A stretch of 64,000 nucleotides of DNA from positions 15,092 through 79,091 of the forward strand of contig JBGATK010000002.1 of assembly GCA_044229265.1 (NCBI GenBank), given 5' to 3'. Numbering within the stretch: the first letter of the stretch is position 1; every line of letters begins with the position of its first letter. Of this stretch, positions 1-64,000 are shown piece by piece. Both the position numbers and the translations under genes were made by a program. Below the pieces are notes generated by a model that was not told the DNA's origin, made no database searches, and was given only the letters and a program-made list of their open reading frames with translations. Source of the stretch: Minisyncoccia bacterium (GTDB lineage Bacteria; Patescibacteriota; Minisyncoccia; Phycocordibacterales; UBA9973).

Positions 1-121
1 TCCTTTAATCAAAAGGCTAAAACCATATCATCCCGAAATCTACAAAAATAGCTTGCTGCGAAAAAAAAGATTATTATAATTATATTATAATAGAATAGTT
101 ATTAGTAATTTTTAAAATTAT

Positions 122-1459
122 ATGGAAAACAACGAACAAAATAATATTCAAAATATAGAAGATAAAATAATAGAAGGTTTCAAACACTTTATGAAAAGTA
201 AAGACTTTCTAAGTATTTTTATTAAAAATTTACTTTCTTTTTTAATTATAATTTTAATTGCAGGTATTTTAGTATGGTATTTCCGTGCCCAAGTATTTTC
301 TTATTTTGCAAATGAGTATTTACAAAAAGAACAGACTAACGTTTCAGAAAATACTAACAGCGATACTACTGAAGATCTAAGTGAGAAAATTATTGAAAAG
401 ACTAGTATATTTACACAAGAAAGTTTTGTAATAGATGCAGTTAAAAAAACCAATCCAGCCGTAGTATCAATAGTGATTTCAAAAGAAGTTCCAAAGTATG
501 AAGCGTATTATGACAATACAAATCCTTTTAGTGATATTTTGCCAGGGTTTAATTTTGCTATTCCTCAATATAAACAAAATGGTACTGAGAAAAAACAAAT
601 AGGTGGGGGTTCTGGATTTTTAGTTTCTGCTGATGGCCTTATTGTTACAAATAAGCATGTAGTTTCAGATAAAACCGCTGAATACACTGTATTTATGAAT
701 GATGGTAAAAAGTATTCAGCTACAGTCATAGCTCGCGATAGTGTTCTCGATATAGCCCTTATTCGTATTTCTGGAGCTTCATTCCCGTATTTATCACTCG
801 GTAATTCAGACAAGCTTGAAATTGGTCAAAGTGTTATAGCTATAGGTAATGCCCTAGCAGAATATCGCAATACTGTTTCTGTAGGTGTGGTTTCAGGTCT
901 TGCTCGTAGCGTAGTCGCGGGTGATGGTTCTGGTAAAAGTGAGCTTCTAGATAAAGTTATTCAAACAGATGCTGCTATTAATCCAGGAAATTCTGGTGGA
1001 CCGCTTCTTAATTTGCATGGTCAAGTTATCGGTGTAAATGTGGCTATAGTTTCTGGTTCTCAAAACATAGGTTTTGCCTTACCAATAAATTCGGTAAAAA
1101 GTGCTATTGAATCAGTAAAGCAAACTGGTAAAATTGTCCGTCCCTATGTGGGTATTCGTTATGTGCAAATTACTGAAAATTTGAAAACAAAAAATAATTT
1201 AACAGTTGATTATGGTATTTTAGTTCAAAAAGGTGAGGGTAAAGATGAATTAGCCGTAGTGCCAGGCAGTCCTGCCCATAAAGCCGGAATCCTAGAGAAT
1301 GATATAATTTTATCTATAGATGGTACAAAACTAGAAAATGATACTTCTTTCGCTTCTATTATTCGAAGTAAAAAAGTAGGACAAAGTGTGATCTTAAAAG
1401 TATTATCTAAAGGCGTAGAAAAAAACGTTACTCTTATTCTCGAAGCTTATAAAGACTAA
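122..1459 (+). CDS. htrA: HtrA/DegP-family periplasmic serine protease (trypsin-like domain + C-terminal PDZ)
   Basis: N-terminal TM anchor; catalytic triad context TNKHVV / DIALI / GNSGGPLLN; C-terminal PDZ-like segment; full-length ORF. Confidence 0.85.
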   Translation: MENNEQNNIQNIEDKIIEGFKHFMKSKDFLSIFIKNLLSFLIIILIAGILVWYFRAQVFSYFANEYLQKEQTNVSENTNSDTTEDLSEKIIEKTSIFTQESFVIDAVKKTNPAVVSIVISKEVPKYEAYYDNTNPFSDILPGFNFAIPQYKQNGTEKKQIGGGSGFLVSADGLIVTNKHVVSDKTAEYTVFMNDGKKYSATVIARDSVLDIALIRISGASFPYLSLGNSDKLEIGQSVIAIGNALAEYRNTVSVGVVSGLARSVVAGDGSGKSELLDKVIQTDAAINPGNSGGPLLNLHGQVIGVNVAIVSGSQNIGFALPINSVKSAIESVKQTGKIVRPYVGIRYVQITENLKTKNNLTVDYGILVQKGEGKDELAVVPGSPAHKAGILENDIILSIDGTKLENDTSFASIIRSKKVGQSVILKVLSKGVEKNVTLILEAYKD

Positions 1460-2608
1460 TTATCTAACATCGCGAAGACGTAGGCTTATACATAAGCCAG
1501 CAAGTAGTATTGTCGTTAAAATAAAAAATAAATATTCTGTAGACGGTAAAAATAAGAGGAATAAGGAACCTAGAGCCGGGGCCACTACAAATGAAAATGG
1601 GTAAATATTTTTGAAAAAAGAAATTTCATCTACATTTTCCTCGTCTACAATTTTAAAGAAATATATTTCACTCATAGTTTCTATAATAGCAGCTCCGACG
1701 CGTGTTATAAATAAAACACTAGCAAAAATTAATACTGACGGTGTTTTTAAAAAGGGAATAGTAAATGTAGAAAGTGCAATGATAGTGAATCCTATAAGTA
1801 GCATTTTACGTTCACCGATTTTATCTGAAAGTCTGCCTAGTGGGTAGGATAGTAATACAAAGGGCAGTAGCATTATAGAAAAAATAAATCCAATTTTATC
1901 CCAAGAAAAACCAATAATTTGGTTTAAATATATTGGCGTGTAAATAACCATCCAAGCAAAAAAGAAACGTAAAATAAAACTAATCAAGTATATTTTGCTA
2001 GCTTTTTTATTTTGCAAAAAATACATTAAGGTTTTCTTTAGTGAGATTTTTTTATATTTTGGATCACGAAAATGATTAAATAAGAATACAAAAACCAATA
2101 TCATTAAGACTATAAATAGGCTTGAGAAAATGTAAATTCCATTGAAAGAACTTTTAGCGATAATTGAGCCGGAAATCATTTGGGCTATGACCCAAGACAA
2201 GTTGACGCAAGTTAAATAAATACCTCGAATTTTTCCAGTAGAAATGTTTTTTGAAAAGTCTTCTACAAAGATATCTAAACTAGCTAGTATAATATCAGTG
2301 CAAATAAAAAATAAAGTAAAACTAGTAAGTATTAAAAAATAATTTTTAAAGAATGCTATAGAGAGTAATGATAGTATTGCAAGTGTAGAGCAAAATAACA
2401 TCACTTTTTTATTGCCATATTTACTCAAATATTTTGGCATTTTTATGAGACATATGATAGCCAAAATAGAAGCAAATGCATAGAAAATACCTATTTCTCC
2501 CGCAGTTAAATATTCTTTGAGATAACTCGAATTTACATATGAAGTAAGAGCGAGCGGTATCGAGAAAAGAAATCCCGCGAGGAATATGATTCTTCTTTTG
2601 TGTTGCAT
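1460..2608 (-). CDS. MFS-type multi-pass membrane transporter
   Basis: 382 aa, ~12 hydrophobic segments, no soluble domains; MFS-like topology. Confidence 0.55.
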   Translation of the reverse strand: MQHKRRIIFLAGFLFSIPLALTSYVNSSYLKEYLTAGEIGIFYAFASILAIICLIKMPKYLSKYGNKKVMLFCSTLAILSLLSIAFFKNYFLILTSFTLFFICTDIILASLDIFVEDFSKNISTGKIRGIYLTCVNLSWVIAQMISGSIIAKSSFNGIYIFSSLFIVLMILVFVFLFNHFRDPKYKKISLKKTLMYFLQNKKASKIYLISFILRFFFAWMVIYTPIYLNQIIGFSWDKIGFIFSIMLLPFVLLSYPLGRLSDKIGERKMLLIGFTIIALSTFTIPFLKTPSVLIFASVLFITRVGAAIIETMSEIYFFKIVDEENVDEISFFKNIYPFSFVVAPALGSLFLLFLPSTEYLFFILTTILLAGLCISLRLRDVR

Positions 2609-2620
2609 TATTATATTATA

Positions 2621-4561
2621 CTATACGCTAGTGATTACCGGTATCACCAAAGGACGCTTTCCTGTTTTTTGAAATAAGAATTTAGAAATATTTTCACCGA
2701 GTCCAGCTTTAATATTATCAAAATCCATATTGTCTTTGGGCATAGGGCCTTGTTCGATACCTTTTCTGATCATCATACGAACTTCACGAAGCAAGTCTTG
2801 ATTTTCTTTTAGATATACGAATCCACGAGATATGAGGTCAGGAGATTTTTTTAATTTACCAGTTTTCTGGTCAATTATAGCCATGATTACAAACATACCA
2901 TCTTGAGCCAGCATTTGACGATCACGAATTACCACATCTTGCACATCAGAAATGGCGAGGCCATCTACCATCATCAGTCCCGCTGGGGCTTTTTCTTTGC
3001 GTTTATGAATATGATTCCCATCAGCAGAGATTTCTATTATCGAACCATTGTCCGGCACTACTATATTTTCTTCACTCATGCCTACTTCCATTGCGAGTTC
3101 TTTGTGTAATTGCAAATGATAATGGTGGCCGTGAATAGGTATAAAGAATTTTGGATGGGTTTTTCTGTGTAGCCATTTTATGTCTTCTTTGTTTCCGTGA
3201 CCTGTAGCGTGCACAAAATCTTCGCCAGATGTTCGATAACTAATTACTCGCACTCCTTGACGAGCGAGCCCGTCTTTCATTCTTTGCACTGCGCGTTCAT
3301 TACCAGGCACGATAGATGCAGAGAGCACTATGGTATCATTTTTATGTAAGGTAAATTTTGCATGGCTTTTATTTGCAGCACGGTTGAGCGCAGCAAATTC
3401 TTCACCTTGCGCACCAGTCATTAGAATGATGACTTTGTTTGGAGGATATTTATCCACGTCTTCAATAGGAATAATAGTTCCTTTTTTAGGGACGAAATAA
3501 TTCGCTTCTATGGCAACTTCGATATTTGTTTTCATGCTACGTCCTTCCAAGGCTACTTTTTTATCAAAGGCTTCAGCTATTTTGACTACATGAGCAAGGC
3601 GAGTAATGTGTGATGCAAAAGCCGCGATGATCATGCGACCATTTATTCTTTTGATCAAATTCTCGAGTCCTTGATGCACTTTTACTTCTGGTAATGAATA
3701 GCCTTCATTTTCGACATTTGTAGAATCAGTCATTAATAGTAATACTTTTTCTTTATCAAAAATAGAATATTCTTTTTCTTCTTCTTTGGAAACTATGCCA
3801 TCCATGTGATCTAGCTTGTAGTCGCCTGGAGTTACAATTACTCCATGAGGAGTTTCTATGATTATTCCCATAGAATCAGGTATAGTGTGAGTCACACCAA
3901 AGAATCGCACACGGATATTTCCGCAAGTAATGACATCATTTTTCTCAACGATATTTTCTTTCATTGCTGGAAGCTGAGGAAATTCTGCTTGACGCTTGCG
4001 CATAAGTAGTATCGAAAGATTACGTGAATATACTGGTGGGTTGCCTATGCGTGATAATACCACTGGCACACCACCTATGTGATCTAAGTGTCCGTGAGTT
4101 ATGAACATAGCGCGGATTTTATCTTTACGTTCTTCGAGGTAAGTAGTATTTGGTATTACGTAATCTACCCCTGGAGTTTCTTCGTTAGAAAAGTGCATAC
4201 CAGCATCGATGACTATGATATCATCACCGATTTCTATTGCTGTCATATTTTTTCCTATTTCTTCTACGCCACCTAGCGGTATAATACGCACTACACCCGG
4301 AGCTACCGGAGGAATATTGCTAACTGGTTCTTTTTTAGTAAATTTTGGGAAGCGTGGAGGCATGCGTCCGCCACCTTTTTTCACATATTGAAAAGTAGAA
4401 CCTTTTTGTTTTTTCTTGCCACCATCATTATGGTGCATTTTTTTATGTTCAACTTTTTCTCCATTATTTTGTTCATGAACTGGTTTTGGTCCGTGATCTT
4501 TTACTTCTGTTTTTTTATTATCTGCATACATAGCAGTAAAGGAAACTCTGTTTTTTCTCAT
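2621..4561 (-). CDS. rnj: Ribonuclease J (metallo-beta-lactamase/beta-CASP) with ~100 aa Lys/His-rich N-terminal extension
   Basis: RIIPLGGVEEIGKNMTAIE start motif, HGHLDHIGG zinc motif, beta-CASP region; basic low-complexity N-terminus. Confidence 0.85.
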   Translation of the reverse strand: MRKNRVSFTAMYADNKKTEVKDHGPKPVHEQNNGEKVEHKKMHHNDGGKKKQKGSTFQYVKKGGGRMPPRFPKFTKKEPVSNIPPVAPGVVRIIPLGGVEEIGKNMTAIEIGDDIIVIDAGMHFSNEETPGVDYVIPNTTYLEERKDKIRAMFITHGHLDHIGGVPVVLSRIGNPPVYSRNLSILLMRKRQAEFPQLPAMKENIVEKNDVITCGNIRVRFFGVTHTIPDSMGIIIETPHGVIVTPGDYKLDHMDGIVSKEEEKEYSIFDKEKVLLLMTDSTNVENEGYSLPEVKVHQGLENLIKRINGRMIIAAFASHITRLAHVVKIAEAFDKKVALEGRSMKTNIEVAIEANYFVPKKGTIIPIEDVDKYPPNKVIILMTGAQGEEFAALNRAANKSHAKFTLHKNDTIVLSASIVPGNERAVQRMKDGLARQGVRVISYRTSGEDFVHATGHGNKEDIKWLHRKTHPKFFIPIHGHHYHLQLHKELAMEVGMSEENIVVPDNGSIIEISADGNHIHKRKEKAPAGLMMVDGLAISDVQDVVIRDRQMLAQDGMFVIMAIIDQKTGKLKKSPDLISRGFVYLKENQDLLREVRMMIRKGIEQGPMPKDNMDFDNIKAGLGENISKFLFQKTGKRPLVIPVITSV

Positions 4562-4634
4562 TTTTTTATTTCCACCGCCGTAGCGGGGTAAGTTATTTAA
4601 TAATAGTTAATAATATTTTTTTAGTTTTTTATTT

Positions 4635-4678
4635 GGCCCCGACGATTCTATCGGGATCCCGACCTATTGCGTCGGGGC
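4635..4678. repeat. GC-rich nested palindrome (GCCCCGACG...TCGGGATCCCGA...CGTCGGGGC), copy 1 of a 3-member family; likely terminator for upstream SBP gene
   Basis: 9-bp perfect outer inverted repeat enclosing perfect 12-bp palindrome TCGGGATCCCGA; related copies at 38526-38570 and 51188-51227. Confidence 0.7.
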
Positions 4679-6421
4679 AAAAATTTTCCAAATATTGTCG
4701 ACTTGTGTGTACCATAAATATACTGAATTAAATCTATCTTCTGGTGAAGAAATATTTTCGATATTTACACCTTGTAAATTGTTTTTTGCAATATAAATGA
4801 ATTTTGGACTATATAGGAATACAGCTGGCAAGTCTTTCTTTATTTCATTTTCAAACTCTGCGTATTTTTTCGCTCTTTGGTTTTCATCGATAGTTATAGC
4901 TGTTTCTTCTAAAATTTTATCTACTTTAGCATTGGTATATACAGCTACATTGAGCCCAGGATCTTTGCGCTGCGATGAATGCCAAAAAGCAAAAAGGTCA
5001 GATTCGTGGGTAATAATTTGCCCAAATAACAATGCGTCATAATTTCGCGGGCGGATAACTGTTTGGTTTAAATTACCGATTTCAAAAGTTAAAATATTTA
5101 CCTTTATTCCTACTTTTTCAAGATCAGCTTTTATAAGTTCGGCAGATTTTGCGAGCTCAGGTGCATTGCCAGTAGAAATAGTGAATTCTAATTTTTGTGT
5201 ATTTTTCTTTTTATTTTTATCAGTAATGGTTTTTTCTAATATACCATCTTCTCCAAGTTTCCAGCCATCTTTTGCTAAAATTTCTTTAGCTAGGATTTGA
5301 TTTTCTTCTTTACTAGTATTGTCTTCTTTGTCCAACGTTTGGTAGGGAATTAGGTTTTGAGGAATAGGGTTGTCTATAGCGACACCATAACCATATAAAA
5401 CAGAGCTAACAATTTTGTCTTTATTTATAGCTTTGTTTATAGCATTTACTACATTTTTATTTGTGAAAATCTGATTTTGATTTTGATTAAAGAAAATTCC
5501 AAAAATTCTAGGTAGAACTGAAGTATGAGTATTCAGGCGTTCGGCTATACCAATAGCATTTTCAGCAGATATGGATGCGATTTGATCTATCGAGCCACCT
5601 TCGAGAGCACTAAGTGCATCTTTTTCATTGTCGTAAAATTTCAGAGTGATGTTTTTTAAATACGGTTTACCCAGTGCAAATTTTTTAAATGCTTTTAGGG
5701 TAATAGAACTTACATTACCATTACTTATTTTACTTACATTATTTATCATAAAAGGTCCTGATCCTACAGCATTTATATTTGCATCGCTAAGCTCAATGGT
5801 AGTATTTTCCCAAATATGTTTAGGCAAAATTCCTAGTGTGGTGTTTTCGAGGAATGCTACGAAAGGTTGCTTTAATGTAAATTCTATAGTTTTTTCATCA
5901 ATTTTTTTTACACTCACTCCATCCCAGGAACCTTTGTATGGACTCTTTAATATAGGATCTTTGATTTGTTCTATGGTGAATAATATATCTTCAGTGGTTA
6001 TGGGTTTATTGTCATGAAAATAAATTTCGTCTTTAAGTGTAAAAGTATACACCAAACCATCTTTGGAAATAGTATAGCCTTTAGCTAAATCCGGAATTAT
6101 TTCACCATTTTGTGATCTGCGCATAAGTCCAGAATATACCAGGGCAACCATATCTTTATCAGCTTCGGTTAAGGCCAAGCTCGGGTTTATGAATCTAGGC
6201 GAACCTACTATGCCTTCTGTAATATTTCCACCAGGAGATGCTACGGGCACCATAAAATGTTGATTTATGTTTTGTAGTATTGCTAGTGTGCTGATAAATA
6301 GAATTAAAATAAAAGCCAAAAATATATTCCACTCTTTTTTATTAAAAGAAAAAATAGCGGATTTTATCTCTGTGCGAGTAGGTATCTTGATATGTTTTAT
6401 TAAATTAAAAAAGTTTTGCAT
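4664..6421 (-). CDS. ABC transporter substrate-binding protein, family 5 (oligopeptide/nickel type)
   Basis: 585 aa, N-terminal TM/signal, SBP_bac_5-like length and composition. Confidence 0.6.
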   Translation of the reverse strand: MQNFFNLIKHIKIPTRTEIKSAIFSFNKKEWNIFLAFILILFISTLAILQNINQHFMVPVASPGGNITEGIVGSPRFINPSLALTEADKDMVALVYSGLMRRSQNGEIIPDLAKGYTISKDGLVYTFTLKDEIYFHDNKPITTEDILFTIEQIKDPILKSPYKGSWDGVSVKKIDEKTIEFTLKQPFVAFLENTTLGILPKHIWENTTIELSDANINAVGSGPFMINNVSKISNGNVSSITLKAFKKFALGKPYLKNITLKFYDNEKDALSALEGGSIDQIASISAENAIGIAERLNTHTSVLPRIFGIFFNQNQNQIFTNKNVVNAINKAINKDKIVSSVLYGYGVAIDNPIPQNLIPYQTLDKEDNTSKEENQILAKEILAKDGWKLGEDGILEKTITDKNKKKNTQKLEFTISTGNAPELAKSAELIKADLEKVGIKVNILTFEIGNLNQTVIRPRNYDALLFGQIITHESDLFAFWHSSQRKDPGLNVAVYTNAKVDKILEETAITIDENQRAKKYAEFENEIKKDLPAVFLYSPKFIYIAKNNLQGVNIENISSPEDRFNSVYLWYTQVDNIWKIFAPTQ

Positions 6422-6459
6422 AAGAGAAAATAATTTAAAGATTTTGAGTCTTTAAGTAT

Positions 6460-6693
6460 TTATCTAAGTATTATAGCAGTGAGTGCTACCCCGGCAAAAA
6501 GTATTGCGCAAACAATAGACAAATAAAAAAGGAATTTTTCAAAACCACGACGAGTGCTATAAAAGGTAGAGCTGTCGCCCGCACCAAGTGCGCCTCCGGC
6601 TCCTGAGCCTGAAGTTTGAAGTAGTATAGACAATATAAGTATGACTGAAAGGATTATTTCTGCGTAAGGCAGAATCTGTTTGATTAGATCCAT
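6460..6693 (-). CDS. secG: Preprotein translocase subunit SecG
   Basis: 77 aa, two TM segments flanking Gly-rich LLQTSGSGAGGALGAG motif typical of SecG. Confidence 0.7.
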   Translation of the reverse strand: MDLIKQILPYAEIILSVILILSILLQTSGSGAGGALGAGDSSTFYSTRRGFEKFLFYLSIVCAILFAGVALTAIILR

Positions 6694-6942
6694 ACGAGGT
6701 ATTATTGCATAAAAGCTTTAAAAAGGCAAACAAATCCTAAATTATAGTTGAAATAGGGAAGAGTGCCCGGCTTTTTGCATAGCAAAAAGCCGGGCACGAT
6801 ACACACTTGACTTTTTGTCAAATAGATGCTAGTGTGAGCCCGTAAGTTGGTCCTTGAAAAACAAGTTAAAAGTATTGTTATTTTTGCCCGGAGGCTATCT
6901 TGGCAGAAATAACAATATTCTTTAACTTAAAAACAAAAAATT

Positions 6943-8313
6943 ATGACAGATTTTCTTTCAAACATTGGAGGACTACTACCTGTAGTTGGTTTTCTGGTAT
7001 TGATTTTTTTAATGCTTATTATTTCTTTTATGTTTCGTATAGTTGTACCAACAAACATGGTACATACTGTGCAATCAAGTAAAAAAACCACTTCCTACGG
7101 CACTGGACAAAGTTCCGGAAACGTTTATTACAAATGGCCGAGCTGGCTCCCTTTAATAGGTGTCACTACCGTTAAATTGCCAGTTAGCAATTTTGATTTA
7201 AGCTTCAAGGACTATGAATCTTACGATAAAGATCGTGTACCGTTTGTCCTTGATATTACAGCATTTTTTAGAATTGCTGATACAAACAAAGCAGCAGAGA
7301 GAGTGTCCAGTATTGATGAGTTGCACATACAGCTTAAGTCAATAATTCAGGGCGCTGTAAGAAAAATCTTAGCTTCGCATGACATAAATGCAATTATGAC
7401 CGATCGAGCTACATTTGGTGATCAATTCACAAATGAAGTAAAAAATGAATTGGCTAATTGGGGGGTAGAGCCGGTTAAGAACATAGAGCTTATGGATATG
7501 AGAGATTCTAGAGGCTCTACTGTGATTTCAGACATTATGGCCAAAAAGAGCTCTTTCATAACTATGGAGAGTCGTATAGAAGTTGCTAATAATAATCAAA
7601 AGGCGAAGGTAGCTGAAATTGAAGCTCAGCAGACTGTTGATCTTCGTGAGCAAGTAGCCCAGGAATTTGTAGGCAAGCGTACTGCGGAAAAAGAAAAAGC
7701 TGTAGGAATTGCTGTAGAACAATCTCAACAAGAGATTAAGACACAAGAAGCGATAACTATGGACAAAGAAAAATCTGTTGAGAAGATTAAGCAAGTGCGA
7801 GATGCTGAAATTCAAAAAGAGGCAAACGTAGTAAAAGCAAACCAAGACAAGGAGGTAGCAATTCTTGAAGCTGAGGGAAAATTGCAAGCTACAAAACTTA
7901 CTGCTGAAGGTATTGAAGCTACTGGTAAAGCGGAAGGGGAAGCAGAAAAAGCAAAACAATTGGCTCCAGTACAAGCACAGATTGAGCTTGCAAAGGAAAT
8001 TGGTAAAAACCAAGAATACCAAAACTATTTAGTTTTGCTTGAATTTGCAAAAGTTTATGAAAAGGTTGGTACTGAACAAGCCAAAGCTCTTCAAGAAGCT
8101 GATGTTAAAATCATAGCTAATGGAGGTACTGCACCTGAAGGAATGAAGGGTGCACTTGATCTTTTTAGTTCTAACGGCGGTACTGCAATAGGATCAATGC
8201 TTGAAGCAATTGCCAACACACCACAAGGTGCGAAACTTTTCGAAAAAATGAGTGGTTTGTTAGGAAATAAAAGTCTTTCTGCAAACATAGCTTCTAAAGA
8301 AGCTGAAAAATAA
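6943..8313 (+). CDS. Flotillin-like SPFH/band-7 domain protein
   Basis: N-terminal TM, SPFH domain, long Glu/Ala/Lys-rich coiled-coil (EA repeats) typical of bacterial flotillins (FloT/YuaG). Confidence 0.8.
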   Translation: MTDFLSNIGGLLPVVGFLVLIFLMLIISFMFRIVVPTNMVHTVQSSKKTTSYGTGQSSGNVYYKWPSWLPLIGVTTVKLPVSNFDLSFKDYESYDKDRVPFVLDITAFFRIADTNKAAERVSSIDELHIQLKSIIQGAVRKILASHDINAIMTDRATFGDQFTNEVKNELANWGVEPVKNIELMDMRDSRGSTVISDIMAKKSSFITMESRIEVANNNQKAKVAEIEAQQTVDLREQVAQEFVGKRTAEKEKAVGIAVEQSQQEIKTQEAITMDKEKSVEKIKQVRDAEIQKEANVVKANQDKEVAILEAEGKLQATKLTAEGIEATGKAEGEAEKAKQLAPVQAQIELAKEIGKNQEYQNYLVLLEFAKVYEKVGTEQAKALQEADVKIIANGGTAPEGMKGALDLFSSNGGTAIGSMLEAIANTPQGAKLFEKMSGLLGNKSLSANIASKEAEK

Positions 8314-8330
8314 TTAATCGGTTTTAAACC

Positions 8331-8367
8331 GGACCCGGAGCATAAAGATGTTTCGGGTTTTTTTATT
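8331..8367 (+). terminator. putative rho-independent terminator after flotillin gene
   Basis: hairpin acccggag...tttcggg followed by T7 run. Confidence 0.45.
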
Positions 8368-8385
8368 TCCTTTTTATTTTTTTAG

Positions 8386-8595
8386 GTGTATATTATAGAT
8401 AAATCAAATTGTTGTATTATGGATAAAATAGTAGATGTGTTTAGACCTCAAATTGAAAGTATTTTGAACTACGTTAGCGCGTATGTTTCAAAAGAAGATC
8501 TGATAGTTCTCTCAGCTTTTTCCTTAATGTTTATTTTGGTTGGGATAGTTGTATATTTTTTTACCAAAATACACATTTTTGAAAACAAAAAATAG
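8386..8595 (+). CDS. small hypothetical membrane protein
   Basis: 69 aa ORF with one C-terminal TM helix; followed by strong terminator. Confidence 0.3.
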   Translation: MYIIDKSNCCIMDKIVDVFRPQIESILNYVSAYVSKEDLIVLSAFSLMFILVGIVVYFFTKIHIFENKK

Positions 8596-8616
8596 AGAAT
8601 ATGATCTTACTTTTCA

Positions 8617-8662
8617 AAAAGCTGTATAGCTACATTTGTAGCACAGTATACAGCTTTTTTTA
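8617..8662 (+). terminator. rho-independent terminator
   Basis: stem agctgtata/tatacagct with inner hairpin gctacatttgtagc, then T7. Confidence 0.65.
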
Positions 8663-8731
8663 TTTACAATAATCATAAACAATATATAATAATAACATTA
8701 AGATTTAAAAGAAATTAAAGATTATAAAATT

Positions 8732-9715
8732 ATGCAAACACTAGATTTATTTAAGAAATTATTCCACAACTTTAATGCGCGAAGTATGAAGGATGCGACT
8801 ATTAGTTATATAGAGCATTTGGATAAAGGAGGCAAGATGATGCTGGCTATGGGCGGGGCTATGAGCTCGGCTCAGATGGGGGTCACGCTCGCGCCAATGA
8901 TTAAGAATGATAAAATCCATGCTATCTCTTGCACAGGGGCGAATTTAGAAGAATCAGTTTTCCGCCTTGTGGCACACAGTCATTATAAAGATTATCCTGA
9001 TTACAGATATTTTACAAAAGAGGATGACACAGCAATACTTGAGCGAGGTGAAAGGCGCGTTACCGACACTAGTATTCCCGAAGAAGAAGCATTCCGCGTG
9101 GTAGAGCCTATTATCTTAAAAAGATGGAAAGAGGCGCAGGCGAAAGGCGAGAGGTATTTTCCGCATGAATACTTTTATCAAATATTACTTTCTGGCGAGC
9201 TGAATGAATATTTCGATGGTGATGAAAATGCTTGTTGGCTCCTCGAAGCTGCCAAGAAAAATTTACCGATAGTGGTGCCAGGTTGGGAAGATTCTACCCT
9301 TGGAAATATTTTTGCTGGCTATTGTAAAGCAGGGGAAATATCGCCGTCTATCATGAAGTCTGGCGTAGAATATATGATGTATCTTTATGATCGTTATCAA
9401 GAATTATCTGTGGGTGGAGCGGGATTAGGATTTTTCCAAATAGGTGGAGGTATTTCTGGAGACTTCCCGATATGTGTCGTGCCTTCCATAAAGTATGATC
9501 TCAAAAAAGAAGTTCGTCCATGGGGATACTTCTGCCAGATTTCAGACAGTACTACATCATACGGTTCATACTCAGGTGCTACTCCAAACGAAAAAATCAC
9601 TTGGGATAAACTCACCAAAGATACCCCGATGTTTGTCATCGAGTCCGATGCTACTATCGTGGCACCTCTCATATTCGAAGCTGTATTAAATAGATACGAA
9701 ATTACAGAGAAATAA
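8732..9715 (+). CDS. deoxyhypusine synthase-like protein (DHS family)
   Basis: AMGGAMSSAQ...ISCTGANLEE and GGGISGDFP segments resemble DHS NAD-binding motifs (TTAGGVEED / GGGxxKHH); family call tentative. Confidence 0.45.
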   Translation: MQTLDLFKKLFHNFNARSMKDATISYIEHLDKGGKMMLAMGGAMSSAQMGVTLAPMIKNDKIHAISCTGANLEESVFRLVAHSHYKDYPDYRYFTKEDDTAILERGERRVTDTSIPEEEAFRVVEPIILKRWKEAQAKGERYFPHEYFYQILLSGELNEYFDGDENACWLLEAAKKNLPIVVPGWEDSTLGNIFAGYCKAGEISPSIMKSGVEYMMYLYDRYQELSVGGAGLGFFQIGGGISGDFPICVVPSIKYDLKKEVRPWGYFCQISDSTTSYGSYSGATPNEKITWDKLTKDTPMFVIESDATIVAPLIFEAVLNRYEITEK

Positions 9716-9745
9716 ATTTTCTAAAAAACCTTACAATATAAAGCA

Positions 9746-9805
9746 AAATTTGTGCGAGGTCTTGCCTCGCACAAATTGTTTGAGTAAGATCTTGCCTTAC
9801 TCAAA
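9746..9805. terminator. two tandem hairpins between convergent genes (bidirectional terminator); first hairpin is a repeated element
   Basis: aaatttgtgcgagg-tcttg-cctcgcacaaatt then ttgagtaag-atcttgc-cttactcaa; core 25 nt identical to hairpin at 31856-31892. Confidence 0.7.
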
Positions 9806-9807
9806 AT

Positions 9808-11079
9808 TTATATTTGCGAAATGTCGCGGGGTAGGAAGAGGTTGATGGTCCAGTCTATAGCTATGATCAGGCGTTTGCGCCATGAGATGACTTTGGATAG
9901 ATAAACTGTGCGCCAAATCCACCAAGTGATTTTTCCACCGAAGGATATATGGTGAATTTCACCAAGTGCAGACCATTGCCCGAGGGATACGAGGTTGCCA
10001 GCTAAGGCAAATTTATATTTTTCTGGATTTTTGTTTTGAGTTAAAAGTTTTATATTTATTGCAGTTTGTTTCGCTTGGCGTACAGCTACTTGGGCGAGTG
10101 CCGGCGCATACACACCTTCGCGGGTTTCAAAACCAGCAGCATCACCTATAGCAAAAATATTCGGCAGAGTCATATTTTCACCTTCAATTTGAAGGAATTC
10201 ATTGACTACCATTTTTCCATCTGGAAGTTTCTTTAAAGGTATATCAAAATTTAAATTTTGTGGTTTAATACCAGCCACCCAGAAAACATTTTCTGTAAAA
10301 ATTTCTTCACCATTATCTAAAATTATTTTTTCTTTTTCTACTTTCACTACGCCAGTATTTAGCATTACTTGTATGCCTTTTTTTTGCATAACTTTTAGGC
10401 TTCGTTCACGGAGTTTTTGCCCAAATTGTGGCAATAGTTCACGGCCTTTGTGGACTATGATTATAGATACATCTTTCATTAATTTCTTTGCATAATAATA
10501 CGAAAAAGTATCCTGGACGAATTCGAGTAATTCGCCTGCGAGTTCTACGCCTGTAGGCCCACCACCGACTATCACAAAGCGTAGCATTGTTTTTCTTTCT
10601 TTCTCATCAGTTATTTGTGAAGCTTTTTCTATTTGAGTCAAGCAATGATTCTTCATGCGTATAGCATCCGGCAGAGTTTTCAAAGTAAAAGAATTTTCTT
10701 CTGCACCTGGTGTATTAAAAAAGTTCGTCTCGGCTCCCGGAGCAAGCACTAGGTAGTCATAACCCACATTCTTACCAGCGACTTTTACATATTGATCTGT
10801 AGTATTTATCTCTTCTGCCTGGCCGAGGTGAAAGTTGTCGAGGCAACAACCGAGCACTTTGCGTATAGGCTCGGTCACATTTGAAACATGCACACCACCG
10901 GTGGCTACTTCGTGGAGGAGTGGGGTAAATAGAAAATAATTTTTGTCGCCGATGATGGATATTTCGACGCGCTTGTCATTTGCGCAAAAAACTTTGTGCA
11001 AATATTTTAGAGTATAAGTTCCCCCAAAGCCAGTGCCGACGATGAGTATTTTTGTTTTTTTATGTATTCCGTGTGTCAT
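9808..11079 (-). CDS. ndh: Type II NADH dehydrogenase (NDH-2) / FAD-dependent pyridine nucleotide-disulfide oxidoreductase
   Basis: two Rossmann GxGxxG motifs (ILIVGTGFGG; VIVGGGPTGVELAGEL), ~420 aa. Confidence 0.8.
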   Translation of the reverse strand: MTHGIHKKTKILIVGTGFGGTYTLKYLHKVFCANDKRVEISIIGDKNYFLFTPLLHEVATGGVHVSNVTEPIRKVLGCCLDNFHLGQAEEINTTDQYVKVAGKNVGYDYLVLAPGAETNFFNTPGAEENSFTLKTLPDAIRMKNHCLTQIEKASQITDEKERKTMLRFVIVGGGPTGVELAGELLEFVQDTFSYYYAKKLMKDVSIIIVHKGRELLPQFGQKLRERSLKVMQKKGIQVMLNTGVVKVEKEKIILDNGEEIFTENVFWVAGIKPQNLNFDIPLKKLPDGKMVVNEFLQIEGENMTLPNIFAIGDAAGFETREGVYAPALAQVAVRQAKQTAINIKLLTQNKNPEKYKFALAGNLVSLGQWSALGEIHHISFGGKITWWIWRTVYLSKVISWRKRLIIAIDWTINLFLPRDISQI

Positions 11080-11152
11080 TTTTTTAGTATAACAAATTTT
11101 TCAAGAATTTTCCTTGCTTTTTATTTTTAACCAATTGTATAATATAGGCACA

Positions 11153-14100
11153 ATGCTATATCGGGTAAAATTCTTACCTTATATTCTCGTGGCATTCTTT
11201 GCCAGCTTGTTCTTCTTTGTTTCATTTTTACATCATGCTTTTGCATTTACTTATGTAAATACTGATATAAATACAGACACTACTTGGACACTATCCGGTA
11301 GTCCGTATATTATCGAGAAAACTATTATTGTTTTAGATGATGCGACGCTCTCTATCGAGCCCGGAGTCGCTATTAAATTTAAGGTGAAAGAGCCACTCTC
11401 TAATATGTATGTTTTTGGTAAAATTATTGCACAAGGCACAAATGATATGCCGATATATTTTACTTCTCTTTATGATGATATTGTTGCGCCGGAAACAGAT
11501 GATGAAGAATTTTGTGATGAAGAGTATGATGCCAAAGGCAATGTAATTTCTAAAACTAATTGTATATATTTGGATTTTTATGATCCACAGCCGAGGGACT
11601 GGGGAGGTTTATTTTTTATTTCTTCTTTAGGCTCTACTTTAGAAAACACTCATTTCTCGTATGGAAAGAATTTTTTTACTGTTCAAGAATCTGATATAAA
11701 TATTTTTAGAAATATAGAAATATCTCACGGCGAGCAAGGCATGGTTCTTTTTAATCATAGTTCTGTGAATTTTGAAAATGCAAAGTTAAAAGATATTTCC
11801 AGCAATGGCATCACTCTTTTCAATAATAGTTTTTTAAATTTTGATAAATTTATATTTGAAGAAGTGAATCGAAATCCGGCAATAGTTTTTAATGAGTCAT
11901 CTTTTTCAGGCCGTGGCCTCGATATGGGTCCGGGTATTACCAGTTCACGGCGCGATTATATCGTAGCTTTCAATGGCTCAAACTTAGTTTTAAAAGATTC
12001 TATTTTTAGAGATTGCGATCTAGGTTCATGTATAAATATTTTTGATGGCAGTAGTTATGAAGGCGAGGCTTCACTGCTAGATATAGATAAAACTATTTTC
12101 GAAGGAGGCAATGAAACAGCTATTACTATTTTTGGGTCTTTACCAATTAAAGCGAAAATAAACAATTCTGTTTTTGGTGATTTTCCTTTATATTCTATAG
12201 ATAATTTTTCTACAGATTTTGTTGTAGATGCTCGCAAGAATTTTTGGGGTAATGCTTCCGGTCCTTTTCATGCAACTGCAAACCCCACAGGTTTAGGAGA
12301 AAAAATTTCTGGTTTAGTGGATTTCGATCCGTGGTGTAAAACTCCTGACTGCACTTTCCGCAACCCTGTAATTTTTATCCCAGGAGTAATGGGTAATGAT
12401 ATTCTGCGCCCCGCCGAGGGTGATGAAGACGCTCCTCAAAAACTTTGGCTAAATATTACAAAAATGATTACAGATATTGGTGATGATTTTATGGATGCTT
12501 TAGGGCTGAATGAAGATTTTACACCGCTAAAAGATAATTTGATTATTGGAGATTTGATTAAAGAACCTTTAATCGGCCAGCATTTTTACGATAAAATTAT
12601 AGATGAACTTGTATTGCAAGGCTATGTCGAAGGTGAAGACATTTTCATTTTTCCTTACGATTGGCGCTATGGTGTGAGTGATGAAAATATAGCTTTATTA
12701 AAACAAAAAATTACAGATGTAAAAAACATTAAAGGTAGTGACAAGGTAGATGTAGTGGCTCATTCTACCGGTGGCTTGCTCGTAAAAAAATATGTAATAG
12801 ATAATTCTGCAAATCATAGTATAGATAAAGCTGTATTTGTAGGTGTACCATCTGCTGGCGCACCGCAAGCCGTAAAGATGCTTGTACAAGGTGATAATAT
12901 GAGAATACCATTTTTAGATTCGGATGAAATGAAAAAGATCGCAAAGAATTTACCTGTAGTTTATGACTTGTCTCCGAGCCTCGAATATTACAATAAAAAG
13001 GGAAGTTATATACAAATAAAGAATGTCATACCTTTTAAAAAGTCTACAATTAAAGATTTAAATTTTACAGAAGCAAATAATTATTTAATAGAAAAAGGTA
13101 AAAATAAAATAGCTTTGGAAGATGCTCATATTTTACATACTAAAGAATTCGATAATTTTGATATGCGCACAAGTGGAGTAGATGTATACAATATTGCTGG
13201 TTGCAAAGCTAGCACTTTTGGTACTTTAGTAGAAATTCATAATAAAAATATTTCAAAAAAAGATTTAGTATCGTATCGGGAACCGATATACATAAAAGGC
13301 GATGGCACAGTGCCACTCGAAAGTGCGACATTTTTACCAGTCGATGAGGCAAAAAGATTTTTTTCTCTAAATGCAGATCATGCTAAAATGCCCTCGCAAG
13401 ATGGCACGCGTCAGCTCATTACAAATATTATCTCTGGCAGTTCACTCCCTACTTCAAATAAAATCACTCAAGACATTGCGAAATGTAAATTAAATGGCAG
13501 GTCTATAGCAGTGTATAGCCCTGTAAATATCGAAGTCATAGATCAATACGGCAATAGGCTAGGTATTTTAGAAGATGGTATAAATACAGAAAATAATATT
13601 CCAAATGCGTATTTTGATATTGTAGATGAACATAAGTTTTTGTATTTACCTACAGATGAGGGTCAAATATATACGATAAATATCAAAGGCACAGGTGGGG
13701 GCACTTTTACTATTACTGATACAAAAATAGTTGATGATATAAAAACAGACATGCAAATTTTTAAGAATTTAGTAGTATCGCCAGCTCTCGTGGGAAGTAT
13801 TGTTTTAGGTGATGAAAGTATTTTGAATTTAGATAATGATGGCGATGGTGATGTAGATCAGAATTTAAAACCAGATATATTTTTAGATGAGGTAGAAGTA
13901 TTAGATTTTGAACCATATTTAGAAGAAAAATTAGAGGAAGAAATACCAAGAGTTGCTTCGTTTGGCGGTGGGGGCGGTGGAGGTTTCCCATTTGTATTTG
14001 TGGAACAAATAAAATCTTTGGCTTTGCTTCCACAAGTCCTCGGAGCTGAGACTAGTATAGTTGATACAGAAAAAGAAGCCTTTGAAAATAAAGAAAATTC

Positions 14101-14320
14101 TAAGCCTTTAATTATTCAAAATTCAGAAAAACCTAATATTGTATTAGATAATTCTTTTACTAATAATCCGCAAATTAAAGAAGAGAATATAGAAAATGCA
14201 AAAAATGCTAATATAATAATAGAAGAAAAAATAGAAAATAAATTTAGATATGAATACATAATTTATATCTTAATCATTATTGGTATTATCTTATTAGTAA
14301 AAAAAATTATAAAGTTGTAG
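11153..14320 (+). CDS. very large cell-surface protein: signal peptide, parallel beta-helix repeats, alpha/beta-hydrolase lipase domain (GxSxG = HSTGG, LCAT/PGAP1-like), Gly-rich segment, C-terminal TM anchor
   Basis: signal-like MLYRVKFLPYILVAFFASLFFFVSF; FIPGVMGN + VAHSTGGL lipase motifs; FGGGGGGGF then C-terminal hydrophobic YIIYILIIIGIILLV; TATAAT 9 nt upstream of ATG 11153 (ORF track start 11114 probably alternative). Confidence 0.6.
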   Translation: MLYRVKFLPYILVAFFASLFFFVSFLHHAFAFTYVNTDINTDTTWTLSGSPYIIEKTIIVLDDATLSIEPGVAIKFKVKEPLSNMYVFGKIIAQGTNDMPIYFTSLYDDIVAPETDDEEFCDEEYDAKGNVISKTNCIYLDFYDPQPRDWGGLFFISSLGSTLENTHFSYGKNFFTVQESDINIFRNIEISHGEQGMVLFNHSSVNFENAKLKDISSNGITLFNNSFLNFDKFIFEEVNRNPAIVFNESSFSGRGLDMGPGITSSRRDYIVAFNGSNLVLKDSIFRDCDLGSCINIFDGSSYEGEASLLDIDKTIFEGGNETAITIFGSLPIKAKINNSVFGDFPLYSIDNFSTDFVVDARKNFWGNASGPFHATANPTGLGEKISGLVDFDPWCKTPDCTFRNPVIFIPGVMGNDILRPAEGDEDAPQKLWLNITKMITDIGDDFMDALGLNEDFTPLKDNLIIGDLIKEPLIGQHFYDKIIDELVLQGYVEGEDIFIFPYDWRYGVSDENIALLKQKITDVKNIKGSDKVDVVAHSTGGLLVKKYVIDNSANHSIDKAVFVGVPSAGAPQAVKMLVQGDNMRIPFLDSDEMKKIAKNLPVVYDLSPSLEYYNKKGSYIQIKNVIPFKKSTIKDLNFTEANNYLIEKGKNKIALEDAHILHTKEFDNFDMRTSGVDVYNIAGCKASTFGTLVEIHNKNISKKDLVSYREPIYIKGDGTVPLESATFLPVDEAKRFFSLNADHAKMPSQDGTRQLITNIISGSSLPTSNKITQDIAKCKLNGRSIAVYSPVNIEVIDQYGNRLGILEDGINTENNIPNAYFDIVDEHKFLYLPTDEGQIYTINIKGTGGGTFTITDTKIVDDIKTDMQIFKNLVVSPALVGSIVLGDESILNLDNDGDGDVDQNLKPDIFLDEVEVLDFEPYLEEKLEEEIPRVASFGGGGGGGFPFVFVEQIKSLALLPQVLGAETSIVDTEKEAFENKENSKPLIIQNSEKPNIVLDNSFTNNPQIKEENIENAKNANIIIEEKIENKFRYEYIIYILIIIGIILLVKKIIKL

Positions 14321-14330
14321 AATTATATAT

Positions 14331-14675
14331 ATGAAAAAAATATGGCTTTGGGTATTTATGATAATGTTTCTTTTACCAGAGATTTTTTGGAGTCCCATAA
14401 TTAATTTTATTTATTCTTTTGTTAAGCCAACAATAAATGGTTCTATACAAGTTTTTAATCATAATTTTTTGTTAAATACAGAAGATAATAATTTATATTT
14501 ATTTATTTTATTAATACAAATTATCGGAATATTTGGAACTTTAGTCCAGGTGCGTAAATTAAATTTAAACAGGGTGTTGAAATTATTAATATATATAATT
14601 CTTGGTATTATTTTAATTCTCACAATTTTTATTTTTTATATTCTTTTTTCTACTCGCCACGGTATAGGCTTCTAA
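14331..14675 (+). CDS. hypothetical multi-TM small membrane protein
   Basis: 114 aa, 3-4 hydrophobic helices. Confidence 0.35.
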   Translation: MKKIWLWVFMIMFLLPEIFWSPIINFIYSFVKPTINGSIQVFNHNFLLNTEDNNLYLFILLIQIIGIFGTLVQVRKLNLNRVLKLLIYIILGIILILTIFIFYILFSTRHGIGF

Positions 14676-14948
14676 TTTTCTAAAATGTATATTTAGATTT
14701 GTACTAGGTCTTGCTTAGTACGTATAAAATTTAATTTTAAAATTGAGGTATAATAAGGAGATGAAGAAATACAGCCAAATGCAGAGATTTTTTATGATGC
14801 TGGTTTTTAGTTTTTTGATATTGCCAGCACTAGCCTCTGCCCATCAGCATTTGTACTTATTTTTTACGGCTTATTAATATTAATTTTGGTAATTTTGTAT
14901 TTCATTATTAGAAAAATATTTAAAAAATTTAAAAATAAAAATTAATTT

Positions 14949-15581
14949 ATGAAATTATGTATCTTTGGAGCAGACGGTAGGACAGGTGTCGAAGTAGTGA
15001 ATTGTGCTAATAAAAAAGGAATAGAGGTGGTGGCTTTTGTGTATAGTGATTTTTCCAATAAATATTTTCCCAAAAATGGCATTACTATAATAAAAGGCAA
15101 TGTTATGGATTATGAATCTGTACTTTCAGCTTTGCATGGTGCTGATGCTGTGATTAGTGCGCTTGGGCATATCAAAGGTTCTGATCCACTTATGCAAACT
15201 AAAGGTATGCAAAATATTGTGAAGGCTATGCAAGAGCTTGGCATAAAGCGCGTGCTTAGCCTGACTGGTACTGGAGCTAGAGTAGAAGGAGACACTCCTT
15301 CCTTGATAGACAAAGTTTTAAATTTTATAGTTGCCAAAGTTGACCCTGATCGCATAAATGATGGAGTAGAGCATGTGAAAGTTTTACAAAATTCAAATTT
15401 AGATTGGACAGTAGTTCGGGTTTTGAAATTGGGTAAGAGCGAGAAAGAGGTGATTGATTACAAACTCACCGATGGTGGTCCTGCAGAATTGCTGACAAGT
15501 CGTAAAAAGGTGGCCAAAGTTTTGGTGGATTTAATAGATAGTAAAGATTATATAGGTAAATTACCTGTAGTTTCTGGGTAA
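14949..15581 (+). CDS. NAD(P)H-binding Rossmann-fold oxidoreductase (NmrA/SDR-atypical-like)
   Basis: MKLCIFGADGRTG Rossmann motif; ~210 aa. Confidence 0.65.
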   Translation: MKLCIFGADGRTGVEVVNCANKKGIEVVAFVYSDFSNKYFPKNGITIIKGNVMDYESVLSALHGADAVISALGHIKGSDPLMQTKGMQNIVKAMQELGIKRVLSLTGTGARVEGDTPSLIDKVLNFIVAKVDPDRINDGVEHVKVLQNSNLDWTVVRVLKLGKSEKEVIDYKLTDGGPAELLTSRKKVAKVLVDLIDSKDYIGKLPVVSG

Positions 15582-15841
15582 TGAAAACATTTACTGAAAA
15601 AGTTTTATATGTAGTTCGTAAAATTCCAAAAGGTAAGGTGATGACTTATGGAGAGGTGGCAAAAAGCGCGGGAAGCCCGAGGGCTTCCCGCGCTGTGGGC
15701 TCCATTATGAAAGCCAACTTCGACAAAAATGTGCCTTGCCACCGCGTTATTAAAGCCGACGGCTCAGTCGGCGCCTACAACCGCGGCGGCCCGAATGCCA
15801 AACTCGCATTACTTAAAAAAGAAGGAGCAATAAAAAAGTGA
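15581..15841 (+). CDS. Methylated-DNA-protein-cysteine methyltransferase DNA-binding domain protein (Ogt/MGMT C-terminal domain only)
   Basis: VPCHRVI active-site motif (PCHR) in 86-aa protein; start overlaps upstream stop (taATGa). Confidence 0.75.
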   Translation: MKTFTEKVLYVVRKIPKGKVMTYGEVAKSAGSPRASRAVGSIMKANFDKNVPCHRVIKADGSVGAYNRGGPNAKLALLKKEGAIKK

Positions 15842-15856
15842 TATAATTAAAATGTT

Positions 15857-16249
15857 ATGGAAAAAGATTTTGATAAGTGGAATGAAATCAAAAAGAAGAT
15901 TCATCAAGAGGAGAATATCCCAGATCGTTTTCCAAAAGAAGGCGAAGTTTGGATGTCTAACCTTGGTAAGAATATTGGATTTGAACAAAATGGAGGTGGA
16001 GAAAATTTCTCTAGGCCTATTTTAATAATTAAGAAATTCAATAATCATATGTTTTGGGTAGTACCTTTGTCCACAAAACAGAAAAATTTTGATTTTTATT
16101 ATAATTTTATAGATATAGATAATAAAAAAGTTTCAGCTATTCTTGCCCAATTAAAATTAATGAGTGTCAAAAGATTTAATAGAAAAATGTATGAAATGCC
16201 TCAAAATCAATTTGTTGATGTTTTGAATAAAATTAGAGGATTTATCTAA
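15857..16249 (+). CDS. MazF/PemK-family endoribonuclease toxin-like protein (solitary, no adjacent antitoxin seen)
   Basis: GEVWMSNLGKNIGFEQNGGGENFSRPILII...FWVVPLSTKQ matches MazF/PemK G-x-I/V-x-L-x-G-x-EQ-x-RP-x-LI-x-VxPxT pattern. Confidence 0.6.
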   Translation: MEKDFDKWNEIKKKIHQEENIPDRFPKEGEVWMSNLGKNIGFEQNGGGENFSRPILIIKKFNNHMFWVVPLSTKQKNFDFYYNFIDIDNKKVSAILAQLKLMSVKRFNRKMYEMPQNQFVDVLNKIRGFI

Positions 16250-16254
16250 AAATC

Positions 16255-16278
16255 GAAAGCCCCCTTTCGGGGGCTTTC
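16255..16278 (+). terminator. strong GC hairpin (gaaagccccc-tttc-gggggctttc) after mazF-like gene
   Basis: 10-bp perfect stem; weak T-tract. Confidence 0.5.
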
Positions 16279-16403
16279 TCGGAGCCTTTCGGCACTTTAT
16301 ACATAGAGTATATCATAACAGAGAGTATAAAGTCAACCTCAGAATCCTTCAAATCTTCCTATTTTGCCTTAGTATTAATACTTTTAAAATAAACTCACAC
16401 GGG

Positions 16404-16664
16404 ATGAAAAATAAAAATGACAAATTACATAGCTTGCCGGCAGATTTTAAGGAAGCGATAGATTCAAAAAGGGCAGTAGCTCATATGTGGCAGGATATCA
16501 CTCCGCTTGCTCGCAATGAATGGATCTGCTGGGTAGAATCTGCCAAAAAATTAGAAACTAGGCAAAGGCGAATAAAAATAGCCCTTTCGAAAATGAGCTC
16601 CGGCGAAAAGCGCCCCTGCTGCTGGGCCGGCTGTTCGCATCGAGGGAATAAAACAGTGGTATAA
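16404..16664 (+). CDS. YdeI/OmpD-associated (bacteriocin-protection) family small protein
   Basis: W-rich core and C-terminal CCWAGCSHR motif typical of YdeI-like family; 3' 122 bp duplicated downstream. Confidence 0.5.
   Translation: MKNKNDKLHSLPADFKEAIDSKRAVAHMWQDITPLARNEWICWVESAKKLETRQRRIKIALSKMSSGEKRPCCWAGCSHRGNKTVV
16522..16643. repeat. direct repeat copy 1 (3' end of ydeI-like gene), 122 bp
   Basis: 121/122 identical to 17312-17433. Confidence 0.9.
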
Positions 16665-16671
16665 TTTATAT

Positions 16672-17154
16672 ATGGAAAAGACAAGTATTTATATTGATGG
16701 AAATAATCTATATAGATCTGCAAAAGAGCTCGGTTTTAATATTGATTACAAAAAATTCATAGGATGGCTTCGTCAAAAATATAATCCAGAATTCGTTTAC
16801 TTGTTTATTGGTCTCGTGCCAGAGAGAACAAAGTTTTATGAACATCTACAAAAATGTGGTTATGTTTTAATTTTTAAACAAACTGTATCTGTGGGAGAAA
16901 AAATAAAAGGTAATTGTGATGCAGAACTGGTATTAAAAGCTGTTTCGGATTATTATACTAACTCATTTGATAAATTAATTTTGATTACTGGTGACGGGGA
17001 TTTTGGTTGCTTGGTGGAATTTATGAAAGATAAAAATTCGATGCATACTATTATTGCACCTGATGAAAAGAAATGTTCTTTTTTACTTAGAAATAAAAAT
17101 ACTGAAATTGTTTTTCTTAACAATCAATATCATAAATTCTCTAAGGAGCTATAA
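16672..17154 (+). CDS. NYN-domain (LabA/DUF88-like, PIN-fold) putative RNase
   Basis: IYIDGNNLY start and ILITGDGDFGCLVE motif typical of NYN domains; gene is bracketed by the 122-bp direct repeats. Confidence 0.65.
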   Translation: MEKTSIYIDGNNLYRSAKELGFNIDYKKFIGWLRQKYNPEFVYLFIGLVPERTKFYEHLQKCGYVLIFKQTVSVGEKIKGNCDAELVLKAVSDYYTNSFDKLILITGDGDFGCLVEFMKDKNSMHTIIAPDEKKCSFLLRNKNTEIVFLNNQYHKFSKEL

Positions 17155-17162
17155 AAGAAAAA

Positions 17163-17199
17163 GCCCCCGGTGCAGACGAATCTGCACAAGGGTCTTTTT
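17163..17199 (+). terminator. rho-independent terminator after NYN gene
   Basis: gtgcaga-cgaa-tctgcac hairpin then T5. Confidence 0.6.
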
Positions 17200-17311
17200 C
17201 ATAGTGATACATGTATACTATCAAATTTTTATAAAAAAGTCAAAGTTTTCCACATTTTATAATCTTGTCAAAATTCCTCATAGATTAAGTCCATCTCGGG
17301 AATGGACATAT

Positions 17312-17433
17312 GGATCTGCTGGGTAGAATCTGCCAAAAAATTAGAAACTAGGCAAAGGCGAATAAAAATAGCCCTTTCGAAAATGAGCTCCGGCGAAAAG
17401 CGCCCCTGCTGCTGGGCCGGGTGTTCGCATCGA
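17312..17433. repeat. direct repeat copy 2 (duplicated ydeI-like 3' end), 122 bp
   Basis: single mismatch versus 16522-16643. Confidence 0.9.
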
Positions 17434-17475
17434 TAAAATGAGCCATATTTAGGTCTGTATTCTGGCGATATTTTG

Positions 17476-17484
17476 TGTTAGAAT
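17476..17484 (+). promoter_or_regulatory. extended -10 (TGtTAGAAT) 6 nt upstream of ATG 17491: leaderless promoter for the mazG-like operon
   Basis: TGn + TAGAAT, 6-nt spacer to ATG. Confidence 0.5.
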
Positions 17485-17490
17485 TTGGGC

Positions 17491-17838
17491 ATGTCTGATT
17501 TACAAAAACTAACAAAGCAAATAAACAAATTCCGAAAAGAACGAAATTGGGAACAATTCCATAATCCTAAAGACATGGCTCTTTCGTTGGTTTTAGAGGC
17601 GACAGAGTTGATGGAGCATTTTCAGTGGAAAAACGGTGAAGATTTAACAAATTATATAAAGAAAAATAAAAAAGAAATTTCTTATGAACTTGCAGATACT
17701 CTTTATTGGGTTTTAACTATTGCTCATGATTTTAATATTGATATTGTAAAATCTTTTACTGAGAAGATGAAAATTAATGCAAAAAAATATCCTGTTTCAA
17801 AATTCAAAGGACGTGCTGGCAAATATAATGAAGTATAA
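17491..17838 (+). CDS. MazG-like nucleoside triphosphate pyrophosphohydrolase
   Basis: EATELMEHF...LADTLYWVL motifs of the all-alpha MazG/NTP-PPase fold; ORF track start 17485 is a TTG, ATG at 17491 preferred. Confidence 0.7.
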   Translation: MSDLQKLTKQINKFRKERNWEQFHNPKDMALSLVLEATELMEHFQWKNGEDLTNYIKKNKKEISYELADTLYWVLTIAHDFNIDIVKSFTEKMKINAKKYPVSKFKGRAGKYNEV

Positions 17839-17841
17839 TTT

Positions 17842-19866
17842 ATGTCCGATATAAAAACTTTCCCTTTTAATAAAGAAGATTTTGATCAAATAAAAAATTT
17901 TAAATTTGGTAAAAATTGGCCTGTTGTTTATGTTCTTGAAGATAAGAAAGAAATTTATATCGGTCAAACGGTAAATGCTCATGCAAGAAGCAAGCAACAT
18001 TATGAAAACCCAGAAAGAAGTAAATTAAAAAGTATTCATATCATAACCGACGAAGAATTTAATGTTTCAGCAGCACTTGATATAGAGTCATGGTTAATAC
18101 AGTACATATCTGCTGATGGATTATTTATATTGCAAAATGGTAATGGTGGGCTAAAAAATCATAACTATTACGATAGAGTAAAATATAAAACAAAATTCGA
18201 ACTTGCTTGGGATAATTTAATGCAAATGGGTATTGTTAAAAACACTCTAGAAGACCTTAAAAATAGCGACTTATTCAAATATTCTCCTTACAAATCTTTG
18301 ACAGAAGACCAATTTACAATAGCTAGGCAGATATTCAAAGACATAAAGAAGAATGAAATAAATACTTTTATAGTAAATGGTAAACCGGGTACTGGTAAAA
18401 CAATTCTTGCTACTTATCTTTTTAAATACCTAAAAGAACAAGATGAAACAAAAAATATGAATATTGGCCTTGTTGTGCCAATGGCATCACTTCGAAAAAC
18501 AATTGCTAGGGTATTTTCAAAAATAAAAGGCTTAAAATCAAACATGGTTATTGGGCCAAATGATGTTGTTAAAGATAAATATGACTTACTTATCGTTGAT
18601 GAATCTCATAGATTACAAAGGCGTAAAGGTATTATGGGTTATGGTGCATATGACAATGTAAACCGAGGGCTTGGCCTGGGTAATGAAGGAACACAGCTTG
18701 ATTGGATTATGAAGTCATCTAAACATCAAATATTTTTCTATGATGAAAATCAAAGTGTAAAACCGGCCGATATTAGACCCGAGGATTTTAAAAAGCTTAA
18801 TTCTAAAAAGTATGAATTAGTTTCCCAAATGCGAGTTGAGGCTGGTGAAGAATATATTAAATTCATCGAAGATTTTTTTGATTTAAAAACTCCACAAAAT
18901 ACTAATTTTCCAAATTATGATTTGAAAATATTTGATAATGCTGAAAAAATGGTAAATGAAATTAAGGAAAAAGATAAAAAGCATAAACTTGCACGTGTAG
19001 TTGCTGGCTATGCTTGGCCTTGGCACACAGCACGTGGTACTCGTGATTATGATATAGAGATAGGTGATTTAAAACTTATCTGGAATTCTACAGCGCAAGA
19101 CTGGGTAAACTCACCAAACGCAATAAACGAAGTTGGTTGTATTCATACTGTACAAGGTTATGATTTAAATTATGTTGGTGTAATTATTGGCCCAGAATTT
19201 TCATATGACACAGAAAATAAAAAATTCAAAGTCGATAAGGAAAAATATTTTGATACAAATGGCCGTAATGGTATTACTGATCCAAACGAACTAGAAAGAT
19301 ATGTAATCAATATTTATAAAACATTACTAACTCGAGGCATTAAAGGTACTTATGTTTATGTTGTTGATGAAAATTTGAGAAATTATTTAAATCAAGTTGT
19401 AAATAAAACCCCGATTTCAATTCAAAAAGAAATTACTCCAAAAATTATAAGATCTCCTTATGCAGGAGAAATGATAGGAATTCCTCTAGTTGGTTCTGCT
19501 CCCTGTGGTGAACCACTTTTAGGAGAAAGCAATATAGAAGAGATAATCATGGTAGAGAAAAGCAAAATAAAACCTGGAGCAAAATATTTTATATTGCGTG
19601 CGAGTGGAGATTCTATGAACAAAGCCGGAATAAATGACGGAGACTTAGTGCTTTGTCGTTCATCAGAAAAAGGAGAAACTGGAGACAGAGTTGTCGCATT
19701 ATTAGGAGGTGAAAATGTGACAATAAAATATTATGATAAAAAAGACGGGCGGAGAATATTATTACCAAAAAGCACAAATAGTTCACACCAACCAATAATT
19801 CCAGAAGAAGGTGATAGTGTTCAGGGCATTGTGCAAGAGGTTATTGAAAGATTAGAGGAAAAATAA
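17842..19866 (+). CDS. three-domain fusion: N-terminal GIY-YIG nuclease, central DUF2075-type SF1-like P-loop ATPase/helicase, C-terminal LexA/UmuD-type S24 peptidase domain
   Basis: VVYVL...EIYIGQT...R...E (GIY-YIG); Walker A GKPGTGKT, Walker B LLIVDESHRL, motif GCIHTVQGYDLNYVGVIIG (SF1 motif VI-like); C-term IPLVGSAPCGEPLL...RASGDSM...GINDGDLV...VTIKYY (S24 Ser-Lys dyad and Cys-Gly cleavage site as in UmuD). Confidence 0.8.
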   Translation: MSDIKTFPFNKEDFDQIKNFKFGKNWPVVYVLEDKKEIYIGQTVNAHARSKQHYENPERSKLKSIHIITDEEFNVSAALDIESWLIQYISADGLFILQNGNGGLKNHNYYDRVKYKTKFELAWDNLMQMGIVKNTLEDLKNSDLFKYSPYKSLTEDQFTIARQIFKDIKKNEINTFIVNGKPGTGKTILATYLFKYLKEQDETKNMNIGLVVPMASLRKTIARVFSKIKGLKSNMVIGPNDVVKDKYDLLIVDESHRLQRRKGIMGYGAYDNVNRGLGLGNEGTQLDWIMKSSKHQIFFYDENQSVKPADIRPEDFKKLNSKKYELVSQMRVEAGEEYIKFIEDFFDLKTPQNTNFPNYDLKIFDNAEKMVNEIKEKDKKHKLARVVAGYAWPWHTARGTRDYDIEIGDLKLIWNSTAQDWVNSPNAINEVGCIHTVQGYDLNYVGVIIGPEFSYDTENKKFKVDKEKYFDTNGRNGITDPNELERYVINIYKTLLTRGIKGTYVYVVDENLRNYLNQVVNKTPISIQKEITPKIIRSPYAGEMIGIPLVGSAPCGEPLLGESNIEEIIMVEKSKIKPGAKYFILRASGDSMNKAGINDGDLVLCRSSEKGETGDRVVALLGGENVTIKYYDKKDGRRILLPKSTNSSHQPIIPEEGDSVQGIVQEVIERLEEK

Positions 19867-19870
19867 ATTT

Positions 19871-20686
19871 ATGAACGAATTACAAGCAATAAAAGAAATA
19901 GTAAAAGCAAATTCAACTGCAGTTTATCAAGATTCAGCACAACCATCTGTTCGTGTTTTAGGAAAGTCTTTAGCACAATGTGTTTCTTTGTTTGCAACAC
20001 CAATTGGTAGGATGGCTGAAATTTTTGAAAAGAATCTCTCACGCTATATTGATAAGTTGGAGGGTTTGTCGTCTGATCAAATCATATTACCAGAAACTAG
20101 AGTGTTAGTTCCAATTCTTGAACGGCTTCGTTATACAGATGACGAAGTAGTCGCTGATTATTATGCTCAAATATTAGCAACTGCTTCAACAACTGAAAAC
20201 GCAAAAAAAGTATCTGTTGCTTTTATTGAGATTCTTAATCGTTTATGTGCAGATGAAATTAGAGTACTTGAATTTATAAATTCACCAAATAATACAATGC
20301 TCCTAGAGAATGAAGCTAATGAAAAATATAATCTTTCACTTTTCGGTGTTTTACCGGTAATAAATATACATTTAAACTTAAAAGAAGGGGGTTATATTGT
20401 AGCCATAAAGAACTTAAATTATCTGACAGAAAAAATTACGCTTAATAATCCCGATAATTTAAATATGTATTTTGACAACATGATTGCATTAGGTCTTCTT
20501 TTGAAACCTGCAATGATAAGGGCTCATGATAATAATATTTATACATATATAAAGAAAAACCTTTTAATAAAAGAAGTTGAATCGAAACTTGCTGAAGGAC
20601 AAACAATTGATTATTCTGAAGCCAGGATAGAAACTACAGAGCTCGGTAAACAATTGTTGAATATTGCATCAAATAAAATAAAGTAG
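19871..20686 (+). CDS. Abi-alpha (DUF4393)-like hypothetical protein, co-operonic with the nuclease-helicase
   Basis: 4-bp gap to upstream gene; segment ILPETRVLVPILERLRYTDDEVVADYYAQILATAS...FIEILNRLCADEIRVLEFI resembles Abi-alpha core pattern; family call tentative. Confidence 0.4.
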   Translation: MNELQAIKEIVKANSTAVYQDSAQPSVRVLGKSLAQCVSLFATPIGRMAEIFEKNLSRYIDKLEGLSSDQIILPETRVLVPILERLRYTDDEVVADYYAQILATASTTENAKKVSVAFIEILNRLCADEIRVLEFINSPNNTMLLENEANEKYNLSLFGVLPVINIHLNLKEGGYIVAIKNLNYLTEKITLNNPDNLNMYFDNMIALGLLLKPAMIRAHDNNIYTYIKKNLLIKEVESKLAEGQTIDYSEARIETTELGKQLLNIASNKIK

Positions 20687-20813
20687 TAAAGACTGTCCTT
20701 GCTAAAAAAAGCCCCAGTAACCACTCCAAAATCGTTACGGTATAATAAAAATTATTAATTTTTAGGAGATTTTAATTTTTATGAATACAAAAATAAAGAA
20801 AAAATAGGTAAAG

Positions 20814-20987
20814 GTGAAGCATGATTATGTTTGCGGTGGGTGCGGGGAAGTGGCGGTTTATAATTTGCAGGATGCTTGGCATCTTTTTGATATAGATGAT
20901 AAGGGGGATTTTTCGGAAAGGAAAACTTGGGAGGGGAGAGAAAACGAATTTTGGTGTGAGGAATGTTTTGAAAATGAATTTGAATAA
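20814..20987 (+). CDS. unannotated small Zn-ribbon protein (57 aa, GTG start)
   Basis: in-frame from stop at 20805; CGGCG ... CEEC two CxxC pairs; acidic C-terminus; below 60-aa ORF-track cutoff. Confidence 0.35.
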   Translation: MKHDYVCGGCGEVAVYNLQDAWHLFDIDDKGDFSERKTWEGRENEFWCEECFENEFE

Positions 20988-20994
20988 ATTATAG

Positions 20995-21000
20995 TATAAT
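20995..21000 (+). promoter_or_regulatory. -10 TATAAT 6 nt upstream of ATG 21007 (leaderless)
   Basis: TATAAT-aaataa-ATG. Confidence 0.45.
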
Positions 21001-21006
21001 AAATAA

Positions 21007-21525
21007 ATGACAAAATATATAGTATTTGTGGCAGCTATGCTTTTTATTGGTTTTATTTTTCCTATACTTAAAAAGAAATTAGAGGGCAAGGAAGAAAAAC
21101 CAGCTTTATCTAATTATTTTAATAGAAGAAAATTTTTGTTTGATGTAGCTTCAGAATTGAATTTTTATAAAATATTGATGGAATTATATGGTAATAATTA
21201 TAGAATATTTGCTCAAGTGCAATATAGTCACCTTGTAGAACCAAAGAAATCTTTATCTTTTGTAGAAAGTAGAAAATATAGAAATATGATTGATAGAAAG
21301 TCGGCTGATTTTGTGATTTGTGATAAGGATACTATAGCTCCGATCTTAGTAATAGAGCTCGACGGTAGTGTTCATTCCCAAGCTAAAGTAAGAATAAATG
21401 ATGAATTTAAAAACGAAATAACTAAAGTTGTGGATTTACCATTGCTTCGCATTAATGCTGAGAATATAGATAAAGAATATATAAAAAATAAAATAGATTC
21501 AATTATTTCTTCTCGATTAAATTAA
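21007..21525 (+). CDS. DUF2726-domain protein (restriction-endonuclease-like fold)
   Basis: N-terminal TM; NFYKILMELYG...RIFAQVQYSHLV...ADFVICDKDTIAPILVIELDGSVH pattern typical of DUF2726. Confidence 0.55.
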   Translation: MTKYIVFVAAMLFIGFIFPILKKKLEGKEEKPALSNYFNRRKFLFDVASELNFYKILMELYGNNYRIFAQVQYSHLVEPKKSLSFVESRKYRNMIDRKSADFVICDKDTIAPILVIELDGSVHSQAKVRINDEFKNEITKVVDLPLLRINAENIDKEYIKNKIDSIISSRLN

Positions 21526-21625
21526 GAATTTATATAGACCATCCTTGCTACAAAATTACGAGAGGGGAATTAAAGTAAATAAAATGTTATAATAAACATT
21601 ATTAAATAAAATAAACTTAAAAAAT

Positions 21626-21778
21626 ATGCTTACAACTATTGCTTGGATATTAATAATACTTTGGATTATTGGGTTCGTTGGTTTTCATGTGGTGGGCTGG
21701 CTCATCCATGTACTCCTCGTCATCGCCGTGGTGATGTTCCTCATCCGCGTGATCAAGGGCAAGAAGCCTTTTAGTTAA
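21626..21778 (+). CDS. lmo0937-family-like 50-aa two-TM micro-protein
   Basis: MLTTIAWILIILWIIGFVGF...VLLVIAVVMFLIRVIKGKK; 3' two-thirds markedly GC-rich versus genome. Confidence 0.45.
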   Translation: MLTTIAWILIILWIIGFVGFHVVGWLIHVLLVIAVVMFLIRVIKGKKPFS

Positions 21779-21790
21779 AAAGTTATAAAT

Positions 21791-22528
21791 ATGAATAAAA
21801 AAATTTTATGGAGTGTTCTCATAATAGCTTTGGTGGGGGTAGGAGTATACTTCATGTTTAAATCTTTGCCAAAAGAGGACGAGGTGGTAGACGTAGTGCC
21901 AAAGAGCAAAGAGCCTGTGGAGCTTTGTTTTGGCTTGTTTACACCTGTAAATGAGCGGGGGTTTTCGGATAAATATACTTTGCGCATGTTGCTCGATAAT
22001 GAAAAAGGCAAAGTGGCTGGTGAGCTAAATTTTTTGCCAGGAGAAAAGGATTCGAAAGTGGGAAAGTATGAAGGCACTGTAACTGCGGTGGACAGAACAT
22101 CCATGTCTCGCACCATAGATGCCGTGTGGGATACTTTTGGTGAAGGGATAAATGCGAAAGAAGAAATAAAAATAATTTTTGGTGAGGGTACGGCAAGCAT
22201 CGGTGCAGGCGAGCTAGTGGATAAAGGAGATGGTGTGTATAGATACAAAGACCCAAAAAATTTGCAGTACGGATTGAACTTGTCAGACATAGCTTGCAAT
22301 GACCTAGTGGTAAGGAAAAATATAGAGGAATATTTGAAAAAAAATATTTCTACTCTTTCTCCTGTAAAGGCAGTACTGGGTGGCTCTTGGTATGTGATAG
22401 GGGTGAGCACAGATCTCGCAAAGAAATCCGGCATAGTAGTGTATGAAGACGGGCATATTCAAGAAAAGAGAGAATTTAATTATGAAATTTCTGAATTAGG
22501 GGAAGTAAATAATTTAAAAATAAAATAG
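21791..22528 (+). CDS. hypothetical secreted/membrane-anchored protein
   Basis: N-terminal TM/signal anchor, 245 aa, no recognisable domain. Confidence 0.4.
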   Translation: MNKKILWSVLIIALVGVGVYFMFKSLPKEDEVVDVVPKSKEPVELCFGLFTPVNERGFSDKYTLRMLLDNEKGKVAGELNFLPGEKDSKVGKYEGTVTAVDRTSMSRTIDAVWDTFGEGINAKEEIKIIFGEGTASIGAGELVDKGDGVYRYKDPKNLQYGLNLSDIACNDLVVRKNIEEYLKKNISTLSPVKAVLGGSWYVIGVSTDLAKKSGIVVYEDGHIQEKREFNYEISELGEVNNLKIK

Positions 22529-22544
22529 ATATAATATAAAATAT

Positions 22545-22952
22545 ATGAGCAACACAAACAATTGGTATAGCACTCTCATAAAGCCTTCGTTTGCACCACC
22601 TTCATGGCTTTTTGGTCCAGTCTGGACTGTGCTTTATGCTATTATCGCTATTTCTTTCGGTACTGTGTTTTATAAAGCATTTACTAAACAAATTCCATGG
22701 ATGGTGGCACTGCCTTTTGTGCTAAATTTAATTTTTAATTTTTCTTTTACTTATTTTCAATTTGGTTTAAAGAATAATCTTCTGGCATCTATTGATATTT
22801 TGCTCGTCGTCGGCACTCTAGTTTGGGCACTCTATGCGGTTTGGCACAATGTGCCCGAGCTACGTTGGGTAGCTTATGTAAATATCCCATATCTTTTGTG
22901 GGGAAGTTTCGCCACTGTCCTCCAATTAACCATAACTTACTTGAATAAATAA
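22545..22952 (+). CDS. tspO: TspO/MBR (tryptophan-rich sensory protein) family, short form
   Basis: WYSTLIKPSFAPPSWLFGPVWTVLYAIIA N-terminal signature. Confidence 0.7.
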   Translation: MSNTNNWYSTLIKPSFAPPSWLFGPVWTVLYAIIAISFGTVFYKAFTKQIPWMVALPFVLNLIFNFSFTYFQFGLKNNLLASIDILLVVGTLVWALYAVWHNVPELRWVAYVNIPYLLWGSFATVLQLTITYLNK

Positions 22953-22953
22953 T

Positions 22954-23352
22954 ATGTTTATCAAATTATACGCAATTGCTTTATCAGTTTTCTTTGCCAT
23001 CGATATGTTTTGGCTTGGAATTATCGCGAAAAATTTTTATCGTATACAAATAGGTCATCTCATGAAATCAGATGTAAATTGGACGGCAGCCATTATTTTT
23101 TATTTGATTTTTATTGTTGGGCTTGTAGTGTTTGTTATTTCTCCTGCCGTGGAAAAAAATTCTTGGATGCATGCACTCCTCTTTGGTGCGCTTTTTGGTT
23201 TGGTTTGTTATGCCACTTATGACCTTACGAATTTAGCAGTAGCTAAGGATTGGCCTCTTTTGGTAACTATTGTGGATCTAATATGGGGCGCAGTTTTGGC
23301 GGCCTTGGTTTCTGTCATCACATATTTTATTGCAATTAAAATTGGCTTATGA
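22954..23352 (+). CDS. small 4-TM membrane protein (DUF2177-like)
   Basis: 132 aa, four hydrophobic helices; family call tentative. Confidence 0.35.
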   Translation: MFIKLYAIALSVFFAIDMFWLGIIAKNFYRIQIGHLMKSDVNWTAAIIFYLIFIVGLVVFVISPAVEKNSWMHALLFGALFGLVCYATYDLTNLAVAKDWPLLVTIVDLIWGAVLAALVSVITYFIAIKIGL

Positions 23353-24113
23353 ATTATTATCTAACTCTAATTTTAATACTTTTTGTTTACATGAGCCTAT
23401 GGTTTGTAGTTTCTTTGATTAAAAAAAGAAATGATGTAGCCGATGTGGCTTGGGGTTTGGGCTTTGTGCTTTTGGCTTGGGTATCTTTTTTTCTGGTGCC
23501 AGATTTTGGCATAAGGGGGCTTTTGGTAAATATTTTGGTTAGCATTTGGGGACTCCGTTTAGCTTGGCATATCCATTCTCGCAACAAAGGCAAGGCAGAG
23601 GATTATAGGTATCTAGCTTGGCGCAATGAATGGGGCAAATATTTTTACATTCGTTCGTATTTTCAAGTTTATCTTTTGCAGGGGTTTTTATTATTTTTGA
23701 TTGTTTTACCTGTGCTACTGATTAATCAAAGTTCTGCTTCTGCTTTAAATTATCTCGATCTTGTCGGTGTATTAGTTTGGATTTTCGGTTTTTATTTTGA
23801 AGTAGTTGGCGATGCCGAGCTTGCAAAGTTTATCAAAAATCCTGCAAATAAAGGCAAACTTATGCAGAGCGGACTTTGGGCATACACTCGCCATCCAAAT
23901 TATTTTGGTGAAGTAGTGCAGTGGTGGGGGATTTGGCTTATCGCACTTTCTATTCCTACGGGCTTCTTTTCAATTATCGGTCCACTTACAATTACTTTCC
24001 TCATACTTAAAGTTTCCGGTATACCTATGCTTGAAAAGAAAATGGCCGAGCATCCTGATTTTGCAGAATACAAAAAGAGGGTAAGTGTATTTTTCCCATT
24101 TAAGCTTTTTTGA
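23349..24113 (+). CDS. DUF1295 / steroid 5-alpha-reductase-like membrane methyltransferase-fold protein
   Basis: YTRHPNYFGEVVQWWG motif; multi-TM. Confidence 0.65.
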   Translation: MNYYLTLILILFVYMSLWFVVSLIKKRNDVADVAWGLGFVLLAWVSFFLVPDFGIRGLLVNILVSIWGLRLAWHIHSRNKGKAEDYRYLAWRNEWGKYFYIRSYFQVYLLQGFLLFLIVLPVLLINQSSASALNYLDLVGVLVWIFGFYFEVVGDAELAKFIKNPANKGKLMQSGLWAYTRHPNYFGEVVQWWGIWLIALSIPTGFFSIIGPLTITFLILKVSGIPMLEKKMAEHPDFAEYKKRVSVFFPFKLF

Positions 24114-24357
24114 TAAATTCGGTTTTGAGGACAATACCTTTCATGCCATCTATACTGCACTCTATTAAACCTTCTTCGTCAGTAAGGCGGATGTTTTTGG
24201 CTTTAGTGCCTTGTTTTATGACAGTATTGCTACCTTTTAATTTTAAATCTTTAACTAAAATAATACTGTCGCCATTTGCCAAAATATTGCCATGAGCATC
24301 GCGCTCTATTATTTCTTCTTCTATTTCATCATCTTTATCTTCTTCATTTTTATTCAT
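24100..24357 (-). CDS. PhnA-like C-terminal domain protein (YjdC-like)
   Basis: DAHGNILANGDSIILVKDLKLKGSNTVIKQGTKAKNIRL...IDGMKGIVLKTEFIKK matches PhnA C-domain pattern. Confidence 0.65.
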   Translation of the reverse strand: MNKNEEDKDDEIEEEIIERDAHGNILANGDSIILVKDLKLKGSNTVIKQGTKAKNIRLTDEEGLIECSIDGMKGIVLKTEFIKKA

Positions 24358-24371
24358 AATCAGAGTATATA

Positions 24372-24635
24372 ATGAGACGTATAAAAATGCTATACTCTTT
24401 GATAATGTATATCAAAGTCAAAGTAAAAGCGGGGCAGAATAAAGAGGAAGTAAAAAAAGTAAATGAAAATACTTTTGATATTTCGGTAAAAGAAAAAGCA
24501 AAAGGCAATATGGCAAATACTCGTGTGATAGAGCTCGTAGCAAAGGAGCTCAAGGTAAAAGATGGTAAAGTCCGTATTATAAATGGGCATCATCATCCGA
24601 GCAAATTAATATCTATAAATCAGGATACGGAATAA
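24372..24635 (+). CDS. DUF167 (YggU-family) small protein
   Basis: IKVKVKAGQNKEEV...GKVRIINGHHHPSKLISI pattern; true start may be the internal Met (MYIKVKV). Confidence 0.5.
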   Translation: MRRIKMLYSLIMYIKVKVKAGQNKEEVKKVNENTFDISVKEKAKGNMANTRVIELVAKELKVKDGKVRIINGHHHPSKLISINQDTE

Positions 24636-24675
24636 AATTATTTTTTAAGATATTATAAAGTGTTATAATATTCTT

Positions 24676-25176
24676 ATGATTAAAAAAGCGTATTTAGCAG
24701 GAGGGTGCTTTTGGGGGCTCGAAGAGCTTTTTCGCACACAAAAGGGCGTACTGAATATCGACGCAGGGTATACGGGTGGTAGCGTGGAAGCACCTACTTA
24801 CATGAATCACGATGGACATGCCGAAGCATTAGAAATAACTTATGACGACATGCAAACAGATTTTTGGCACCTCTTAGATTTCTTTTTTCAAATTCACAAT
24901 CCAACTACACTAAACAGGCAAGGCAATGATATAGGTACGAGTTATCGTTCTGCAATATTTTATCAGAATGATGAGGAAAAAAAGCAGGCCGAAGATTTTA
25001 TAAAAATCGTGAACGATAGCAAGAGGTGGCCGGATCCTGTGGCGACGACTCTTGAGCCTTTTACAAAATTTTACAAAGCCGAAGAATACCATCAGGATTA
25101 TTTGCAGAAAAATCCTGGTGGCTATACTTGCCATGCGATATATTTCGATTCGTACTTAAAAGATGAAAAAAGTTAA
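24676..25176 (+). CDS. msrA: Peptide methionine sulfoxide reductase MsrA
   Basis: GGCFWG active-site motif near N-terminus, 166 aa. Confidence 0.9.
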
Positions 25177-25269
25177 GTCACAAATTTATAAATTATCATT
25201 TCTCGCCCGCCCGTAGCCTTGGCGAAGGAGGGCCATGCGATATATTTCGATAGTTATTTAAAATAAAAA

Positions 25270-25776
25270 ATGAAAAAAGTTGTAAAGGTAAATAATATAA
25301 TGCAAAAAGGGTATAAATATTTCCTGACTGAAAAGGTGGGTGAGAATTTCCACCCAGATTTTCGGCCAGACTTGAGTCCAAAAGAAATGCTAGACCTCGG
25401 TATCTTTGGTGGGCTTTATTTTTCTGACAAACCTTCCGAGTATCCAAAGAATTGGTTTAATGGAGGGAAAATTTCGCCGGACAAAAAACGCCACAAAGAG
25501 CTCAACTTTTTTGGCGTGAATGCCAGTCAGCCACTAGCCGTATGGCAGAAGAAGGGTTGGATTCACAAACAGGATCCGCATGGTTGGTTTGAATGGTATT
25601 GTCGCTATTATATGGGGCGAAGGTCAGATGATGATACTCGGCAGATCAAGCGCTGGGGTGCTATGCGCCGGCACGTAATGCAAATCAAAAATAATTGCCG
25701 AAAGGGAGATATTTTTTGTCGGCCTCGTCAAAGGCAAGCACTCCTGCATTGGGCTTATGATTCGAGGAAACTTTAA
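25270..25776 (+). CDS. conserved hypothetical basic Trp-rich protein
   Basis: GWFEWYCRYYMGRRSDDDTRQIKRW segment; no confident family assignment. Confidence 0.4.
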   Translation: MKKVVKVNNIMQKGYKYFLTEKVGENFHPDFRPDLSPKEMLDLGIFGGLYFSDKPSEYPKNWFNGGKISPDKKRHKELNFFGVNASQPLAVWQKKGWIHKQDPHGWFEWYCRYYMGRRSDDDTRQIKRWGAMRRHVMQIKNNCRKGDIFCRPRQRQALLHWAYDSRKL

Positions 25777-25792
25777 CTTATAGAAAATCTTT

Positions 25793-26128
25793 ATGAAAAA
25801 AGTAAATAAGAAAAAAGTTTTTAAATTTAAAAGCAAGGTTGTCGTGTGGGCAGGGGGTAATTACAATGAGGCAAAAAAGGCAGGCGCTTGGCGTATGGCT
25901 TTTTTGCCGAAAGATATTGGCGCAAAAATTTCTGAAATACAAAAAGGTAAAAAGCGTAGAGGCTGGGGCGCTGTGTATGTAAATGCCCGTGTAGGAAAAA
26001 GTATTTGGAAAACTTCTATTTTCCCAGACAAGCGTTCAAGCACATATATATTGCCACTTAAAAAAGAAATCCGTTATGAGGAAAATTTATACGACGACGC
26101 TACTTTTGATTTCATTATTGAAATATAA
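25793..26128 (+). CDS. DUF1905-domain protein
   Basis: VVVWAGGNYNEAKKAGAWRMAFLP...GWGAVYVNARVGKSIWKTSIFPDKRSSTYILPLKKEIR pattern. Confidence 0.5.
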   Translation: MKKVNKKKVFKFKSKVVVWAGGNYNEAKKAGAWRMAFLPKDIGAKISEIQKGKKRRGWGAVYVNARVGKSIWKTSIFPDKRSSTYILPLKKEIRYEENLYDDATFDFIIEI

Positions 26129-26144
26129 AAATATAAATAAAAAA

Positions 26145-26180
26145 AGCCAGCTTATTGGGGTAAACCCATTATGCTGGCTT
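26145..26180. terminator. hairpin between convergent genes
   Basis: agccagc...gctggct stem with internal structured loop. Confidence 0.4.
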
Positions 26181-26288
26181 GAGCAAGTGCTCTACTATCA
26201 AGGTTGAATCTTGTGTGGGAAGATGACTTTATGATTACTTAATTCCACGGCATGCTCTTTTATTTCCGTAGCATCTACATGCCATGTA

Positions 26289-26768
26289 TTATTTTTTTTT
26301 CGTTACCCATAATGCAAAATATAACATTTCTGGATTTTCTCCTTTGCTCATGTATTTGTAAAAAAATACACTTTGTTCATCAGAAAGGAAAAATATTCCG
26401 TCCATTTTTTCTCTGCTGTAGTAGATAGCATGATCGAGGTTTAAGTAAAAATAATCACTGAGAGTCAATACACCTTTTTCTTCCCAAAGGGAATAGGTGG
26501 GATATATTTCTCTTACCCCAGAGAAGTAATGCTCCCCAGATAATATTCGGGGTAAGAAATTTTTAGTCCAACCGGGCTCAAATTCGAGTGAAAGCGATCT
26601 TGCTGTAGGTAATTCAAAAAAGTAGTATATCTCACTTAAAAAAAGTGTATCCTCGTTTTTTTCTGTAGCGAGAGTGTCTTCTCTAATAGTGTAATTCGTA
26701 AATACTTGGCTTTTCCCTTGAATCAAAGTCCAAAGAAAAATCAAAAAAAGTATAAGCATTTTTTTCAT
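26289..26768 (-). CDS. hypothetical secreted protein
   Basis: classic signal peptide MKKMLILFLIFLWTLIQG, 159 aa. Confidence 0.45.
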   Translation of the reverse strand: MKKMLILFLIFLWTLIQGKSQVFTNYTIREDTLATEKNEDTLFLSEIYYFFELPTARSLSLEFEPGWTKNFLPRILSGEHYFSGVREIYPTYSLWEEKGVLTLSDYFYLNLDHAIYYSREKMDGIFFLSDEQSVFFYKYMSKGENPEMLYFALWVTKKK

Positions 26769-26872
26769 ATTTAGTTGTTGAAGGTGAAGAATATTTGCCT
26801 TTAGATTAACACACTAGCTCCAAAAAGCAAATTTCTTTATTTTAGAATTTTTTTGTTATAATACTCTTTTAT

Positions 26873-27553
26873 ATGGCAATAAAATTTTTACAATTAAATA
26901 TCGAGACGAATAAACATTTGGAGCGTATCATACCTTTTCTCGAGAAAGAAAATTTTGACGTTATTTGTTTTCAAGAAATTTACGAGAATGATGCAAAAAT
27001 GTTGGCTGAAAAATTTAACTTACATTTATGTATGGGCAAAGAGCTTTTGTGTAAAGGTGATAGCAAGGCAATATTTTCAAAACACCCATTTGTAAAAACT
27101 ATGGAATACCACCTCTGGCAAGGCGATCATCGTTACCATTTAAAAAATGAATCTTTTTCTTTACTCGAAGCACATATATCAGAGGAAGGCAGAGAATACA
27201 CATTTCTTACTACACATTTACCGGTATCATATCCTGGCAATATTATCGCCGATTATCAATTAGAGTGTTATAAAGCTTTGAAGTCGATTTTAGAAAAAGA
27301 GCAGAATTTACTTTTTACTGGCGACCTAAATTCCCCACGAGGAACTTTTATTTTTGATGATTTAGCGAGTTTTTTGGTGGATAATGTGCCAGTAAATTTA
27401 GATTCTACCTTAGATCCAAATTTACACAGAACAAAAGGTGAATTTAAATACGTAGTAGATGGGGTTTTTTCAAAAGGTGATCATCAGGTATCAGGAATTT
27501 CTATTCATGAAGGTCTTAGTGACCATAAAGCTATATCTGGAAAATTAGAATAA
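26873..27553 (+). CDS. Endonuclease/exonuclease/phosphatase (EEP) family protein
   Basis: LNIETNKHLERIIPFLEKENFDVICFQEI start; C-terminal SDHKAI motif. Confidence 0.7.
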   Translation: MAIKFLQLNIETNKHLERIIPFLEKENFDVICFQEIYENDAKMLAEKFNLHLCMGKELLCKGDSKAIFSKHPFVKTMEYHLWQGDHRYHLKNESFSLLEAHISEEGREYTFLTTHLPVSYPGNIIADYQLECYKALKSILEKEQNLLFTGDLNSPRGTFIFDDLASFLVDNVPVNLDSTLDPNLHRTKGEFKYVVDGVFSKGDHQVSGISIHEGLSDHKAISGKLE

Positions 27554-27634
27554 ACCTATAGATTTATTTGCTTTTTTTGAGAATTGTAGTAATATATTTT
27601 GGAATGTTTTTTCTTTAACCCTTAATCTTTTAAG

Positions 27635-27904
27635 ATGTCAGACAGAAAAATTGATTACGCAAGTCTTGTTTCATCTACAACAAGTATTCCAATTCTAAAA
27701 ACACCCGAAAGTGTAAAACAAACTTTATTAAAAGAAAATCCAGGGATAGAGTTTCCCCAGTTTTCACGATTTTTTATTTCAGATAAAAACGCAGTACCAA
27801 AAGGAGCACAAGTTTTTAAAGATTTGAAGTATATGAATAGAACTTATGATCTTCATTTTGTAAAAAAAGATGAATCTAATAATATTCTATATATTGTGAA
27901 ATAA
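27635..27904 (+). CDS. hypothetical protein
   Basis: 89 aa ORF followed by terminator. Confidence 0.35.
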   Translation: MSDRKIDYASLVSSTTSIPILKTPESVKQTLLKENPGIEFPQFSRFFISDKNAVPKGAQVFKDLKYMNRTYDLHFVKKDESNNILYIVK

Positions 27905-27968
27905 TATTTGCGCGAAGCGACCTGCCCGAAATAGTCGTCGGAGTTAGCGGGGAACTAAGCGTTTATAA

Positions 27969-27996
27969 AGCCGGACTGTTGTTCGGCTTTTTTTAT
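27969..27996 (+). terminator. rho-independent terminator
   Basis: agccg-gactgttgtt-cggct then T8. Confidence 0.6.
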
Positions 27997-28069
27997 TTTA
28001 ATAATTGTTAATTTTTAAAAAAGTTATCCACATATATGTTTGCACATGTATATAATAGGTATATTATTG

Positions 28070-28185
28070 TATATGAGGTTTGGAAGTTTGAAGAGTGGTA
28101 CTGCAAGGGAATACTCTTAATACGCAAGTATTAATAGCACTTGTAAGCCTCACAAAGAATATCCGCGCAAGCGGGTTTTTTTTGT
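28070..28185 (+). ncRNA. candidate structured small RNA with intrinsic terminator (unclassified)
   Basis: intergenic; nested complementary segments (gagg.../...cctc; aagagt.../...actctt; caagt.../...acttg) ending in ccgc-gcaa-gcgg hairpin + T8; no ORF. Confidence 0.3.
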
Positions 28186-28222
28186 TTTAGGGTGTTTTTT
28201 AAAATCTATATTTTAAATTTGT

Positions 28223-28228
28223 TATAAT
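28223..28228 (+). promoter_or_regulatory. -10 TATAAT 7 nt upstream of ATG 28236 (leaderless)
   Basis: TATAAT-tattcac-ATG. Confidence 0.45.
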
Positions 28229-28235
28229 TATTCAC

Positions 28236-29609
28236 ATGACTCAAGATGAGGCACTCAATATTTTAAAAACTGGCGCAAATGTATTCCTTTCTGGCGAGCC
28301 GGGTGCCGGTAAGACATATACTATAAATAAATATGTAGAGTATTTGCGTTCATGTGATGTGGATTACGCTATCACAGCATCTACCGGTATAGCTGCTACT
28401 CATATAAGTGGTATGACTATTCATTCGTGGAGTGGTATAGGTATAAAAGAAATTCTGTCGCCTTACGATTTAGATAAAATAGCTACGAGTGAATATATCG
28501 TGCGTCGCATAAGAAAAACAAAAGTCTTAATTATCGACGAGATATCAATGCTTCGCGCGCAGACTCTCGATATGGTAGATGCAGTTTGCAGAGAAATAAA
28601 ACAAAATAGTGAACCTTTTGGTGGTATGCAAGTCGTATTAGTCGGCGATTTTTTTCAACTTCCGCCAATTAATAAAATAAAAAATGAAAGTCTAGAGAAT
28701 AATCAAAATAAATTGATTGAAGAAAAAGTGGGGAATTTCGCTTTCGAATCTAGAGTTTGGGAAAAGCTAAGTCCAGTCGTATGCTACATTAGTGAACAAC
28801 ACAGGCAGGAGGATAAAGAATTTTTAGAAGTACTTCTTGCTATTCGGCAGAATAATTTTGATATAAAACATCACGAATACATGCAAACTCGTTTTGTAGA
28901 AAAAAATAAATTTCCATCCAATATTACAAAACTTTACACTCATAATCTCGATGTCGACAGGGTTAATAATGATATGCTCGCAAAGATAGAAGGGGAAAGT
29001 GTAAAGTATGAAATGGAATCTTCGGGCACACCAGCATTGTCTACGAATCTAAAAAAAGGTTGCCTCTCGCCTGAAATTTTATATTTAAAAAAGGGAGCAG
29101 TAGTAATGTGCACAAAGAATAATCCTAAAGAGGGTTATGTAAATGGCACGCTCGGCACCGTGGTAGAATTTGATGCTTTTTCAAATAATCCTATTGTTAA
29201 AATTCGTTCAGGTAGAAATATCGAAATTACACCTATGGATTGGAGTATCGAAGACAATGGTAAAATCAAAGCTAAGATTACTCAGATACCACTTCGCCTC
29301 GCATGGGCTATCACTGTCCACAAGAGCCAAGGAATGTCGCTCGACTCTGCTGTTATGGATTTATCCTCTGTTTTCGAATATGGTCAAGGTTATGTAGCTC
29401 TCTCTCGTGTTCGCACTTCGGGTGGTTTGTATTTATTAGGCTTAAATGCACAAGCTCTACGAGTGCATCCAGAAATTTTAGAAAAAGATATCTTCTTTAA
29501 AGAAAATTCAAAAAAAGCGCAAGAAGTTTTTGGAGCTTTAAGTAAAGAAGAGCTTAAAAATATGCACAAGAATTTTATATTAGCTATCGGTGGAAAATCT
29601 AAAATATGA
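28236..29609 (+). CDS. PIF1/RecD-like SF1B DNA helicase
   Basis: Walker A GEPGAGKTYT, Walker B LIIDEISML, LVGDFFQLPPI, ITVHKSQGMSLD motifs. Confidence 0.8.
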   Translation: MTQDEALNILKTGANVFLSGEPGAGKTYTINKYVEYLRSCDVDYAITASTGIAATHISGMTIHSWSGIGIKEILSPYDLDKIATSEYIVRRIRKTKVLIIDEISMLRAQTLDMVDAVCREIKQNSEPFGGMQVVLVGDFFQLPPINKIKNESLENNQNKLIEEKVGNFAFESRVWEKLSPVVCYISEQHRQEDKEFLEVLLAIRQNNFDIKHHEYMQTRFVEKNKFPSNITKLYTHNLDVDRVNNDMLAKIEGESVKYEMESSGTPALSTNLKKGCLSPEILYLKKGAVVMCTKNNPKEGYVNGTLGTVVEFDAFSNNPIVKIRSGRNIEITPMDWSIEDNGKIKAKITQIPLRLAWAITVHKSQGMSLDSAVMDLSSVFEYGQGYVALSRVRTSGGLYLLGLNAQALRVHPEILEKDIFFKENSKKAQEVFGALSKEELKNMHKNFILAIGGKSKI

Positions 29610-29645
29610 ATATAAATAAGAAAATATGTTATAATATATGCATAT

Positions 29646-30047
29646 ATGATTAAAGGATATAAAGGAAAAATTGAAGAGCTTACTTTGGCTAATAATTCAT
29701 TTCGCAAAGTGCTCTATACTGCCGAGCATTCTCAGCTTGTGCTTATGAGCCTTTTACCACTGCAAGATATTGGTTTTGAAGTTCATACTAGTAATGATCA
29801 ATTTTTTCGTTTTGAAAGTGGAACAGGTAAAGTAATAATAAATGAAAGTGAATATGATGTGGAGAGTGGCGATGCAGTGTTGGTGCCACAAGGAGCAAAA
29901 CACAACATCATGAATACTTCAGATACTTTGCCACTCAAACTCTATACAATATACGCTCCAGCTCATCATAAAGATGGAGTGGAAAGAATAACTAAAGAAG
30001 ACGCCATAATGAGTGCTCCAGAATACGACGGAAAAAATACTGAGTAA
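29646..30047 (+). CDS. cupin-domain protein
   Basis: GDAVLVPQGAKHNIMN...LYTIYAP cupin motifs. Confidence 0.6.
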   Translation: MIKGYKGKIEELTLANNSFRKVLYTAEHSQLVLMSLLPLQDIGFEVHTSNDQFFRFESGTGKVIINESEYDVESGDAVLVPQGAKHNIMNTSDTLPLKLYTIYAPAHHKDGVERITKEDAIMSAPEYDGKNTE

Positions 30048-30094
30048 GAAGAATAAATTTATGGAAAAATAAAAAAAATTAGTAAAATAAAAAC

Positions 30095-30544
30095 ATGAAT
30101 ACACAAACATTAAATTTCTCGATTCTTATAAATGCACCAAAAGAAAAGGTGTGGGAAAAAATGCTCTCTGATGAGAGTTACCGCAAGTGGACTAGCGTCT
30201 TTAATCCAACTTCGCATTTTGTAGGTGATTGGAGTGCTGGTTCAAAAATGCTTTTTGTAGGCTCGGATGAGAAGACTGGTAAAGAGGGGGGCATGGTGTC
30301 GCGTATTGCTGAAAATAGAATGCATGAATACATGTCTATTGAGCATTTAGGTTTATTGAACGATGGTGTAGAAGAACTCTGGAGTGAGGAAAAAAATGGT
30401 TTTGAAAATTATACTTTTTTAGATAAGGATGGTGGCACCGAGTTAAAAATAGAAATGACCAATGTACCGACAGAATGGGCCGATATGTTTACTGGCATGT
30501 GGCCAGCGAGTCTGCAAGCTCTAAAAAATATTTGTGAAAAATAA
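30095..30544 (+). CDS. SRPBCC (AHSA1/START-like) domain protein
   Basis: FSILINAPKEKVWEKMLSDESYRKWTSVF N-terminal signature of AHSA1-type SRPBCC. Confidence 0.6.
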   Translation: MNTQTLNFSILINAPKEKVWEKMLSDESYRKWTSVFNPTSHFVGDWSAGSKMLFVGSDEKTGKEGGMVSRIAENRMHEYMSIEHLGLLNDGVEELWSEEKNGFENYTFLDKDGGTELKIEMTNVPTEWADMFTGMWPASLQALKNICEK

Positions 30545-30629
30545 TTTGAAAAGTGATATAATATTTGGTGTCGTTTATTAAATTAATTCTTTCCTGCTAT
30601 GCATAAAGCTACGCAGGACAAGTAAACCT

Positions 30630-31055
30630 ATGTTTGATGTAAATTTAATGGCAATATTGGTTTCTGCAGTTGTAGCTTTTATTATTGGTTTTCTTTTCCA
30701 CGGGCCACTTTTTGGCAAGCTCTGGATGAAGCTCGCAAATATCACTCCGACTGGCAATGAGAAATTTAGCGATATGTATGGGCAAATGTTTTGGAATTTT
30801 GTCGCGAATATTTTGACTGCATGTGTAATAGCAATACTTATAAATGTCGCTGGTAGTTCAGCATTCATGATAGATTATTCAGCAATGTGCGTAGGGCTCA
30901 CTGTCGCATTCTTAGGTTGGCTCGGTTTTGTTTTTACTGGTAGTTCTATGGAAGTAATTTGGATGAAGAAATCTTGGAAGCTTTGGGCATTTGAATGCGT
31001 GAGCTCTCTCGTCATGCTACTTGCCATGGGTGCTATTATCGCTTCTTGGTATTAA
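30630..31055 (+). CDS. DUF1761-family membrane protein
   Basis: MFDVNLMAILVSAVVAFIIGFLFHGPLFGKLWM N-terminus typical of DUF1761; 4 TM. Confidence 0.5.
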   Translation: MFDVNLMAILVSAVVAFIIGFLFHGPLFGKLWMKLANITPTGNEKFSDMYGQMFWNFVANILTACVIAILINVAGSSAFMIDYSAMCVGLTVAFLGWLGFVFTGSSMEVIWMKKSWKLWAFECVSSLVMLLAMGAIIASWY

Positions 31056-31078
31056 AATATTTATGTTATATTACTTTT

Positions 31079-31447
31079 ATGAATAATAAATTAATTTCAA
31101 TTATTATAGGTTTAGTCCTTGTTGTAAGTATGGGCACTTTGGTTTTTTTTAATAAAAAATCATCTTATCAACCCGCAGAAAATACTACGAGTCAAACTGA
31201 TACCAAAATTGCCGGCTTTACTTTAGAGCAAATTACAGCACATAAAGATGCTAGTAGTTGCTGGACTGCTATAAATGGATCAGTATATGACCTGACTAGT
31301 TGGATACCAAAACATCCAGGCGGGTCAGAGGCTATCTTGTGGCTTTGTGGCAAAGATGGAACTGAAGCTTTCAATAAACAGCATGGTGGTAGCAATAAAA
31401 TAGCTAAAGTATTAGGTGGGTTTAAGGTTGGGTTATTAACTCAATAA
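31079..31447 (+). CDS. membrane-anchored cytochrome b5-like heme-binding domain protein
   Basis: N-terminal TM then HPGG motif (IPKHPGGSEAIL); start taken at internal MNNK (ORF-track start 30995 overlaps upstream gene). Confidence 0.6.
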   Translation: MNNKLISIIIGLVLVVSMGTLVFFNKKSSYQPAENTTSQTDTKIAGFTLEQITAHKDASSCWTAINGSVYDLTSWIPKHPGGSEAILWLCGKDGTEAFNKQHGGSNKIAKVLGGFKVGLLTQ

Positions 31448-31452
31448 ATTTT

Positions 31453-31836
31453 ATGAATATCACAAGACAAGAATTCGGTTTGCATTTACTTAGGCTCAGT
31501 TTAGCTGGTGTATTTTTGTATTTTGGTTTTTCACAACTTTTCGATAGCTTAAGTTGGGTAAATGTAGTTCCAGATTGGGCTGTGAATTTGATCAGCTTGC
31601 CTCCAGCATTGATAGTTATGGCAAATGGTGTAATGGAAATAATTTTAGGTAGTTTACTTGCGATGGGATTTTTTGTAAGAATTATTTCCCTTATTTTAGG
31701 ACTCCATCTTATACCCATAGCACTTTCTTTTGGACTTTCACCGACAGCTGTTCGTGACTTAGGTTTAGCTCTTTCTGTATTTGCTTTGTCTTTAATGTAT
31801 ACAAAACAAAATACAAATCTAGAGATAAATAGTTAA
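31453..31836 (+). CDS. DoxX-family membrane protein
   Basis: LRLSLAGVFLYFGFSQL DoxX N-terminal signature, 4 TM. Confidence 0.6.
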   Translation: MNITRQEFGLHLLRLSLAGVFLYFGFSQLFDSLSWVNVVPDWAVNLISLPPALIVMANGVMEIILGSLLAMGFFVRIISLILGLHLIPIALSFGLSPTAVRDLGLALSVFALSLMYTKQNTNLEINS

Positions 31837-31855
31837 TCTAATTAAATAAGAGAAT

Positions 31856-31892
31856 ACAAAATTGTGCGAGGTCTTGCCTCGCACAATTTTGT
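31856..31892 (+). terminator. perfect 16-bp-stem hairpin terminator; same core as 9746-9777
   Basis: acaaaattgtgcgagg-tcttg-cctcgcacaattttgt; 25-nt core identical at both loci. Confidence 0.7.
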
Positions 31893-31956
31893 ATTTTAGA
31901 GAAAGTATTGTAATATAAAAACGATAAAAAAAATCGTTCATTTGTAAAATATAAAT

Positions 31957-32640
31957 TTGTTTGTTATGGAAGAAGTAAAGGATTATGGTAATGCTTGGCC
32001 GAAGTTTTTGAATTTTCATGATTCGATAACTGGCCGAGGTATGTATTTCCGTGTTATTGGAAGAGAAGAAATTCATCGTGATTTTCAAAAATACGATTTA
32101 CGTGCTCCACGAAAATTAACCGGTAGGGAAACAGGATATATTTTTACTGCTCCAAATGGTTATAGTGTAAAAGTCTGGACCACTATTCTCGTAGATCAAA
32201 AACGTCCGCGAGATAAAGGAGAAGATGTCGGCTGGGTAATTATAGTAGATGCACAAAATAATTTAATTTACTCTGCTAGATATTTTAATAGGCCGAAAAA
32301 TGATGATTATACAAAATTCTTTGTGAATTTACTATCTTATGCTTGGATTTCTCGAGAGAAAATTTTATGTCCACCATTTTGTACTCAAGGACATGAAAAT
32401 CCAGTCGAAGCAAAGATAGAAAGAAAAAACGGTAGCAGACAAATGCGTTATGTGTGTCGTGATAAAAAGGCACACCCAATACCAGTATTTTTTTCTTGGG
32501 ACGAACCTATAAAAGACATGCCGATAGCCTTAGCTTTTGTTAAAATAAGGCGTAAAAAAACAGCCCAAAGAAAAAAACAAAATAAGAAAAAAGGAATAGA
32601 CCCAGTTCCTAAAGCAAAAACTCGCCGAACTTGGCGATAA
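31957..32640 (+). CDS. hypothetical protein with Cys cluster and Lys/Arg-rich C-terminal tail
   Basis: 227 aa; CPPFC...YVCRDKKAH possible zinc site; basic tail KIRRKKTAQRKKQNKKKG. Confidence 0.4.
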   Translation: MFVMEEVKDYGNAWPKFLNFHDSITGRGMYFRVIGREEIHRDFQKYDLRAPRKLTGRETGYIFTAPNGYSVKVWTTILVDQKRPRDKGEDVGWVIIVDAQNNLIYSARYFNRPKNDDYTKFFVNLLSYAWISREKILCPPFCTQGHENPVEAKIERKNGSRQMRYVCRDKKAHPIPVFFSWDEPIKDMPIALAFVKIRRKKTAQRKKQNKKKGIDPVPKAKTRRTWR

Positions 32641-32672
32641 AAATATGCCTCTTCATCAGAGGTTGGTTGAAT

Positions 32673-32711
32673 CTCAAAGCAGTTAAACTTAATTTGCTTT
32701 GAGGTTTTTTT
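32673..32711. terminator. hairpin terminator between convergent genes
   Basis: ctcaaagca...tgctttgag stem then T7. Confidence 0.6.
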
Positions 32712-33579
32712 ATTGGCTAAAAGGAAGTTCTACAAAGAATGTAGTACCCTTGTCGCGCCCCTTTGATTTCGCATAAATATTGCCTTTATGACGCAGAATT
32801 ATCTTTTCAGATAGATATAATTTTAAACCCATACCATCAGGATTCATGAGAGTGGATTTTTTTCCACGGAAGAATTTTGCAAAAATTTTATTTCTCTCAA
32901 ACCAAGAAAGTCCTATACCAGTATCAGCCACAAATATTGTAATATTTTTTTTGCCAAGTGTTGCATCTATCAAAACTTTACCATTTGCTGGTGTATACAT
33001 AACAGCATTTTCTACCAGTGTTTCAATAACAAAAGTTATTTTTTTAAGATCCATAGTGAGTAGTGGTATGTCTTTAAAACTAGATATTTGGAAATCTAAA
33101 CTCTTTTTATTTATGGCTTCACGATATTTACTCATAACATTTTCTACAATACTGCGTACACTGGTTGCTTTGAAATCATAACTTTTTGTATCTTTTATGT
33201 CTTTGATGCCAGCAATCATATCCACCAAGTCCAATACTTTTGACACGGCATTATTTATTTTTTGTAGGTACGTCAAGCGTTCGTTTTGAGGAATATCTTT
33301 TTCCATTTCTTTAGTAAACCAAAGTACACTAGTAAGTGGCGTGCGAAAAGTATGATTCACAATAGAAGTAAATTCGTATTCAGTTCTATGTACTTTCATT
33401 TGCAGGGCTGTATACCTTGCTATAAGTAATACAACTCCGAGGAATGTAATCATAGGAATAAATAATTTAGGTAAATTAAGAAGATAGGTGATTTTTATAT
33501 TGTATAGTGCTAAGTAAAAAATCCCGAAAACATACAATACCCAAAATGTGATTTTAACTATTTGCCAAATTTTTTTCAT
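32710..33579 (-). CDS. Sensor histidine kinase (2 TM + HisKA + HATPase_c), no cognate response regulator nearby
   Basis: H-box TSIVNHTFRTPLTSV; G-box VADTGIGLS; 289 aa. Confidence 0.8.
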   Translation of the reverse strand: MKKIWQIVKITFWVLYVFGIFYLALYNIKITYLLNLPKLFIPMITFLGVVLLIARYTALQMKVHRTEYEFTSIVNHTFRTPLTSVLWFTKEMEKDIPQNERLTYLQKINNAVSKVLDLVDMIAGIKDIKDTKSYDFKATSVRSIVENVMSKYREAINKKSLDFQISSFKDIPLLTMDLKKITFVIETLVENAVMYTPANGKVLIDATLGKKNITIFVADTGIGLSWFERNKIFAKFFRGKKSTLMNPDGMGLKLYLSEKIILRHKGNIYAKSKGRDKGTTFFVELPFSQ

Positions 33580-33635
33580 GGCTATAGTATAACATTTTCA
33601 TTACTTTTGTTGCTAGTATTTTCACTTATTTCTGT

Positions 33636-33641
33636 TATAAT
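33636..33641 (+). promoter_or_regulatory. -10 TATAAT 6 nt upstream of ATG 33648 (leaderless)
   Basis: TATAAT-aaaaat-ATG. Confidence 0.4.
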
Positions 33642-33647
33642 AAAAAT

Positions 33648-34478
33648 ATGAAAAAATTTATCCAGAATTTTAAAGATAGTTTACTTAATAAAGAATTTTA
33701 TCAAAATTTAATCAAACACGAAGAATCCACAGGATTTTCTTATTTATTTAAATTGGCTATTTTGTCTGCTTTTGTTCTGTGTATATACATGATTTGTTTC
33801 GTGTATTTTTTTAATCTTGATAATAAAATTAGAAATCAAATCACACAGATTTTACCGCCTGACTTGGTGCTCACTATAGATAAAAATGGTGAATTGTCTG
33901 TAAATAAACCAGTTCCTTATGTAATACCAACCCCAGATTTTTTAATCGATGAAAATAATAAAGAGAAAGAAAGAAAGAATTTCATAACTATTTACCCAGA
34001 AAAAGATCCTAATAGTGTAGAATTCAAAACATATGACACTATGATATTTGTATCCAAAGATCGTTTTTTTGTGGAAAGAGATATCAATGGAGAAATTCGC
34101 AGTTATCCTTTAAAAGATTGGAGTGGGGTTACTATCTCTAGAGCTGAGGTTTTATCTGTTTTCGATACTCTTTATAACAGAGGTTGGATTATAATCTTGC
34201 TCGGCATGATTCCTTTTACTATAGTATACATGTTTATATCTTTCTTTATTTCTGTAATTTCTGGTTTTATTTTGTTTTTATTATTCAGAAAATCTTTGAC
34301 TTACAAAAAAGCTTTATTAGTAGCAATACATGCATTTACTATTTCTTTTGTATTTAATATATTGATTAGCATTTTAAAACCAGCTCAAAGTTTCTTTTGG
34401 TGGCAAGTTCTAATTACTGTGATTGCAGGGTATTATTTTATCGGTAATAAACATAGTGGCGATGTAGTTCAAAGTTAA
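33648..34478 (+). CDS. DUF1189-like polytopic membrane protein
   Basis: N-terminal MKKFIQNFKDSLLNKEFYQNLIKHEESTGFSYLFKLAIL resembles DUF1189 start; several TM helices; tentative. Confidence 0.35.
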   Translation: MKKFIQNFKDSLLNKEFYQNLIKHEESTGFSYLFKLAILSAFVLCIYMICFVYFFNLDNKIRNQITQILPPDLVLTIDKNGELSVNKPVPYVIPTPDFLIDENNKEKERKNFITIYPEKDPNSVEFKTYDTMIFVSKDRFFVERDINGEIRSYPLKDWSGVTISRAEVLSVFDTLYNRGWIIILLGMIPFTIVYMFISFFISVISGFILFLLFRKSLTYKKALLVAIHAFTISFVFNILISILKPAQSFFWWQVLITVIAGYYFIGNKHSGDVVQS

Positions 34479-34560
34479 GGGTATTGTAAATATCAATACA
34501 AGTGTTGTATAATACAAATATTAATCCTAAACGACTTCGGTCGTAAAATAAAATAAAATT

Positions 34561-34752
34561 ATGGCAGATTTAAAAGCTTTGTGTATGAAATGTAGAGACG
34601 GCGCAAATAAGCCGACAATGCAAACTATGACTAAACCTGTAGTTACTAAAAATGATAAAGGTAGATATTCAGCAAAAGGTATTTGTGAAAAGTGTGGAGG
34701 AAATATGTTCAAATTCCTATCTCAAGCAGATGCAGAAGCGATGATGAAATAA
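34561..34752 (+). CDS. small Zn-ribbon protein (CxxC...CxxC)
   Basis: 63 aa with CMKC and CEKCGG pairs; followed by strong terminator. Confidence 0.45.
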   Translation: MADLKALCMKCRDGANKPTMQTMTKPVVTKNDKGRYSAKGICEKCGGNMFKFLSQADAEAMMK

Positions 34753-34764
34753 GAATTATTAATA

Positions 34765-34803
34765 AAAAAACTCTCAACCTTTAGGTTGAGAGTTTTTTTA
34801 TAT
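34765..34803. terminator. bidirectional rho-independent terminator
   Basis: aactctcaacc-ttta-ggttgagagtt flanked by A/T runs. Confidence 0.75.
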
Positions 34804-34804
34804 G

Positions 34805-35566
34805 TTACAACATATCTAAACTTTTCAAAAATGTATTTAACTCTGCTCCTTCGATGCTTCTCCATTTACCGGCACCTAATTTTCCGAGTTCTATATTCAT
34901 AATCCTTACTCGTTTTAAATCTTTTACTTCTTGGAATACAGCACTGCACATACGCCTGATCTGATGTTTTTTGCCTTCAGTTAAAATTATTTTAAATAAA
35001 GTTTCGTTTAAAATTTGTATTTTGCAAGGTTTTATTTTTTCTCCTTCTATAGTAGTTAGTGATTCTATGTTGTTTTTGAAACTAGTTCGAAGGCGATTTG
35101 CTGTTTTTACTACGTATTCTTTTTCGTGCATGAATTCTGGGCCTAAGAGTCTCTCTGTAATGCGCCCATCATTAGTGAGGATAATTAATCCATGTGAATC
35201 TTTGTCGAGCCTGCCGATAGGAAATACACCCTGTAATTCTTTACTTTTAGGAAGTTCATCCTCGATATCTTTGTCTTTATTTTGCGCTGAGTGTGTAACT
35301 ATGCCGATAGGTTTATTGTAAGCAAAGTACAAATATGGCTTTACCTTGCCACGAAACCTCACCTCTACATTGTCGCTCTCTTGAACCTTGTCGCCAAGTA
35401 CCGCCTTTCTGCCATTTAGAAAAACCTTGCCTTCATTAATGAGCTCATCTGCTCCGCGCCTCGTAGAGTGCTTTTTCCATGCCAAGTATTTATTTATCCG
35501 TACACCTACTTTGGTATCGCTTTTTTGGTTCTGCTGTACGTGTGTCTTATTATTGTCTTTTTTCAT
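34805..35566 (-). CDS. RsuA/RluB-family pseudouridine synthase (S4 + PseudoU_synth_2)
   Basis: S4 segment YLAWKKHSTRRGADELINEGKVFLNGRKAV; catalytic FPIGRLDKDSHGLIILTNDG; start set at internal Met (ORF-track start 35701 runs into neighbouring gene). Confidence 0.75.
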   Translation of the reverse strand: MKKDNNKTHVQQNQKSDTKVGVRINKYLAWKKHSTRRGADELINEGKVFLNGRKAVLGDKVQESDNVEVRFRGKVKPYLYFAYNKPIGIVTHSAQNKDKDIEDELPKSKELQGVFPIGRLDKDSHGLIILTNDGRITERLLGPEFMHEKEYVVKTANRLRTSFKNNIESLTTIEGEKIKPCKIQILNETLFKIILTEGKKHQIRRMCSAVFQEVKDLKRVRIMNIELGKLGAGKWRSIEGAELNTFLKSLDML

Positions 35567-35757
35567 ATAGTAAATTTGTTTTATAATAATTATTAGAAAA
35601 GCAGAATAATACCAAAGTAGGTGTTTGGATTGATCCGCATTGGATACGTTATTTTTTCTTCTTTCATTTATGCAGTATACCCCAACACTTAAAATATTCA
35701 TAATTTTAAGTGTGTGGGTATAGCATTAATCTCTTTATTTTGTTATGCTCATTAAAT

Positions 35758-37251
35758 ATGGCAAAAGAGGAAACGGTCCTGCGATTTGAGAGAGTCAATT
35801 TTGAATATGGCCACAATAAACCCATCTTGGATGAGGTTTCTTTTTCTGTGCGAAAGGGAAGCAAGATAACTATCATGGGGCAAAATGGTGCGGGCAAGAG
35901 TACTATCTTTGGACTTATCACTCGCGCACTTAATCCAGAAGATGGCAATGTAATCATAGGTAATAAATATAGCATCGCAATTTCCAAGCAAGTAATACCT
36001 AGAGAAGATATGGAGCTAACAGTTAGAGATTTTTTCCATAAATGTTTAGTGGGTGATGATAAAAATAAAAAAATTTACGACATTGATCCTCGCATTGATG
36101 ATGTGCTCGAAGTTGTGAATTTGAGGGGCCATACAAAAGTACACGATAGAATAATCAAAACATTTTCTGGTGGTCAGCAAGCGCGCATTTTACTAGCCTC
36201 AGCACTGATCCAAGATCCAGACATTTTACTTCTCGATGAGCCTACTAACAACTTAGACTCTGCTGGTATTGCGCACCTGACAGACTTTCTTAAAAATTAT
36301 AATAAAACTGTATTAGTGATTTCCCACGATGCGGATTTCTTAAATGCTTTTACAGATGGAGTTTTGTATTTAGATATTCATACTCTCAAAGTTGAGCAAT
36401 ATGTAGGTAATTATAAAAATGTATTAAAAGATATCACTGCTCGAGTAGAAAGGGAGAATATGAAAAATGCTCAACTTGCAAAAGAAATTCAAGCCAAGAA
36501 AGATCAAGCAAATGTTTTTGCTCATAAGGGCGGAGGTCTTCGTTTGGTGGCGCGTCGCATGCGTGAGAAAGCAGAAGAATTGGAAGATGAGATGGTGGAT
36601 GTGCGCAAAGAAGATAAAACCATTCGTCCATTTATTATTCCACATCAGGAAGATCTACAAGGAGAAATTATTTCCATAGAATCTTTTACTACACTAAATA
36701 ATAAAACTGGCAAAGAAGTAAAACACAAAATAAGTATAAAGCTCAAGAAAAATCAACACTTATTTTTGCAAGGACCAAATGGTATCGGTAAGAGTACCTT
36801 ACTAGAGAGGCTCGCAAGTGGAAAGGCAGAAGGTGCGAAAATTCAGGAAGGCGTGCGAGTTGGATACTACAGGCAAGATTTTTCTACACTAAATTTTAAC
36901 GACACAGTAAAAGAATCTTTATCGAAAGTTCTTCTTGAAGTAACTGGTAAAATAGATGAAGAATATATGCGTTCTGTAGCTGCGAATTTTCTTATCACAA
37001 GTGATATCATAAATACAAAAATTGGCGCTCTCTCTGAAGGGCAAAAAGGCCTAGTGGCTTTTGCTAGGCTTGTGCTCGAGCGACCTGGACTACTCATACT
37101 CGATGAACCAACAAATCATATAAATTTTAGACACTTACCTATAATCGCAGACGCTATAGATAAATACAAAGGCGCTTTGATCTTAGTGTCTCACGTAAAA
37201 GAATTTGTAGAAAAAATTCGTATAGACGAGACTCTCGATTTGGATCAATAA
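35758..37251 (+). CDS. ABC-F family ATPase (tandem ABC domains, EttA/Uup-like translation factor)
   Basis: two Walker A (GQNGAGKST; GPNGIGKST), two signature motifs (SGGQQARI; SEGQKGLV), no TM domains; ATG at 35758. Confidence 0.8.
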   Translation: MAKEETVLRFERVNFEYGHNKPILDEVSFSVRKGSKITIMGQNGAGKSTIFGLITRALNPEDGNVIIGNKYSIAISKQVIPREDMELTVRDFFHKCLVGDDKNKKIYDIDPRIDDVLEVVNLRGHTKVHDRIIKTFSGGQQARILLASALIQDPDILLLDEPTNNLDSAGIAHLTDFLKNYNKTVLVISHDADFLNAFTDGVLYLDIHTLKVEQYVGNYKNVLKDITARVERENMKNAQLAKEIQAKKDQANVFAHKGGGLRLVARRMREKAEELEDEMVDVRKEDKTIRPFIIPHQEDLQGEIISIESFTTLNNKTGKEVKHKISIKLKKNQHLFLQGPNGIGKSTLLERLASGKAEGAKIQEGVRVGYYRQDFSTLNFNDTVKESLSKVLLEVTGKIDEEYMRSVAANFLITSDIINTKIGALSEGQKGLVAFARLVLERPGLLILDEPTNHINFRHLPIIADAIDKYKGALILVSHVKEFVEKIRIDETLDLDQ

Positions 37252-37335
37252 TGATATATCATATCTATTTATTGATATATGTGTTATACTATATATATAG
37301 TCGCTTTAAATATGTTTTCTAAAATCTAAAATTAT

Positions 37336-37455
37336 ATGGATACACAAGAAATAAAAGTAGAAGGTACAGAAGTTGCTGAGCAAATGCCTGCAGAAGAAAC
37401 TACTCCTGAAATGCCAGCTGAAGAAGTTGCACCAGAAGAAGCTCCTGCGCAATAA
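37336..37455 (+). CDS. small acidic Glu/Pro/Ala-rich protein (39 aa)
   Basis: ORF MDTQEIKVEGTEVAEQMPAEETTPEMPAEEVAPEEAPAQ directly followed by strong terminator. Confidence 0.3.
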   Translation: MDTQEIKVEGTEVAEQMPAEETTPEMPAEEVAPEEAPAQ

Positions 37456-37469
37456 TAAATTGCTTTAAT

Positions 37470-37504
37470 AAAAAAAGACCTAATTTTCTAGGTCTTTTTT
37501 TATT
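37470..37504 (+). terminator. rho-independent terminator
   Basis: agaccta-attttc-taggtct then T9. Confidence 0.75.
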
Positions 37505-37532
37505 TTATGAATTATGTTATAATTAACGTATT

Positions 37533-38435
37533 ATGAAAAATATAGCATTTAAGTTAATTTTCGTTTTTATTTTAATATTTAGTTTTTCATTTGCAAATCA
37601 AACTTTTGCTCAAAATTCGACTGTAAATTACTCACAAACAAATTATGTTTTTAATAATCGTATTTCCAAGGGTGCAAGGGGAAATGCTGTTTGTGCTTTA
37701 CAATTACATTTAATTAAAGCAGGGTATCTAAAAATTCCTTCACCAACTTGTATTTTTGGACCACTTACTACTACAGCCCTTAAGAATTTTCAACAAAATA
37801 ATAATATCGCACCAGTAGGTTCAGTTGGACCGCAAACTCGTGCATTATTAAATAATTTAAACAGTGCAAATAATTCTACCAATACTGCTACTAATACAAA
37901 TACTTCTTCTTCTACTACTACTTCTAACATTACAACTACAACTAATAATACAAATACAAATACAGCAACATCTAGTAATACTGTAGTTTCAAATTCTACT
38001 CCAACTACACCTTCTACACCGAATACTCCTTCTACTCCAAATATTCCAAATACTCCAAACGCACCAACTCCAATAACTTGTAATGGCACAGCTCCTACAC
38101 TAACCGTCGTACATCCAAATGGAGGAGAAGTTTTTAATGCTGGAAGTCAGGTAGATGTAAAATGGGATTATACTTGCCCTAATTTATTACCAACAGTGAG
38201 TCTATTTTTAGAATATAGTAATCCAGCATTACCTACTTTTGTGCCAACTGTATATCAAATATTACTTAATACTCGAAATGATGGTGCTGAAACAATTACT
38301 TTGCCATTCATAAACAGAACATCACAAGCTGGGCCATTTTACATTTTGACTATTACAGATGGCACTGCTCCTTACTTTGGTTCACCTCTACCGACAGTTA
38401 TAGATTCTTCAAACGCTCAATTTACAATTCAATAA
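37533..38435 (+). CDS. secreted protein with peptidoglycan-binding-like domain, Thr/Asn/Ser/Pro-rich linker and C-terminal beta domain
   Basis: signal peptide; RGNAVCALQLHLIKAGYL...GPLTTTALKNFQ PG_binding_1-like; TNTATNTNTSSSTTTSN and PSTPNTPSTPNIPNTPNAPTP low complexity; extended -10 TGtTATAAT 9 nt upstream. Confidence 0.55.
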   Translation: MKNIAFKLIFVFILIFSFSFANQTFAQNSTVNYSQTNYVFNNRISKGARGNAVCALQLHLIKAGYLKIPSPTCIFGPLTTTALKNFQQNNNIAPVGSVGPQTRALLNNLNSANNSTNTATNTNTSSSTTTSNITTTTNNTNTNTATSSNTVVSNSTPTTPSTPNTPSTPNIPNTPNAPTPITCNGTAPTLTVVHPNGGEVFNAGSQVDVKWDYTCPNLLPTVSLFLEYSNPALPTFVPTVYQILLNTRNDGAETITLPFINRTSQAGPFYILTITDGTAPYFGSPLPTVIDSSNAQFTIQ

Positions 38436-38447
38436 TTTTATAAATTA

Positions 38448-39050
38448 ATGGATATTTTAGCTCATACTCTTTGGGCAAATGCAGGGGCGAGAGGCGCTAA
38501 GGCGTTGGCCGAGAAATTAGATAAGTCCCGACGCCCAGAGGGGTCGGGATCCCGACCGAAAACGTCGGGGTTTAAAATTTCTATTTTTTGGACAGGATTT
38601 TTTGGTGTAGCTCCGGACTTTTTTGCTTTCACTATTCCGTTCTTTATTGGGATTTATAATCTGCTTTTTAATCCCGCTTTTGAAGGTGGTTTTGGAAGTC
38701 ATCATATAAAAATAGATGGTTTTGATTTGGCTGCATATCTATATCAATTTTCTCACTCTATTGTTATATTTGCACTTGTATTTATTTTAGTTTGGGTTAT
38801 TTATAAACGTCCACGCTGGGAACTTTTTGGTTGGCTACTTCATATACTAATAGACATACCTTCTCATTCTGTTCAATTTTATCCGACCCCCTTTCTCTTT
38901 CCAATTTCTGAATATCGTTTTCCCTATGGAATATCTTGGGCAAATACTTGGTATATGATTATAAACTATAGCGCGCTTGCATTAGTTTGGTCCACGATTC
39001 TAGTTAAAAAAATGAGAGAAAAGAAATTGAAAAATAAAAGTATGATATAA
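38448..39050 (+). CDS. YdjM-like (DUF457) membrane-bound metal-dependent hydrolase with apparent in-frame ~90-nt GC-rich insertion after the N-terminal His motif
   Basis: MDILAHTLWANAG start and APDFF (PDxD-like) motif flank hydrophilic ARGAKALAEKLDKSRRPEGSGSRPKTSG encoded by the palindromic element. Confidence 0.45.
   Translation: MDILAHTLWANAGARGAKALAEKLDKSRRPEGSGSRPKTSGFKISIFWTGFFGVAPDFFAFTIPFFIGIYNLLFNPAFEGGFGSHHIKIDGFDLAAYLYQFSHSIVIFALVFILVWVIYKRPRWELFGWLLHILIDIPSHSVQFYPTPFLFPISEYRFPYGISWANTWYMIINYSALALVWSTILVKKMREKKLKNKSMI
38526..38570. repeat. GC-rich nested palindrome, copy 2 (inside coding sequence)
   Basis: tcccgacg...ggtcgggatcccgacc (16-bp perfect palindrome)...cgtcgggg. Confidence 0.7.
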
Positions 39051-39277
39051 TTAAATTATTATAAAAATAATTAATTCCACATTGTGGAGTATATAAATTT
39101 TATGGCAAAAGGAACTGGTGCTCGCAAAGAAAAAAAGAAACCAAAGAAGAGTAAATAGTATTTATAAAAAACGGAAGGAAACTTCCGTTTTTTATGTAAT
39201 TTTAAAGACTTTTTATGCTTTTCTGTATATAAAATTATACCCTATAAAATAAGGATAAATAATAGCTAGGTAAAGGC

Positions 39278-39306
39278 TTGACTTTGATTTTGACTTCGTA
39301 TATACT
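39278..39306 (+). promoter_or_regulatory. sigma70-type promoter for 16S rRNA: TTGACT - 17 bp - TATACT
   Basis: near-consensus -35 and -10 with optimal 17-bp spacer about 310 nt upstream of mature 16S 5' end. Confidence 0.6.
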
Positions 39307-39394
39307 AATCCAGCGTCTAATCCACTTTGGATATGGCGTTTTTGTTTAAGCAAGTGCTAAGCAAACACCTTGAAAATCAAATGAATTAATTAAA

Positions 39395-39461
39395 CCCACA
39401 CACTTACTTTATTATTGACTCTGTCATTGCGCAAAGCGCGATAATAAAGTAAGTGTGTGGG
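39395..39461 (+). other. perfect 21-bp-stem hairpin in 16S leader (processing/antitermination-like structure)
   Basis: cccacacacttactttattat ... ataataaagtaagtgtgtggg with 25-nt loop containing gcgcaaagcgc mini-hairpin. Confidence 0.5.
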
Positions 39462-39618
39462 TAAATTGAGAACCCCGACATTTCAAGTCGGGAAGCAAGT
39501 CTCAAAATGTTTCTAAAATAATAATTTCTAGAGCAGGATCAAATTGTGAACTCTGCAAAAAACTACCGAGCCTTTGGGCGAGGTGAATCTGTTTTTTGTT
39601 TTGTTCCATTCTAACTTT

Positions 39619-41228
<1,610 letters not shown>

Positions 41229-41495
41229 TTTTGAAATATCTCACTTTTTATTAAGTGGGTGATCGAGTCGATCTTTTGTGCCACAATTGAGCACAAAAGA
41301 GTTTGGTTAAACTTAAAACAACATGACATTTGGAAAGACAAAAAACAATAAAGTTTCCTTCGTCGCTAAAGCTATGAAGGATAAGAATGGAACAAAACAA
41401 AGAACATATTCAATGTTTTCTCTAAAAGAAAAACTCTTCGCAAGAAGGGTTTTTCTTTTTACTGATTTTTAATTTTTGTTGTATAATATATGTAT

Positions 41496-42377
41496 ATGAA
41501 AATTGGAATACTTCGTGGAGGAGAAGAAAATTATGAAGACTCTGTAAATAAAGGAGGTAAATATATTTTGCATATTTTTGAAAAGATGCCTGAATATAAA
41601 GCTGTAGATATTTTTATTGATAAAAATAATGCTTGGCACTTATCCGGATTACCTACGAATCCTTCGCAAATATTTAAAGAGGTTGATCTGGTTTACAATG
41701 TAGCTCATCCTTCTTTTGGAAAAATGCTTGAGAATTTTGGAATAAAAGTTGTGGGTCCGTCATCATTTTCTTTTGGACTTACTCATCAGCGTCCGCTTCT
41801 TCAAAATTATTTAAAACAAATTGGGGTAAATATGCCACGCACTATATTATTACCTGTTTTTCAAAAAGATATAGATATAGATTTAGAAGATTATATAAAT
41901 AAAAAATCTAGAGAAGTTTTTGAAAAATTTGGTGCACCTTATATAGTACGCGCATTAAACCATAGTAAAATGGTGGGCATACACGTAGCTAGAACTTATC
42001 CAGAATTAATAAATGCAATTCGTGATGTTCTCTCTCACGGCGAAAGTGTTTTGATAGAAGAAATGATTTCTGGTAAAGTTTTTTCAGCACACACAGTTGC
42101 TAATTTTAAAAATGAAAATATCTATGCATTACCACTTTCTGGTTATAAACATAAAGAGAAAGATAATATTTTAGATATAGCAAAAAAATTGCATCAGCAT
42201 TTAGACGCAGGTCCTTATTTAAAATCCGATTTTGTGATTCATCCAAAACGCGGAATTTTCTGTATTAATGTGGATTTACATCCAAATATAAAAGAAGATT
42301 CTAATTTTTGTAAGAATTGTAATGAGATAGGGTTAAGTCCAAGCATGATTCTCGAACACTTTTTTCAAAAAGCTTAG
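41496..42377 (+). CDS. D-alanine--D-alanine ligase-like ATP-grasp enzyme
   Basis: MKIGILRGGEENYEDSVNKG N-terminal Ddl-like pattern; ATP-grasp-like C-terminal half; TATAAT 8 nt upstream of this ATG (ORF-track start 41490). Confidence 0.55.
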   Translation: MKIGILRGGEENYEDSVNKGGKYILHIFEKMPEYKAVDIFIDKNNAWHLSGLPTNPSQIFKEVDLVYNVAHPSFGKMLENFGIKVVGPSSFSFGLTHQRPLLQNYLKQIGVNMPRTILLPVFQKDIDIDLEDYINKKSREVFEKFGAPYIVRALNHSKMVGIHVARTYPELINAIRDVLSHGESVLIEEMISGKVFSAHTVANFKNENIYALPLSGYKHKEKDNILDIAKKLHQHLDAGPYLKSDFVIHPKRGIFCINVDLHPNIKEDSNFCKNCNEIGLSPSMILEHFFQKA

Positions 42378-42497
42378 TGTGCTATACTAGGAAAAGTATT
42401 TTGTTTTTATCTATGGCAAGTCATCGCACTCACATAGGCACATATGTTGGAGGTTAGCCATGACTTGCCTTAAATGAAAACAAAATTAAAATAAATA

Positions 42498-42537
42498 AAA
42501 AAAATTCTTTAGAAAATTTTCTAAAGAATTTTTTTTA
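42498..42537. terminator. bidirectional terminator (perfect palindrome ttctttagaaaattttctaaagaa flanked by A and T runs)
   Basis: 12-bp arms, A6 upstream and T8 downstream. Confidence 0.7.
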
Positions 42538-42730
42538 TTTATTAGTTATCCACATTTCTGTGAAAAAAATATTGTATTTTATTTTTTTATGCGCGATAAT
42601 TATAATGTAAGTTTGTAATAATTATTTCAAAATATTTTACACTTTTATTTTTAAAGAAAATATTTTTGAGGTCGGATTATTTCAAATTAATTTAATAAAA
42701 TAATTTGCGTTGCGTACGCACAAAAATAAT

Positions 42731-42817
42731 ATGGCAGCAAAAAAGAAAGCAGCTAAAAAGACAACAAAGAAAGTTGTAAAGAAAGCAGCAAAAAAGACTA
42801 CAAAGAAGCGAGCATAA
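42731..42817 (+). CDS. 28-aa Lys/Ala-rich basic peptide (histone H1-tail-like)
   Basis: MAAKKKAAKKTTKKVVKKAAKKTTKKRA; strong terminator 42834-42878 immediately after; 10-bp palindrome tgcgtacgca 11 bp upstream. Confidence 0.3.
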   Translation: MAAKKKAAKKTTKKVVKKAAKKTTKKRA

Positions 42818-42833
42818 TCCTTCTTGTTCTCAC

Positions 42834-42878
42834 TTGCAAAATCCTCCGCCTTACGGCGGGGGATTTTGCTTTTTGTAG
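42834..42878 (+). terminator. rho-independent terminator
   Basis: gcaaaatcctccgcc-ttac-ggcgggggattttgc then T5. Confidence 0.7.
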
Positions 42879-42912
42879 AAAAAAGACGAATTTTATGTTA
42901 ATATATACTTCT

Positions 42913-45399
42913 ATGAGTTTAATCAAGAAATTATTTGGAGATACTAGTAGTAGTTTTATAGCTAAAAACAAAGGCTTTTTAAAAAAGATAGCTGATCTTG
43001 AAGAGAGTATTATTGCTCTAAAAGATGAAGATTTTCCTAAAAAAACTCTAGAATTCAAAGATAAATTAAAAAATGGTACTAAATTAGAAGATATCTTACC
43101 GGAAGCTTTTGCGCTCGTGCGTGAAGCCGCCAAGAGGTGCTTGAATGAGCGTCATTATGATGTTCAGCTTATTGGTGGTATGGCACTTAATGCTGGAAAA
43201 ATTGCTGAAATGAAAACAGGTGAAGGTAAAACTCTGGTAGCTACACTTTCTGCATATCTAAATGCTCTTGAAGGTAAGGGTGTGCACGTTATCACTGTGA
43301 ATGATTACCTCGCTCGACGCGACGCGGTCCTCATGGGGCAAGTTTATAATTTCCTCGGACTTTCTGTAGGTATAATAAATTCTCAAAATGTTTCTTATTT
43401 ATATGATGAAAAACATTTAACACAAGAAGAAGAAAAAATTGACGATGAGAATCGTGATAAAACTGGTGAATTTAAAATTGTTTATGATTTCTTGAAGCCG
43501 TCTACACGCAAACAAGCTTACGAGGCTGACATTACTTATGGTACAAATCATGAATATGGTTTTGATTATTTGCGTGATAATTTAGCAACTTCAGCTTCTC
43601 TGATGGTTCAACGCGGACAGCATTATGCAATAGTGGATGAAGTGGATTCTATATTGATAGATGAAGCCCGTACTCCACTTATCATATCTACACCAGCTGA
43701 AGAGTCTGATGAATTTTACAGAAGGTTTGCTGAAATTGCTAAAGGTATGGCCCGCGATGAAGATTATACAGTGGACGAAAAGTTGAAAGCAATTCAATTA
43801 ACTCAAAATGGTATTACTAAAGCTGAAAGTGCTCTCGGTATCGATAATATTTACACAGAAAAAGGTATAAAATATGTGCATCATTTAGAAACAGCAGTAA
43901 AAGCACGTGCTATTTTTGAACGCGATAGAGATTATGTTCTAAAAGATGGCGAAGTTGTAATCGTGGATCCTTTTACAGGGCGCATGCAACCAGGGCGCCG
44001 TTGGAGCGAAGGTGTGCATCAAGCCATCGAAGCTAAAGAAGGTGTAAAAATAGAAAAAGAAACTCGCTCTGCAGGTTCTATTACGTATCAAAATTATTTT
44101 CGTATGTATAAAAAACTTTCTGGTATGACAGGAACAGCAGAAACTTCAGCAGAAGAATTTTTAAAAGTTTACGGACTCGACGTTATCGTGATTCCTACTC
44201 ATAGACCTGTATCACGTATAGATAGGTCTGATCTTATTTTTCAAACCGAACAAGGTAAATTTAAAGCCATAGCACAGAAGATCAAAGAACTCAGTGAAAA
44301 AGGTCAGCCGGTTCTGGTGGGAACTATATCTATAGAAAAAAATGAATTACTTTCTGAATATTTGAAAGCTCTCGGTGTAAAGCATACTATTTTGAATGCT
44401 AAAAATCACGAGCAAGAGGGCGAGATCATAGCCCAAGCAGGGCGCTACGGTGCAGTAACTATAGCTACAAACATGGCAGGTCGTGGTATCGACATCAAGC
44501 TTGGAGGAAATCCAATAGTCAAAGAAGAATATGAAAAAGTAAAAGCTGTGGGCGGACTCTATGTCCTCGGGACCGAGCGTCATGAAGCGCGTCGTATTGA
44601 TAACCAGCTTCGTGGACGTTCTGGCCGTCAAGGTGATCCGGGTGAGACTCAATTTTTCGTATCTCTTGAAGATGATTTGATGCGTGTTTTCGGCGCAGAT
44701 AGAATAAAGAATATGATGGGTAGATTCGGTATTCCTGAAGACCAACCGATAACAAATGGTATGGTCAATAGAACCTTAGAAGGTGCTCAAGCGAAAATTG
44801 AAGGCTTTCATTTTGATTCTCGTAAACATACACTCGAATACGACGATGTTATGAATCATCAACGCAGGATAGTTTACGAACGCCGTCAGAAAATGCTTCT
44901 TGCTGATAGGGAAGAGATGGAAAAATTACTTGCAAATTTAGCAAATGATTTTGAAGGTTTTGCCGAAGCTGAAAAAGAAAAAAGAGAAAAATTAGGCGAA
45001 GAAAACTTTTTTGAAACTGTGCGTCGCATTGCGCTTTATACTAATGACACACTTTGGATGGAACATTTAGAACAAATGGATTACCTCCGTAGTTCTGTAA
45101 ACTTGCGTGCGTATGGACAGCGCGAGCCTATAGTAGAATACAAGAAAGAAGGATTACACCTTTTTAAAGCTATGGAATCAGCTTTTAGAATGCAAGTTGC
45201 AGATTTGATTCGTAATATAAATATCGAAAACGCTCAAAATCTAAAAGTGGAAGTAGAAAAACCAAAACAAACTTTAATATTAAATCAATCTGAAGCAAAG
45301 ATGGGTGGTATTAAAAATAACGATAAAGCTGAAGTAGGCCGAAACGACATGTGTCCATGTGGTAGTGGCAAAAAATACAAAAAATGCCACGGGGCGTAA
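42913..45399 (+). CDS. secA: Preprotein translocase ATPase SecA (with C-terminal zinc-binding CPCGSGKKYKKCHG)
   Basis: N-terminal LIKKLFG, DEAD-like motor motifs, KIAEMKTGEGKTLVA Walker A, C-terminal SecA zinc finger. Confidence 0.95.
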   Translation: MSLIKKLFGDTSSSFIAKNKGFLKKIADLEESIIALKDEDFPKKTLEFKDKLKNGTKLEDILPEAFALVREAAKRCLNERHYDVQLIGGMALNAGKIAEMKTGEGKTLVATLSAYLNALEGKGVHVITVNDYLARRDAVLMGQVYNFLGLSVGIINSQNVSYLYDEKHLTQEEEKIDDENRDKTGEFKIVYDFLKPSTRKQAYEADITYGTNHEYGFDYLRDNLATSASLMVQRGQHYAIVDEVDSILIDEARTPLIISTPAEESDEFYRRFAEIAKGMARDEDYTVDEKLKAIQLTQNGITKAESALGIDNIYTEKGIKYVHHLETAVKARAIFERDRDYVLKDGEVVIVDPFTGRMQPGRRWSEGVHQAIEAKEGVKIEKETRSAGSITYQNYFRMYKKLSGMTGTAETSAEEFLKVYGLDVIVIPTHRPVSRIDRSDLIFQTEQGKFKAIAQKIKELSEKGQPVLVGTISIEKNELLSEYLKALGVKHTILNAKNHEQEGEIIAQAGRYGAVTIATNMAGRGIDIKLGGNPIVKEEYEKVKAVGGLYVLGTERHEARRIDNQLRGRSGRQGDPGETQFFVSLEDDLMRVFGADRIKNMMGRFGIPEDQPITNGMVNRTLEGAQAKIEGFHFDSRKHTLEYDDVMNHQRRIVYERRQKMLLADREEMEKLLANLANDFEGFAEAEKEKREKLGEENFFETVRRIALYTNDTLWMEHLEQMDYLRSSVNLRAYGQREPIVEYKKEGLHLFKAMESAFRMQVADLIRNINIENAQNLKVEVEKPKQTLILNQSEAKMGGIKNNDKAEVGRNDMCPCGSGKKYKKCHGA

Positions 45400-45417
45400 A
45401 ATAATATAAATTTATTT

Positions 45418-46653
45418 ATGAATAAAAAACTTTGGTTTTTGTTTTTGACAATTTTTATAGACATGCTTGGAATTGGGATTTTGATTCCAGTTATTCCTCA
45501 GCTACTCGGTGAGCCTTCTTCACCATATTATCTGCTTGGAGCAGGTCAAGGGGATCTCGGTTTTTTGCTTCTTGGTATACTCATGGCGCTTTATCCACTC
45601 GCGACTTTTTTTATGGCGCCAGTACTCGGAGCACTCTCTGATAAATATGGACGTAAGCCAGTATTATTTATTTCCATTCTAGGCACTGCTATTTCGTATT
45701 TTGTTTTTGCTTATGCAATTCTTACCAAAAATATCGCACTTCTTTTTATTTCGAGATTAGTCGATGGCATAACAGGAGGTAATATCTCTGTAGCTCAAGC
45801 CGCTATAGCTGATTCGGCTGAGCCACAAAATCGGGCAAAAGTTTTCGGTATGATAGGCGCAGCTTTTGGTTTTGGTTTTATATTTGGGCCATTTTTAGGA
45901 GGTATACTTTCTACTCCTACTATTCTTCCGTTCTTTAATGCATCGACTCCATTTATTTTTGCTGGTATTTTGTCTTCTATTAATGCTATATCTATTTATT
46001 TTTTCTTCAAAGAAAGTATTAAAGAAAAAGATACAGAGAGAAAGATAGACCCACTGTCTTCTTTTAAAAATATTCTAAAAGCCCAAAAATTCTCAAAAGA
46101 AATTCGTTATTTATTTTTGTGTTCGTTTTTATTTAATGTCGGCTCTTCTTTCTTTTATTCATTTTTCAATGTTTATCTCACGAATAAATTTTCTTTCTCT
46201 CCAGCAGAGATAGGGAACTTTTTTGCTTATGTTGGGGTGTGGATCATCATAACTCAAGTCGTGGTGGTGCGACATTTTGCCAAGAAATATAAAGAAGTAG
46301 ATATCATAGGTTATGCATATATTTTTAATGCAATAGGAGTACTGCTCTATTTATTGCCATCGAATCCTTGGTATTTACTACTCATTGTGCCACTTGCTTC
46401 TATCCCAAATGGCCTGCAAATGGCGAATTTCTCTAGTTTCCTTTCCAAAGAAACTCCAGAAAAAATGCGTGGGGAAGTCATGGGTGTTTCTTCTTCTGTC
46501 GCATCTCTTGGTCAATCTTTTCCGCCAATACTAGCTGGACTTATAGCCGCTATCACAGCTTCTTATGTGCCAATTATTTTTGGGGCTATTGTTGTTTTTT
46601 CTGCTGGTATAATATTTATCTATAAAATAAGAAATAATCTCGCTAAACACTAG
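45418..46653 (+). CDS. MFS transporter (DHA/tetracycline-efflux-like)
   Basis: 12 TM; LSDKYGRKPVL MFS motif A. Confidence 0.7.
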   Translation: MNKKLWFLFLTIFIDMLGIGILIPVIPQLLGEPSSPYYLLGAGQGDLGFLLLGILMALYPLATFFMAPVLGALSDKYGRKPVLFISILGTAISYFVFAYAILTKNIALLFISRLVDGITGGNISVAQAAIADSAEPQNRAKVFGMIGAAFGFGFIFGPFLGGILSTPTILPFFNASTPFIFAGILSSINAISIYFFFKESIKEKDTERKIDPLSSFKNILKAQKFSKEIRYLFLCSFLFNVGSSFFYSFFNVYLTNKFSFSPAEIGNFFAYVGVWIIITQVVVVRHFAKKYKEVDIIGYAYIFNAIGVLLYLLPSNPWYLLLIVPLASIPNGLQMANFSSFLSKETPEKMRGEVMGVSSSVASLGQSFPPILAGLIAAITASYVPIIFGAIVVFSAGIIFIYKIRNNLAKH

Positions 46654-46687
46654 TATTTTTTATTGTTTGTTTTTTCTAATTAAAGGT

Positions 46688-46693
46688 TATAAT
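46688..46693 (+). promoter_or_regulatory. -10 TATAAT 6 nt upstream of ATG 46700 (leaderless murE)
   Basis: TATAAT-actaat-ATG. Confidence 0.45.
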
Positions 46694-46699
46694 ACTAAT

Positions 46700-47941
46700 A
46701 TGCAGAATTTGATAAAAAGCATTGATCAAAAACTCAAACTAAAAAGGCGAATAATTGCTAAATTAGCAGCACTTCATTTTTATGGTAATCCATCGAAAGA
46801 TTTAAAAATAGTGGGCGTGACAGGCACAAATGGTAAGACCACTACGGCTACTTTGCTTTACAAAATATCTACAGCACTAGGATACAAGTCCGGCCTTATA
46901 GGCACAGTAGAGAATATTATCATAAATGAAAGGCGAGAAGCATTGCGCACTACTCCAAGCCCTATACCACTTAATAGTTTATTAAAAGAAATGTTAAGTA
47001 AAGGAGTAGAATATGTTTTTATTGAAGTCTCAAGTCATGCCTTAGATCAAGACAGAGTAGCTGGTATAAATTTTACTGGAGGCATTTTTACGAACCTCAC
47101 CCACGACCATCTCGATTATCATAAAAGCATAGAGAATTATTTTGGAGCTAAAAAGAAATTTTTCAAAATGCTTCCTGAAAATGCTTTTGCCTTATCAAAT
47201 GGCGACGATGAGCACGGAGCAATGATGCTTGAGGATATAAAAGCTAAAAAAAATATTTATGGTTTTGAGGGAGGCGAAAATTTTCACGGGGAAATTTTAA
47301 AATCAGATTTTGGTGGTTTAGAACTTAAATTCAACCGGACCAATATTCATTCCAAATTAATAGGCAGATTCAATGCCTACAATTTACTTTCCGTTTGGAG
47401 TGCATGCAAACTCCTTAATTTTAATATGCCTAAAGTAAAAAATATTTTAGAAGACATTACTCCACCAGCTGGGCGTTTTGAATATTTTATTTCTAACAAT
47501 GGTATTGTGGGAATAGTGGATTATGCTCATACACCGGACGCTCTCGAGAAAGTATTGCTCACTATTAAAGACATAAAAAGTGAAGGATCTAGAATTATTT
47601 CTGTATTTGGTTGTGGAGGGGACAGGGATCCTATGAAGCGTAGAGTTATGGGAAAAGTAGGAGCTACATTTTCTGATATTTCTATTTTTACTACAGATAA
47701 TCCTCGTAGCGAAGATCCAGAAAAAATTATCTCGGAAATGAAAACCGATGTATCGATGGAAGAATTAAAAAGAGTTCAAGTTTACACAGACCGCAGAATA
47801 GCAATTGAAAAAGCTATAGCTCAGGCTAAAGCCGGCGACATAGTCCTCGTAGCTGGTAAAGGCCACGAAACTTATCAAGAAATCTCTGGCACAAAATATC
47901 ACTTCAACGACATGGAAGAGTTAAAAAAATTTCTTAAATAA
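46700..47941 (+). CDS. murE: UDP-N-acetylmuramoyl-L-alanyl-D-glutamate--2,6-diaminopimelate ligase MurE
   Basis: VTGTNGKTTTA P-loop, DYAHTPDALEK, GGDRD and DNPR (meso-DAP-recognition) motifs; ORF-track start 46667 lies upstream of the -10 box. Confidence 0.85.
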   Translation: MQNLIKSIDQKLKLKRRIIAKLAALHFYGNPSKDLKIVGVTGTNGKTTTATLLYKISTALGYKSGLIGTVENIIINERREALRTTPSPIPLNSLLKEMLSKGVEYVFIEVSSHALDQDRVAGINFTGGIFTNLTHDHLDYHKSIENYFGAKKKFFKMLPENAFALSNGDDEHGAMMLEDIKAKKNIYGFEGGENFHGEILKSDFGGLELKFNRTNIHSKLIGRFNAYNLLSVWSACKLLNFNMPKVKNILEDITPPAGRFEYFISNNGIVGIVDYAHTPDALEKVLLTIKDIKSEGSRIISVFGCGGDRDPMKRRVMGKVGATFSDISIFTTDNPRSEDPEKIISEMKTDVSMEELKRVQVYTDRRIAIEKAIAQAKAGDIVLVAGKGHETYQEISGTKYHFNDMEELKKFLK

Positions 47942-47942
47942 A

Positions 47943-48245
47943 ATGATTTATTATGTTCTTGGTATTTTTGTAGGGTATTTTTTCTGGAAGTTTTTTGCGG
48001 GTAAAAAAGAAGGAGATAAAAAAGAAAGATCAATTATTTTTTGTATTGGTGAATATTCTTTTCATATACATCATTGGATATTTTCTTTAGTTTTATTGGT
48101 AGTATTTTTTGTATTAGATATTACATCAAGTCTTTTGTTTGGAATTTTAATAGGAAGTATCATACAAGGCCTTTCATACAAAGATCGTTTTTTATTTTTT
48201 TATAAAACTAGAGATTACGAAAAAATTTATAAGAAATTTAAATAA
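47943..48245 (+). CDS. small hypothetical membrane protein
   Basis: 100 aa, 2-3 TM. Confidence 0.35.
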   Translation: MIYYVLGIFVGYFFWKFFAGKKEGDKKERSIIFCIGEYSFHIHHWIFSLVLLVVFFVLDITSSLLFGILIGSIIQGLSYKDRFLFFYKTRDYEKIYKKFK

Positions 48246-48246
48246 T

Positions 48247-50928
48247 TTATTTAGGAAAATACTTAGATACTAAGTTTGGGATAGATTCAGTCAGTCCAAA
48301 GAGAGAGCCGGAGGTGACTAGGGCTATTAGGTCTCCAAGCTTTAGAGTGTTTTTTAAAATTTCTAAGGCTTCGCCTTCATCTTTCGGCGCATATACATTT
48401 TCACCTTTATGCTCTTTTACTATTTTTACTATGTCTTCTTGACTCATTTGATTGTGAGTATTTGCTCCATGCCCTGGTGGGGGAAGTATGAGGACTATAT
48501 TTGATGAATCGAAAACGTCATTGTACCAAGCTTTTGCTTGTTCATTGCGCCAAGAAAATGTGTGCGGTTCGAATACTGTGATAAGTCTTTTATTTGGGTA
48601 GTGGAGCGAAAGTGCCTCGAAGACGGATTTAGCTTTTGCATATGAAGAGCCAAAGCCCTCGTACACGAGGACGCTAGACTTTGCAGGTTTTAGGTCGAGT
48701 CTGCCAGATAGGCCTTTAAAGTTCTTAATAGCTTTTTGGAGTTCTGCTACACTTACTAATTTTTTTTCAAGTACAAAAGCAGAGGCGCCGATAATGTTTT
48801 CGATATTATGCCGGCCAAGCATTGAAGTTTGAAGTGAAATTATTTTTTTATTTTTATTATACAAATCAAAAGTAGTATTCATGCTGTAAACAATATTTTT
48901 AACATGATAAGAATTTACTTCATGCATACCGTAATATACAACTTTACTCTTAGACTTTTTGGCAATACTCATTACATTTTTGCCATCTTTGCATGCTACA
49001 AGCAAACCGTCCTTTGGAAGTAATTTAACAAATTTTTCAAATGGTGCTATGTAGTTTTCCTCAGTAGGGAAGACATTTATGTGGTCATGCTCGCCAGAAG
49101 TTAATACTGCATTTGTCGGATTCATATATTGCATTTTAGAAGTACTATCCCAATTTGCTGATGGATATTCATCGCCTTCAAGGATAAAATTTTTACCTTT
49201 GCCTAGGAATGCATTTTGTTTGAAACCTAGAGGTACTGCTCCTATAAAATACGAAGGGTCCTTTTTAGCTTCTTTTAAAATGTGAGCGATAAGGGAAGTC
49301 ATTGTGCTTTTACCAAAGCTACCGACTACAACAGTATTTTCTTTGCCACCGAGTAAGTCCCCAATAGCTTCTGGGAGGGATTTGATAGGTATGCCTGAGG
49401 CGAAGGCTTGCTTTACTTCAGGATTTGTTTCTGGTACGAGTTTAGCGTGTTTACCGATGATTATAAAGTCTGCATCAGCGGGAATATTCTCCGTTTTGTG
49501 TGGAGTAGTGATTTTGATTTTATTTTTCTTGAGGAGTCCCGCCACTGGTTCATAAAATCCTTCGTCTGATCCAGACACAATGTAGCCTTTTTGCTTTAGC
49601 ATAATAGCCAAACCTGACATACCTTTGCCACAGATGCCTATAAGGTGAACTTTTCTACAGGTGTTGGACACCTGACCCAGGTGTCCAACACCTGTAGTCT
49701 TTCTTTCTTCGTATTTAGTTGCATAGTTTTGATAAAGTAAAACATCTTTGATGGCTAGCAAGGCTTCGCCAAACAATGTTTTTTCATATTTCTTTAAATC
49801 AACTTTCTCACCAAGTATCATATCTAGTGCGTGTAGTCCTAGGTGGCTGGAAAATCCACCTGTAGTCAGGGCACCAACTGGAGAATTCTTGATTATATTT
49901 TTAAAAACAGGGATTTTTGAAAATTTTTCTTTGTACTGTGGCAAGTATTCTACTTGAGCAAAACTTCCACAGCAGAGAAACTCATTCATAAATGCAAATA
50001 TTAAAAAACCTAGTGGTAAACCTATGCAAAGGGAATTCTTTTCAAGTTCATGAATTAAATTTTCTTTACTTAAGACTATTTTATTTTTATTGCTTTGTAG
50101 TGCGCCCATTTTCAAGTAGTAGTTTTCTATGCTAGGGTATTTCCCTTTACTTCGGCCGTAAAAAAATACTTCACCCTTGAATAAATCTTCGATTAAGGTA
50201 AGGTTTTGTTTTTCAAACAGTAGCTTTGTAATTGGATGTGAGATGTCTTTAAGGGCGAGTAGTAAATAATTCTTGGCTACTTCATTGAAGTCAAAGAATA
50301 CAGGGGAGCCGTGCAAAAAATTGCCTTCAATTTTTTGCACGGCTTTTATTGCCCACATAGTATAACTCTCTCCCGCGGTAGCTTTGGGTAAAAGCTTTTT
50401 AATTTTTGGGTCGAGATTCTCAATATTTTTGACCATGGCGGTGGGTATGGTGCTTTGATATACGAGGTCGTCTTGCAAGGCAGAAGGCACGAGGTTGATA
50501 TTGCCACTTTTCAGTAATAGGCGCCCTGGTCTAGTCTTATTTGAAAAAGGTAATCCAGAAAACATAGCGAGTAGATAAGGCTCATCTTTTTTTAGAGACA
50601 GGGAATGTAGATAGCTTATAAAAAAGAATCTAGGAGTTTGGGTTATTGCAGTGTGCCCAACACTCTGCAAGTTGCGATGAGTTTCAAGATACTTAAATAT
50701 TTTACTTTGCTTTGGTTTAGGGAGCCCAAGCCGAGAGAATTCTGTAGCAAGTGCTTTTATAAATATAGACTCAAGTGGCTTTGTTGGTTTAAAAGAATGA
50801 AGTTTCGCTGAGTATTCGAGCAGGGAAAGATCCCAATTTGCCTCAATGTGATTTGCCAAAAGTGTTTTACCAGAGTTTTTAAGCTCTAAAATCAGCGTCG
50901 CAAGCTCATTTTTAAGGATATTTTGCAT
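48247..50928 (-). CDS. murC: 893-aa ORF: unknown ~430-aa N-terminal domain fused (or read through) to a complete UDP-N-acetylmuramate--L-alanine ligase (MurC/Mpl-type Mur ligase)
   Basis: C-terminal half starts RKVHLIGICGKGMSGLAIML (MurC N-terminus) and carries Mur ligase central and C-terminal domains; junction encoded by a perfect palindrome 49655-49697. Confidence 0.7.
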   Translation of the reverse strand: MQNILKNELATLILELKNSGKTLLANHIEANWDLSLLEYSAKLHSFKPTKPLESIFIKALATEFSRLGLPKPKQSKIFKYLETHRNLQSVGHTAITQTPRFFFISYLHSLSLKKDEPYLLAMFSGLPFSNKTRPGRLLLKSGNINLVPSALQDDLVYQSTIPTAMVKNIENLDPKIKKLLPKATAGESYTMWAIKAVQKIEGNFLHGSPVFFDFNEVAKNYLLLALKDISHPITKLLFEKQNLTLIEDLFKGEVFFYGRSKGKYPSIENYYLKMGALQSNKNKIVLSKENLIHELEKNSLCIGLPLGFLIFAFMNEFLCCGSFAQVEYLPQYKEKFSKIPVFKNIIKNSPVGALTTGGFSSHLGLHALDMILGEKVDLKKYEKTLFGEALLAIKDVLLYQNYATKYEERKTTGVGHLGQVSNTCRKVHLIGICGKGMSGLAIMLKQKGYIVSGSDEGFYEPVAGLLKKNKIKITTPHKTENIPADADFIIIGKHAKLVPETNPEVKQAFASGIPIKSLPEAIGDLLGGKENTVVVGSFGKSTMTSLIAHILKEAKKDPSYFIGAVPLGFKQNAFLGKGKNFILEGDEYPSANWDSTSKMQYMNPTNAVLTSGEHDHINVFPTEENYIAPFEKFVKLLPKDGLLVACKDGKNVMSIAKKSKSKVVYYGMHEVNSYHVKNIVYSMNTTFDLYNKNKKIISLQTSMLGRHNIENIIGASAFVLEKKLVSVAELQKAIKNFKGLSGRLDLKPAKSSVLVYEGFGSSYAKAKSVFEALSLHYPNKRLITVFEPHTFSWRNEQAKAWYNDVFDSSNIVLILPPPGHGANTHNQMSQEDIVKIVKEHKGENVYAPKDEGEALEILKNTLKLGDLIALVTSGSLFGLTESIPNLVSKYFPK
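49655..49697. repeat. perfect inverted repeat (20-bp arms, 3-bp spacer) inside the ORF at the N-domain/MurC junction
   Basis: ctacaggtgttggacacctg-acc-caggtgtccaacacctgtag; GC-rich relative to genome. Confidence 0.9.
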
Positions 50929-51187
50929 TACTTTATACTACTTCTAAATGAGGTTTTTAGCAAATAGTCTTTTTGTTATCCACATAAGAAAATTAAGCAA
51001 TTTATATAGATATTAGTCAAGTCAGTATTGTGAAAATAACCTTATTTTACAAGCTATTTTTGATTTGACAACTCAAAAAAATATGGCATAACTATTGACT
51101 TTTAGGTTCCAATATGCTATCATGTTAGTAAGTCGTTAAGTTATATGCCTAAATTCATTTTAAGCTTATAAATTAAGGGCTTTTTAA

Positions 51188-51227
51188 TTCCGACGTAAAG
51201 TCGGAACCCCTGACCAGAGCGTCGGGG
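51188..51227. repeat. GC-rich palindromic element, copy 3 (degenerate, two tandem CCGAC/GTCGG hairpins)
   Basis: ttccgac-gtaaa-gtcggaa then cccc(t)gac...gtcgggg. Confidence 0.55.
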
Positions 51228-51236
51228 TTTACAGTC

Positions 51237-51911
51237 TTGAAGTTGGTGAAGCTAAATCACCGTGTTATGCAAAAAAACATAAGTATGCGTTTCGTGAATT
51301 CTCTTTTACTACTACCTTTGGTTACATTATCTGTACCCACCGGTACCATAGAAAAGAGCGACATCGCAGTCGAAAAGAGTTCCCAAATAGCATATACCGA
51401 AAAATTAAATATTCCTTCATTAGGTTTCTTTTCTGATAATATAGAAGAAAAATCTGAAGAAGAAAAAATATTAGAAATAAAAGCAGCCGCGATCGACAAA
51501 TACTTTGCTGATCGCTCTCTCCCACTAGAAGGGTATGGTCGAAAAATGGTTCTAGAAGCAGAAGAAAATGACATTGATTGGCGTTTACTTCCTGCAATAG
51601 CTATGCGTGAATCTACTGGCGGAAAGTTTGCCTGTGGAAATAAGCTTTCATCAGAATGGAACCCTTGGGGTTGGAATTCATGTAAAGGTAAAGGATTTTC
51701 TTCGATGGAAGAATCTATAGAAAAAATGGCACAGCATTTGGGCGGTAATCATCCAAAGACAAAGCAGTGGTACGCAGATAAGACAACAGTTCAAATTTTG
51801 CGTACATATAATCCTCCTAGTGTCGTAGCCAAGTATGCAGACCAAGTTGTAAAGATTATGAATACAATTGGTGAGCAAAATATAGAAATAAAAGAAATTA
51901 AAAATTCTTAA
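51237..51911 (+). CDS. hypothetical secreted protein (Cys-containing C-terminal domain)
   Basis: hydrophobic N-terminal segment; C-terminal RESTGGKFACGNKLSSEWNPWGWNSCKGKG; true start may be internal Met 51267. Confidence 0.4.
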   Translation: MKLVKLNHRVMQKNISMRFVNSLLLLPLVTLSVPTGTIEKSDIAVEKSSQIAYTEKLNIPSLGFFSDNIEEKSEEEKILEIKAAAIDKYFADRSLPLEGYGRKMVLEAEENDIDWRLLPAIAMRESTGGKFACGNKLSSEWNPWGWNSCKGKGFSSMEESIEKMAQHLGGNHPKTKQWYADKTTVQILRTYNPPSVVAKYADQVVKIMNTIGEQNIEIKEIKNS

Positions 51912-51914
51912 AAT

Positions 51915-51946
51915 AAAAAACCTCTCATACTTGAGAGGTTTTTTAT
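51915..51946. terminator. bidirectional rho-independent terminator
   Basis: acctctca-tact-tgagaggt flanked by A6 and T6. Confidence 0.75.
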
Positions 51947-51956
51947 TTATTCTTTT

Positions 51957-53063
51957 TTATTTATTGTCTACTAGGTAAGCCAATGTCATTTTGTGTTCTT
52001 TTGGTTCAAAAAGCGTAATTTGGAAGTTGTAGTTCTTTCCAAGTTCGAGTGCTTCACGTAGTTTTGAATCTCCACCTAAAGTAGAATTATGAACTAGTCC
52101 CGCTACACCTTCTTTTATAGCTACTAATGCACCGTGTTTATTGTATTTGATAACAACACCTTTTATAATATCACCTTTTTTAAGTTTACCTTCAAATTCT
52201 TTCCAAGGATTTTCCTTTAGAGCTTTGATAGAAAGAGAAATTTTACCATCTTTTATTTCGATAACTTTTGCTTTTACGTTTTCTCCAACTTTAAACATAG
52301 TTCGAGGGTCTTCTACTAGACCCCAGTCGAGCTCTGATATGTGAACTAATCCTTCCAAACCATCTTCGAGTTTAAGGAATACTCCGAAATCAACAATACC
52401 AGCTACTTCACATGAAATTTCATCGCCTAGATTGTATTTACTTAAAATTTCTTTCTTTTCTTCCGGATTGTTATCTTTTTCAGAGAAGATGAGTTTGCCT
52501 TCTTTTGGTAGTGTGGAAATAATCATAACTGAAATTTTCTCACCTATAAGTTTTTTGAGTTCTTTCAAGATTTTATCTTTATCAGAATCCATTACACGAG
52601 GGTAATGGTCAGCCTTTAGTTGAGAAGCAGGCAAAAACCCTTGTAAACCTTGCCAATCTAGGATGAGTCCGCCTTTATTTGCTTCTTTAACTTCTAGAAG
52701 AAAAACAGCTTTTGCTTTTATTGCTCGTTCTGCTTCACTCCAAGTGAGTGCAGCTTTTGCTTCTTTTAGAGATAGTTCAGTATAACCATCTGCATTTTCT
52801 GTTTCTACAACTTTTGCTTTGATGATATCACCAAGATTTATTTTCTTGATTATGTCTTTTGCATTTATAAATTCACGTCCGTAAATGATACCTGTACCAA
52901 AAGGTGATAGGTCAACATAAACTGATGATTTTAAAACAGAAATAACAGGACCTTCGACTATCGAGTCTACTTCCGGTTTGTTTTGACTTCTGTCAGCTAT
53001 TGATTTTAAGACAGGATTTTCATTTATCTCTATCTCTTCATTTTTAATTTCGTCTTTTTTCAT
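51957..53063 (-). CDS. rpsA: 30S ribosomal protein S1 (short form, four S1 domains)
   Basis: repeated S1 OB-fold modules (GDIIKAKVV...; GDEISCEVAGIVDFGVFLKL...GLVHISEL; GDIIKGVVIKYNKHGALVAI). Confidence 0.8.
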   Translation of the reverse strand: MKKDEIKNEEIEINENPVLKSIADRSQNKPEVDSIVEGPVISVLKSSVYVDLSPFGTGIIYGREFINAKDIIKKINLGDIIKAKVVETENADGYTELSLKEAKAALTWSEAERAIKAKAVFLLEVKEANKGGLILDWQGLQGFLPASQLKADHYPRVMDSDKDKILKELKKLIGEKISVMIISTLPKEGKLIFSEKDNNPEEKKEILSKYNLGDEISCEVAGIVDFGVFLKLEDGLEGLVHISELDWGLVEDPRTMFKVGENVKAKVIEIKDGKISLSIKALKENPWKEFEGKLKKGDIIKGVVIKYNKHGALVAIKEGVAGLVHNSTLGGDSKLREALELGKNYNFQITLFEPKEHKMTLAYLVDNK

Positions 53064-53321
53064 AAATTTTTAACTTAAATAAAAATATCCACTATGTATA
53101 AAACATAAGTGGATTTGAGGTTTTAGGTGCTATTTACACTCTTTCGAGCTTCATAGTGTTAGCCTAAATCCATACTTATAAATATATTTAAGTTGTATAA
53201 CCATACTACTATAATATGTGGAAAATGCAAGCCCATACACTTATTTATAAGTGTATGGGCAAGTATTTTTCTATTATTTAATGTTTTGTTTTTAATTTGT
53301 ATTCTGCTATAATAGACCATA

Positions 53322-53954
53322 ATGATAATTACATATTACGGAAAACAATTTTTTAAGATTCAGCAAGGGGAAATGGTGCTCGCTTTTAATCCTGTTTCCA
53401 AGAATTCTAAAACAGGTATTAGTGCAAAATTTGGAGCAGATATTGCTTTTTCAACAACTAACCATGCAGATTACAATGGATTTGAACAAGTAAATCACGG
53501 TGATCGTATACCATTTTCTATAGTTGGCCCTGGTGATTACGAAGTAAAAGAAATTTTTATTAAAGGATCTCTTTCAGAAGCAAATATTGATGGTAAAAAA
53601 TACATAAATACTATTTACTCACTTACTGTCGATGGTATTCGTATTGTTTTTTTAGGTGCTCTTTCGAATGCAGATTTGTCCAAAGAAGCTAAAGAAGACA
53701 TAAATGAACCAGACATACTTTTTATACCTGCTCAAGGTGAGGGTGGCAATGTGCTTAAAGCTGTGGATTCAGCAAAGCTTGCTTCAAGTTTGGAGCCAAA
53801 GCTGGTAATACCGATGGATTACACTGAAAGTTCACTTAAAATTTTTCTAAAAGAAATGGGCGAAGAAAAAGTAGAAAAAGTGGATAAATTAACATTAAAA
53901 AGAAAAGATTTAGATGGCAAAGAAGGAGAAGTTATGGTTTTAGAAGCAATATAA
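53322..53954 (+). CDS. MBL-fold metallo-hydrolase (Lactamase_B_3 / UlaG-like)
   Basis: MIITYYGKQFFKIQ...LAFNP start typical of this family; TATAAT 8 nt upstream of ATG. Confidence 0.55.
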   Translation: MIITYYGKQFFKIQQGEMVLAFNPVSKNSKTGISAKFGADIAFSTTNHADYNGFEQVNHGDRIPFSIVGPGDYEVKEIFIKGSLSEANIDGKKYINTIYSLTVDGIRIVFLGALSNADLSKEAKEDINEPDILFIPAQGEGGNVLKAVDSAKLASSLEPKLVIPMDYTESSLKIFLKEMGEEKVEKVDKLTLKRKDLDGKEGEVMVLEAI

Positions 53955-53957
53955 AAT

Positions 53958-54182
53958 ATGTTAAATATTATTGAAAATTTAAAAAAAGAACCGGAACATG
54001 TAAGAAAGAAAATTTTGCATTTAGTGCTTATAATTTTCGCAATTATTTTGATTCTACTTTGGGGTTTGGTTTTAAAATCGAGATTTTCGAGTCAAGAGTT
54101 TAGTGATAGTTTAAAAGAAGATACAAAACCTTTCAATACACTTACAGATGGTTTGAGTAATAATTTAAGTACAGAAAATTAA
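53958..54182 (+). CDS. small membrane protein
   Basis: 74 aa, one TM. Confidence 0.3.
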   Translation: MLNIIENLKKEPEHVRKKILHLVLIIFAIILILLWGLVLKSRFSSQEFSDSLKEDTKPFNTLTDGLSNNLSTEN

Positions 54183-54193
54183 TTTAAAATTTT

Positions 54194-56653
54194 ATGGCAA
54201 AAAAAGATATACAAGAAAATCCAGAAATAAAACGTGAATCTATATTACCTATAGATATAGTCAAAGAAATGAAAGACTCATATTTGGCATATTCGATGTC
54301 TGTGATTACTTCGAGAGCACTACCAGATGTTCGAGATGGATTAAAACCAGTGCACCGTCGTATTCTCTATGCAATGCATGAAATGGGTCTCACTGCATCA
54401 GCTCGCTTCCGTAAATCTGCAGCAGTTGTGGGTGATGTTTTGGGTAAATACCATCCACATGGTGATGTCGCAGTGTATGACTCTATGGTTGGTATGGCAC
54501 AAGAATTCTCATTTCGTTATCCATTTATACTAGGTCAAGGTAACTTTGGCTCTATCGATGGCGACAATGCTGCAGCTATGCGTTATACAGAAGCAAAAAT
54601 GTCCAAAGTCTCAGGTGAGCTCCTCCGAGATTTAGAAAAAGAAACTGTAGATTTTAGACCAAATTATGATCAAACTCGTAAAGAGCCAATAGTTTTACCA
54701 GCTGCTGTGCCCGCACTTCTTCTAAATGGCACTCTCGGTATTGCTGTTGGAATGGCGACAAATATTCCTTCACATAATTTAGGTGAAGTTTTAGACGCTA
54801 CAAATCATCTCATAGATAATCCTGACGCTACTACTGAAGACTTGATGCAATTTGTAAAAGGTCCTGATTTTCCGACCGGAGGTATTGCTTATGGTTATAA
54901 AGATATGCTTCATGCTTATTCATCGGGCCGTGGTGGTGTAGTGTGCAGAGGTGAAGCGGAAATAGTAGAACAAAAAGGAGGTCAATTCCAAATTATTATT
55001 ACTTCTATTCCTTTTCGAGTTAATAAAGCAAATCTGATTACTTCGATAGCTGAGCTAGTTCAAGAAAAAAAATTAGATGGTATTAAAGGTCTTCGTGATG
55101 AATCTACCAGAGATATTAGAATTGTAATTGATATAAAAAATGGAGCTTATCCAGAAAAAATATTAAATTATATTTACAAAAATACTCAACTCGAACAAAA
55201 TTTTAATTTTAATGTAGTCGCATTAGTTGATGGTGTTCCTCAAACTTTATCACTTAAATCTATCCTTTCGAATTTCATTGAGCACAGGAAGGTCGTGGTT
55301 CGTCGTCGAAGTGAATATGACTTGCGTAAGGCCGAGGACAGAGAGCACATATTGCTTGGTCTTAAAAAAGCACTTGATTTTATCGATAAAGTTATTAAAA
55401 CTATTCGCGCGAGTAAAGATGGTGCATCAGCAAAGCTCGCCCTCATGAAAGAATTTAAATTTTCAGACTTGCAAGCAGCAGCTATTCTAGAAATGAAACT
55501 CCAAAAACTCGCTGGACTAGAAAGAAAACTTATAGAAGAAGAGTTAAAAGAAAAGCAAGATTTTATTAAAGAAATGAAAGAACTTTTATCTAATCCTAAA
55601 AAAATGCTTAAAGTTATTTCAACAGAAATTACTGAAATTCGTGAAAAATATGCTGATGAACGTCGCACAAAAATAATAAAAGGTGGTGTCAAAGAAATGT
55701 CTGATGAAGACATGATTGCCGATAAAGAAACAGTATTAGTCTACACCCAAGGTGGTTATATCAAACGTACTGATCCAGATGAATATCGAGCACAAAAACG
55801 TGGAGGTGTAGGAGTTATAGATCTTGAAACCAAAGAAGAAGATTTTATCACTATGCTTATTTCTGGTACTACTCACAATGATTTACTCTTTTTGACAAAT
55901 ATGGGCAAGGCATATCAAATAAAAATGTATGATATTCCAGAAGGTCGTCGTGCTACAAAAGGTAAGTCGATTATGAATTTCTTGTCTTTAAATGGTGATG
56001 AAAAAGTAAATTCTGTCATAACTATGCCTAAAGAGCTAAAGAAGACAACTATATCTCTCATGCTTGTTACTAAAGCCGGAACTGCTAAAAAAATGTCTGG
56101 TGAGAGTTTTAAAGACGTTCGCCGTAGTGGTATTATCGCAATTAAGCTCGACAAGGGTGATGAACTCGTCTCAGCACTTCTAGTAGAAAAAGGTGATGAG
56201 GTAATGATAGCAACAAGTAAAGGTCAATCTATAAGATTTAAAGAATCTGATATTCGAGAAATGGGCCGTACTGCTGGTGGAGTTCGTGGTATGAAACTAG
56301 GCCGTGGTGATAGTGTTATTTCTGTAGATGTAATTAAAAAAGAAAAGAAAGATGGATTTTTCCTAACCATGAGCGCAAATGGTCTTGGTAAAAAAACTGC
56401 ACTTAAAGAATACAAAGTCCAAAATCGTGGAGGATCTGGTATTAAAACTGCAAAAATCACTCCAAAAACAGGCGAGCTAATTGTGGGAAGAGTCCTCTCG
56501 GGCGATGAAGAAGAAGTTATAGCCATGAGTAAAAAAGGCCAAGTTATCCGCACTGCACTTAAAGACATTTCTAATCTCGGTCGCCAAACTCAAGGAGTTT
56601 CTATTATGAAACTTCGCGCAGGAGACGGCATCGCATCTATTACTTGTATTTAA
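54194..56653 (+). CDS. gyrA: DNA gyrase subunit A
   Basis: [29 protein letters not shown], catalytic Tyr region, GyrA-box-like QKRGGVG, C-terminal beta-pinwheel repeats. Confidence 0.95.
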
Positions 56654-56658
56654 AATAA

Positions 56659-57410
56659 ATGTCAAAGTGTCAAAGGGCATCTTTGACATTAAATAATAAA
56701 GTTTGTTTTATAAGATTTTCTTTGCCTTCGAATAATTCTATAAAGAATTTTTTTTCTAGGATTGGTAAATCCTCGTTTGTTTTATAAAAATTATAACTGC
56801 TCCATCTATAATTTTCAGGCTTTTTAATAAGGCCATCTTTTACTGCATTCATATGTATATAAGCACTGGTCCACATTATTTGTGAATTTGATTCCATGCA
56901 TACTGCTTTAAATTGATCTTGAAAAACATGGCCCACACGATTGTATTTTTTATTATAATATTTTGAATAACTGGTTATTATTTTATGAATAAACTTAGAA
57001 ATAGAATAATCACTATTTTGTTCTATTAATAAATGGAAATGATTTTGCATTAAAGTAAATGCATGTATTTTAATTTTATTTTTTTCTGAGCCAATAATCC
57101 TGATACGTGAATAGGGCATATTAAAAATCGAATGATTTAATTCTTTAATTTCAAAACCAAGAGCCAGTCCAAGACGAAATAAAAAAGCTCGATAGTCTTG
57201 ATCATCTAAATATATTTTTTCCTTATTATTGCCACGATTATAAATATGGTAAAAATTTCCTTTTTCAAATTTTTTATAATCTCTGTTGTTTGCCATATTA
57301 TTTATATTAATGTCAAAGATGCCCTTTGACATTAATATTTTATCAAATTCACAATAATAATCAGTATTTAAATGTGGAAAACTGTGTGTCAAAGATGCCC
57401 TTTGACATAT
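56659..57410 (-). mobile_element. IS200/IS605-family element (tnpA only) bounded by palindromic hairpins TGTCAAAGGGCATCTTTGACA (one at left, two inverted copies at right)
   Basis: hairpins at 56668-56688, 57311-57331, 57387-57407; left hairpin abuts gyrA stop codon. Confidence 0.8.
56670..57296 (-). CDS. tnpA: IS200-like / REP-associated tyrosine (Y1, HUH) transposase
   Basis: HuH motif NHFHLLIEQ and C-terminal YRWSSYNFY tyrosine motif; start set at Met just downstream of hairpin (ORF-track start 57392 reads through hairpin). Confidence 0.75.
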   Translation of the reverse strand: MANNRDYKKFEKGNFYHIYNRGNNKEKIYLDDQDYRAFLFRLGLALGFEIKELNHSIFNMPYSRIRIIGSEKNKIKIHAFTLMQNHFHLLIEQNSDYSISKFIHKIITSYSKYYNKKYNRVGHVFQDQFKAVCMESNSQIMWTSAYIHMNAVKDGLIKKPENYRWSSYNFYKTNEDLPILEKKFFIELFEGKENLIKQTLLFNVKDAL

Positions 57411-57512
57411 ATATTTGACATTTAATTGAGATAAATGGTTGATTTATTTATATGATTATTAGATAATTTTTGGGAGACATTTTTTGCTTTTTTAAAATTA
57501 AAACTATTTCAG

Positions 57513-58106
57513 ATGAAAAAAATAATTTTTCTTGTTTTTATTTACTGTATTTTTTTTATACGTGTTTTCTCTCAAGAAATTGTTGTTAAAATTAATAAAA
57601 TTTCAAAAAACACTTATTTACTTGATATTAGAATCGATACAATTTTAGAAGGATTTCGTTTAGACAACGAAAATTCTTATGTATCAATTGTGGATCAGGA
57701 TTCTATTGATTTGGGTAATTATGAAATATTCCATTTTGATAATTTCGGACGTATTTTACAGGAATTTATAGATAAAAATTCTGAACAAGTAAAATTTATA
57801 CGTTTGAATTTAATTTTTTTAGATAAGCTTACTGGTGCAAAGAAACACGATTCTTTTTACTATGAACTTTATGTCAAAGAAAAAAGATTCTTAGTAGATA
57901 AGGATTTTTTAGAGAATAAAGAGCTTAAGGTCTATTTCAATGACAATATGCTCTCTCGAGCATTGATTTGGAATTGTGAGGGAAAACTTGTTTCTGCGCT
58001 TGATATTTATTCTGGTGTATCCGAAAAAATCGATTTTTTGCATTTTGGAGTCTATTTTTTAACTTTGACTGGTTTTGACAATACAGAAAAAATATTAATT
58101 AGATAA
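57513..58106 (+). CDS. hypothetical secreted protein
   Basis: signal peptide MKKIIFLVFIYCIFFIRVFS, 197 aa. Confidence 0.45.
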   Translation: MKKIIFLVFIYCIFFIRVFSQEIVVKINKISKNTYLLDIRIDTILEGFRLDNENSYVSIVDQDSIDLGNYEIFHFDNFGRILQEFIDKNSEQVKFIRLNLIFLDKLTGAKKHDSFYYELYVKEKRFLVDKDFLENKELKVYFNDNMLSRALIWNCEGKLVSALDIYSGVSEKIDFLHFGVYFLTLTGFDNTEKILIR

Positions 58107-58178
58107 TTTGAATGATTTCTATCATCAATGCCTGTAGAGATTTACTTGCAGGCATTTTTTGTAGTATAATTTATTGTA

Positions 58179-58706
58179 ATGTTTGTCGAACCGGTAAAAA
58201 TTTTAAAAACCTTTGGTGTCCATGAGAATATGGTAGTCGCTGACCTCGGAGCAGGAAGTGGTTTTTATACATTACCACTAGCTCAAATGGCTGTGGGTGG
58301 CAAAGTCTATGCTATAGAAATACAAAAAGATTTCTTACTTACTATTAGAAATAAAGTTAAAGAATATAAATTAGACAATGTAGAATGTCTTTGGGGAAAT
58401 ATTGAAATAAAAGGCGGAACAAGACTAGGGGATAATGTGGCTGATAGAGTAGTGGTTTCCAATGTTTTTTTTCAAGTAGAACATAAAGAGAAATTTTTAG
58501 ACGAAGTGTATAGAATAATAAAGCCAAGTGGCAAAGTTTTACTGATAGATTGGCATGATGCTGATAGTCCACTTGCTCCAAAAGGTAATGCCTTGGTACC
58601 TGAAGAAAAAGCGCGTAGTTTTTTTGAACAAAAAGGTTTTCTTTTTGAGAAAAATGTGGATGCAGGTGATCATCATTATGGTATGATATTTAAAGTAAAA
58701 AAATAA
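58179..58706 (+). CDS. class I SAM-dependent methyltransferase
   Basis: motif I VADLGAGSGFYTLPLA; TATAAT 8 nt upstream of ATG. Confidence 0.7.
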   Translation: MFVEPVKILKTFGVHENMVVADLGAGSGFYTLPLAQMAVGGKVYAIEIQKDFLLTIRNKVKEYKLDNVECLWGNIEIKGGTRLGDNVADRVVVSNVFFQVEHKEKFLDEVYRIIKPSGKVLLIDWHDADSPLAPKGNALVPEEKARSFFEQKGFLFEKNVDAGDHHYGMIFKVKK

Positions 58707-58707
58707 C

Positions 58708-60000
58708 ATGAAAAATTTTCAAATTATTAGCTTGGTGGTTTTCGGATTATTTGCGGTCTTTGGACTTTTAGTTTTTTCTGGAACTATAGACATAGGCTCT
58801 AATAATCAAAATACTGCTAAGGGCACCGTGACGCTCTGGGGCACATATGATAAAAGTAATATAGAATCTCTGATAGATGATTTCAATGCTCGCAATCAGA
58901 CTTTTGAAGTAAAATATTCGAAAAAAGATGAAGCAACTTTTGCCGGAGATTTACTCGAAGCTATAGCTTCTGGCACTGGACCTGATATGTTTTTCTTGCC
59001 AGATGACCTAGCTTTGCAATATGCAAATAAGATTTATACTATTCCGTATGCTAGTTATCCTGTAGCTTCTTATAAAAATTCTTTTGCACAGGCTGGGGAA
59101 GTATTTTTAACTTCACGTGGGATACTAGCTTTTCCTATGGTTATTGATCCACTCGTTATGTATTACAATAGAAATATCTTGGATTCAAATAGTATTGCTT
59201 ACCCACCTAATAATTGGGAAGAATTTACAATTCAAGCTACAAAAATTACTAAAAAGGACGCTGATAAGCAGATACAAAAAAGTGCAGTAGGTTTCGGACA
59301 ATACTCAAATGTATCTGGAGCAAAAGACATACTTGCTATGCTTTTTATGCAAATAGGTAATGGTATTGTGAAAGAAAAAGGAAGTGATTTTGGATCAGTG
59401 CTTAATGAAAAGGTGGCAAATTTACCAGCTCCAGAGACCGTGATACCTTTTTATATTTCTTTTGCTGATCCGTCTAAGACTAATTATGTTTGGAATAAAT
59501 CTTTTCCAAATTCACGGGAATATTTCGTAGCAGATAATTCAGCATTTTATTTCGGTCATGCTAGTGAGTTTACTGCTCTCGTAAATAAAAATCCAAATCT
59601 TAATTTTGGTATGGCAGAAGTTCCTCAGATAAAAAATTCGAATCTGAAAATTACCGGAGCTCGTACTACTGGTATAGCTGTGACTTCATTTTCAAAGAAT
59701 TTGAATACTGCACTTACTGCAGCAGGACTCATGGCTACTACGGATTTTGCAGATAAATTTGCAAAAGCTGTGGGCGGTGCGCCAGCGCGGAGAGATCTCC
59801 TTGCTGGCGCACCTACAGGCGAAGTTTCGCCCGCAGTATATTCTTCTGCCTTATTCTCTCGTAGTTGGCTTGATCCTAATTCTGCTAGTACTGACAATAT
59901 TTTCCGTGCCATGATAGACGGAGCTTTTTCAAATAACCGCTCGGGTGCTGATGTAATAGAAGAAGCTTCCGGAAGGTTAGAATTATTACTTCGAAAATAA
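58708..60000 (+). CDS. extracellular solute-binding (SBP family 1, sugar-type) fold lipoprotein-like protein, no cognate permease/ATPase adjacent
   Basis: N-terminal TM/signal, 430 aa, SBP_bac_1-like composition; tightly packed with flanking genes. Confidence 0.55.
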   Translation: MKNFQIISLVVFGLFAVFGLLVFSGTIDIGSNNQNTAKGTVTLWGTYDKSNIESLIDDFNARNQTFEVKYSKKDEATFAGDLLEAIASGTGPDMFFLPDDLALQYANKIYTIPYASYPVASYKNSFAQAGEVFLTSRGILAFPMVIDPLVMYYNRNILDSNSIAYPPNNWEEFTIQATKITKKDADKQIQKSAVGFGQYSNVSGAKDILAMLFMQIGNGIVKEKGSDFGSVLNEKVANLPAPETVIPFYISFADPSKTNYVWNKSFPNSREYFVADNSAFYFGHASEFTALVNKNPNLNFGMAEVPQIKNSNLKITGARTTGIAVTSFSKNLNTALTAAGLMATTDFADKFAKAVGGAPARRDLLAGAPTGEVSPAVYSSALFSRSWLDPNSASTDNIFRAMIDGAFSNNRSGADVIEEASGRLELLLRK

Positions 60001-60002
60001 AT

Positions 60003-60464
60003 ATGAGTAAAATTATGAAAAATATCTTAAAAAAATTTCTTGTTTCGGTAGCTATATTATTTATGTTTTGCGCACCAACCTTTGCTTTTGCAGTAGAAAA
60101 AGAAGATGGAGGAGGACTGATACCTTGTGGTCTTACAAATAAAGAATTAAAAAAAGATCCTGCTACTGGACAAGTAACTGGAGGACAAATCAATGTTCCG
60201 TGCACTTTTGATCATGTCTTGGTCCTCATAAATAATGTCGTAAATTTTTTACTATTTAAATTAGCTGTGCCACTAGCAGCTATCGTATTTGTTTATGCTG
60301 GTGTTCAATTAATCACTTCTGGTGGTAGTAGCGAAGGTATGCAAAAAGCTAAAGCCATATTTACTTCGACAGCTATGGGGCTAATACTTGCTGTGGCGGC
60401 TTGGTTAATTATCCACACCTTGCTTACTATTGTAGGTTACGATGGTTCTTGGATTGGGTTATAA
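60003..60464 (+). CDS. paralog 1 of 5: signal peptide + two-TM small protein (VirB2/TrbC-pilin-like topology)
   Basis: signal MSKIMKNILKKFLVSVAILFMFCAPTFAFA; two C-terminal hydrophobic helices separated by polar loop SGGSSEGMQKAKA. Confidence 0.5.
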   Translation: MSKIMKNILKKFLVSVAILFMFCAPTFAFAVEKEDGGGLIPCGLTNKELKKDPATGQVTGGQINVPCTFDHVLVLINNVVNFLLFKLAVPLAAIVFVYAGVQLITSGGSSEGMQKAKAIFTSTAMGLILAVAAWLIIHTLLTIVGYDGSWIGL

Positions 60465-60476
60465 TATTTATATATA

Positions 60477-60863
60477 ATGAATTTAAGTAAAAAAATCTTT
60501 GCATCGATGTTTCTAGCTTTAACTCTAGGAGTATTTCTGGTACCAACATTTTCTTATGCGCAAGATTCAAATAGTAAAATTACAGTTTCTGAAAAAGTAA
60601 AAAACCCGCTCGGTAGTAAATTTGAAAACTTAAATGATTTTGTAAAGACTCTACTTGAAGGATTTATTAAGATTTTGATACCCGTTATCGCTCTCGCTAT
60701 TATATATGCAGGACTTTTGTTTGTGACAGCTCGTGGAAATACAGAGAAAATTACTACAGCCAAGAATGCATTGCTATACGGGGTAATAGGGGCAGGGCTG
60801 GTACTCGGTGCGTGGGCACTGGCACAGCTGATATCCGATACCGTGATACAATTAAATGGTTAA
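60477..60863 (+). CDS. paralog 2 of 5 (VirB2/TrbC-like topology)
   Basis: signal ...VPTFSYAQ; helices IPVIALAIIYAGLLFV / LLYGVIGAGLVLGAWALA with loop TARGNTEKITTAKN. Confidence 0.5.
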   Translation: MNLSKKIFASMFLALTLGVFLVPTFSYAQDSNSKITVSEKVKNPLGSKFENLNDFVKTLLEGFIKILIPVIALAIIYAGLLFVTARGNTEKITTAKNALLYGVIGAGLVLGAWALAQLISDTVIQLNG

Positions 60864-60884
60864 TTATTAGTTAATATTATTAAA

Positions 60885-61283
60885 ATGAAAAAAGTAAAAA
60901 AACATATAGATAAAATATTTATTACGGGATTAGCATTGGCATTGCCTATGACGACTTTTGCGCAGAGTTCTAGTTGTTTAGCTGACTTTAAAAAAGAAGG
61001 TACATTAGGAGCACTTTTTGAATATTTAATTTGCTTAGCCCAAAGCTCTATAGTGCCACTATTATTTGTGGTAGCTATGGTTGCTTTTATTTGGGGTGTA
61101 GTGCAGTTTGTAGCAGGTGCTGATAATGAAGAGAAAAGAGAGAAAGGCAGGCAATTTATGATTTGGGGTATCGTGGGACTTGCAGTTATGGTTTCAGTAT
61201 GGGGACTCGTATCAATATTTACAAAATCTTTCGGAATTGATAATAACATCAAAGCACCTACTTTACCGAAATTACCAACATAA
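60885..61283 (+). CDS. paralog 3 of 5 (VirB2/TrbC-like topology)
   Basis: signal ...PMTTFAQ; helices LLFVVAMVAFIWGVVQFVAG / MIWGIVGLAVMVSVWGLVSIF with loop ADNEEKREKGRQF. Confidence 0.5.
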   Translation: MKKVKKHIDKIFITGLALALPMTTFAQSSSCLADFKKEGTLGALFEYLICLAQSSIVPLLFVVAMVAFIWGVVQFVAGADNEEKREKGRQFMIWGIVGLAVMVSVWGLVSIFTKSFGIDNNIKAPTLPKLPT

Positions 61284-61388
61284 ATAGTATTGCAAGAATT
61301 TTAGTTGTGGTATAATTAGTTTGTCTATATTAGGCAAAAATTATTATTAAAAGGTCGTTTAAATTTATTATCAATAATTAAATAAAAT

Positions 61389-61799
61389 ATGAAGAATTTA
61401 AAATCAAAGTTTTTAATTAGTGCAGGTACAGTAGCTGGCATAGCTATGCCACTTATGGCTTTCGCGCAATCAGTGCAAGATAATTGTGTAGGTCAAAACC
61501 CTGGCACTATTAACTTTATCCTTTGTAAGATAGCTTTCTTTATAAGTAGTATTATACCGATACTTATCACTCTCGGTGTTATTTACTTTATTTGGGGTGT
61601 TATCCAATACGCTATTGCTCAAGACGAAGAAGCAAAAACTCGTGGTCGCGATATCATGATATATGGTCTTATCGCACTACTCGTTATCGTTTCTATTTGG
61701 GGACTAGTAGCAATACTTCAAAATACTTTCGGTATTCAAGGTAGTGCAAAGATAAACATTCCTTGTATCGAAACTCAAGGCGTGAAGTGTCCGACCTAA
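61389..61799 (+). CDS. paralog 4 of 5 (VirB2/TrbC-like topology)
   Basis: signal ...PLMAFAQ; loop AQDEEAKTRGRDI between two hydrophobic helices; closest to paralog 3. Confidence 0.5.
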   Translation: MKNLKSKFLISAGTVAGIAMPLMAFAQSVQDNCVGQNPGTINFILCKIAFFISSIIPILITLGVIYFIWGVIQYAIAQDEEAKTRGRDIMIYGLIALLVIVSIWGLVAILQNTFGIQGSAKINIPCIETQGVKCPT

Positions 61800-61809
61800 T
61801 TTCTTTTGT

Positions 61810-62151
61810 ATGGATTTCTTTTTTGTAAATACAGCTTATGCTAGTCTAGATACATTTCTCGCAAATGCAAATAGGCTAATCATAAACCCTATCATATACC
61901 TTTTGTTTGCTATTGCATTTGTTTATTTCTTGTATGGCATGGTGGAATTTATCGCTGGTGCTGACAATGAAGAAAAGCGCATGACAGGCAAGAGTCATAT
62001 GCTTTGGGGTATAGTTGGGCTCGGAATCATGATGGGAGTTTGGACTATATTACAGATAGTTATAAATACACTCGGGATTGAGAAAATCGACCCCAAGAAT
62101 CAAAAAGTAGAGCTCAATGATTATAATCCGAAATTTCCACCTAGTAAATAA
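61810..62151 (+). CDS. paralog 5 of 5, N-terminally degenerate (no convincing signal peptide)
   Basis: shares FIAGADNEEKRMTGKSHMLWGIVGLGIMMGVWTIL core with paralog 3 but starts MDFFFVNTAYASLD. Confidence 0.45.
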   Translation: MDFFFVNTAYASLDTFLANANRLIINPIIYLLFAIAFVYFLYGMVEFIAGADNEEKRMTGKSHMLWGIVGLGIMMGVWTILQIVINTLGIEKIDPKNQKVELNDYNPKFPPSK

Positions 62152-62177
62152 AATATAAATTACAAAAAACGCAAATA

Positions 62178-62212
62178 AAAAAAGCCCGAACATAATAAGT
62201 TCGGGCTTTTGC
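62178..62212. terminator. bidirectional terminator between convergent operons
   Basis: gcccgaac-ataataa-gttcgggc flanked by A7 and T4. Confidence 0.75.
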
Positions 62213-62239
62213 GTGGGCAGGGCACGTATTTACTGCCAA

Positions 62240-62725
62240 TTATTTATGAATCTCAACCTCTGTGATCTGGTAAAGATACACAGTGAAAGGTTCTTTTTCG
62301 GTCGTATCAGCTTTTAGTTTAATTACGTCGCCGTAATTTACTAAAGGACTATTATACTGTTCTATTTTTTTAGAGCGGAACTGCCACTCCTTGATCGATG
62401 GATAATAAACGAAATGGTCATGTCCGTTTACTCGAACTTTTACTCCACCAGTGAATTCTATAGGTGGAAGTGTAAGTTCACTACCAGGATAACAGATGAA
62501 TTCACCTTTGGGGTTTAACATCTCTACCGTTTTGGTATTTTCCTTTTTGTCTTCATCCTTTTTTTCTTCACTTTTATTGCACCCTCCTTTTAAGAGAAGT
62601 AATAAAACAAAAAGAAGAATTATTCGAATCACCCACGTGATAGCTGTCCCAGTTGGGCCAGTCATAGATGGGGCATTATTTGCTGGTGGAGGAGGTGTGC
62701 CTCCTCCGGTATTAGCTGTTGCCAT
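62240..62725 (-). CDS. hypothetical single-TM protein with Pro/Gly-rich N-terminal tail
   Basis: MATANTGGGTPPPPANNAPSMTGPTGT then TM WVIRIILLFVLLLLL then ~100-aa extracytoplasmic domain. Confidence 0.4.
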   Translation of the reverse strand: MATANTGGGTPPPPANNAPSMTGPTGTAITWVIRIILLFVLLLLLKGGCNKSEEKKDEDKKENTKTVEMLNPKGEFICYPGSELTLPPIEFTGGVKVRVNGHDHFVYYPSIKEWQFRSKKIEQYNSPLVNYGDVIKLKADTTEKEPFTVYLYQITEVEIHK

Positions 62726-63934
62726 TTAGGTTTTTTTAATTGGTGATGGTTTTTTTACTTTCTTTTTCTGTCCGGAGTTTCCTCCTTTTAAAGCAACTGC
62801 TGCAGTAGCAATAGCTTTGATTGTATCAGGAGTAAATTTTTCTACTATTTTCGGATCTAAACCCGAGAAATTGATGTTGTAATCGTTTTGATCGATCGTT
62901 TTCTTCCAATCGATTCCTGAAAAGAATGCTGCGAAAACTGTAGCGTCTTGTTTTTCTAAACCAAATTCTCCCTCCATAAGCATCGCTAACATTAATTTAA
63001 AATTGGCCGTATCGGTCAATTTGCTCTGTTGCGCAAGCGTCTTTTCATCTGGCTGTGAATCATACACAGTCGGTTCAGAAAATTTAATCGGATATCTAGA
63101 AGCCAATGGATTAAACGTATTTTTTGGAAAAATTTCTTTAGATTTTGCTGCACTACATTCAATTACAGTTTTCTCTTTGTAGAAATCTTGCATTACTGCT
63201 TTTGCAAAAACTGTTTGCTCTTCCTTGATCGTATTTTTATATTCTATAAACTTCATAGCATTTTGTGCTATTACTTCGATAGGAGTAGTTTCCTCTCCTA
63301 AATAAGCTTTGCTTATCACTGAGGCCTTTCCTTTAAACAAGGTTCCAGGAGTTTTCGTCTGAAAGTCATCTTCTATTTCGGTAATGATATCTGCTTTCAA
63401 ATCGATATAATCCTGATACTTTGCAAAGATAGATCTCCAATTGAAACCATTAAAATATACTCTTTTCTCTTTTGTTAAAGTATCAAGGAGTACTATGCAT
63501 GTTAATGCATTTGGCTCAATGTAAGTTCTAGCGAGCAAGATTAGCAACACCCCAACAAATATAGCTAGGCATGTGTAGACTTGAGTCATAAAATCAGGTA
63601 TACCCAAAAGTGTGAATACCATCAAAGAGATTAAACTGCTAATGCCACAAATAAATGAAATATTTGTGATTAATACATAGTTTTCAAATTTCACTTCTTT
63701 TATCTTTCTTAATTTAAGAGTTGTAAAAAAGAAAAAAGTTGATGTTCCTAGTATTACTAACAATACTATTATTATTGAAGCATCAGCAAGCAAATTTAAT
63801 ACATTTCCAGATTTACTTACAATATAAGTAAATGAAGAATTTATTATTTCCTTTTGCTCCGGAGAGCCGAAGAAAATAACAGTTAAGCAGATTGCAATTA
63901 AACAACCCACAAAAATTAAGATTCTATTGATCAT
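62726..63934 (-). CDS. hypothetical polytopic membrane protein with C-terminal soluble domain
   Basis: 402 aa; ~5 N-terminal TM helices; co-directional and abutting 62240-62725. Confidence 0.4.
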   Translation of the reverse strand: MINRILIFVGCLIAICLTVIFFGSPEQKEIINSSFTYIVSKSGNVLNLLADASIIIVLLVILGTSTFFFFTTLKLRKIKEVKFENYVLITNISFICGISSLISLMVFTLLGIPDFMTQVYTCLAIFVGVLLILLARTYIEPNALTCIVLLDTLTKEKRVYFNGFNWRSIFAKYQDYIDLKADIITEIEDDFQTKTPGTLFKGKASVISKAYLGEETTPIEVIAQNAMKFIEYKNTIKEEQTVFAKAVMQDFYKEKTVIECSAAKSKEIFPKNTFNPLASRYPIKFSEPTVYDSQPDEKTLAQQSKLTDTANFKLMLAMLMEGEFGLEKQDATVFAAFFSGIDWKKTIDQNDYNINFSGLDPKIVEKFTPDTIKAIATAAVALKGGNSGQKKKVKKPSPIKKT

Positions 63935-64000
63935 CGTTTATGATTTTTTTTGTGAAAAAATTTTTGTCAAAAGGGAATATTCCCATACGTATTACCTATA

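Follow-up and report, generated by a model that had tools for sequence, protein, structure and literature searches.

The 43-nucleotide palindrome within the murC reading frame of this genome is, very probably, a type-1 REPIN-like doublet. We take it to be built from a REP of 17-20 nt (stem CAGGTGT/ACACCTG, loop TGG or CCA) and to belong to a dispersed family whose in-frame copies survive. A Y1 (HUH) transposase of the RAYT type most likely spread this family, one copy of which would later have replaced an older linker in a pre-existing gene fusion. The window, by which we mean the whole 64,000-nucleotide stretch analysed, holds the doublet and its two units at the following positions.

49655..49697, no strand assigned: predicted REPIN-like doublet, a perfect 43-nt palindrome of two REP units facing opposite ways across a 3-nt spacer
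49658..49674, plus strand: REP unit A, CAGGTGT-TGG-ACACCTG, a 7-3-7 hairpin of family D1 that flanks RAYT genes in L005 and L050
49678..49694, plus strand: REP unit B, CAGGTGT-CCA-ACACCTG, the reverse complement of unit A

The initial annotation had quoted the same sequence and described a perfect 20-bp-arm palindrome that is GC-rich and in frame, and each of these points holds. The arms (49655-49674 and 49678-49697) are 20 nt each and 100% complementary across the 3-nt spacer, and the palindrome lies inside the minus-strand ORF at 48247..50928 with a GC content of 0.56, compared with 0.32-0.37 in its surroundings and ~35% in the genome. What had been overlooked is that each 20-nt arm is itself a 7-3-7 palindrome. 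Read on the minus strand, ACT ACA GGT GTT GGA CAC CTG GGT CAG GTG TCC AAC ACC TGT gives TTGVGHLGQVSNTC, and the doublet is translated as (T)TGVGHLGQVSNTC(R). Folding yields -40.8 kcal/mol as RNA (z = -5.7) and -24.3 kcal/mol as DNA (z = -7.5). A chance origin is ruled out by the 17-mer core, which with up to 3 mismatches has 4 matches against 0.03 expected, and the identical palindrome was assembled independently in the Logan contig L051.

Several other kinds of structured element were considered and rejected. The suggestion that the hairpin might be an attenuator, or an intrinsic terminator, for the gene was not borne out: AAAAGTTCACC, which has no U-tract, comes after the stem on the sense (minus) strand, and a T-rich tail occurs on the antisense strand only. 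For an integron attC site, the arms do hold GTTRRRY and RYYYAAC, but in reversed order and in the wrong context. Excision through a bulge-helix-bulge or another RNA structure does not fit a perfect stem, and the copies within genes all keep the frame, as translation would predict. Programmed -1 frameshifting was set aside since no X XXY YYZ slippery site lies upstream and the stem begins 1 nt past the last candidate codon; the -1 frame does meet a stop, at the TAG that closes the palindrome. An Rfam scan of 49400-49950 (E up to 10) returned only chance miRNA and leader matches, all below threshold.

The repeat family was exposed only by a gapped pattern of the core, with exact cores as the query. 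The inverted doublet GTGTTGGACAC-N(0-30)-GTGTCCAACAC was counted 53 times, in 46 stretches from other genomes that are almost all Patescibacteria. The earlier proposal that the palindrome is an inserted element rather than ordinary coding sequence holds. Because the search used exact cores, ascertainment accounts for part of the conservation of the core, and the proportion of units that sit in doublets (94 of 111) is likewise biased, doublets being the search target. The exact 20-mer arm has no match in GTDB genomes or viral contigs and one in metagenomes, a single further copy on a metagenome contig. Genomes carry several exact-core doublets, at least 3-7 each and at least 6-7 each in LCGB01, MFTF01 and CAZXCD01; within the 64 kb, the genome of the window has one type-1 doublet.

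Across 51 copies the unit hairpins are 91% paired. The bases of the outer stem vary between copies and are perfectly complementary within each, and the outer pairs of the doublet hairpin covary; pair 9-40, for example, is AU in 24 of the 51 and GC in 23. None of 500 shuffles reached the observed covariation score, and sliding the partners abolished the signal. No single end tag is common to all copies: the window has CTAC...GTAG, L015, L048 and L050 have GTAG within the stem, (C)GTCGG...CCGAC(G) occurs in many copies, and CAG/CTG in others. The conserved core is free of stop codons in all six frames.

The family is associated with genes for Y1 transposases. In two genomes such a gene (213-863 in L005, 1215-1835 in L050) scores above the PF01797 cutoff and has a type-1 REP on both sides. 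It is from this arrangement, together with the family of inverted doublets, that we assign the palindrome, on its sequence, as a REPIN-like doublet of REPs. The best NCBIfam match of the two proteins is REP_Tyr_transpos (NF047646), at 27 bits against an 80-bit cutoff; since the best match is to this model yet falls below its cutoff, the Patescibacteria proteins probably form a distant RAYT-like clade. A phmmer search of PDB with the L005 protein alone found no match, and a 7-sequence profile matched ISDra2 TnpA (2xm3, E = 7e-4) and TnpA-REP (4er8, E = 0.15). The HUH (here HFH) and Tyr-containing motifs are conserved in the RAYT alignment (A2). PF01797 is also above cutoff for the RAYT-like genes of L019, L007 and the window. 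Those of L019, L007, L046 and the window are each flanked by a hairpin of their own, and that of L024 has long inverted terminal repeats instead.

56670..57296, minus strand: RAYT-like Y1 transposase gene, PF01797 at 45 bits against a cutoff of 23
56668..56688, no strand assigned: third REP type, TGTCAAAG-GGCAT-CTTTGACA, flanking the RAYT-like gene of the window, with more copies at 57311-57331 and 57387-57407
31853..31895, no strand assigned: second REP type, core AGG-CAAGA-CCT, between two same-strand genes; this family fills the linker of L052
9747..9777, no strand assigned: second copy of the second REP type, between convergent genes

The RAYT-like gene of the window is 29% identical to that of L005 and is not cognate to the REP of the palindrome. 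It is the only such gene there and is flanked by a different REP, the third type (3 exact copies against 0 expected), and the window thus lacks a cognate enzyme for the type-1 REP.

The palindrome lies between two parts of one reading frame, whose history can be followed in relatives.

48247..50928, minus strand: fused ORF of 893 aa, BshC-like N-domain, REP-encoded linker and MurC
49698..50928, minus strand: N-terminal part, aa 1-410, otherwise a stand-alone Patescibacteria family of ~408 aa with a predicted BshC-like fold
48247..49653, minus strand: MurC part, aa 426-893 plus the stop, matched by TIGR01082 and Pfam Mur_ligase domains

The predicted junction peptide would read ...KYEERKTTGVGHLGQVSNTCRKVHLIG..., also given as TTGVGHLGQVSNTCR. 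An identical 893-aa protein is encoded on a second contig, and the close relatives P0095 and P0096 carry the same fusion. The downstream part had been called MurC, most probably correctly: TIGR01082 aligns over positions 1-446 (E = 6e-80), with model position 1 at residue 426 (KVHLIGICG...), and although its 269 bits fall below the 335-bit cutoff no other Mur ligase model scores better. Mur_ligase and Mur_ligase_M are above their Pfam cutoffs, and Mur_ligase_C is weak (18.2 against 28.4 bits). The upstream part had been described as an unknown 430-aa domain. It has indeed no Pfam or NCBIfam match over residues 1-410, but its size is ~405-410 aa. It has 93 homologues, of which ~13 carry a MurI-like racemase domain as a fusion, and the family is syntenic with murC and murE. 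Its predicted structure (pLDDT 93.7) has one significant Foldseek match, BshC 4wbd (E = 2.5e-4, TM 0.48, 9% identity), and the N-domain thus resembles BshC in its modelled fold, which does not imply membership of that family.

In more distant relatives (at most 56% identity) the two genes are separate, as had been supposed for their original state: in L003 the first gene ends with TAA and an ATG follows after 18 nt, and in L001 another gene lies between them. The initial annotation had looked to orthologous loci for the same fused protein without the palindrome and with a conserved linker. The fused ORF is found in L052 and L053 (93% and 96% aa identity), but neither this palindrome nor a conserved linker is present there; the linker of L052 holds an intact hairpin of the second REP family and that of L053 a decayed copy. 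The palindrome therefore did not create the fusion by read-through, as had been proposed. Between KYEERK and VH the three linkers measure 36, 48 and 48 nt, all multiples of 3, stop-free and frame-keeping, and beyond the CTAC at its left edge that of the window has no similarity to the other two. The MurC part in the fused state shows 134 synonymous against 42 non-synonymous codon changes and is thus under purifying selection. Divergence jumps across the linker. Two sisters that are already fused, and three linkers that are in frame and free of stops, argue that the 893-aa fusion protein is genuine and that the palindrome is a later occupant of a REP-prone linker.

It might instead be that the fusion is only formal, the 893-aa ORF being an annotation artefact and MurC starting at the in-frame GTG of the second arm (MSNTCRKVHLIG...), perhaps after the mRNA hairpin is cut, for example by RNase III, to leave a near-leaderless message. 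The GTG stands 7 residues ahead of VHLIG, a plausible spacing that the MurC of L001 shares. Genes of the window mostly lack SD sites (2 of 35 have one), many carry a TATAAT box immediately ahead of the ATG, an arrangement suggestive of leaderless-type initiation, and RNase III could plausibly cut a perfect RNA duplex of 20 bp. Nevertheless, we regard an internal start as improbable. The GTG is buried in the 20-bp stem, no convincing promoter lies just upstream, and ribosomes translating the upstream part must read on into MurC since no stop codon is present; moreover, the L053 linker keeps the frame with no ATG, GTG or TTG in it, and every one of the three linkers has a length divisible by 3 and no stop. 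Alternatively, the doublet could have arisen locally, by a hairpin-primed or template-switch inverted duplication of a single REP and its adjoining bases. Such an event would account for outer stems that differ among copies and match within each, for pairing between units that is better kept than outer-stem pairing within each unit, and for a left edge common to the L052 linker (tCTACc) beside a right-edge GTAG that is new. However, the shared CTAC spans no more than 4 nt and is CTGC in L053, the remainder of the linker is unlike its sisters, a type-1 unit had to arrive first in any case, and the same outer stems (TTTCGG/CCGAAA, TGTCGG/CCGACA) recur at different loci. A local origin is thus unlikely, if somewhat less so than an internal start.

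Doubt about the family as a whole can take two forms. The repeats might be a signal selected by the host, such as a DNA-uptake-type sequence, a protein-binding site or a hairpin for RNA stability or termination, that lies near Y1 genes by coincidence. Retention at orthologous positions across species and low copy number are compatible with this, as is the terminator-like position of many intergenic copies, 7-20 nt past a stop codon. We think there is little chance that it is so, because the type-1 unit brackets the Y1 genes of L005 and L050 and each RAYT-like gene has flanking repeats of its own, the defining REP-RAYT arrangement, and because half of the copies are inside ORFs, where terminators would be harmful. 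An uptake sequence in particular was rejected: such sequences normally number hundreds per genome and are mostly single, whereas the copies here are too few, mostly paired and associated with RAYT genes. That leaves an artefact, in which assembly or library preparation introduced a palindromic linker or adaptor or produced an inverted chimera, or else a chance palindrome in coding sequence; either is exceedingly improbable. Palindromic library linkers of ~44 nt exist (the 454 paired-end linker), and the arms contain MmeI-type TCCAAC sites. But the flanks are perfectly syntenic with those of relatives, the same sequence occurs in a second assembly, the same core is found at orthologous gene positions in dozens of MAGs from different studies and assemblers, and the chance expectation is ~0; the syntenic flanks and the many independent assemblies refute a linker or MmeI adaptor.

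On the preferred reading, a REPIN-like doublet spread by a transposase, a RAYT-type Y1 enzyme would recognise the folded single-stranded hairpin CAGGTGTTGGACACCTG, by analogy with related enzymes. Spread by RAYT is inferred from the association of gene and REP and from the E. coli TnpA-REP and IS200/IS605 enzymes; even in model systems REP-RAYT mobilisation is indirect. Where a copy falls in frame in a tolerant loop or linker of a gene, it would survive because the core is stop-free in six frames. In the present gene the doublet would fill a linker of ~14 codons from the BshC-like protein to MurC, at the site where distant relatives have a stop, short spacer and start. The fusion would already have been present in the common ancestor of the window and the two sister genomes, and the type-1 doublet would have replaced an earlier linker, either through REP turnover in place or through allelic recombination with its breakpoint at the linker. 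It would then be translated as TGVGHLGQVSNTC within one 893-aa polypeptide. A further role for the hairpin, for example in ribosome pausing or mRNA stability, is speculative.

In-frame insertion is frequent in the family: 25 of the 53 type-1 doublets lie in frame within ORFs of at least 200 aa, rather than in the extragenic location expected of REPs. The host genes identified are Tig, GltX, MnmA, GatB, RsmH, TrxB-like, GatA, TopA, NifS and PurL, and also MurE, and in most of the identified host proteins the family model runs across the insert in a single stretch. UvrB and aminoacyl-tRNA synthetases are also among the hosts here. Copies recur at orthologous positions (three each in GatB, MurE and MnmA, two each in TopA, RsmH and GatA), and in 5 genomes a type-1 copy precedes the same MQKK... 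gene. In the MurE alignment the insert is clean, at 13-14 aa, and the window itself has the uninterrupted gene.

46667..47941, plus strand: MurE gene of the window, an 'empty site' where the MurE of L014, L038 and L046 holds an in-frame type-1 doublet (+13-14 aa)

At this site three genomes have GGTGT/ACACC units and L003 has GACGT/ACGTC units. With the linker between the BshC-like protein and MurC (type 1 in the window, type 2 in L052), this makes two cases of a site whose occupant appears to have been swapped. Tentatively, and with more doubt than confidence, we suggest that REP hairpins are a regular and long-lived source of in-frame inserts and linkers in essential enzymes of Patescibacteria, that the occupant of a site can be exchanged between REP types, and that such sites are also recombination breakpoints, with the potential to promote gene fusion. 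The architecture of proteins in the most streamlined bacterial genomes would then be shaped by REP-RAYT systems.

These findings would give a concrete origin to a puzzling palindrome in a coding region. They also offer a rule for annotation, in which GC-rich hairpins within ORFs that have the cores GGTGT-TGG/CCA-ACACC or AGG-CAAGA-CCT are read as REP inserts and not as errors. If the fusion of MurC to a BshC-like domain is genuine and selected, as the codon changes suggest, then the MurI-like fusions of the N-domain family and its synteny with murC and murE point to a missing or unrecognised peptidoglycan-precursor step in Patescibacteria. REP-RAYT systems and in-frame insertion of the RPE kind would extend to ultra-small, gene-dense genomes, in which nearly any insertion falls in or beside a gene. 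Moreover, two REP families in one linker of sister genomes, together with the jump in divergence there, offer a natural system for the study of REP turnover and recombination. A search of the literature for the motif, or for palindromic or REP elements in Patescibacteria/CPR, found no description, which is not proof of novelty; the kind of element is known, and the family, the host phylum and the role as a linker appear to be new.

REPINs and RAYT transposases are known from Pseudomonas and E. coli (Bertels & Rainey 2011, PMC3116915; Bertels et al. 2017, PMC5581495). Like REPINs, the elements reported here consist of a short palindromic unit in an inverted pair with a short spacer, giving one long hairpin; they are dispersed and, in relatives, multi-copy, the unit flanks a Y1/IS200-like transposase gene, RAYT lineages differ in their REP type, and copies persist vertically at orthologous sites. 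They depart from REPINs in several respects: they occur in Patescibacteria, their copy number is low (exact-core doublets number at least 3-7 in each genome), ORFs contain about half of the doublets, the proteins score weakly on the curated RAYT model, and no GTAG head is common to all copies. With the TnpA enzymes of IS200/IS605 elements (ISDra2 2xm3, ISHp608) and with E. coli TnpA-REP (4er8), the associated proteins have in common the PF01797 match and the profile matches, a similarity that is remote (E = 7e-4 and 0.15); use of a folded single-stranded hairpin as substrate would, by analogy, be a further likeness.

Intragenic REPs have been documented in other bacteria (Di Nocera et al. 2013, PMC3733652). 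The type-1 doublets resemble them in being palindromic repeats that lie in frame in still-functional genes, where the dimers add ~13-30 aa. The same likeness extends to the Rickettsia palindromic elements RPE-1, -4 and -6, reportedly described by Ogata et al. in 2000, and as with RPEs, genes for repair, replication and tRNA-related functions are among the hosts. Sequence family and phylum are different, however, and a doublet here links two formerly separate genes, with two REP families in the same linker of sister genomes. The fused protein itself is reminiscent of the MurC-Ddl fusion (NCBIfam NF011171), in which MurC is joined to another pathway-linked enzyme in one polypeptide, and other Patescibacteria have members of the N-domain family joined to a MurI-like racemase domain. 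In contrast to MurC-Ddl, the partner is uncharacterised, has a predicted BshC-like fold and is N-terminal to MurC, and the linker that joins the two is, on our reading, mobile-element DNA.

The palindrome at window positions 49655-49697 is a perfect inverted repeat with arms of 20 nt and a spacer of 3 nt, as the initial annotation had described, and it lies within an 893-codon ORF (48247..50928, minus strand), where it encodes the peptide TTGVGHLGQVSNTC. Its in-frame placement just N-terminal to MurC was likewise confirmed, as alignment to the MurC model TIGR01082 runs from model position 1 at residue 426 (KVHLIGICGKGMSGLA); downstream of the palindrome, two Mur ligase Pfam domains score above cutoff and a third is weak. 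The palindrome has a GC content of 56%, compared with 31-37% nearly everywhere in the window (the exception is one 2-kb stretch of 42%), and its predicted folding energy is -40.8 kcal/mol as RNA (z = -5.7) and -24.3 kcal/mol as DNA (z = -7.5). The arms are in turn palindromic, both with a 7-3-7 structure: CAGGTGT-TGG-ACACCTG and CAGGTGT-CCA-ACACCTG (family D1). With up to three mismatches allowed, the core occurs in the window only here (0.03 matches expected), and an identical copy of the palindrome is present in an independently assembled Logan contig. No Rfam family was supported for the palindrome, and neither were readings of it as an assembly artefact or a frameshifting site. A sense-strand terminator, and with it the attenuator raised earlier, is likewise not supported.

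The window contains further palindromes. A second perfect one in the same ORF (50307-50344, 17-nt arms, 4-nt loop, AGCCGTGCAAAAAATTG/CAATTTTTTGCACGGCT) codes for AVQKIEGNFLHG, and the ORF shows no obvious length difference from homologues. An imperfect palindrome of 71% GC at 59776-59813 (GGTGCGCCAGCGCGGAGA/TCTCCTTGCTGGCGCACC) codes in frame for GGAPARRDLLAGAP within a 430-aa ORF (58708-60000, plus strand) that has an N-terminal hydrophobic segment, and may be another hairpin-type gene insert. Other GC-rich palindromes (54-77% GC) at 15665-15694, 6763-6797 and 25870-25908, none within a long ORF, may represent terminators or additional REP types.

The window element belongs to a repeat family, which we call type 1. 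The exact 20-mer arm was not found in one-genome-per-species GTDB contigs or in viral contigs, and it matched one metagenome contig (L004), where a near-identical doublet lies in frame within a 248-aa ORF that, judged by eye, looks like DNA polymerase III delta'. The gapped core GTGTTGGACAC-N(0-30)-GTGTCCAACAC matched 46 genome stretches with several copies per genome, nearly all from Patescibacteria MAGs (Nomurabacteria, Paceibacterota and some labelled Saccharibacteria), and with L004 and the window the doublets total 53. The invariance of the core across copies is in part built in by the search pattern. The bases flanking and inside the core are variable yet complementary (for example TTTCGG/CCGAAA, TGTCGG/CCGACA, CAG/CTG and TAG/CTA). 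When 51 copies were aligned in fixed register, pair 9-40 was A-U in 24 and G-C in 23, base pairing reached 5-6 bp past the core, and the covariation score was matched by none of 500 shuffles, with the signal lost on sliding the partners. Pairing of the outer positions is less well kept within single units than in the doublet, which argues that the doublet rather than the single unit is the maintained entity. A doublet with the same 11-nt cores also occurs in a MAG labelled Saprospiraceae (Bacteroidota; L013, 2712-2749), which could reflect chance, mis-binning or transfer.

Type-1 units are associated with Y1-transposase genes. At locus L005, a gene for a 217-aa protein is bracketed by single and double type-1 units, two upstream and five downstream. 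[quoted passage not shown] On these results we regard the L005 protein and its relatives as RAYT-like. Other members of this family, including one in the window, each have their own flanking repeat type.

RAYT-like genes and their flanking repeats
L019 gene: TGTAGACGT-TTA-ACGTCTACA
L007 gene: TGCTAGG-CAAGA-CCTAGCA
L046 gene: ACGGAAGC-NNN-GCTTCCGT
L024 gene: long inverted terminal repeats, not a short hairpin
Window 56670-57296, minus strand: RAYT-like Y1 transposase gene (PF01797, 45 bits), hairpin TGTCAAAG-GGCAT-CTTTGACA
Window 56668-56688, 57311-57331 and 57387-57407: three exact copies of that hairpin

The window has no copy of this last hairpin beyond the three at the gene, and no cognate enzyme for the type-1 unit was seen in the window, which is part of the genome. 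Because the type-1 unit flanks Y1-transposase genes in the REP-RAYT manner, the palindrome is most probably a REPIN-like REP doublet.

Type-1 doublets frequently reside in frame in essential genes, with 25 of the 53 lying within ORFs of at least 200 aa. Ten host proteins were named by NCBIfam (trigger factor, GltX, MnmA, GatB, RsmH, a thioredoxin-reductase-like protein, GatA, TopA, a NifS-type desulfurase and PurL), and for most of these proteins the alignment to the model crosses the insert unbroken. The encoded peptides are mainly xGVGH...(VSNT or CPTP), more rarely VLDT... or CWTP..., so that all three reading frames are used; the core, read directly from the sequence, is stop-free in all six. 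Inserts recur at orthologous positions across species in GatB, MurE and MnmA (three each) and in TopA, RsmH, GatA and the TrxB-like protein (two each), and the outer stems at shared sites show compensatory changes. For example, MurE of L014, L038 and L046 is longer by 13-14 residues (SGVGHPEIQVSNTRQ) at one loop, for which the window MurE (46667-47941) represents the empty site. In MurE of L003 (6645-7931, minus strand), the same loop carries, after YGFKPVD, a variant doublet AGACGTTGGACGTCT...AGACGTCCAACGTCT that has the same loops as the type-1 doublet and compensatory stem-pair changes in all four half-stems, and that resembles the REP flanking the L019 RAYT gene. The remaining 28 doublets are intergenic, 18 of them between same-strand genes, often 7-20 nt past the upstream stop and 16-22 nt ahead of the next start. 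Five genomes (L008:7221, L016:6209, L018:2819, L019:3151 and L009:5518) have type-1 doublets at a conserved intergenic spot, 7-20 nt past one gene and about 10-20 nt ahead of a gene whose product begins MQKK, MQSE or MQNK.

In distant relatives, murC and the gene for the upstream 410 residues (the N-domain) are separate. In L003 the latter ends ...NLVRK-TAA, followed by 18 nt and the murC start MKKVHLIGICG, and in L001 the two are separated by another small gene. The order S1 protein, ~210-aa gene, N-domain gene, murC, murE is conserved, and the window palindrome occupies the exact place expected for stop, spacer and start. Clustering at 90% identity groups the 893-aa protein with two others, 890 and 896 aa long (DNA compared: L052 and L053), and all three close genomes carry a fused ORF with REP-derived linkers from two families.

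Linkers of the fused ORF
Window: peptide TTGVGHLGQVSNTCRK; type-1 doublet, 43-nt perfect palindrome
L052: peptide STTEARPQGLKK; single hairpin ccaCTGAGG-CAAGA-CCTCAGggg (-8.7 kcal/mol, z = -4)
L053: peptide SATETRPEGQKPSKKK; decayed copy of the L052-type hairpin plus 12 nt

The L052 hairpin core, AGG-CAAGA-CCT, defines a second REP family with 12 copies across the window and compared loci, including those on either side of the RAYT gene of L007. A copy in L045 (about 6002) is within the PurL ORF.

Second-family copies in the window (TTGTGCG-AGG-CAAGA-CCT-CGCACAA)
9747-9777: intergenic
31853-31895: intergenic

The initial annotation, which taken as a whole is supported in part, had proposed as one of two possibilities that the palindrome fused two genes by inserting between them. 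The unfused genes of L001 and L003 bear out the ancestral arrangement, but the two close relatives are fused through other linkers, and hence the fusion is older than the window palindrome. Comparison of orthologs thus found the fused protein without this palindrome and found no conserved linker: the three linkers (36, 48 and 48 nt) share no sequence except A-rich edges. The alternative that MurC starts internally and the long ORF is an artefact is disfavored, because all three linkers are stop-free, L053 has no possible start codon within or near its linker, and the sole candidate in the window, a GTG, lies hidden within the stem. Retention of the frame through complete linker replacement strongly argues that the fused polypeptide is produced. 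An SD-like motif precedes only 2 of 35 window genes. A TATAAT-like box (tgttataat, ctataat) stands 5-12 nt ahead of the ATG of many of the 35 long window ORFs, which suggests leaderless or very short-leader mRNAs.

Nucleotide identity between the window (48247-50928) and L052 (3001-5673) is 98.1% in the N-domain and 84.9% in the MurC part, and the corresponding values for L053 (1057-3747) are 98.6% and 92.8%. This drop indicates a recombination breakpoint at or adjoining the REP linker. A recombined murC allele may have brought the type-1 doublet with it; alternatively, the doublet may have transposed in place. The 134 synonymous and 42 non-synonymous codon changes between the MurC parts of the window and L052 show purifying selection on MurC in the fused state.

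The N-domain has 93 detected homologues, nearly all stand-alone Patescibacteria proteins of ~408 aa without a Pfam domain. None is fused to MurC; in about 13 the fusion partner is a MurI-like racemase domain (PF01177), N-terminal to the family domain in the one fusion checked. An AlphaFold model from a 73-sequence alignment (pLDDT 93.7, pTM 0.93) has a single significant PDB match, BshC (4wbd, E = 2.5e-4, TM 0.48, 9% identity), the enzyme that putatively adds cysteine in bacillithiol synthesis; weaker matches are to class-I aminoacyl-tRNA synthetases. Over the last six residues (405-410) pLDDT drops below 50, which would fit a chain that naturally ends here, with a linker after it. The BshC-like fold, the synteny with murC and murE and the MurI-like fusions together suggest, as a lead and not a result, an uncharacterised ligase-type enzyme that depends on a nucleotide and is linked to the synthesis of peptidoglycan precursors. 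The family is a candidate new enzyme of this metabolism.

By analogy with TnpA-REP and IS200/IS605, type-1 REPs would have been spread by RAYTs through single-stranded hairpins. The fusion might have arisen when a first REP inserted into the short intergenic spacer, with the hairpin then presumably translated as a flexible linker. REPIN-like doublets are known; what is noteworthy here is the host phylum (Patescibacteria, for which we found no report of such elements in the literature), the high in-gene share of type-1 copies, the swapping of REPs at fixed sites, and a BshC-like/MurC fusion with a REP-built linker. Intragenic in-frame REPs and RPEs have been described in other phyla (PMC3733652), so the kind of element is not new, and the window doublet behaves as an in-frame insert like the RPEs of Rickettsia. 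Moreover, as in the REP-RAYT ("REPtron") arrangement (PMC3116915, PMC5581495, PMC3733652), the repeats flank a Y1-transposase gene, and each such gene has its own repeat type.

Follow-up and report, generated by a model that had tools for sequence, protein, structure and literature searches.

A conserved operon of five predicted VirB2/TrbC-type pilins, a solute-binding protein and a methyltransferase in a Nomurabacteria-like bacterium

What is built by five small, related two-helix membrane proteins that are encoded in tandem behind a methyltransferase and a solute-binding protein, and are the five copies interchangeable variants of one protein or distinct parts? The question is raised by a locus of an ultrasmall, Nomurabacteria-like member of the Patescibacteria (CPR; class Paceibacteria), found in a 64-kb stretch of DNA, hereafter the window, that consists of housekeeping chromosome; the operon is chromosomal and vertically inherited. 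Pilin arrays as such are already known in the phylum; what is new here is that the set of five genes is fixed and conserved, not variable.

Seven genes between two terminator-like hairpins

Seven open reading frames, all on the + strand, occupy positions 58179-62151 and are separated, in order, by 1, 2, 12, 21, 105 and 10 bp, in line with the close same-strand spacing (1-105 bp) read previously from the sequence. A sequence scan placed terminator-like hairpins on both sides of the operon, at 58127-58156 and 62180-62210. The upstream boundary (58127-58170, +) is compact, as its hairpin overlaps a promoter-like element, TTTACT-18-TATAAT, at 58141-58170; because the -10 element stops 9 nt short of the ATG, the transcript of the first gene would be near-leaderless.

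This first gene (58179-58706, +) encodes, as had been proposed, a class I SAM-dependent methyltransferase (MTase) of 175 aa, which matched Pfam Methyltransf_11/25/31 (E 6e-14 to 9e-12) and is predicted to be cytoplasmic, with no TM segments; generic class I models, and no specific family, were retrieved from Pfam and NCBIfam. The second (58708-60000, +) encodes an extracellular solute-binding protein (SBP) of 430 aa with the SBP_bac_1/MalE-UgpB cluster-B fold. The earlier assignment to this fold was borne out by the presence of PF01547/PF13416 in homologues and by Foldseek matches to oligosaccharide, G3P and dinucleotide SBPs (E 1e-18, TM 0.6-0.7; pLDDT of the AF2 model, 69), and sugar SBPs were also matched among PDB sequences (E 1e-6). 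The protein shares its fold with cluster-B members such as MalE, UgpB, GacH and the Thermus dinucleotide-binding protein (TM up to 0.69), but is only 14-19% identical to them, has no cognate permease or ATPase genes, carries a conserved TM anchor and is encoded with pilins.

Five predicted pilins and an internal promoter

All five small proteins exceeded the gathering score of Pfam PF18895 (T4SS_pilin; 26.6) with 27.5-40.4 bits, and precomputed Pfam calls agreed with this assignment. The TrbC model (PF04956; cut-off 27.9), to which the sequence-only reading had pointed, recognised pilin 2 (29.4 bits) and left the other four below threshold. NF045849 was the best NCBIfam match for four of the five, at 20.7-35.7 bits against a curated cut-off of 40. 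Pairwise BLASTP related the proteins to one another at E 1e-6 to 6e-25 (identity 20-52%), and a family HMM matched, of the 285 ORFs in the window, these five and no other, although the threshold was as loose as E ≤10, which upholds the view that they are, by sequence, true paralogs. The features described earlier, namely signal-peptide ends of the AFA/YAQ/FAQ type and a core of two hydrophobic helices joined by a charged loop, are visible in the sequences, and the hairpin is reproduced in the AF2 model of pilin 5. Comparison by hhalign with eight genuine MPF_T VirB2/TrbC proteins gave remote matches (E 0.05-0.07) that were collinear; a profile search of PDB sequences with the pilins returned no match, and Foldseek with the pilin 5 model returned generic hairpins only (best E 4.8). 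The family scores identify the five, on sequence grounds, as VirB2/TrbC-superfamily pilins, the architecture originally suggested for them.

Each pilin is predicted to form a two-TM hairpin, with differences in what precedes it. Pilin 1 (153 aa; 60003-60464, +; PF18895 35.4 bits) has a signal peptide ending in TFAFA, before VEK, and a variable ectodomain with a Cys pair; some orthologues elsewhere are enlarged by fn3/Ig-like inserts, to as much as 743 aa, a signal peptide being present in 100% of the position-1 orthologues and paired Cys in 89%. Pilin 2 (128 aa; 60477-60863, +; 34.1 bits), whose signal peptide ends in FSYA before QD, aligns over residues 2-118 with positions 2-97 of the 98 in the PF04956 profile. 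Pilin 3 (132 aa; 60885-61283, +; 40.4 bits; signal peptide ending in TTFA before QSS) contains a Cys pair; members of its orthogroup in other species often consist of two fused pilins (250-350 aa), the orthologues of L059, L017 and L022 having two T4SS_pilin domains each. Two Cys pairs are found in pilin 4 (136 aa; 61389-61799, +; 27.5 bits; signal peptide ending in MAFA before QSV), and the number of Cys is even in 98% of its orthologues.

Pilin 5 (113 aa; 61810-62151, +; 36.2 bits) adds a small C-terminal beta-hairpin to the two-TM hairpin, whose helices span residues 13-49 and 54-87 of the AF2 model (pLDDT 80, core 88-97). It has no Cys and, as had been noticed, no classical signal peptide; its short N-terminus here is MDFFFVNTAYA, followed by S. 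The further suggestion that it is a degenerate copy was rejected: this is the best-conserved orthogroup (median 57% identity to same-position orthologues), its dN/dS is 0.06-0.10, and the short N-terminus, MDLFSTK[IV]AYA, is kept across species.

Pilins 4 and 5 are preceded by a conserved leader and a predicted, likewise conserved, internal promoter (61290-61357, +) in the 105-bp spacer that follows pilin 3. The putative promoter consists of TTGCAA at 61290-61295, 15 nt, and an extended -10 element, TGgTATAAT, at 61308-61316; the leader contains ATTATTATTA at 61340-61349, then GGTCG at 61353-61357. In the equivalent spacer, TGnTAnAAT occurs in 49 of 73 loci, against about 0.03 expected per spacer, and [AG]GTCG with ATTAT.A before it in 68 of 73, while the strict leader motif had 36 matches in this spacer and 6 elsewhere in 2.57 Mb. 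The promoter/leader motif marks the P(n-2)/P(n-1) spacer specifically. The leader had no Rfam match, and no consensus RNA structure was found for it.

A possible heteromeric pilus or conduit

We regard a heteromeric T4SS-associated pilus or conduit as the best explanation of the operon, and as a fairly probable one. Pilins 1-4 would be exported by Sec and cleaved at their A-x-A sites, and pilin 5 would be inserted without a cleavable signal peptide, with the positive-inside rule as guide, so that each of the five would span the membrane as a helical hairpin, its K/R-rich loop facing the cytoplasm and its two termini the outside. A monoderm-type (MPF-FATA-derived) VirB4 machinery, encoded elsewhere on the chromosomes of relatives, would extract them and build from them a single heteromeric structure, either a pilus or a conduit that spans the envelope. 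Pilin 5, perhaps with pilin 4, would be the major subunit, pilin 5 being a candidate because it is the shortest and best conserved, lacks cysteines and has its own promoter; pilins 1-3 may be minor or tip subunits, given their disulfide ectodomains, the fn3 inserts of some species and the double-pilin fusions. For the other two proteins a role can only be inferred: the membrane-anchored SBP might, beside the structure, capture a ligand from the host (a glycan or a nucleotide-like compound) or bind a glycan on the host surface, and the MTase might modify a component or be merely a syntenic neighbour.

A link to T4SS machinery is suggested by family membership and by the presence of VirB4 in relatives. 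Eleven of the 12 named Nomurabacteria MAGs that hold the locus are scored "VirB4: Yes" (Table S1, PMC12102498), a co-occurrence that discriminates poorly because, over the Patescibacteria as a whole, about 80% of assemblies have VirB4. VirB4, VirB6, VirB3 and VirD4 were not found in the window, as had already been remarked for a VirB4-like ATPase, nor within ±10 kb of the locus in three annotated relatives. No pilus has been observed for a Patescibacteria T4SS.

VirB2-like arrays are widespread in Patescibacteria, where 441 arrays of 2-11 tandem genes have been described, with a mean identity of about 25% and a maximum of 54% (Quinonero-Coronel et al. 2025, PMC12102498). The present five genes, at 20-52% identity, match these figures and resemble those arrays in their PF18895/PF04956 matches, tandem chromosomal arrangement, lack of relaxase context and monoderm host. 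In Southlakia epibionticum ML1, a six-pilin array and the T4SS are essential (Wang et al. 2023, PMC10633639); that array lies inside the T4SS cluster, whereas ours is >10 kb from any VirB4, lies 3' of gyrA and shares one operon with the SBP and MTase genes. An association with SBP, gyrA or MTase is not mentioned in PMC12102498 or PMC10633639, in which the sole "methyltransferase" is the rRNA enzyme KsgA near virB4.

Further comparisons bear on the composition of the putative structure. The classical VirB2/TrbC/TraA pilins of Gram-negative MPF_T/F systems share with these a long signal peptide with an A-x-A(Q) end, a pair of hydrophobic helices, a short basic loop between the helices and a mature size of about 70-100 aa, and they align collinearly; pilin 2 also passes the Pfam TrbC threshold. 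The present proteins differ from them in their remote sequence, the lack of a solved-structure match, a monoderm host and five distinct subunits instead of one, and, in contrast to each of the eight reference plasmids, neither virB1 nor virB3 adjoins the array. The conjugal transfer protein Mbov_0395/MMCAP2_0565 of Mycoplasma ICEs (NF045849) is likewise small, two-TM, pilin-like and of monoderm MPF-FATA type, but all scores against this family were below 40, and a single ICE gene stands against a chromosomal five-gene array. Among major and minor (pseudo)pilins, such as GspG with GspH/I/J/K in type II secretion and PilA with FimU/PilV/W/X in type IV pili, one abundant conserved subunit is encoded beside about four specialised, less well conserved ones and forms a single filament with them, the larger subunits being at its tip. 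By analogy, a most conserved pilin 5 and pilins 1 and 3 with extra domains, encoded together, might be organised in a similar way; fold and machinery are nonetheless unrelated, the type IV filament superfamily using a prepilin peptidase, and class III signal peptides are absent here.

Conservation across relatives and competing explanations

Among 80 species-level relatives, the order GyrA-MTase-SBP is followed by five pilin genes (55 loci) or six (18 loci), and in the 77 complete arrays the pilins are always on the same strand, immediately 3' of the SBP gene. The MTase gene lies directly 5' of the SBP gene in 76 of 76 eligible loci (median gap 6 nt, maximum 118). All operon genes are under purifying selection, with dN/dS of 0.11-0.12 for the MTase, 0.06-0.08 for the SBP and, much like the latter, 0.04-0.17 for every pilin when compared with two close relatives (pilins 1-4: 0.06-0.11, 0.05-0.10, 0.12-0.17 and 0.04-0.08).

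This synteny can be read otherwise, with the five pilins alone as the functional unit and the MTase, possibly also the SBP, as unrelated genes that are merely co-transcribed, a reading that we find possible though doubtful. The unrelated housekeeping gene gyrA lies ≤60 nt 5' of the MTase gene in 43 of 71 loci, Lactamase_B_3, S1, RbfA and IF-2 are equally syntenic around the locus, and the MTase matches only generic models; since the entire region including gyrA is syntenic, MTase-SBP adjacency could reflect inheritance and not function. The junctions are unequal, however, insertions (Y1 transposase plus p197, Maf) having entered between GyrA and MTase in 21 of 71 loci as against none between MTase and SBP and one between SBP and pilin 1. 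Moreover, in the lineage of the window the MTase shares the promoter- and terminator-bounded unit with the SBP and pilins, and the SBP is an envelope protein, as the pilins are.

It is less probable, in our judgement distinctly unlikely, that the hairpins form a hetero-oligomeric membrane channel or scaffold in which VirB4 is uninvolved, and which takes ligand from, or displays, the orphan SBP (non-ABC uptake or a "bindosome-like" surface assembly). The SBP and pilin 1 genes are strictly adjacent (median gap 5 nt; ≤60 nt in 79 of 80 loci), VirB4 is never near the locus, and such organisms depend on scavenging; a permease or ATPase partner for the SBP, already noted as absent in the sequence-only reading, was found neither in the window nor around the locus in annotated relatives, and the unusually conserved N-terminal TM helix of the SBP (residues ~2-24; at least 90% conservation at 16 of the first 30 residues) suggests intramembrane partners. 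Region-wide synteny weakens the adjacency argument, though, and the operon encodes no energising component. All five proteins belong to a family defined by its T4SS context, their fn3-bearing and double-pilin variants resemble filament or adhesin subunits more than channel subunits, and a VirB2-like transporter is without known precedent.

The sequence-only reading had taken the paralogs for antigenically diversified subunits, that is, interchangeable variants of one pilin that serve to evade recognition or to adapt to host strains. PMC12102498 speculates likewise, with variable paralogs and possible host adaptation, on the model of Bartonella and Anaplasma, host-associated bacteria whose virB2 paralogs, as cited there, are also divergent tandem copies, with immune evasion as the presumed reason for their diversification. 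The low identity within the array, the variable ectodomains between signal peptide and hairpin and the fact that the proteins at positions 1 and 3 differ greatly in length between species would fit such a scheme. Against it, in 55 five-gene arrays from different species, 2747-2969 of 2970 comparisons gave best matches at the protein's own array position (2969 for position 1), and every position is marked by a fixed combination of signal peptide, Cys pattern and length range; from the diagonal best-hit matrix the paralogs are therefore ancient and position-fixed, each copy having been retained. The dN/dS of every copy resembles that of the SBP, and comparison of close relatives showed neither gene conversion nor turnover, the same five genes being present in L088 and L089. 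Given these position-specific orthogroups, purifying selection and the conservation of pilin 5, we rejected antigenic diversification, which we hold to be very improbable, together with the degenerate copy.

That the five are not pilins, but bacteriocin-like peptides of class II together with immunity proteins, or else holin-like or DUF308/HdeD-type proteins, is hardly credible: in its favour, the proteins are small and have signal peptides and two TM helices, and there are a weak DUF308 match (21.7 bits; cut-off 25) and spurious homologue names (YidH, SdhC), but no bacteriocin, immunity or holin family of Pfam or NCBIfam matched at E ≤1, PF18895 is the sole family over cut-off for all five, a bacteriocin ABC exporter or peptidase gene is absent nearby, and housekeeping-level conservation in about 80 species is atypical of bacteriocins.

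Downstream of the operon for which we favour a heteromeric pilus or conduit, a bidirectional terminator hairpin (62180-62210; 12-bp stem, U/A tracts on either side) marks the border with convergent genes; weak Rfam matches at this site (NsiR1, Thr_leader) are caused by the hairpin. The convergent cassette (62240-63934, -) comprises c161 (161 aa, one TM) and c402 (402 aa, an N-terminal multi-TM part and a soluble domain), neither of which matched a family in Pfam or NCBIfam, and a link between the cassette and the pilin operon is hypothetical. Its position is conserved and its sequence hypervariable: a gene pair of ~150 aa and ~300-400 aa lies at the same place in L002, L004, L006 and L089, and by sequence c402 is detectable in 17 of 66 loci and c161 in none. 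Compared with their L089 orthologues, c161 and c402 are 33% identical, against 93% for the flanking pilin 5 and about 90% for c263.

The operon and its pilin family

Seven genes on the forward strand form the operon, and their ORF map agrees exactly with that of the sequence-only reading. The gene of a 175-aa SAM methyltransferase (MTase, 58179-58706) is followed by that of a 430-aa solute-binding-fold protein (SBP, 58708-60000) and by five tandem pilin genes: P1 (60003-60464, 153 aa), P2 (60477-60863, 128 aa), P3 (60885-61283, 132 aa), P4 (61389-61799, 136 aa) and P5 (61810-62151, 113 aa). The intergenic gaps are, in order, 1, 2, 12, 21, 105 and 10 bp. The operon is preceded by a terminator-like hairpin (58127-58156) and by a TTTACT-18-TATAAT site whose end is 9 nt from the first ATG, and a bidirectional 12-bp hairpin (62180-62210) lies 3' of it. 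The pilins recovered one another by BLASTP (E 1e-6 to 6e-25, identity 20-52%, with P3/P5 at 52% and P3/P4 at 39%) and, judged by sequence, are genuine paralogs; a pilin-family HMM run over 285 window ORFs matched these five only. The MTase matched generic class-I SAM methyltransferase models, and none of its best 120 matches fell outside the clade, all being generically named proteins of the same lineage.

The assignment of the array to a VirB2/TrbC-like class, made from sequence, proved correct. All five pilins passed the curated gathering threshold of PF18895 T4SS_pilin (26.6 bits), with 35.4, 34.1, 40.4, 27.5 and 36.2 bits for P1 to P5, and precomputed Pfam calls for the matching public contig gave the same outcome. 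P2 also matched PF04956 (TrbC/VirB2) over its full length with 29.4 bits, above the threshold of 27.9 bits, under which P1 (21.8 bits) and P4 (12.6 bits) remained; P3 and P5 were not listed. The top NCBIfam match was NF045849, the Mbov_0395 pilin-like conjugal transfer protein family of Mycoplasma ICEs, whose curated cut-off of 40 bits was reached by none of the five (35.7 bits for P2, 11.6-33.3 for the others). Alignment by hhalign with eight real VirB2/TrbC proteins from MPF_T plasmids was collinear but not significant, with E values of 0.05-0.07. A sequence profile search of the PDB returned no match, nor was a fold match obtained, and a tblastn search of 72,556 plasmids with P2 gave no match of relevance. 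The bacteriocin-like and Flp families, which had been named for checking, had no Pfam or NCBIfam support, and the same was true of a holin identity.

Hydropathy analysis and direct reading revealed in the pilins a helical hairpin of two TM segments joined by a short charged loop. The N-termini of P1-P4 are K/R-rich, continue into a hydrophobic core and end in AFA, YA-Q or FA-Q. P5 starts with MDFFFVNTAYA-S and has neither an n- nor an h-region, in line with the earlier claim that it lacks a proper signal peptide. Of the orthologues at positions 1-4 of the array, 91-100% had a signal-peptide-like N-terminus, compared with only 24% at position 5, so that P5 departs from the signal peptide expected of PF18895 members. 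An AF2 model of P5 based on 36 orthologues contains a confident hairpin (helices 13-49 and 54-87, pLDDT 88-97) and a small beta-hairpin at the C-terminus.

Arrays of this kind are a known, published class. In a survey of 3,035 Patescibacteria genomes with the same Pfam models, Quinonero-Coronel et al. (2025) reported 441 arrays, each with 2-11 VirB2-like genes that stand in tandem or have one non-pilin gene between them, at a mean identity of 25% and a maximum of 54%; they suggested that array variation may aid adaptation to different hosts (PMC12102498). The five tandem genes fall within that definition, and their mutual identity matches the high published divergence. In Southlakia epibionticum (S. 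epibionticum), the only genetically tractable Patescibacterium, the T4SS cluster, including a run of predicted pilins, is essential (Wang et al. 2023, PMC10633639). The function of the T4SS and pilin array is described as 'completely unknown', and no pilus has been observed so far for any Patescibacteria T4SS. Neither PMC12102498 nor PMC10633639 mentions an SBP or gyrA beside the arrays, the only methyltransferase in them is the rRNA methyltransferase KsgA near virB4, and literature searches gave nothing further. The putative SBP/MTase coupling, which is undescribed, and the predicted internal promoter give the locus modest interest as a variant and make it a helpful starting point for an unsettled question. 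Homologues of SBP, MTase and P5 carry the names Nomurabacteria, Paceibacterota, Minisyncoccia or Patescibacteria, and the locus informs on one of the largest environmental CPR lineages.

Conserved subunit positions and an internal leader

An SBP alignment led to 80 loci, taken from the representative genomes of different species, most of which bear the names Nomurabacteria or Paceibacterota. In these loci pilin-family ORFs occurred solely immediately 3' of the SBP gene and on the same strand. Five genes were present in 55 of the 77 complete arrays, six in 18 and fewer in 4. Among the five-gene arrays, the best match in another genome lay at the same array position in 2969, 2862, 2747, 2790 and 2862 of 2970 cases for P1 to P5, respectively. 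Median identities of the window pilins to their same-position orthologues were 44, 48, 47, 46 and 57%, about equal to or above the identity among P1-P5 themselves. Each position also has fixed signatures: a signal peptide at positions 1-4, an even number of cysteines at positions 1, 3 and 4 in 89-98% of species, and at position 5 the shortest protein, with no cysteine and no classical signal peptide. The N-terminus of P5 is itself conserved among orthologues (consensus MDLFSTK[IV]AYA). Against two close relatives, L088 (SBP 95% identical) and L089 (SBP 82%), Nei-Gojobori dN/dS was 0.04-0.17 for the five pilins, 0.06-0.08 for SBP and 0.11-0.12 for MTase.

The position-specific orthology, fixed signatures and dN/dS values lead us to reject two proposals of the sequence-only reading, namely that the subunits are antigenically diversified and that P5 is a degenerate copy; the latter is also contradicted by the conserved N-terminus of P5 and its 57% median identity. 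As read from these comparisons, the array is a fixed set and not a diversifying one, and P5 is functional. A fixed array of five or six distinct, strongly conserved subunits speaks for a heteromeric structure whose subunits divide the labour, and against antigenic or host-range variation. The array also has a predicted internal promoter and a leader of its own. Enlarged orthologues occur at position 1 (346-743 aa), with fn3/Ig-like domains inserted after the signal peptide and ahead of the hairpin, and at position 3 (250-350 aa), with two T4SS_pilin domains each.

The mini-leader of P5 (61810-61845), which is followed by S/A, keeps an A-x-A-type end while the n- and h-regions are absent, and in a minority of species it is wholly missing. 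It might be cleaved, be a relic held by overlapping constraints or act as a recognition tag.

The gap before the penultimate pilin gene is consistently long (median 119 bp, 105 bp in the window). In the window, this P3-P4 spacer contains TTGCAA, a 15-nt spacer and TGgTATAAT, followed by ATTATTATTA and GGTCG. An extended -10 element was found in 49 of 73 loci, compared with about 0.03 expected per spacer, and [AG]GTCG preceded by ATTAT.A in 68 of 73. The strict leader motif occurred 36 times in the spacer between the third-last and second-last pilin genes, P(n-2)/P(n-1), versus 6 times elsewhere in 2.57 Mb, and each leader holds a median of 3 copies of ATTAT[TA]A, often 9-11 nt apart. We read the spacer as a predicted internal promoter with a putative protein-binding or AU-rich element, separating pilins 4-5 from pilins 1-3. 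It matters because the genome is otherwise nearly SD-free and largely leaderless.

Two other interpretations of the leader or its motif were discarded. A structured RNA has against it an Rfam search that returned no known family, an RNAalifold energy of 0 and an MFE of the window leader (-7.7) equal to that of shuffles, and the leader was read instead as a sequence motif. A role of ATTATTA as a general translation or promoter signal is at odds with its being upstream of just 4 of 56 window genes.

The solute-binding protein and a proposed structure

SBP has more than 1500 homologues, typically 56-60% identical, most of them with PF01547 or PF13416 and annotated in Nomurabacteria, Paceibacterota or Minisyncoccia as 'extracellular solute-binding protein'. 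The window protein by itself scores under the Pfam thresholds, PF01547 being present in its homologues. Its model, of moderate confidence (pLDDT 69), matched oligosaccharide, glycerol-3-phosphate and dinucleotide binding proteins by Foldseek (E 1.7e-18 to 1e-15, TM 0.57-0.69), and the modelled fold is the bilobed MalE type of SBP_bac_1 cluster B. Conservation of the N-terminal TM helix is unusually strong: among residues 1-30, 16 are conserved at 90% or above. No cognate permease or ATPase genes adjoin SBP in the window or in three annotated relatives, where neither BPD_transp nor a transporter-type ABC ATPase was found. The sole ABC ATPase of the window (35710-37251, 21 kb from SBP) has two ABC_tran stretches and no membrane-protein match and was read as a soluble ABC-F-type protein. 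A second SBP (SBP_bac_5, E 2e-68), on the reverse strand at 4664-6421, likewise has no adjoining permease or ATPase; SBPs of this orphan kind may be typical of the genome as a whole.

We infer that SBP is probably functionally coupled to the pilins, because the MTase-SBP and SBP-P1 junctions are tight (medians 5-6 nt) and essentially never interrupted, whereas the GyrA/MTase junction has insertions in 21 of 71 loci, and because SBP is an envelope protein with a conserved TM helix. The whole neighbourhood is syntenic in the clade, gyrA lying at most 60 nt from MTase in 43 of 71 loci, and no rearranged context separating function from inheritance was found among the loci compared. Loci 'without GyrA' had been considered as a test of module mobility; they proved to be an artefact of the scan, the 820-aa and 777-aa ORFs being in place. 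The array is always directly 3' of this orphan sugar- or nucleotide-type binding protein. If the link is functional, the ligand offers a concrete, testable handle on the role of the structure; if it is not, the locus is one more member of the published class.

The window consists of housekeeping chromosome from an organism of low GC content (~34%), encoding RNase J, SecA, Mur ligases, S1, GyrA, 16S rRNA and a small defence-like island. The earlier statement that it has no VirB4-like ATPase holds for the full 64 kb, in which VirB6, VirD4, a relaxase and an ABC permease were also absent; no T4SS machinery was found within 10 kb on either side of the array in three related loci (L002, L004 and L006). 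The one public contig that encodes identical proteins stops 1.1 kb past the end of the window. Eleven of 12 named Nomurabacteria MAGs with the locus are VirB4-positive in the published Table S1 (PMC12102498), the exception being a 550-kb partial MAG. VirB4 occurs in ~80% of all Patescibacteria assemblies, so that this co-occurrence supports a T4SS link weakly.

In the mechanism that we propose, the five pilins would enter the membrane so that their two termini face outwards and the basic loop inwards; for P5 this would probably happen without Sec cleavage, guided by the positive-inside rule. A VirB4-type machine encoded elsewhere would assemble them into one heteromeric pilus or conduit. Its major subunit would be P5, perhaps together with P4, and P1-P3 would be specialised subunits, by analogy with T2SS and T4P and their sets of major and minor pilins. 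A more far-reaching version, which we regard as improbable, holds that the Nomurabacteria VirB2-like pilins are not secretion accessories and form, with the membrane-anchored SBP and perhaps MTase, a self-contained host-tapping uptake organelle. The five fixed pilin species would then build a heteromeric conduit and SBP would take host-derived glycans or nucleotides for import. If true, nutrient acquisition would become a function of the essential 'T4SS pilus' of Patescibacteria, which would also gain a defined component for ligand binding.

Neighbouring genes and other features of the window

Downstream of the operon, a convergent pair on the reverse strand (62240-63934) encodes a 161-aa protein with one TM segment and a 402-aa protein with a multi-TM N-terminus and a soluble domain. 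Its position is conserved, while its sequence is only 33% identical between the window and L089 (11517-13198), in contrast to GyrA (92%), P5 (93%) and the next gene, c263 (~90%). By its sequence the pair is a hypervariable surface or membrane cassette without a family match. The 263-aa product of c263 (L001:176-967, just past the right end of the window) is conserved in 64 of 66 loci. Its N-terminus has a TM or signal segment, and a faint Pfam match points to an IPT/TIG-like Ig domain. The C-terminal region, in which a conserved 'GGFMPT..LQWI' motif precedes a TM helix and a basic tail, looks like a tripartite sorting signal.

Between gyrA and MTase lies an IS200-like Y1 transposase gene (PF01797, 56670-57392, reverse strand). 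Homologues were found in 23 loci, where their median position is immediately 5' of MTase, and dN/dS against L088 and L089 is 0.10-0.13; this purifying selection and the recurrent position suggest a domesticated, RAYT-like gene rather than an active IS. At 57513-58106, a 197-aa signal-peptide protein has a weak match to a T9SS-type C-terminal sorting domain (16.6 bits, below 23); it was found only in L088 and L089, at 53-60% identity and with a relatively fast dN/dS of 0.22-0.24.

The genome is apparently without Shine-Dalgarno sites and largely leaderless, ~52 of 56 genes having no SD-like motif, and TATAAT stands 5-12 nt before the ATG of many window genes. The 16S rRNA gene (39618-41230) has the 3' end ...GGATTAATTCAATT, with no CCTCC anti-SD. 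It was the only Rfam match in the window and is followed by a D-Ala-D-Ala ligase gene, so that 23S is not adjacent and the rRNA gene is unlinked. Many independent MAG contigs (L008-L087) stop ~17-20 kb upstream of the SBP gene, which is the 16S-to-SBP distance of the window; these assemblies therefore break at the rRNA gene, and the synteny reaches to that point or beyond. In their record titles several of the MAGs are called 'Saccharibacteria' and one 'Burkholderiales', probably through mislabelling or misbinning.

The small defence or toxin-like island (15857-20686) comprises a MazF/PemK-like toxin (15857-16249), an NYN-domain protein (16672-17154), a Schlafen-group-3 helicase fused to a Peptidase_S24 domain (17842-19866) and an Abi_alpha protein (19871-20686), and is followed by a DUF2726 gene (21007-21525). 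A 1068-aa protein encoded at 11114-14320 combines a right-handed beta-helix region with an LCAT-like (lecithin:cholesterol acyltransferase/lipase) domain and may be a secreted lipid-scavenging enzyme.
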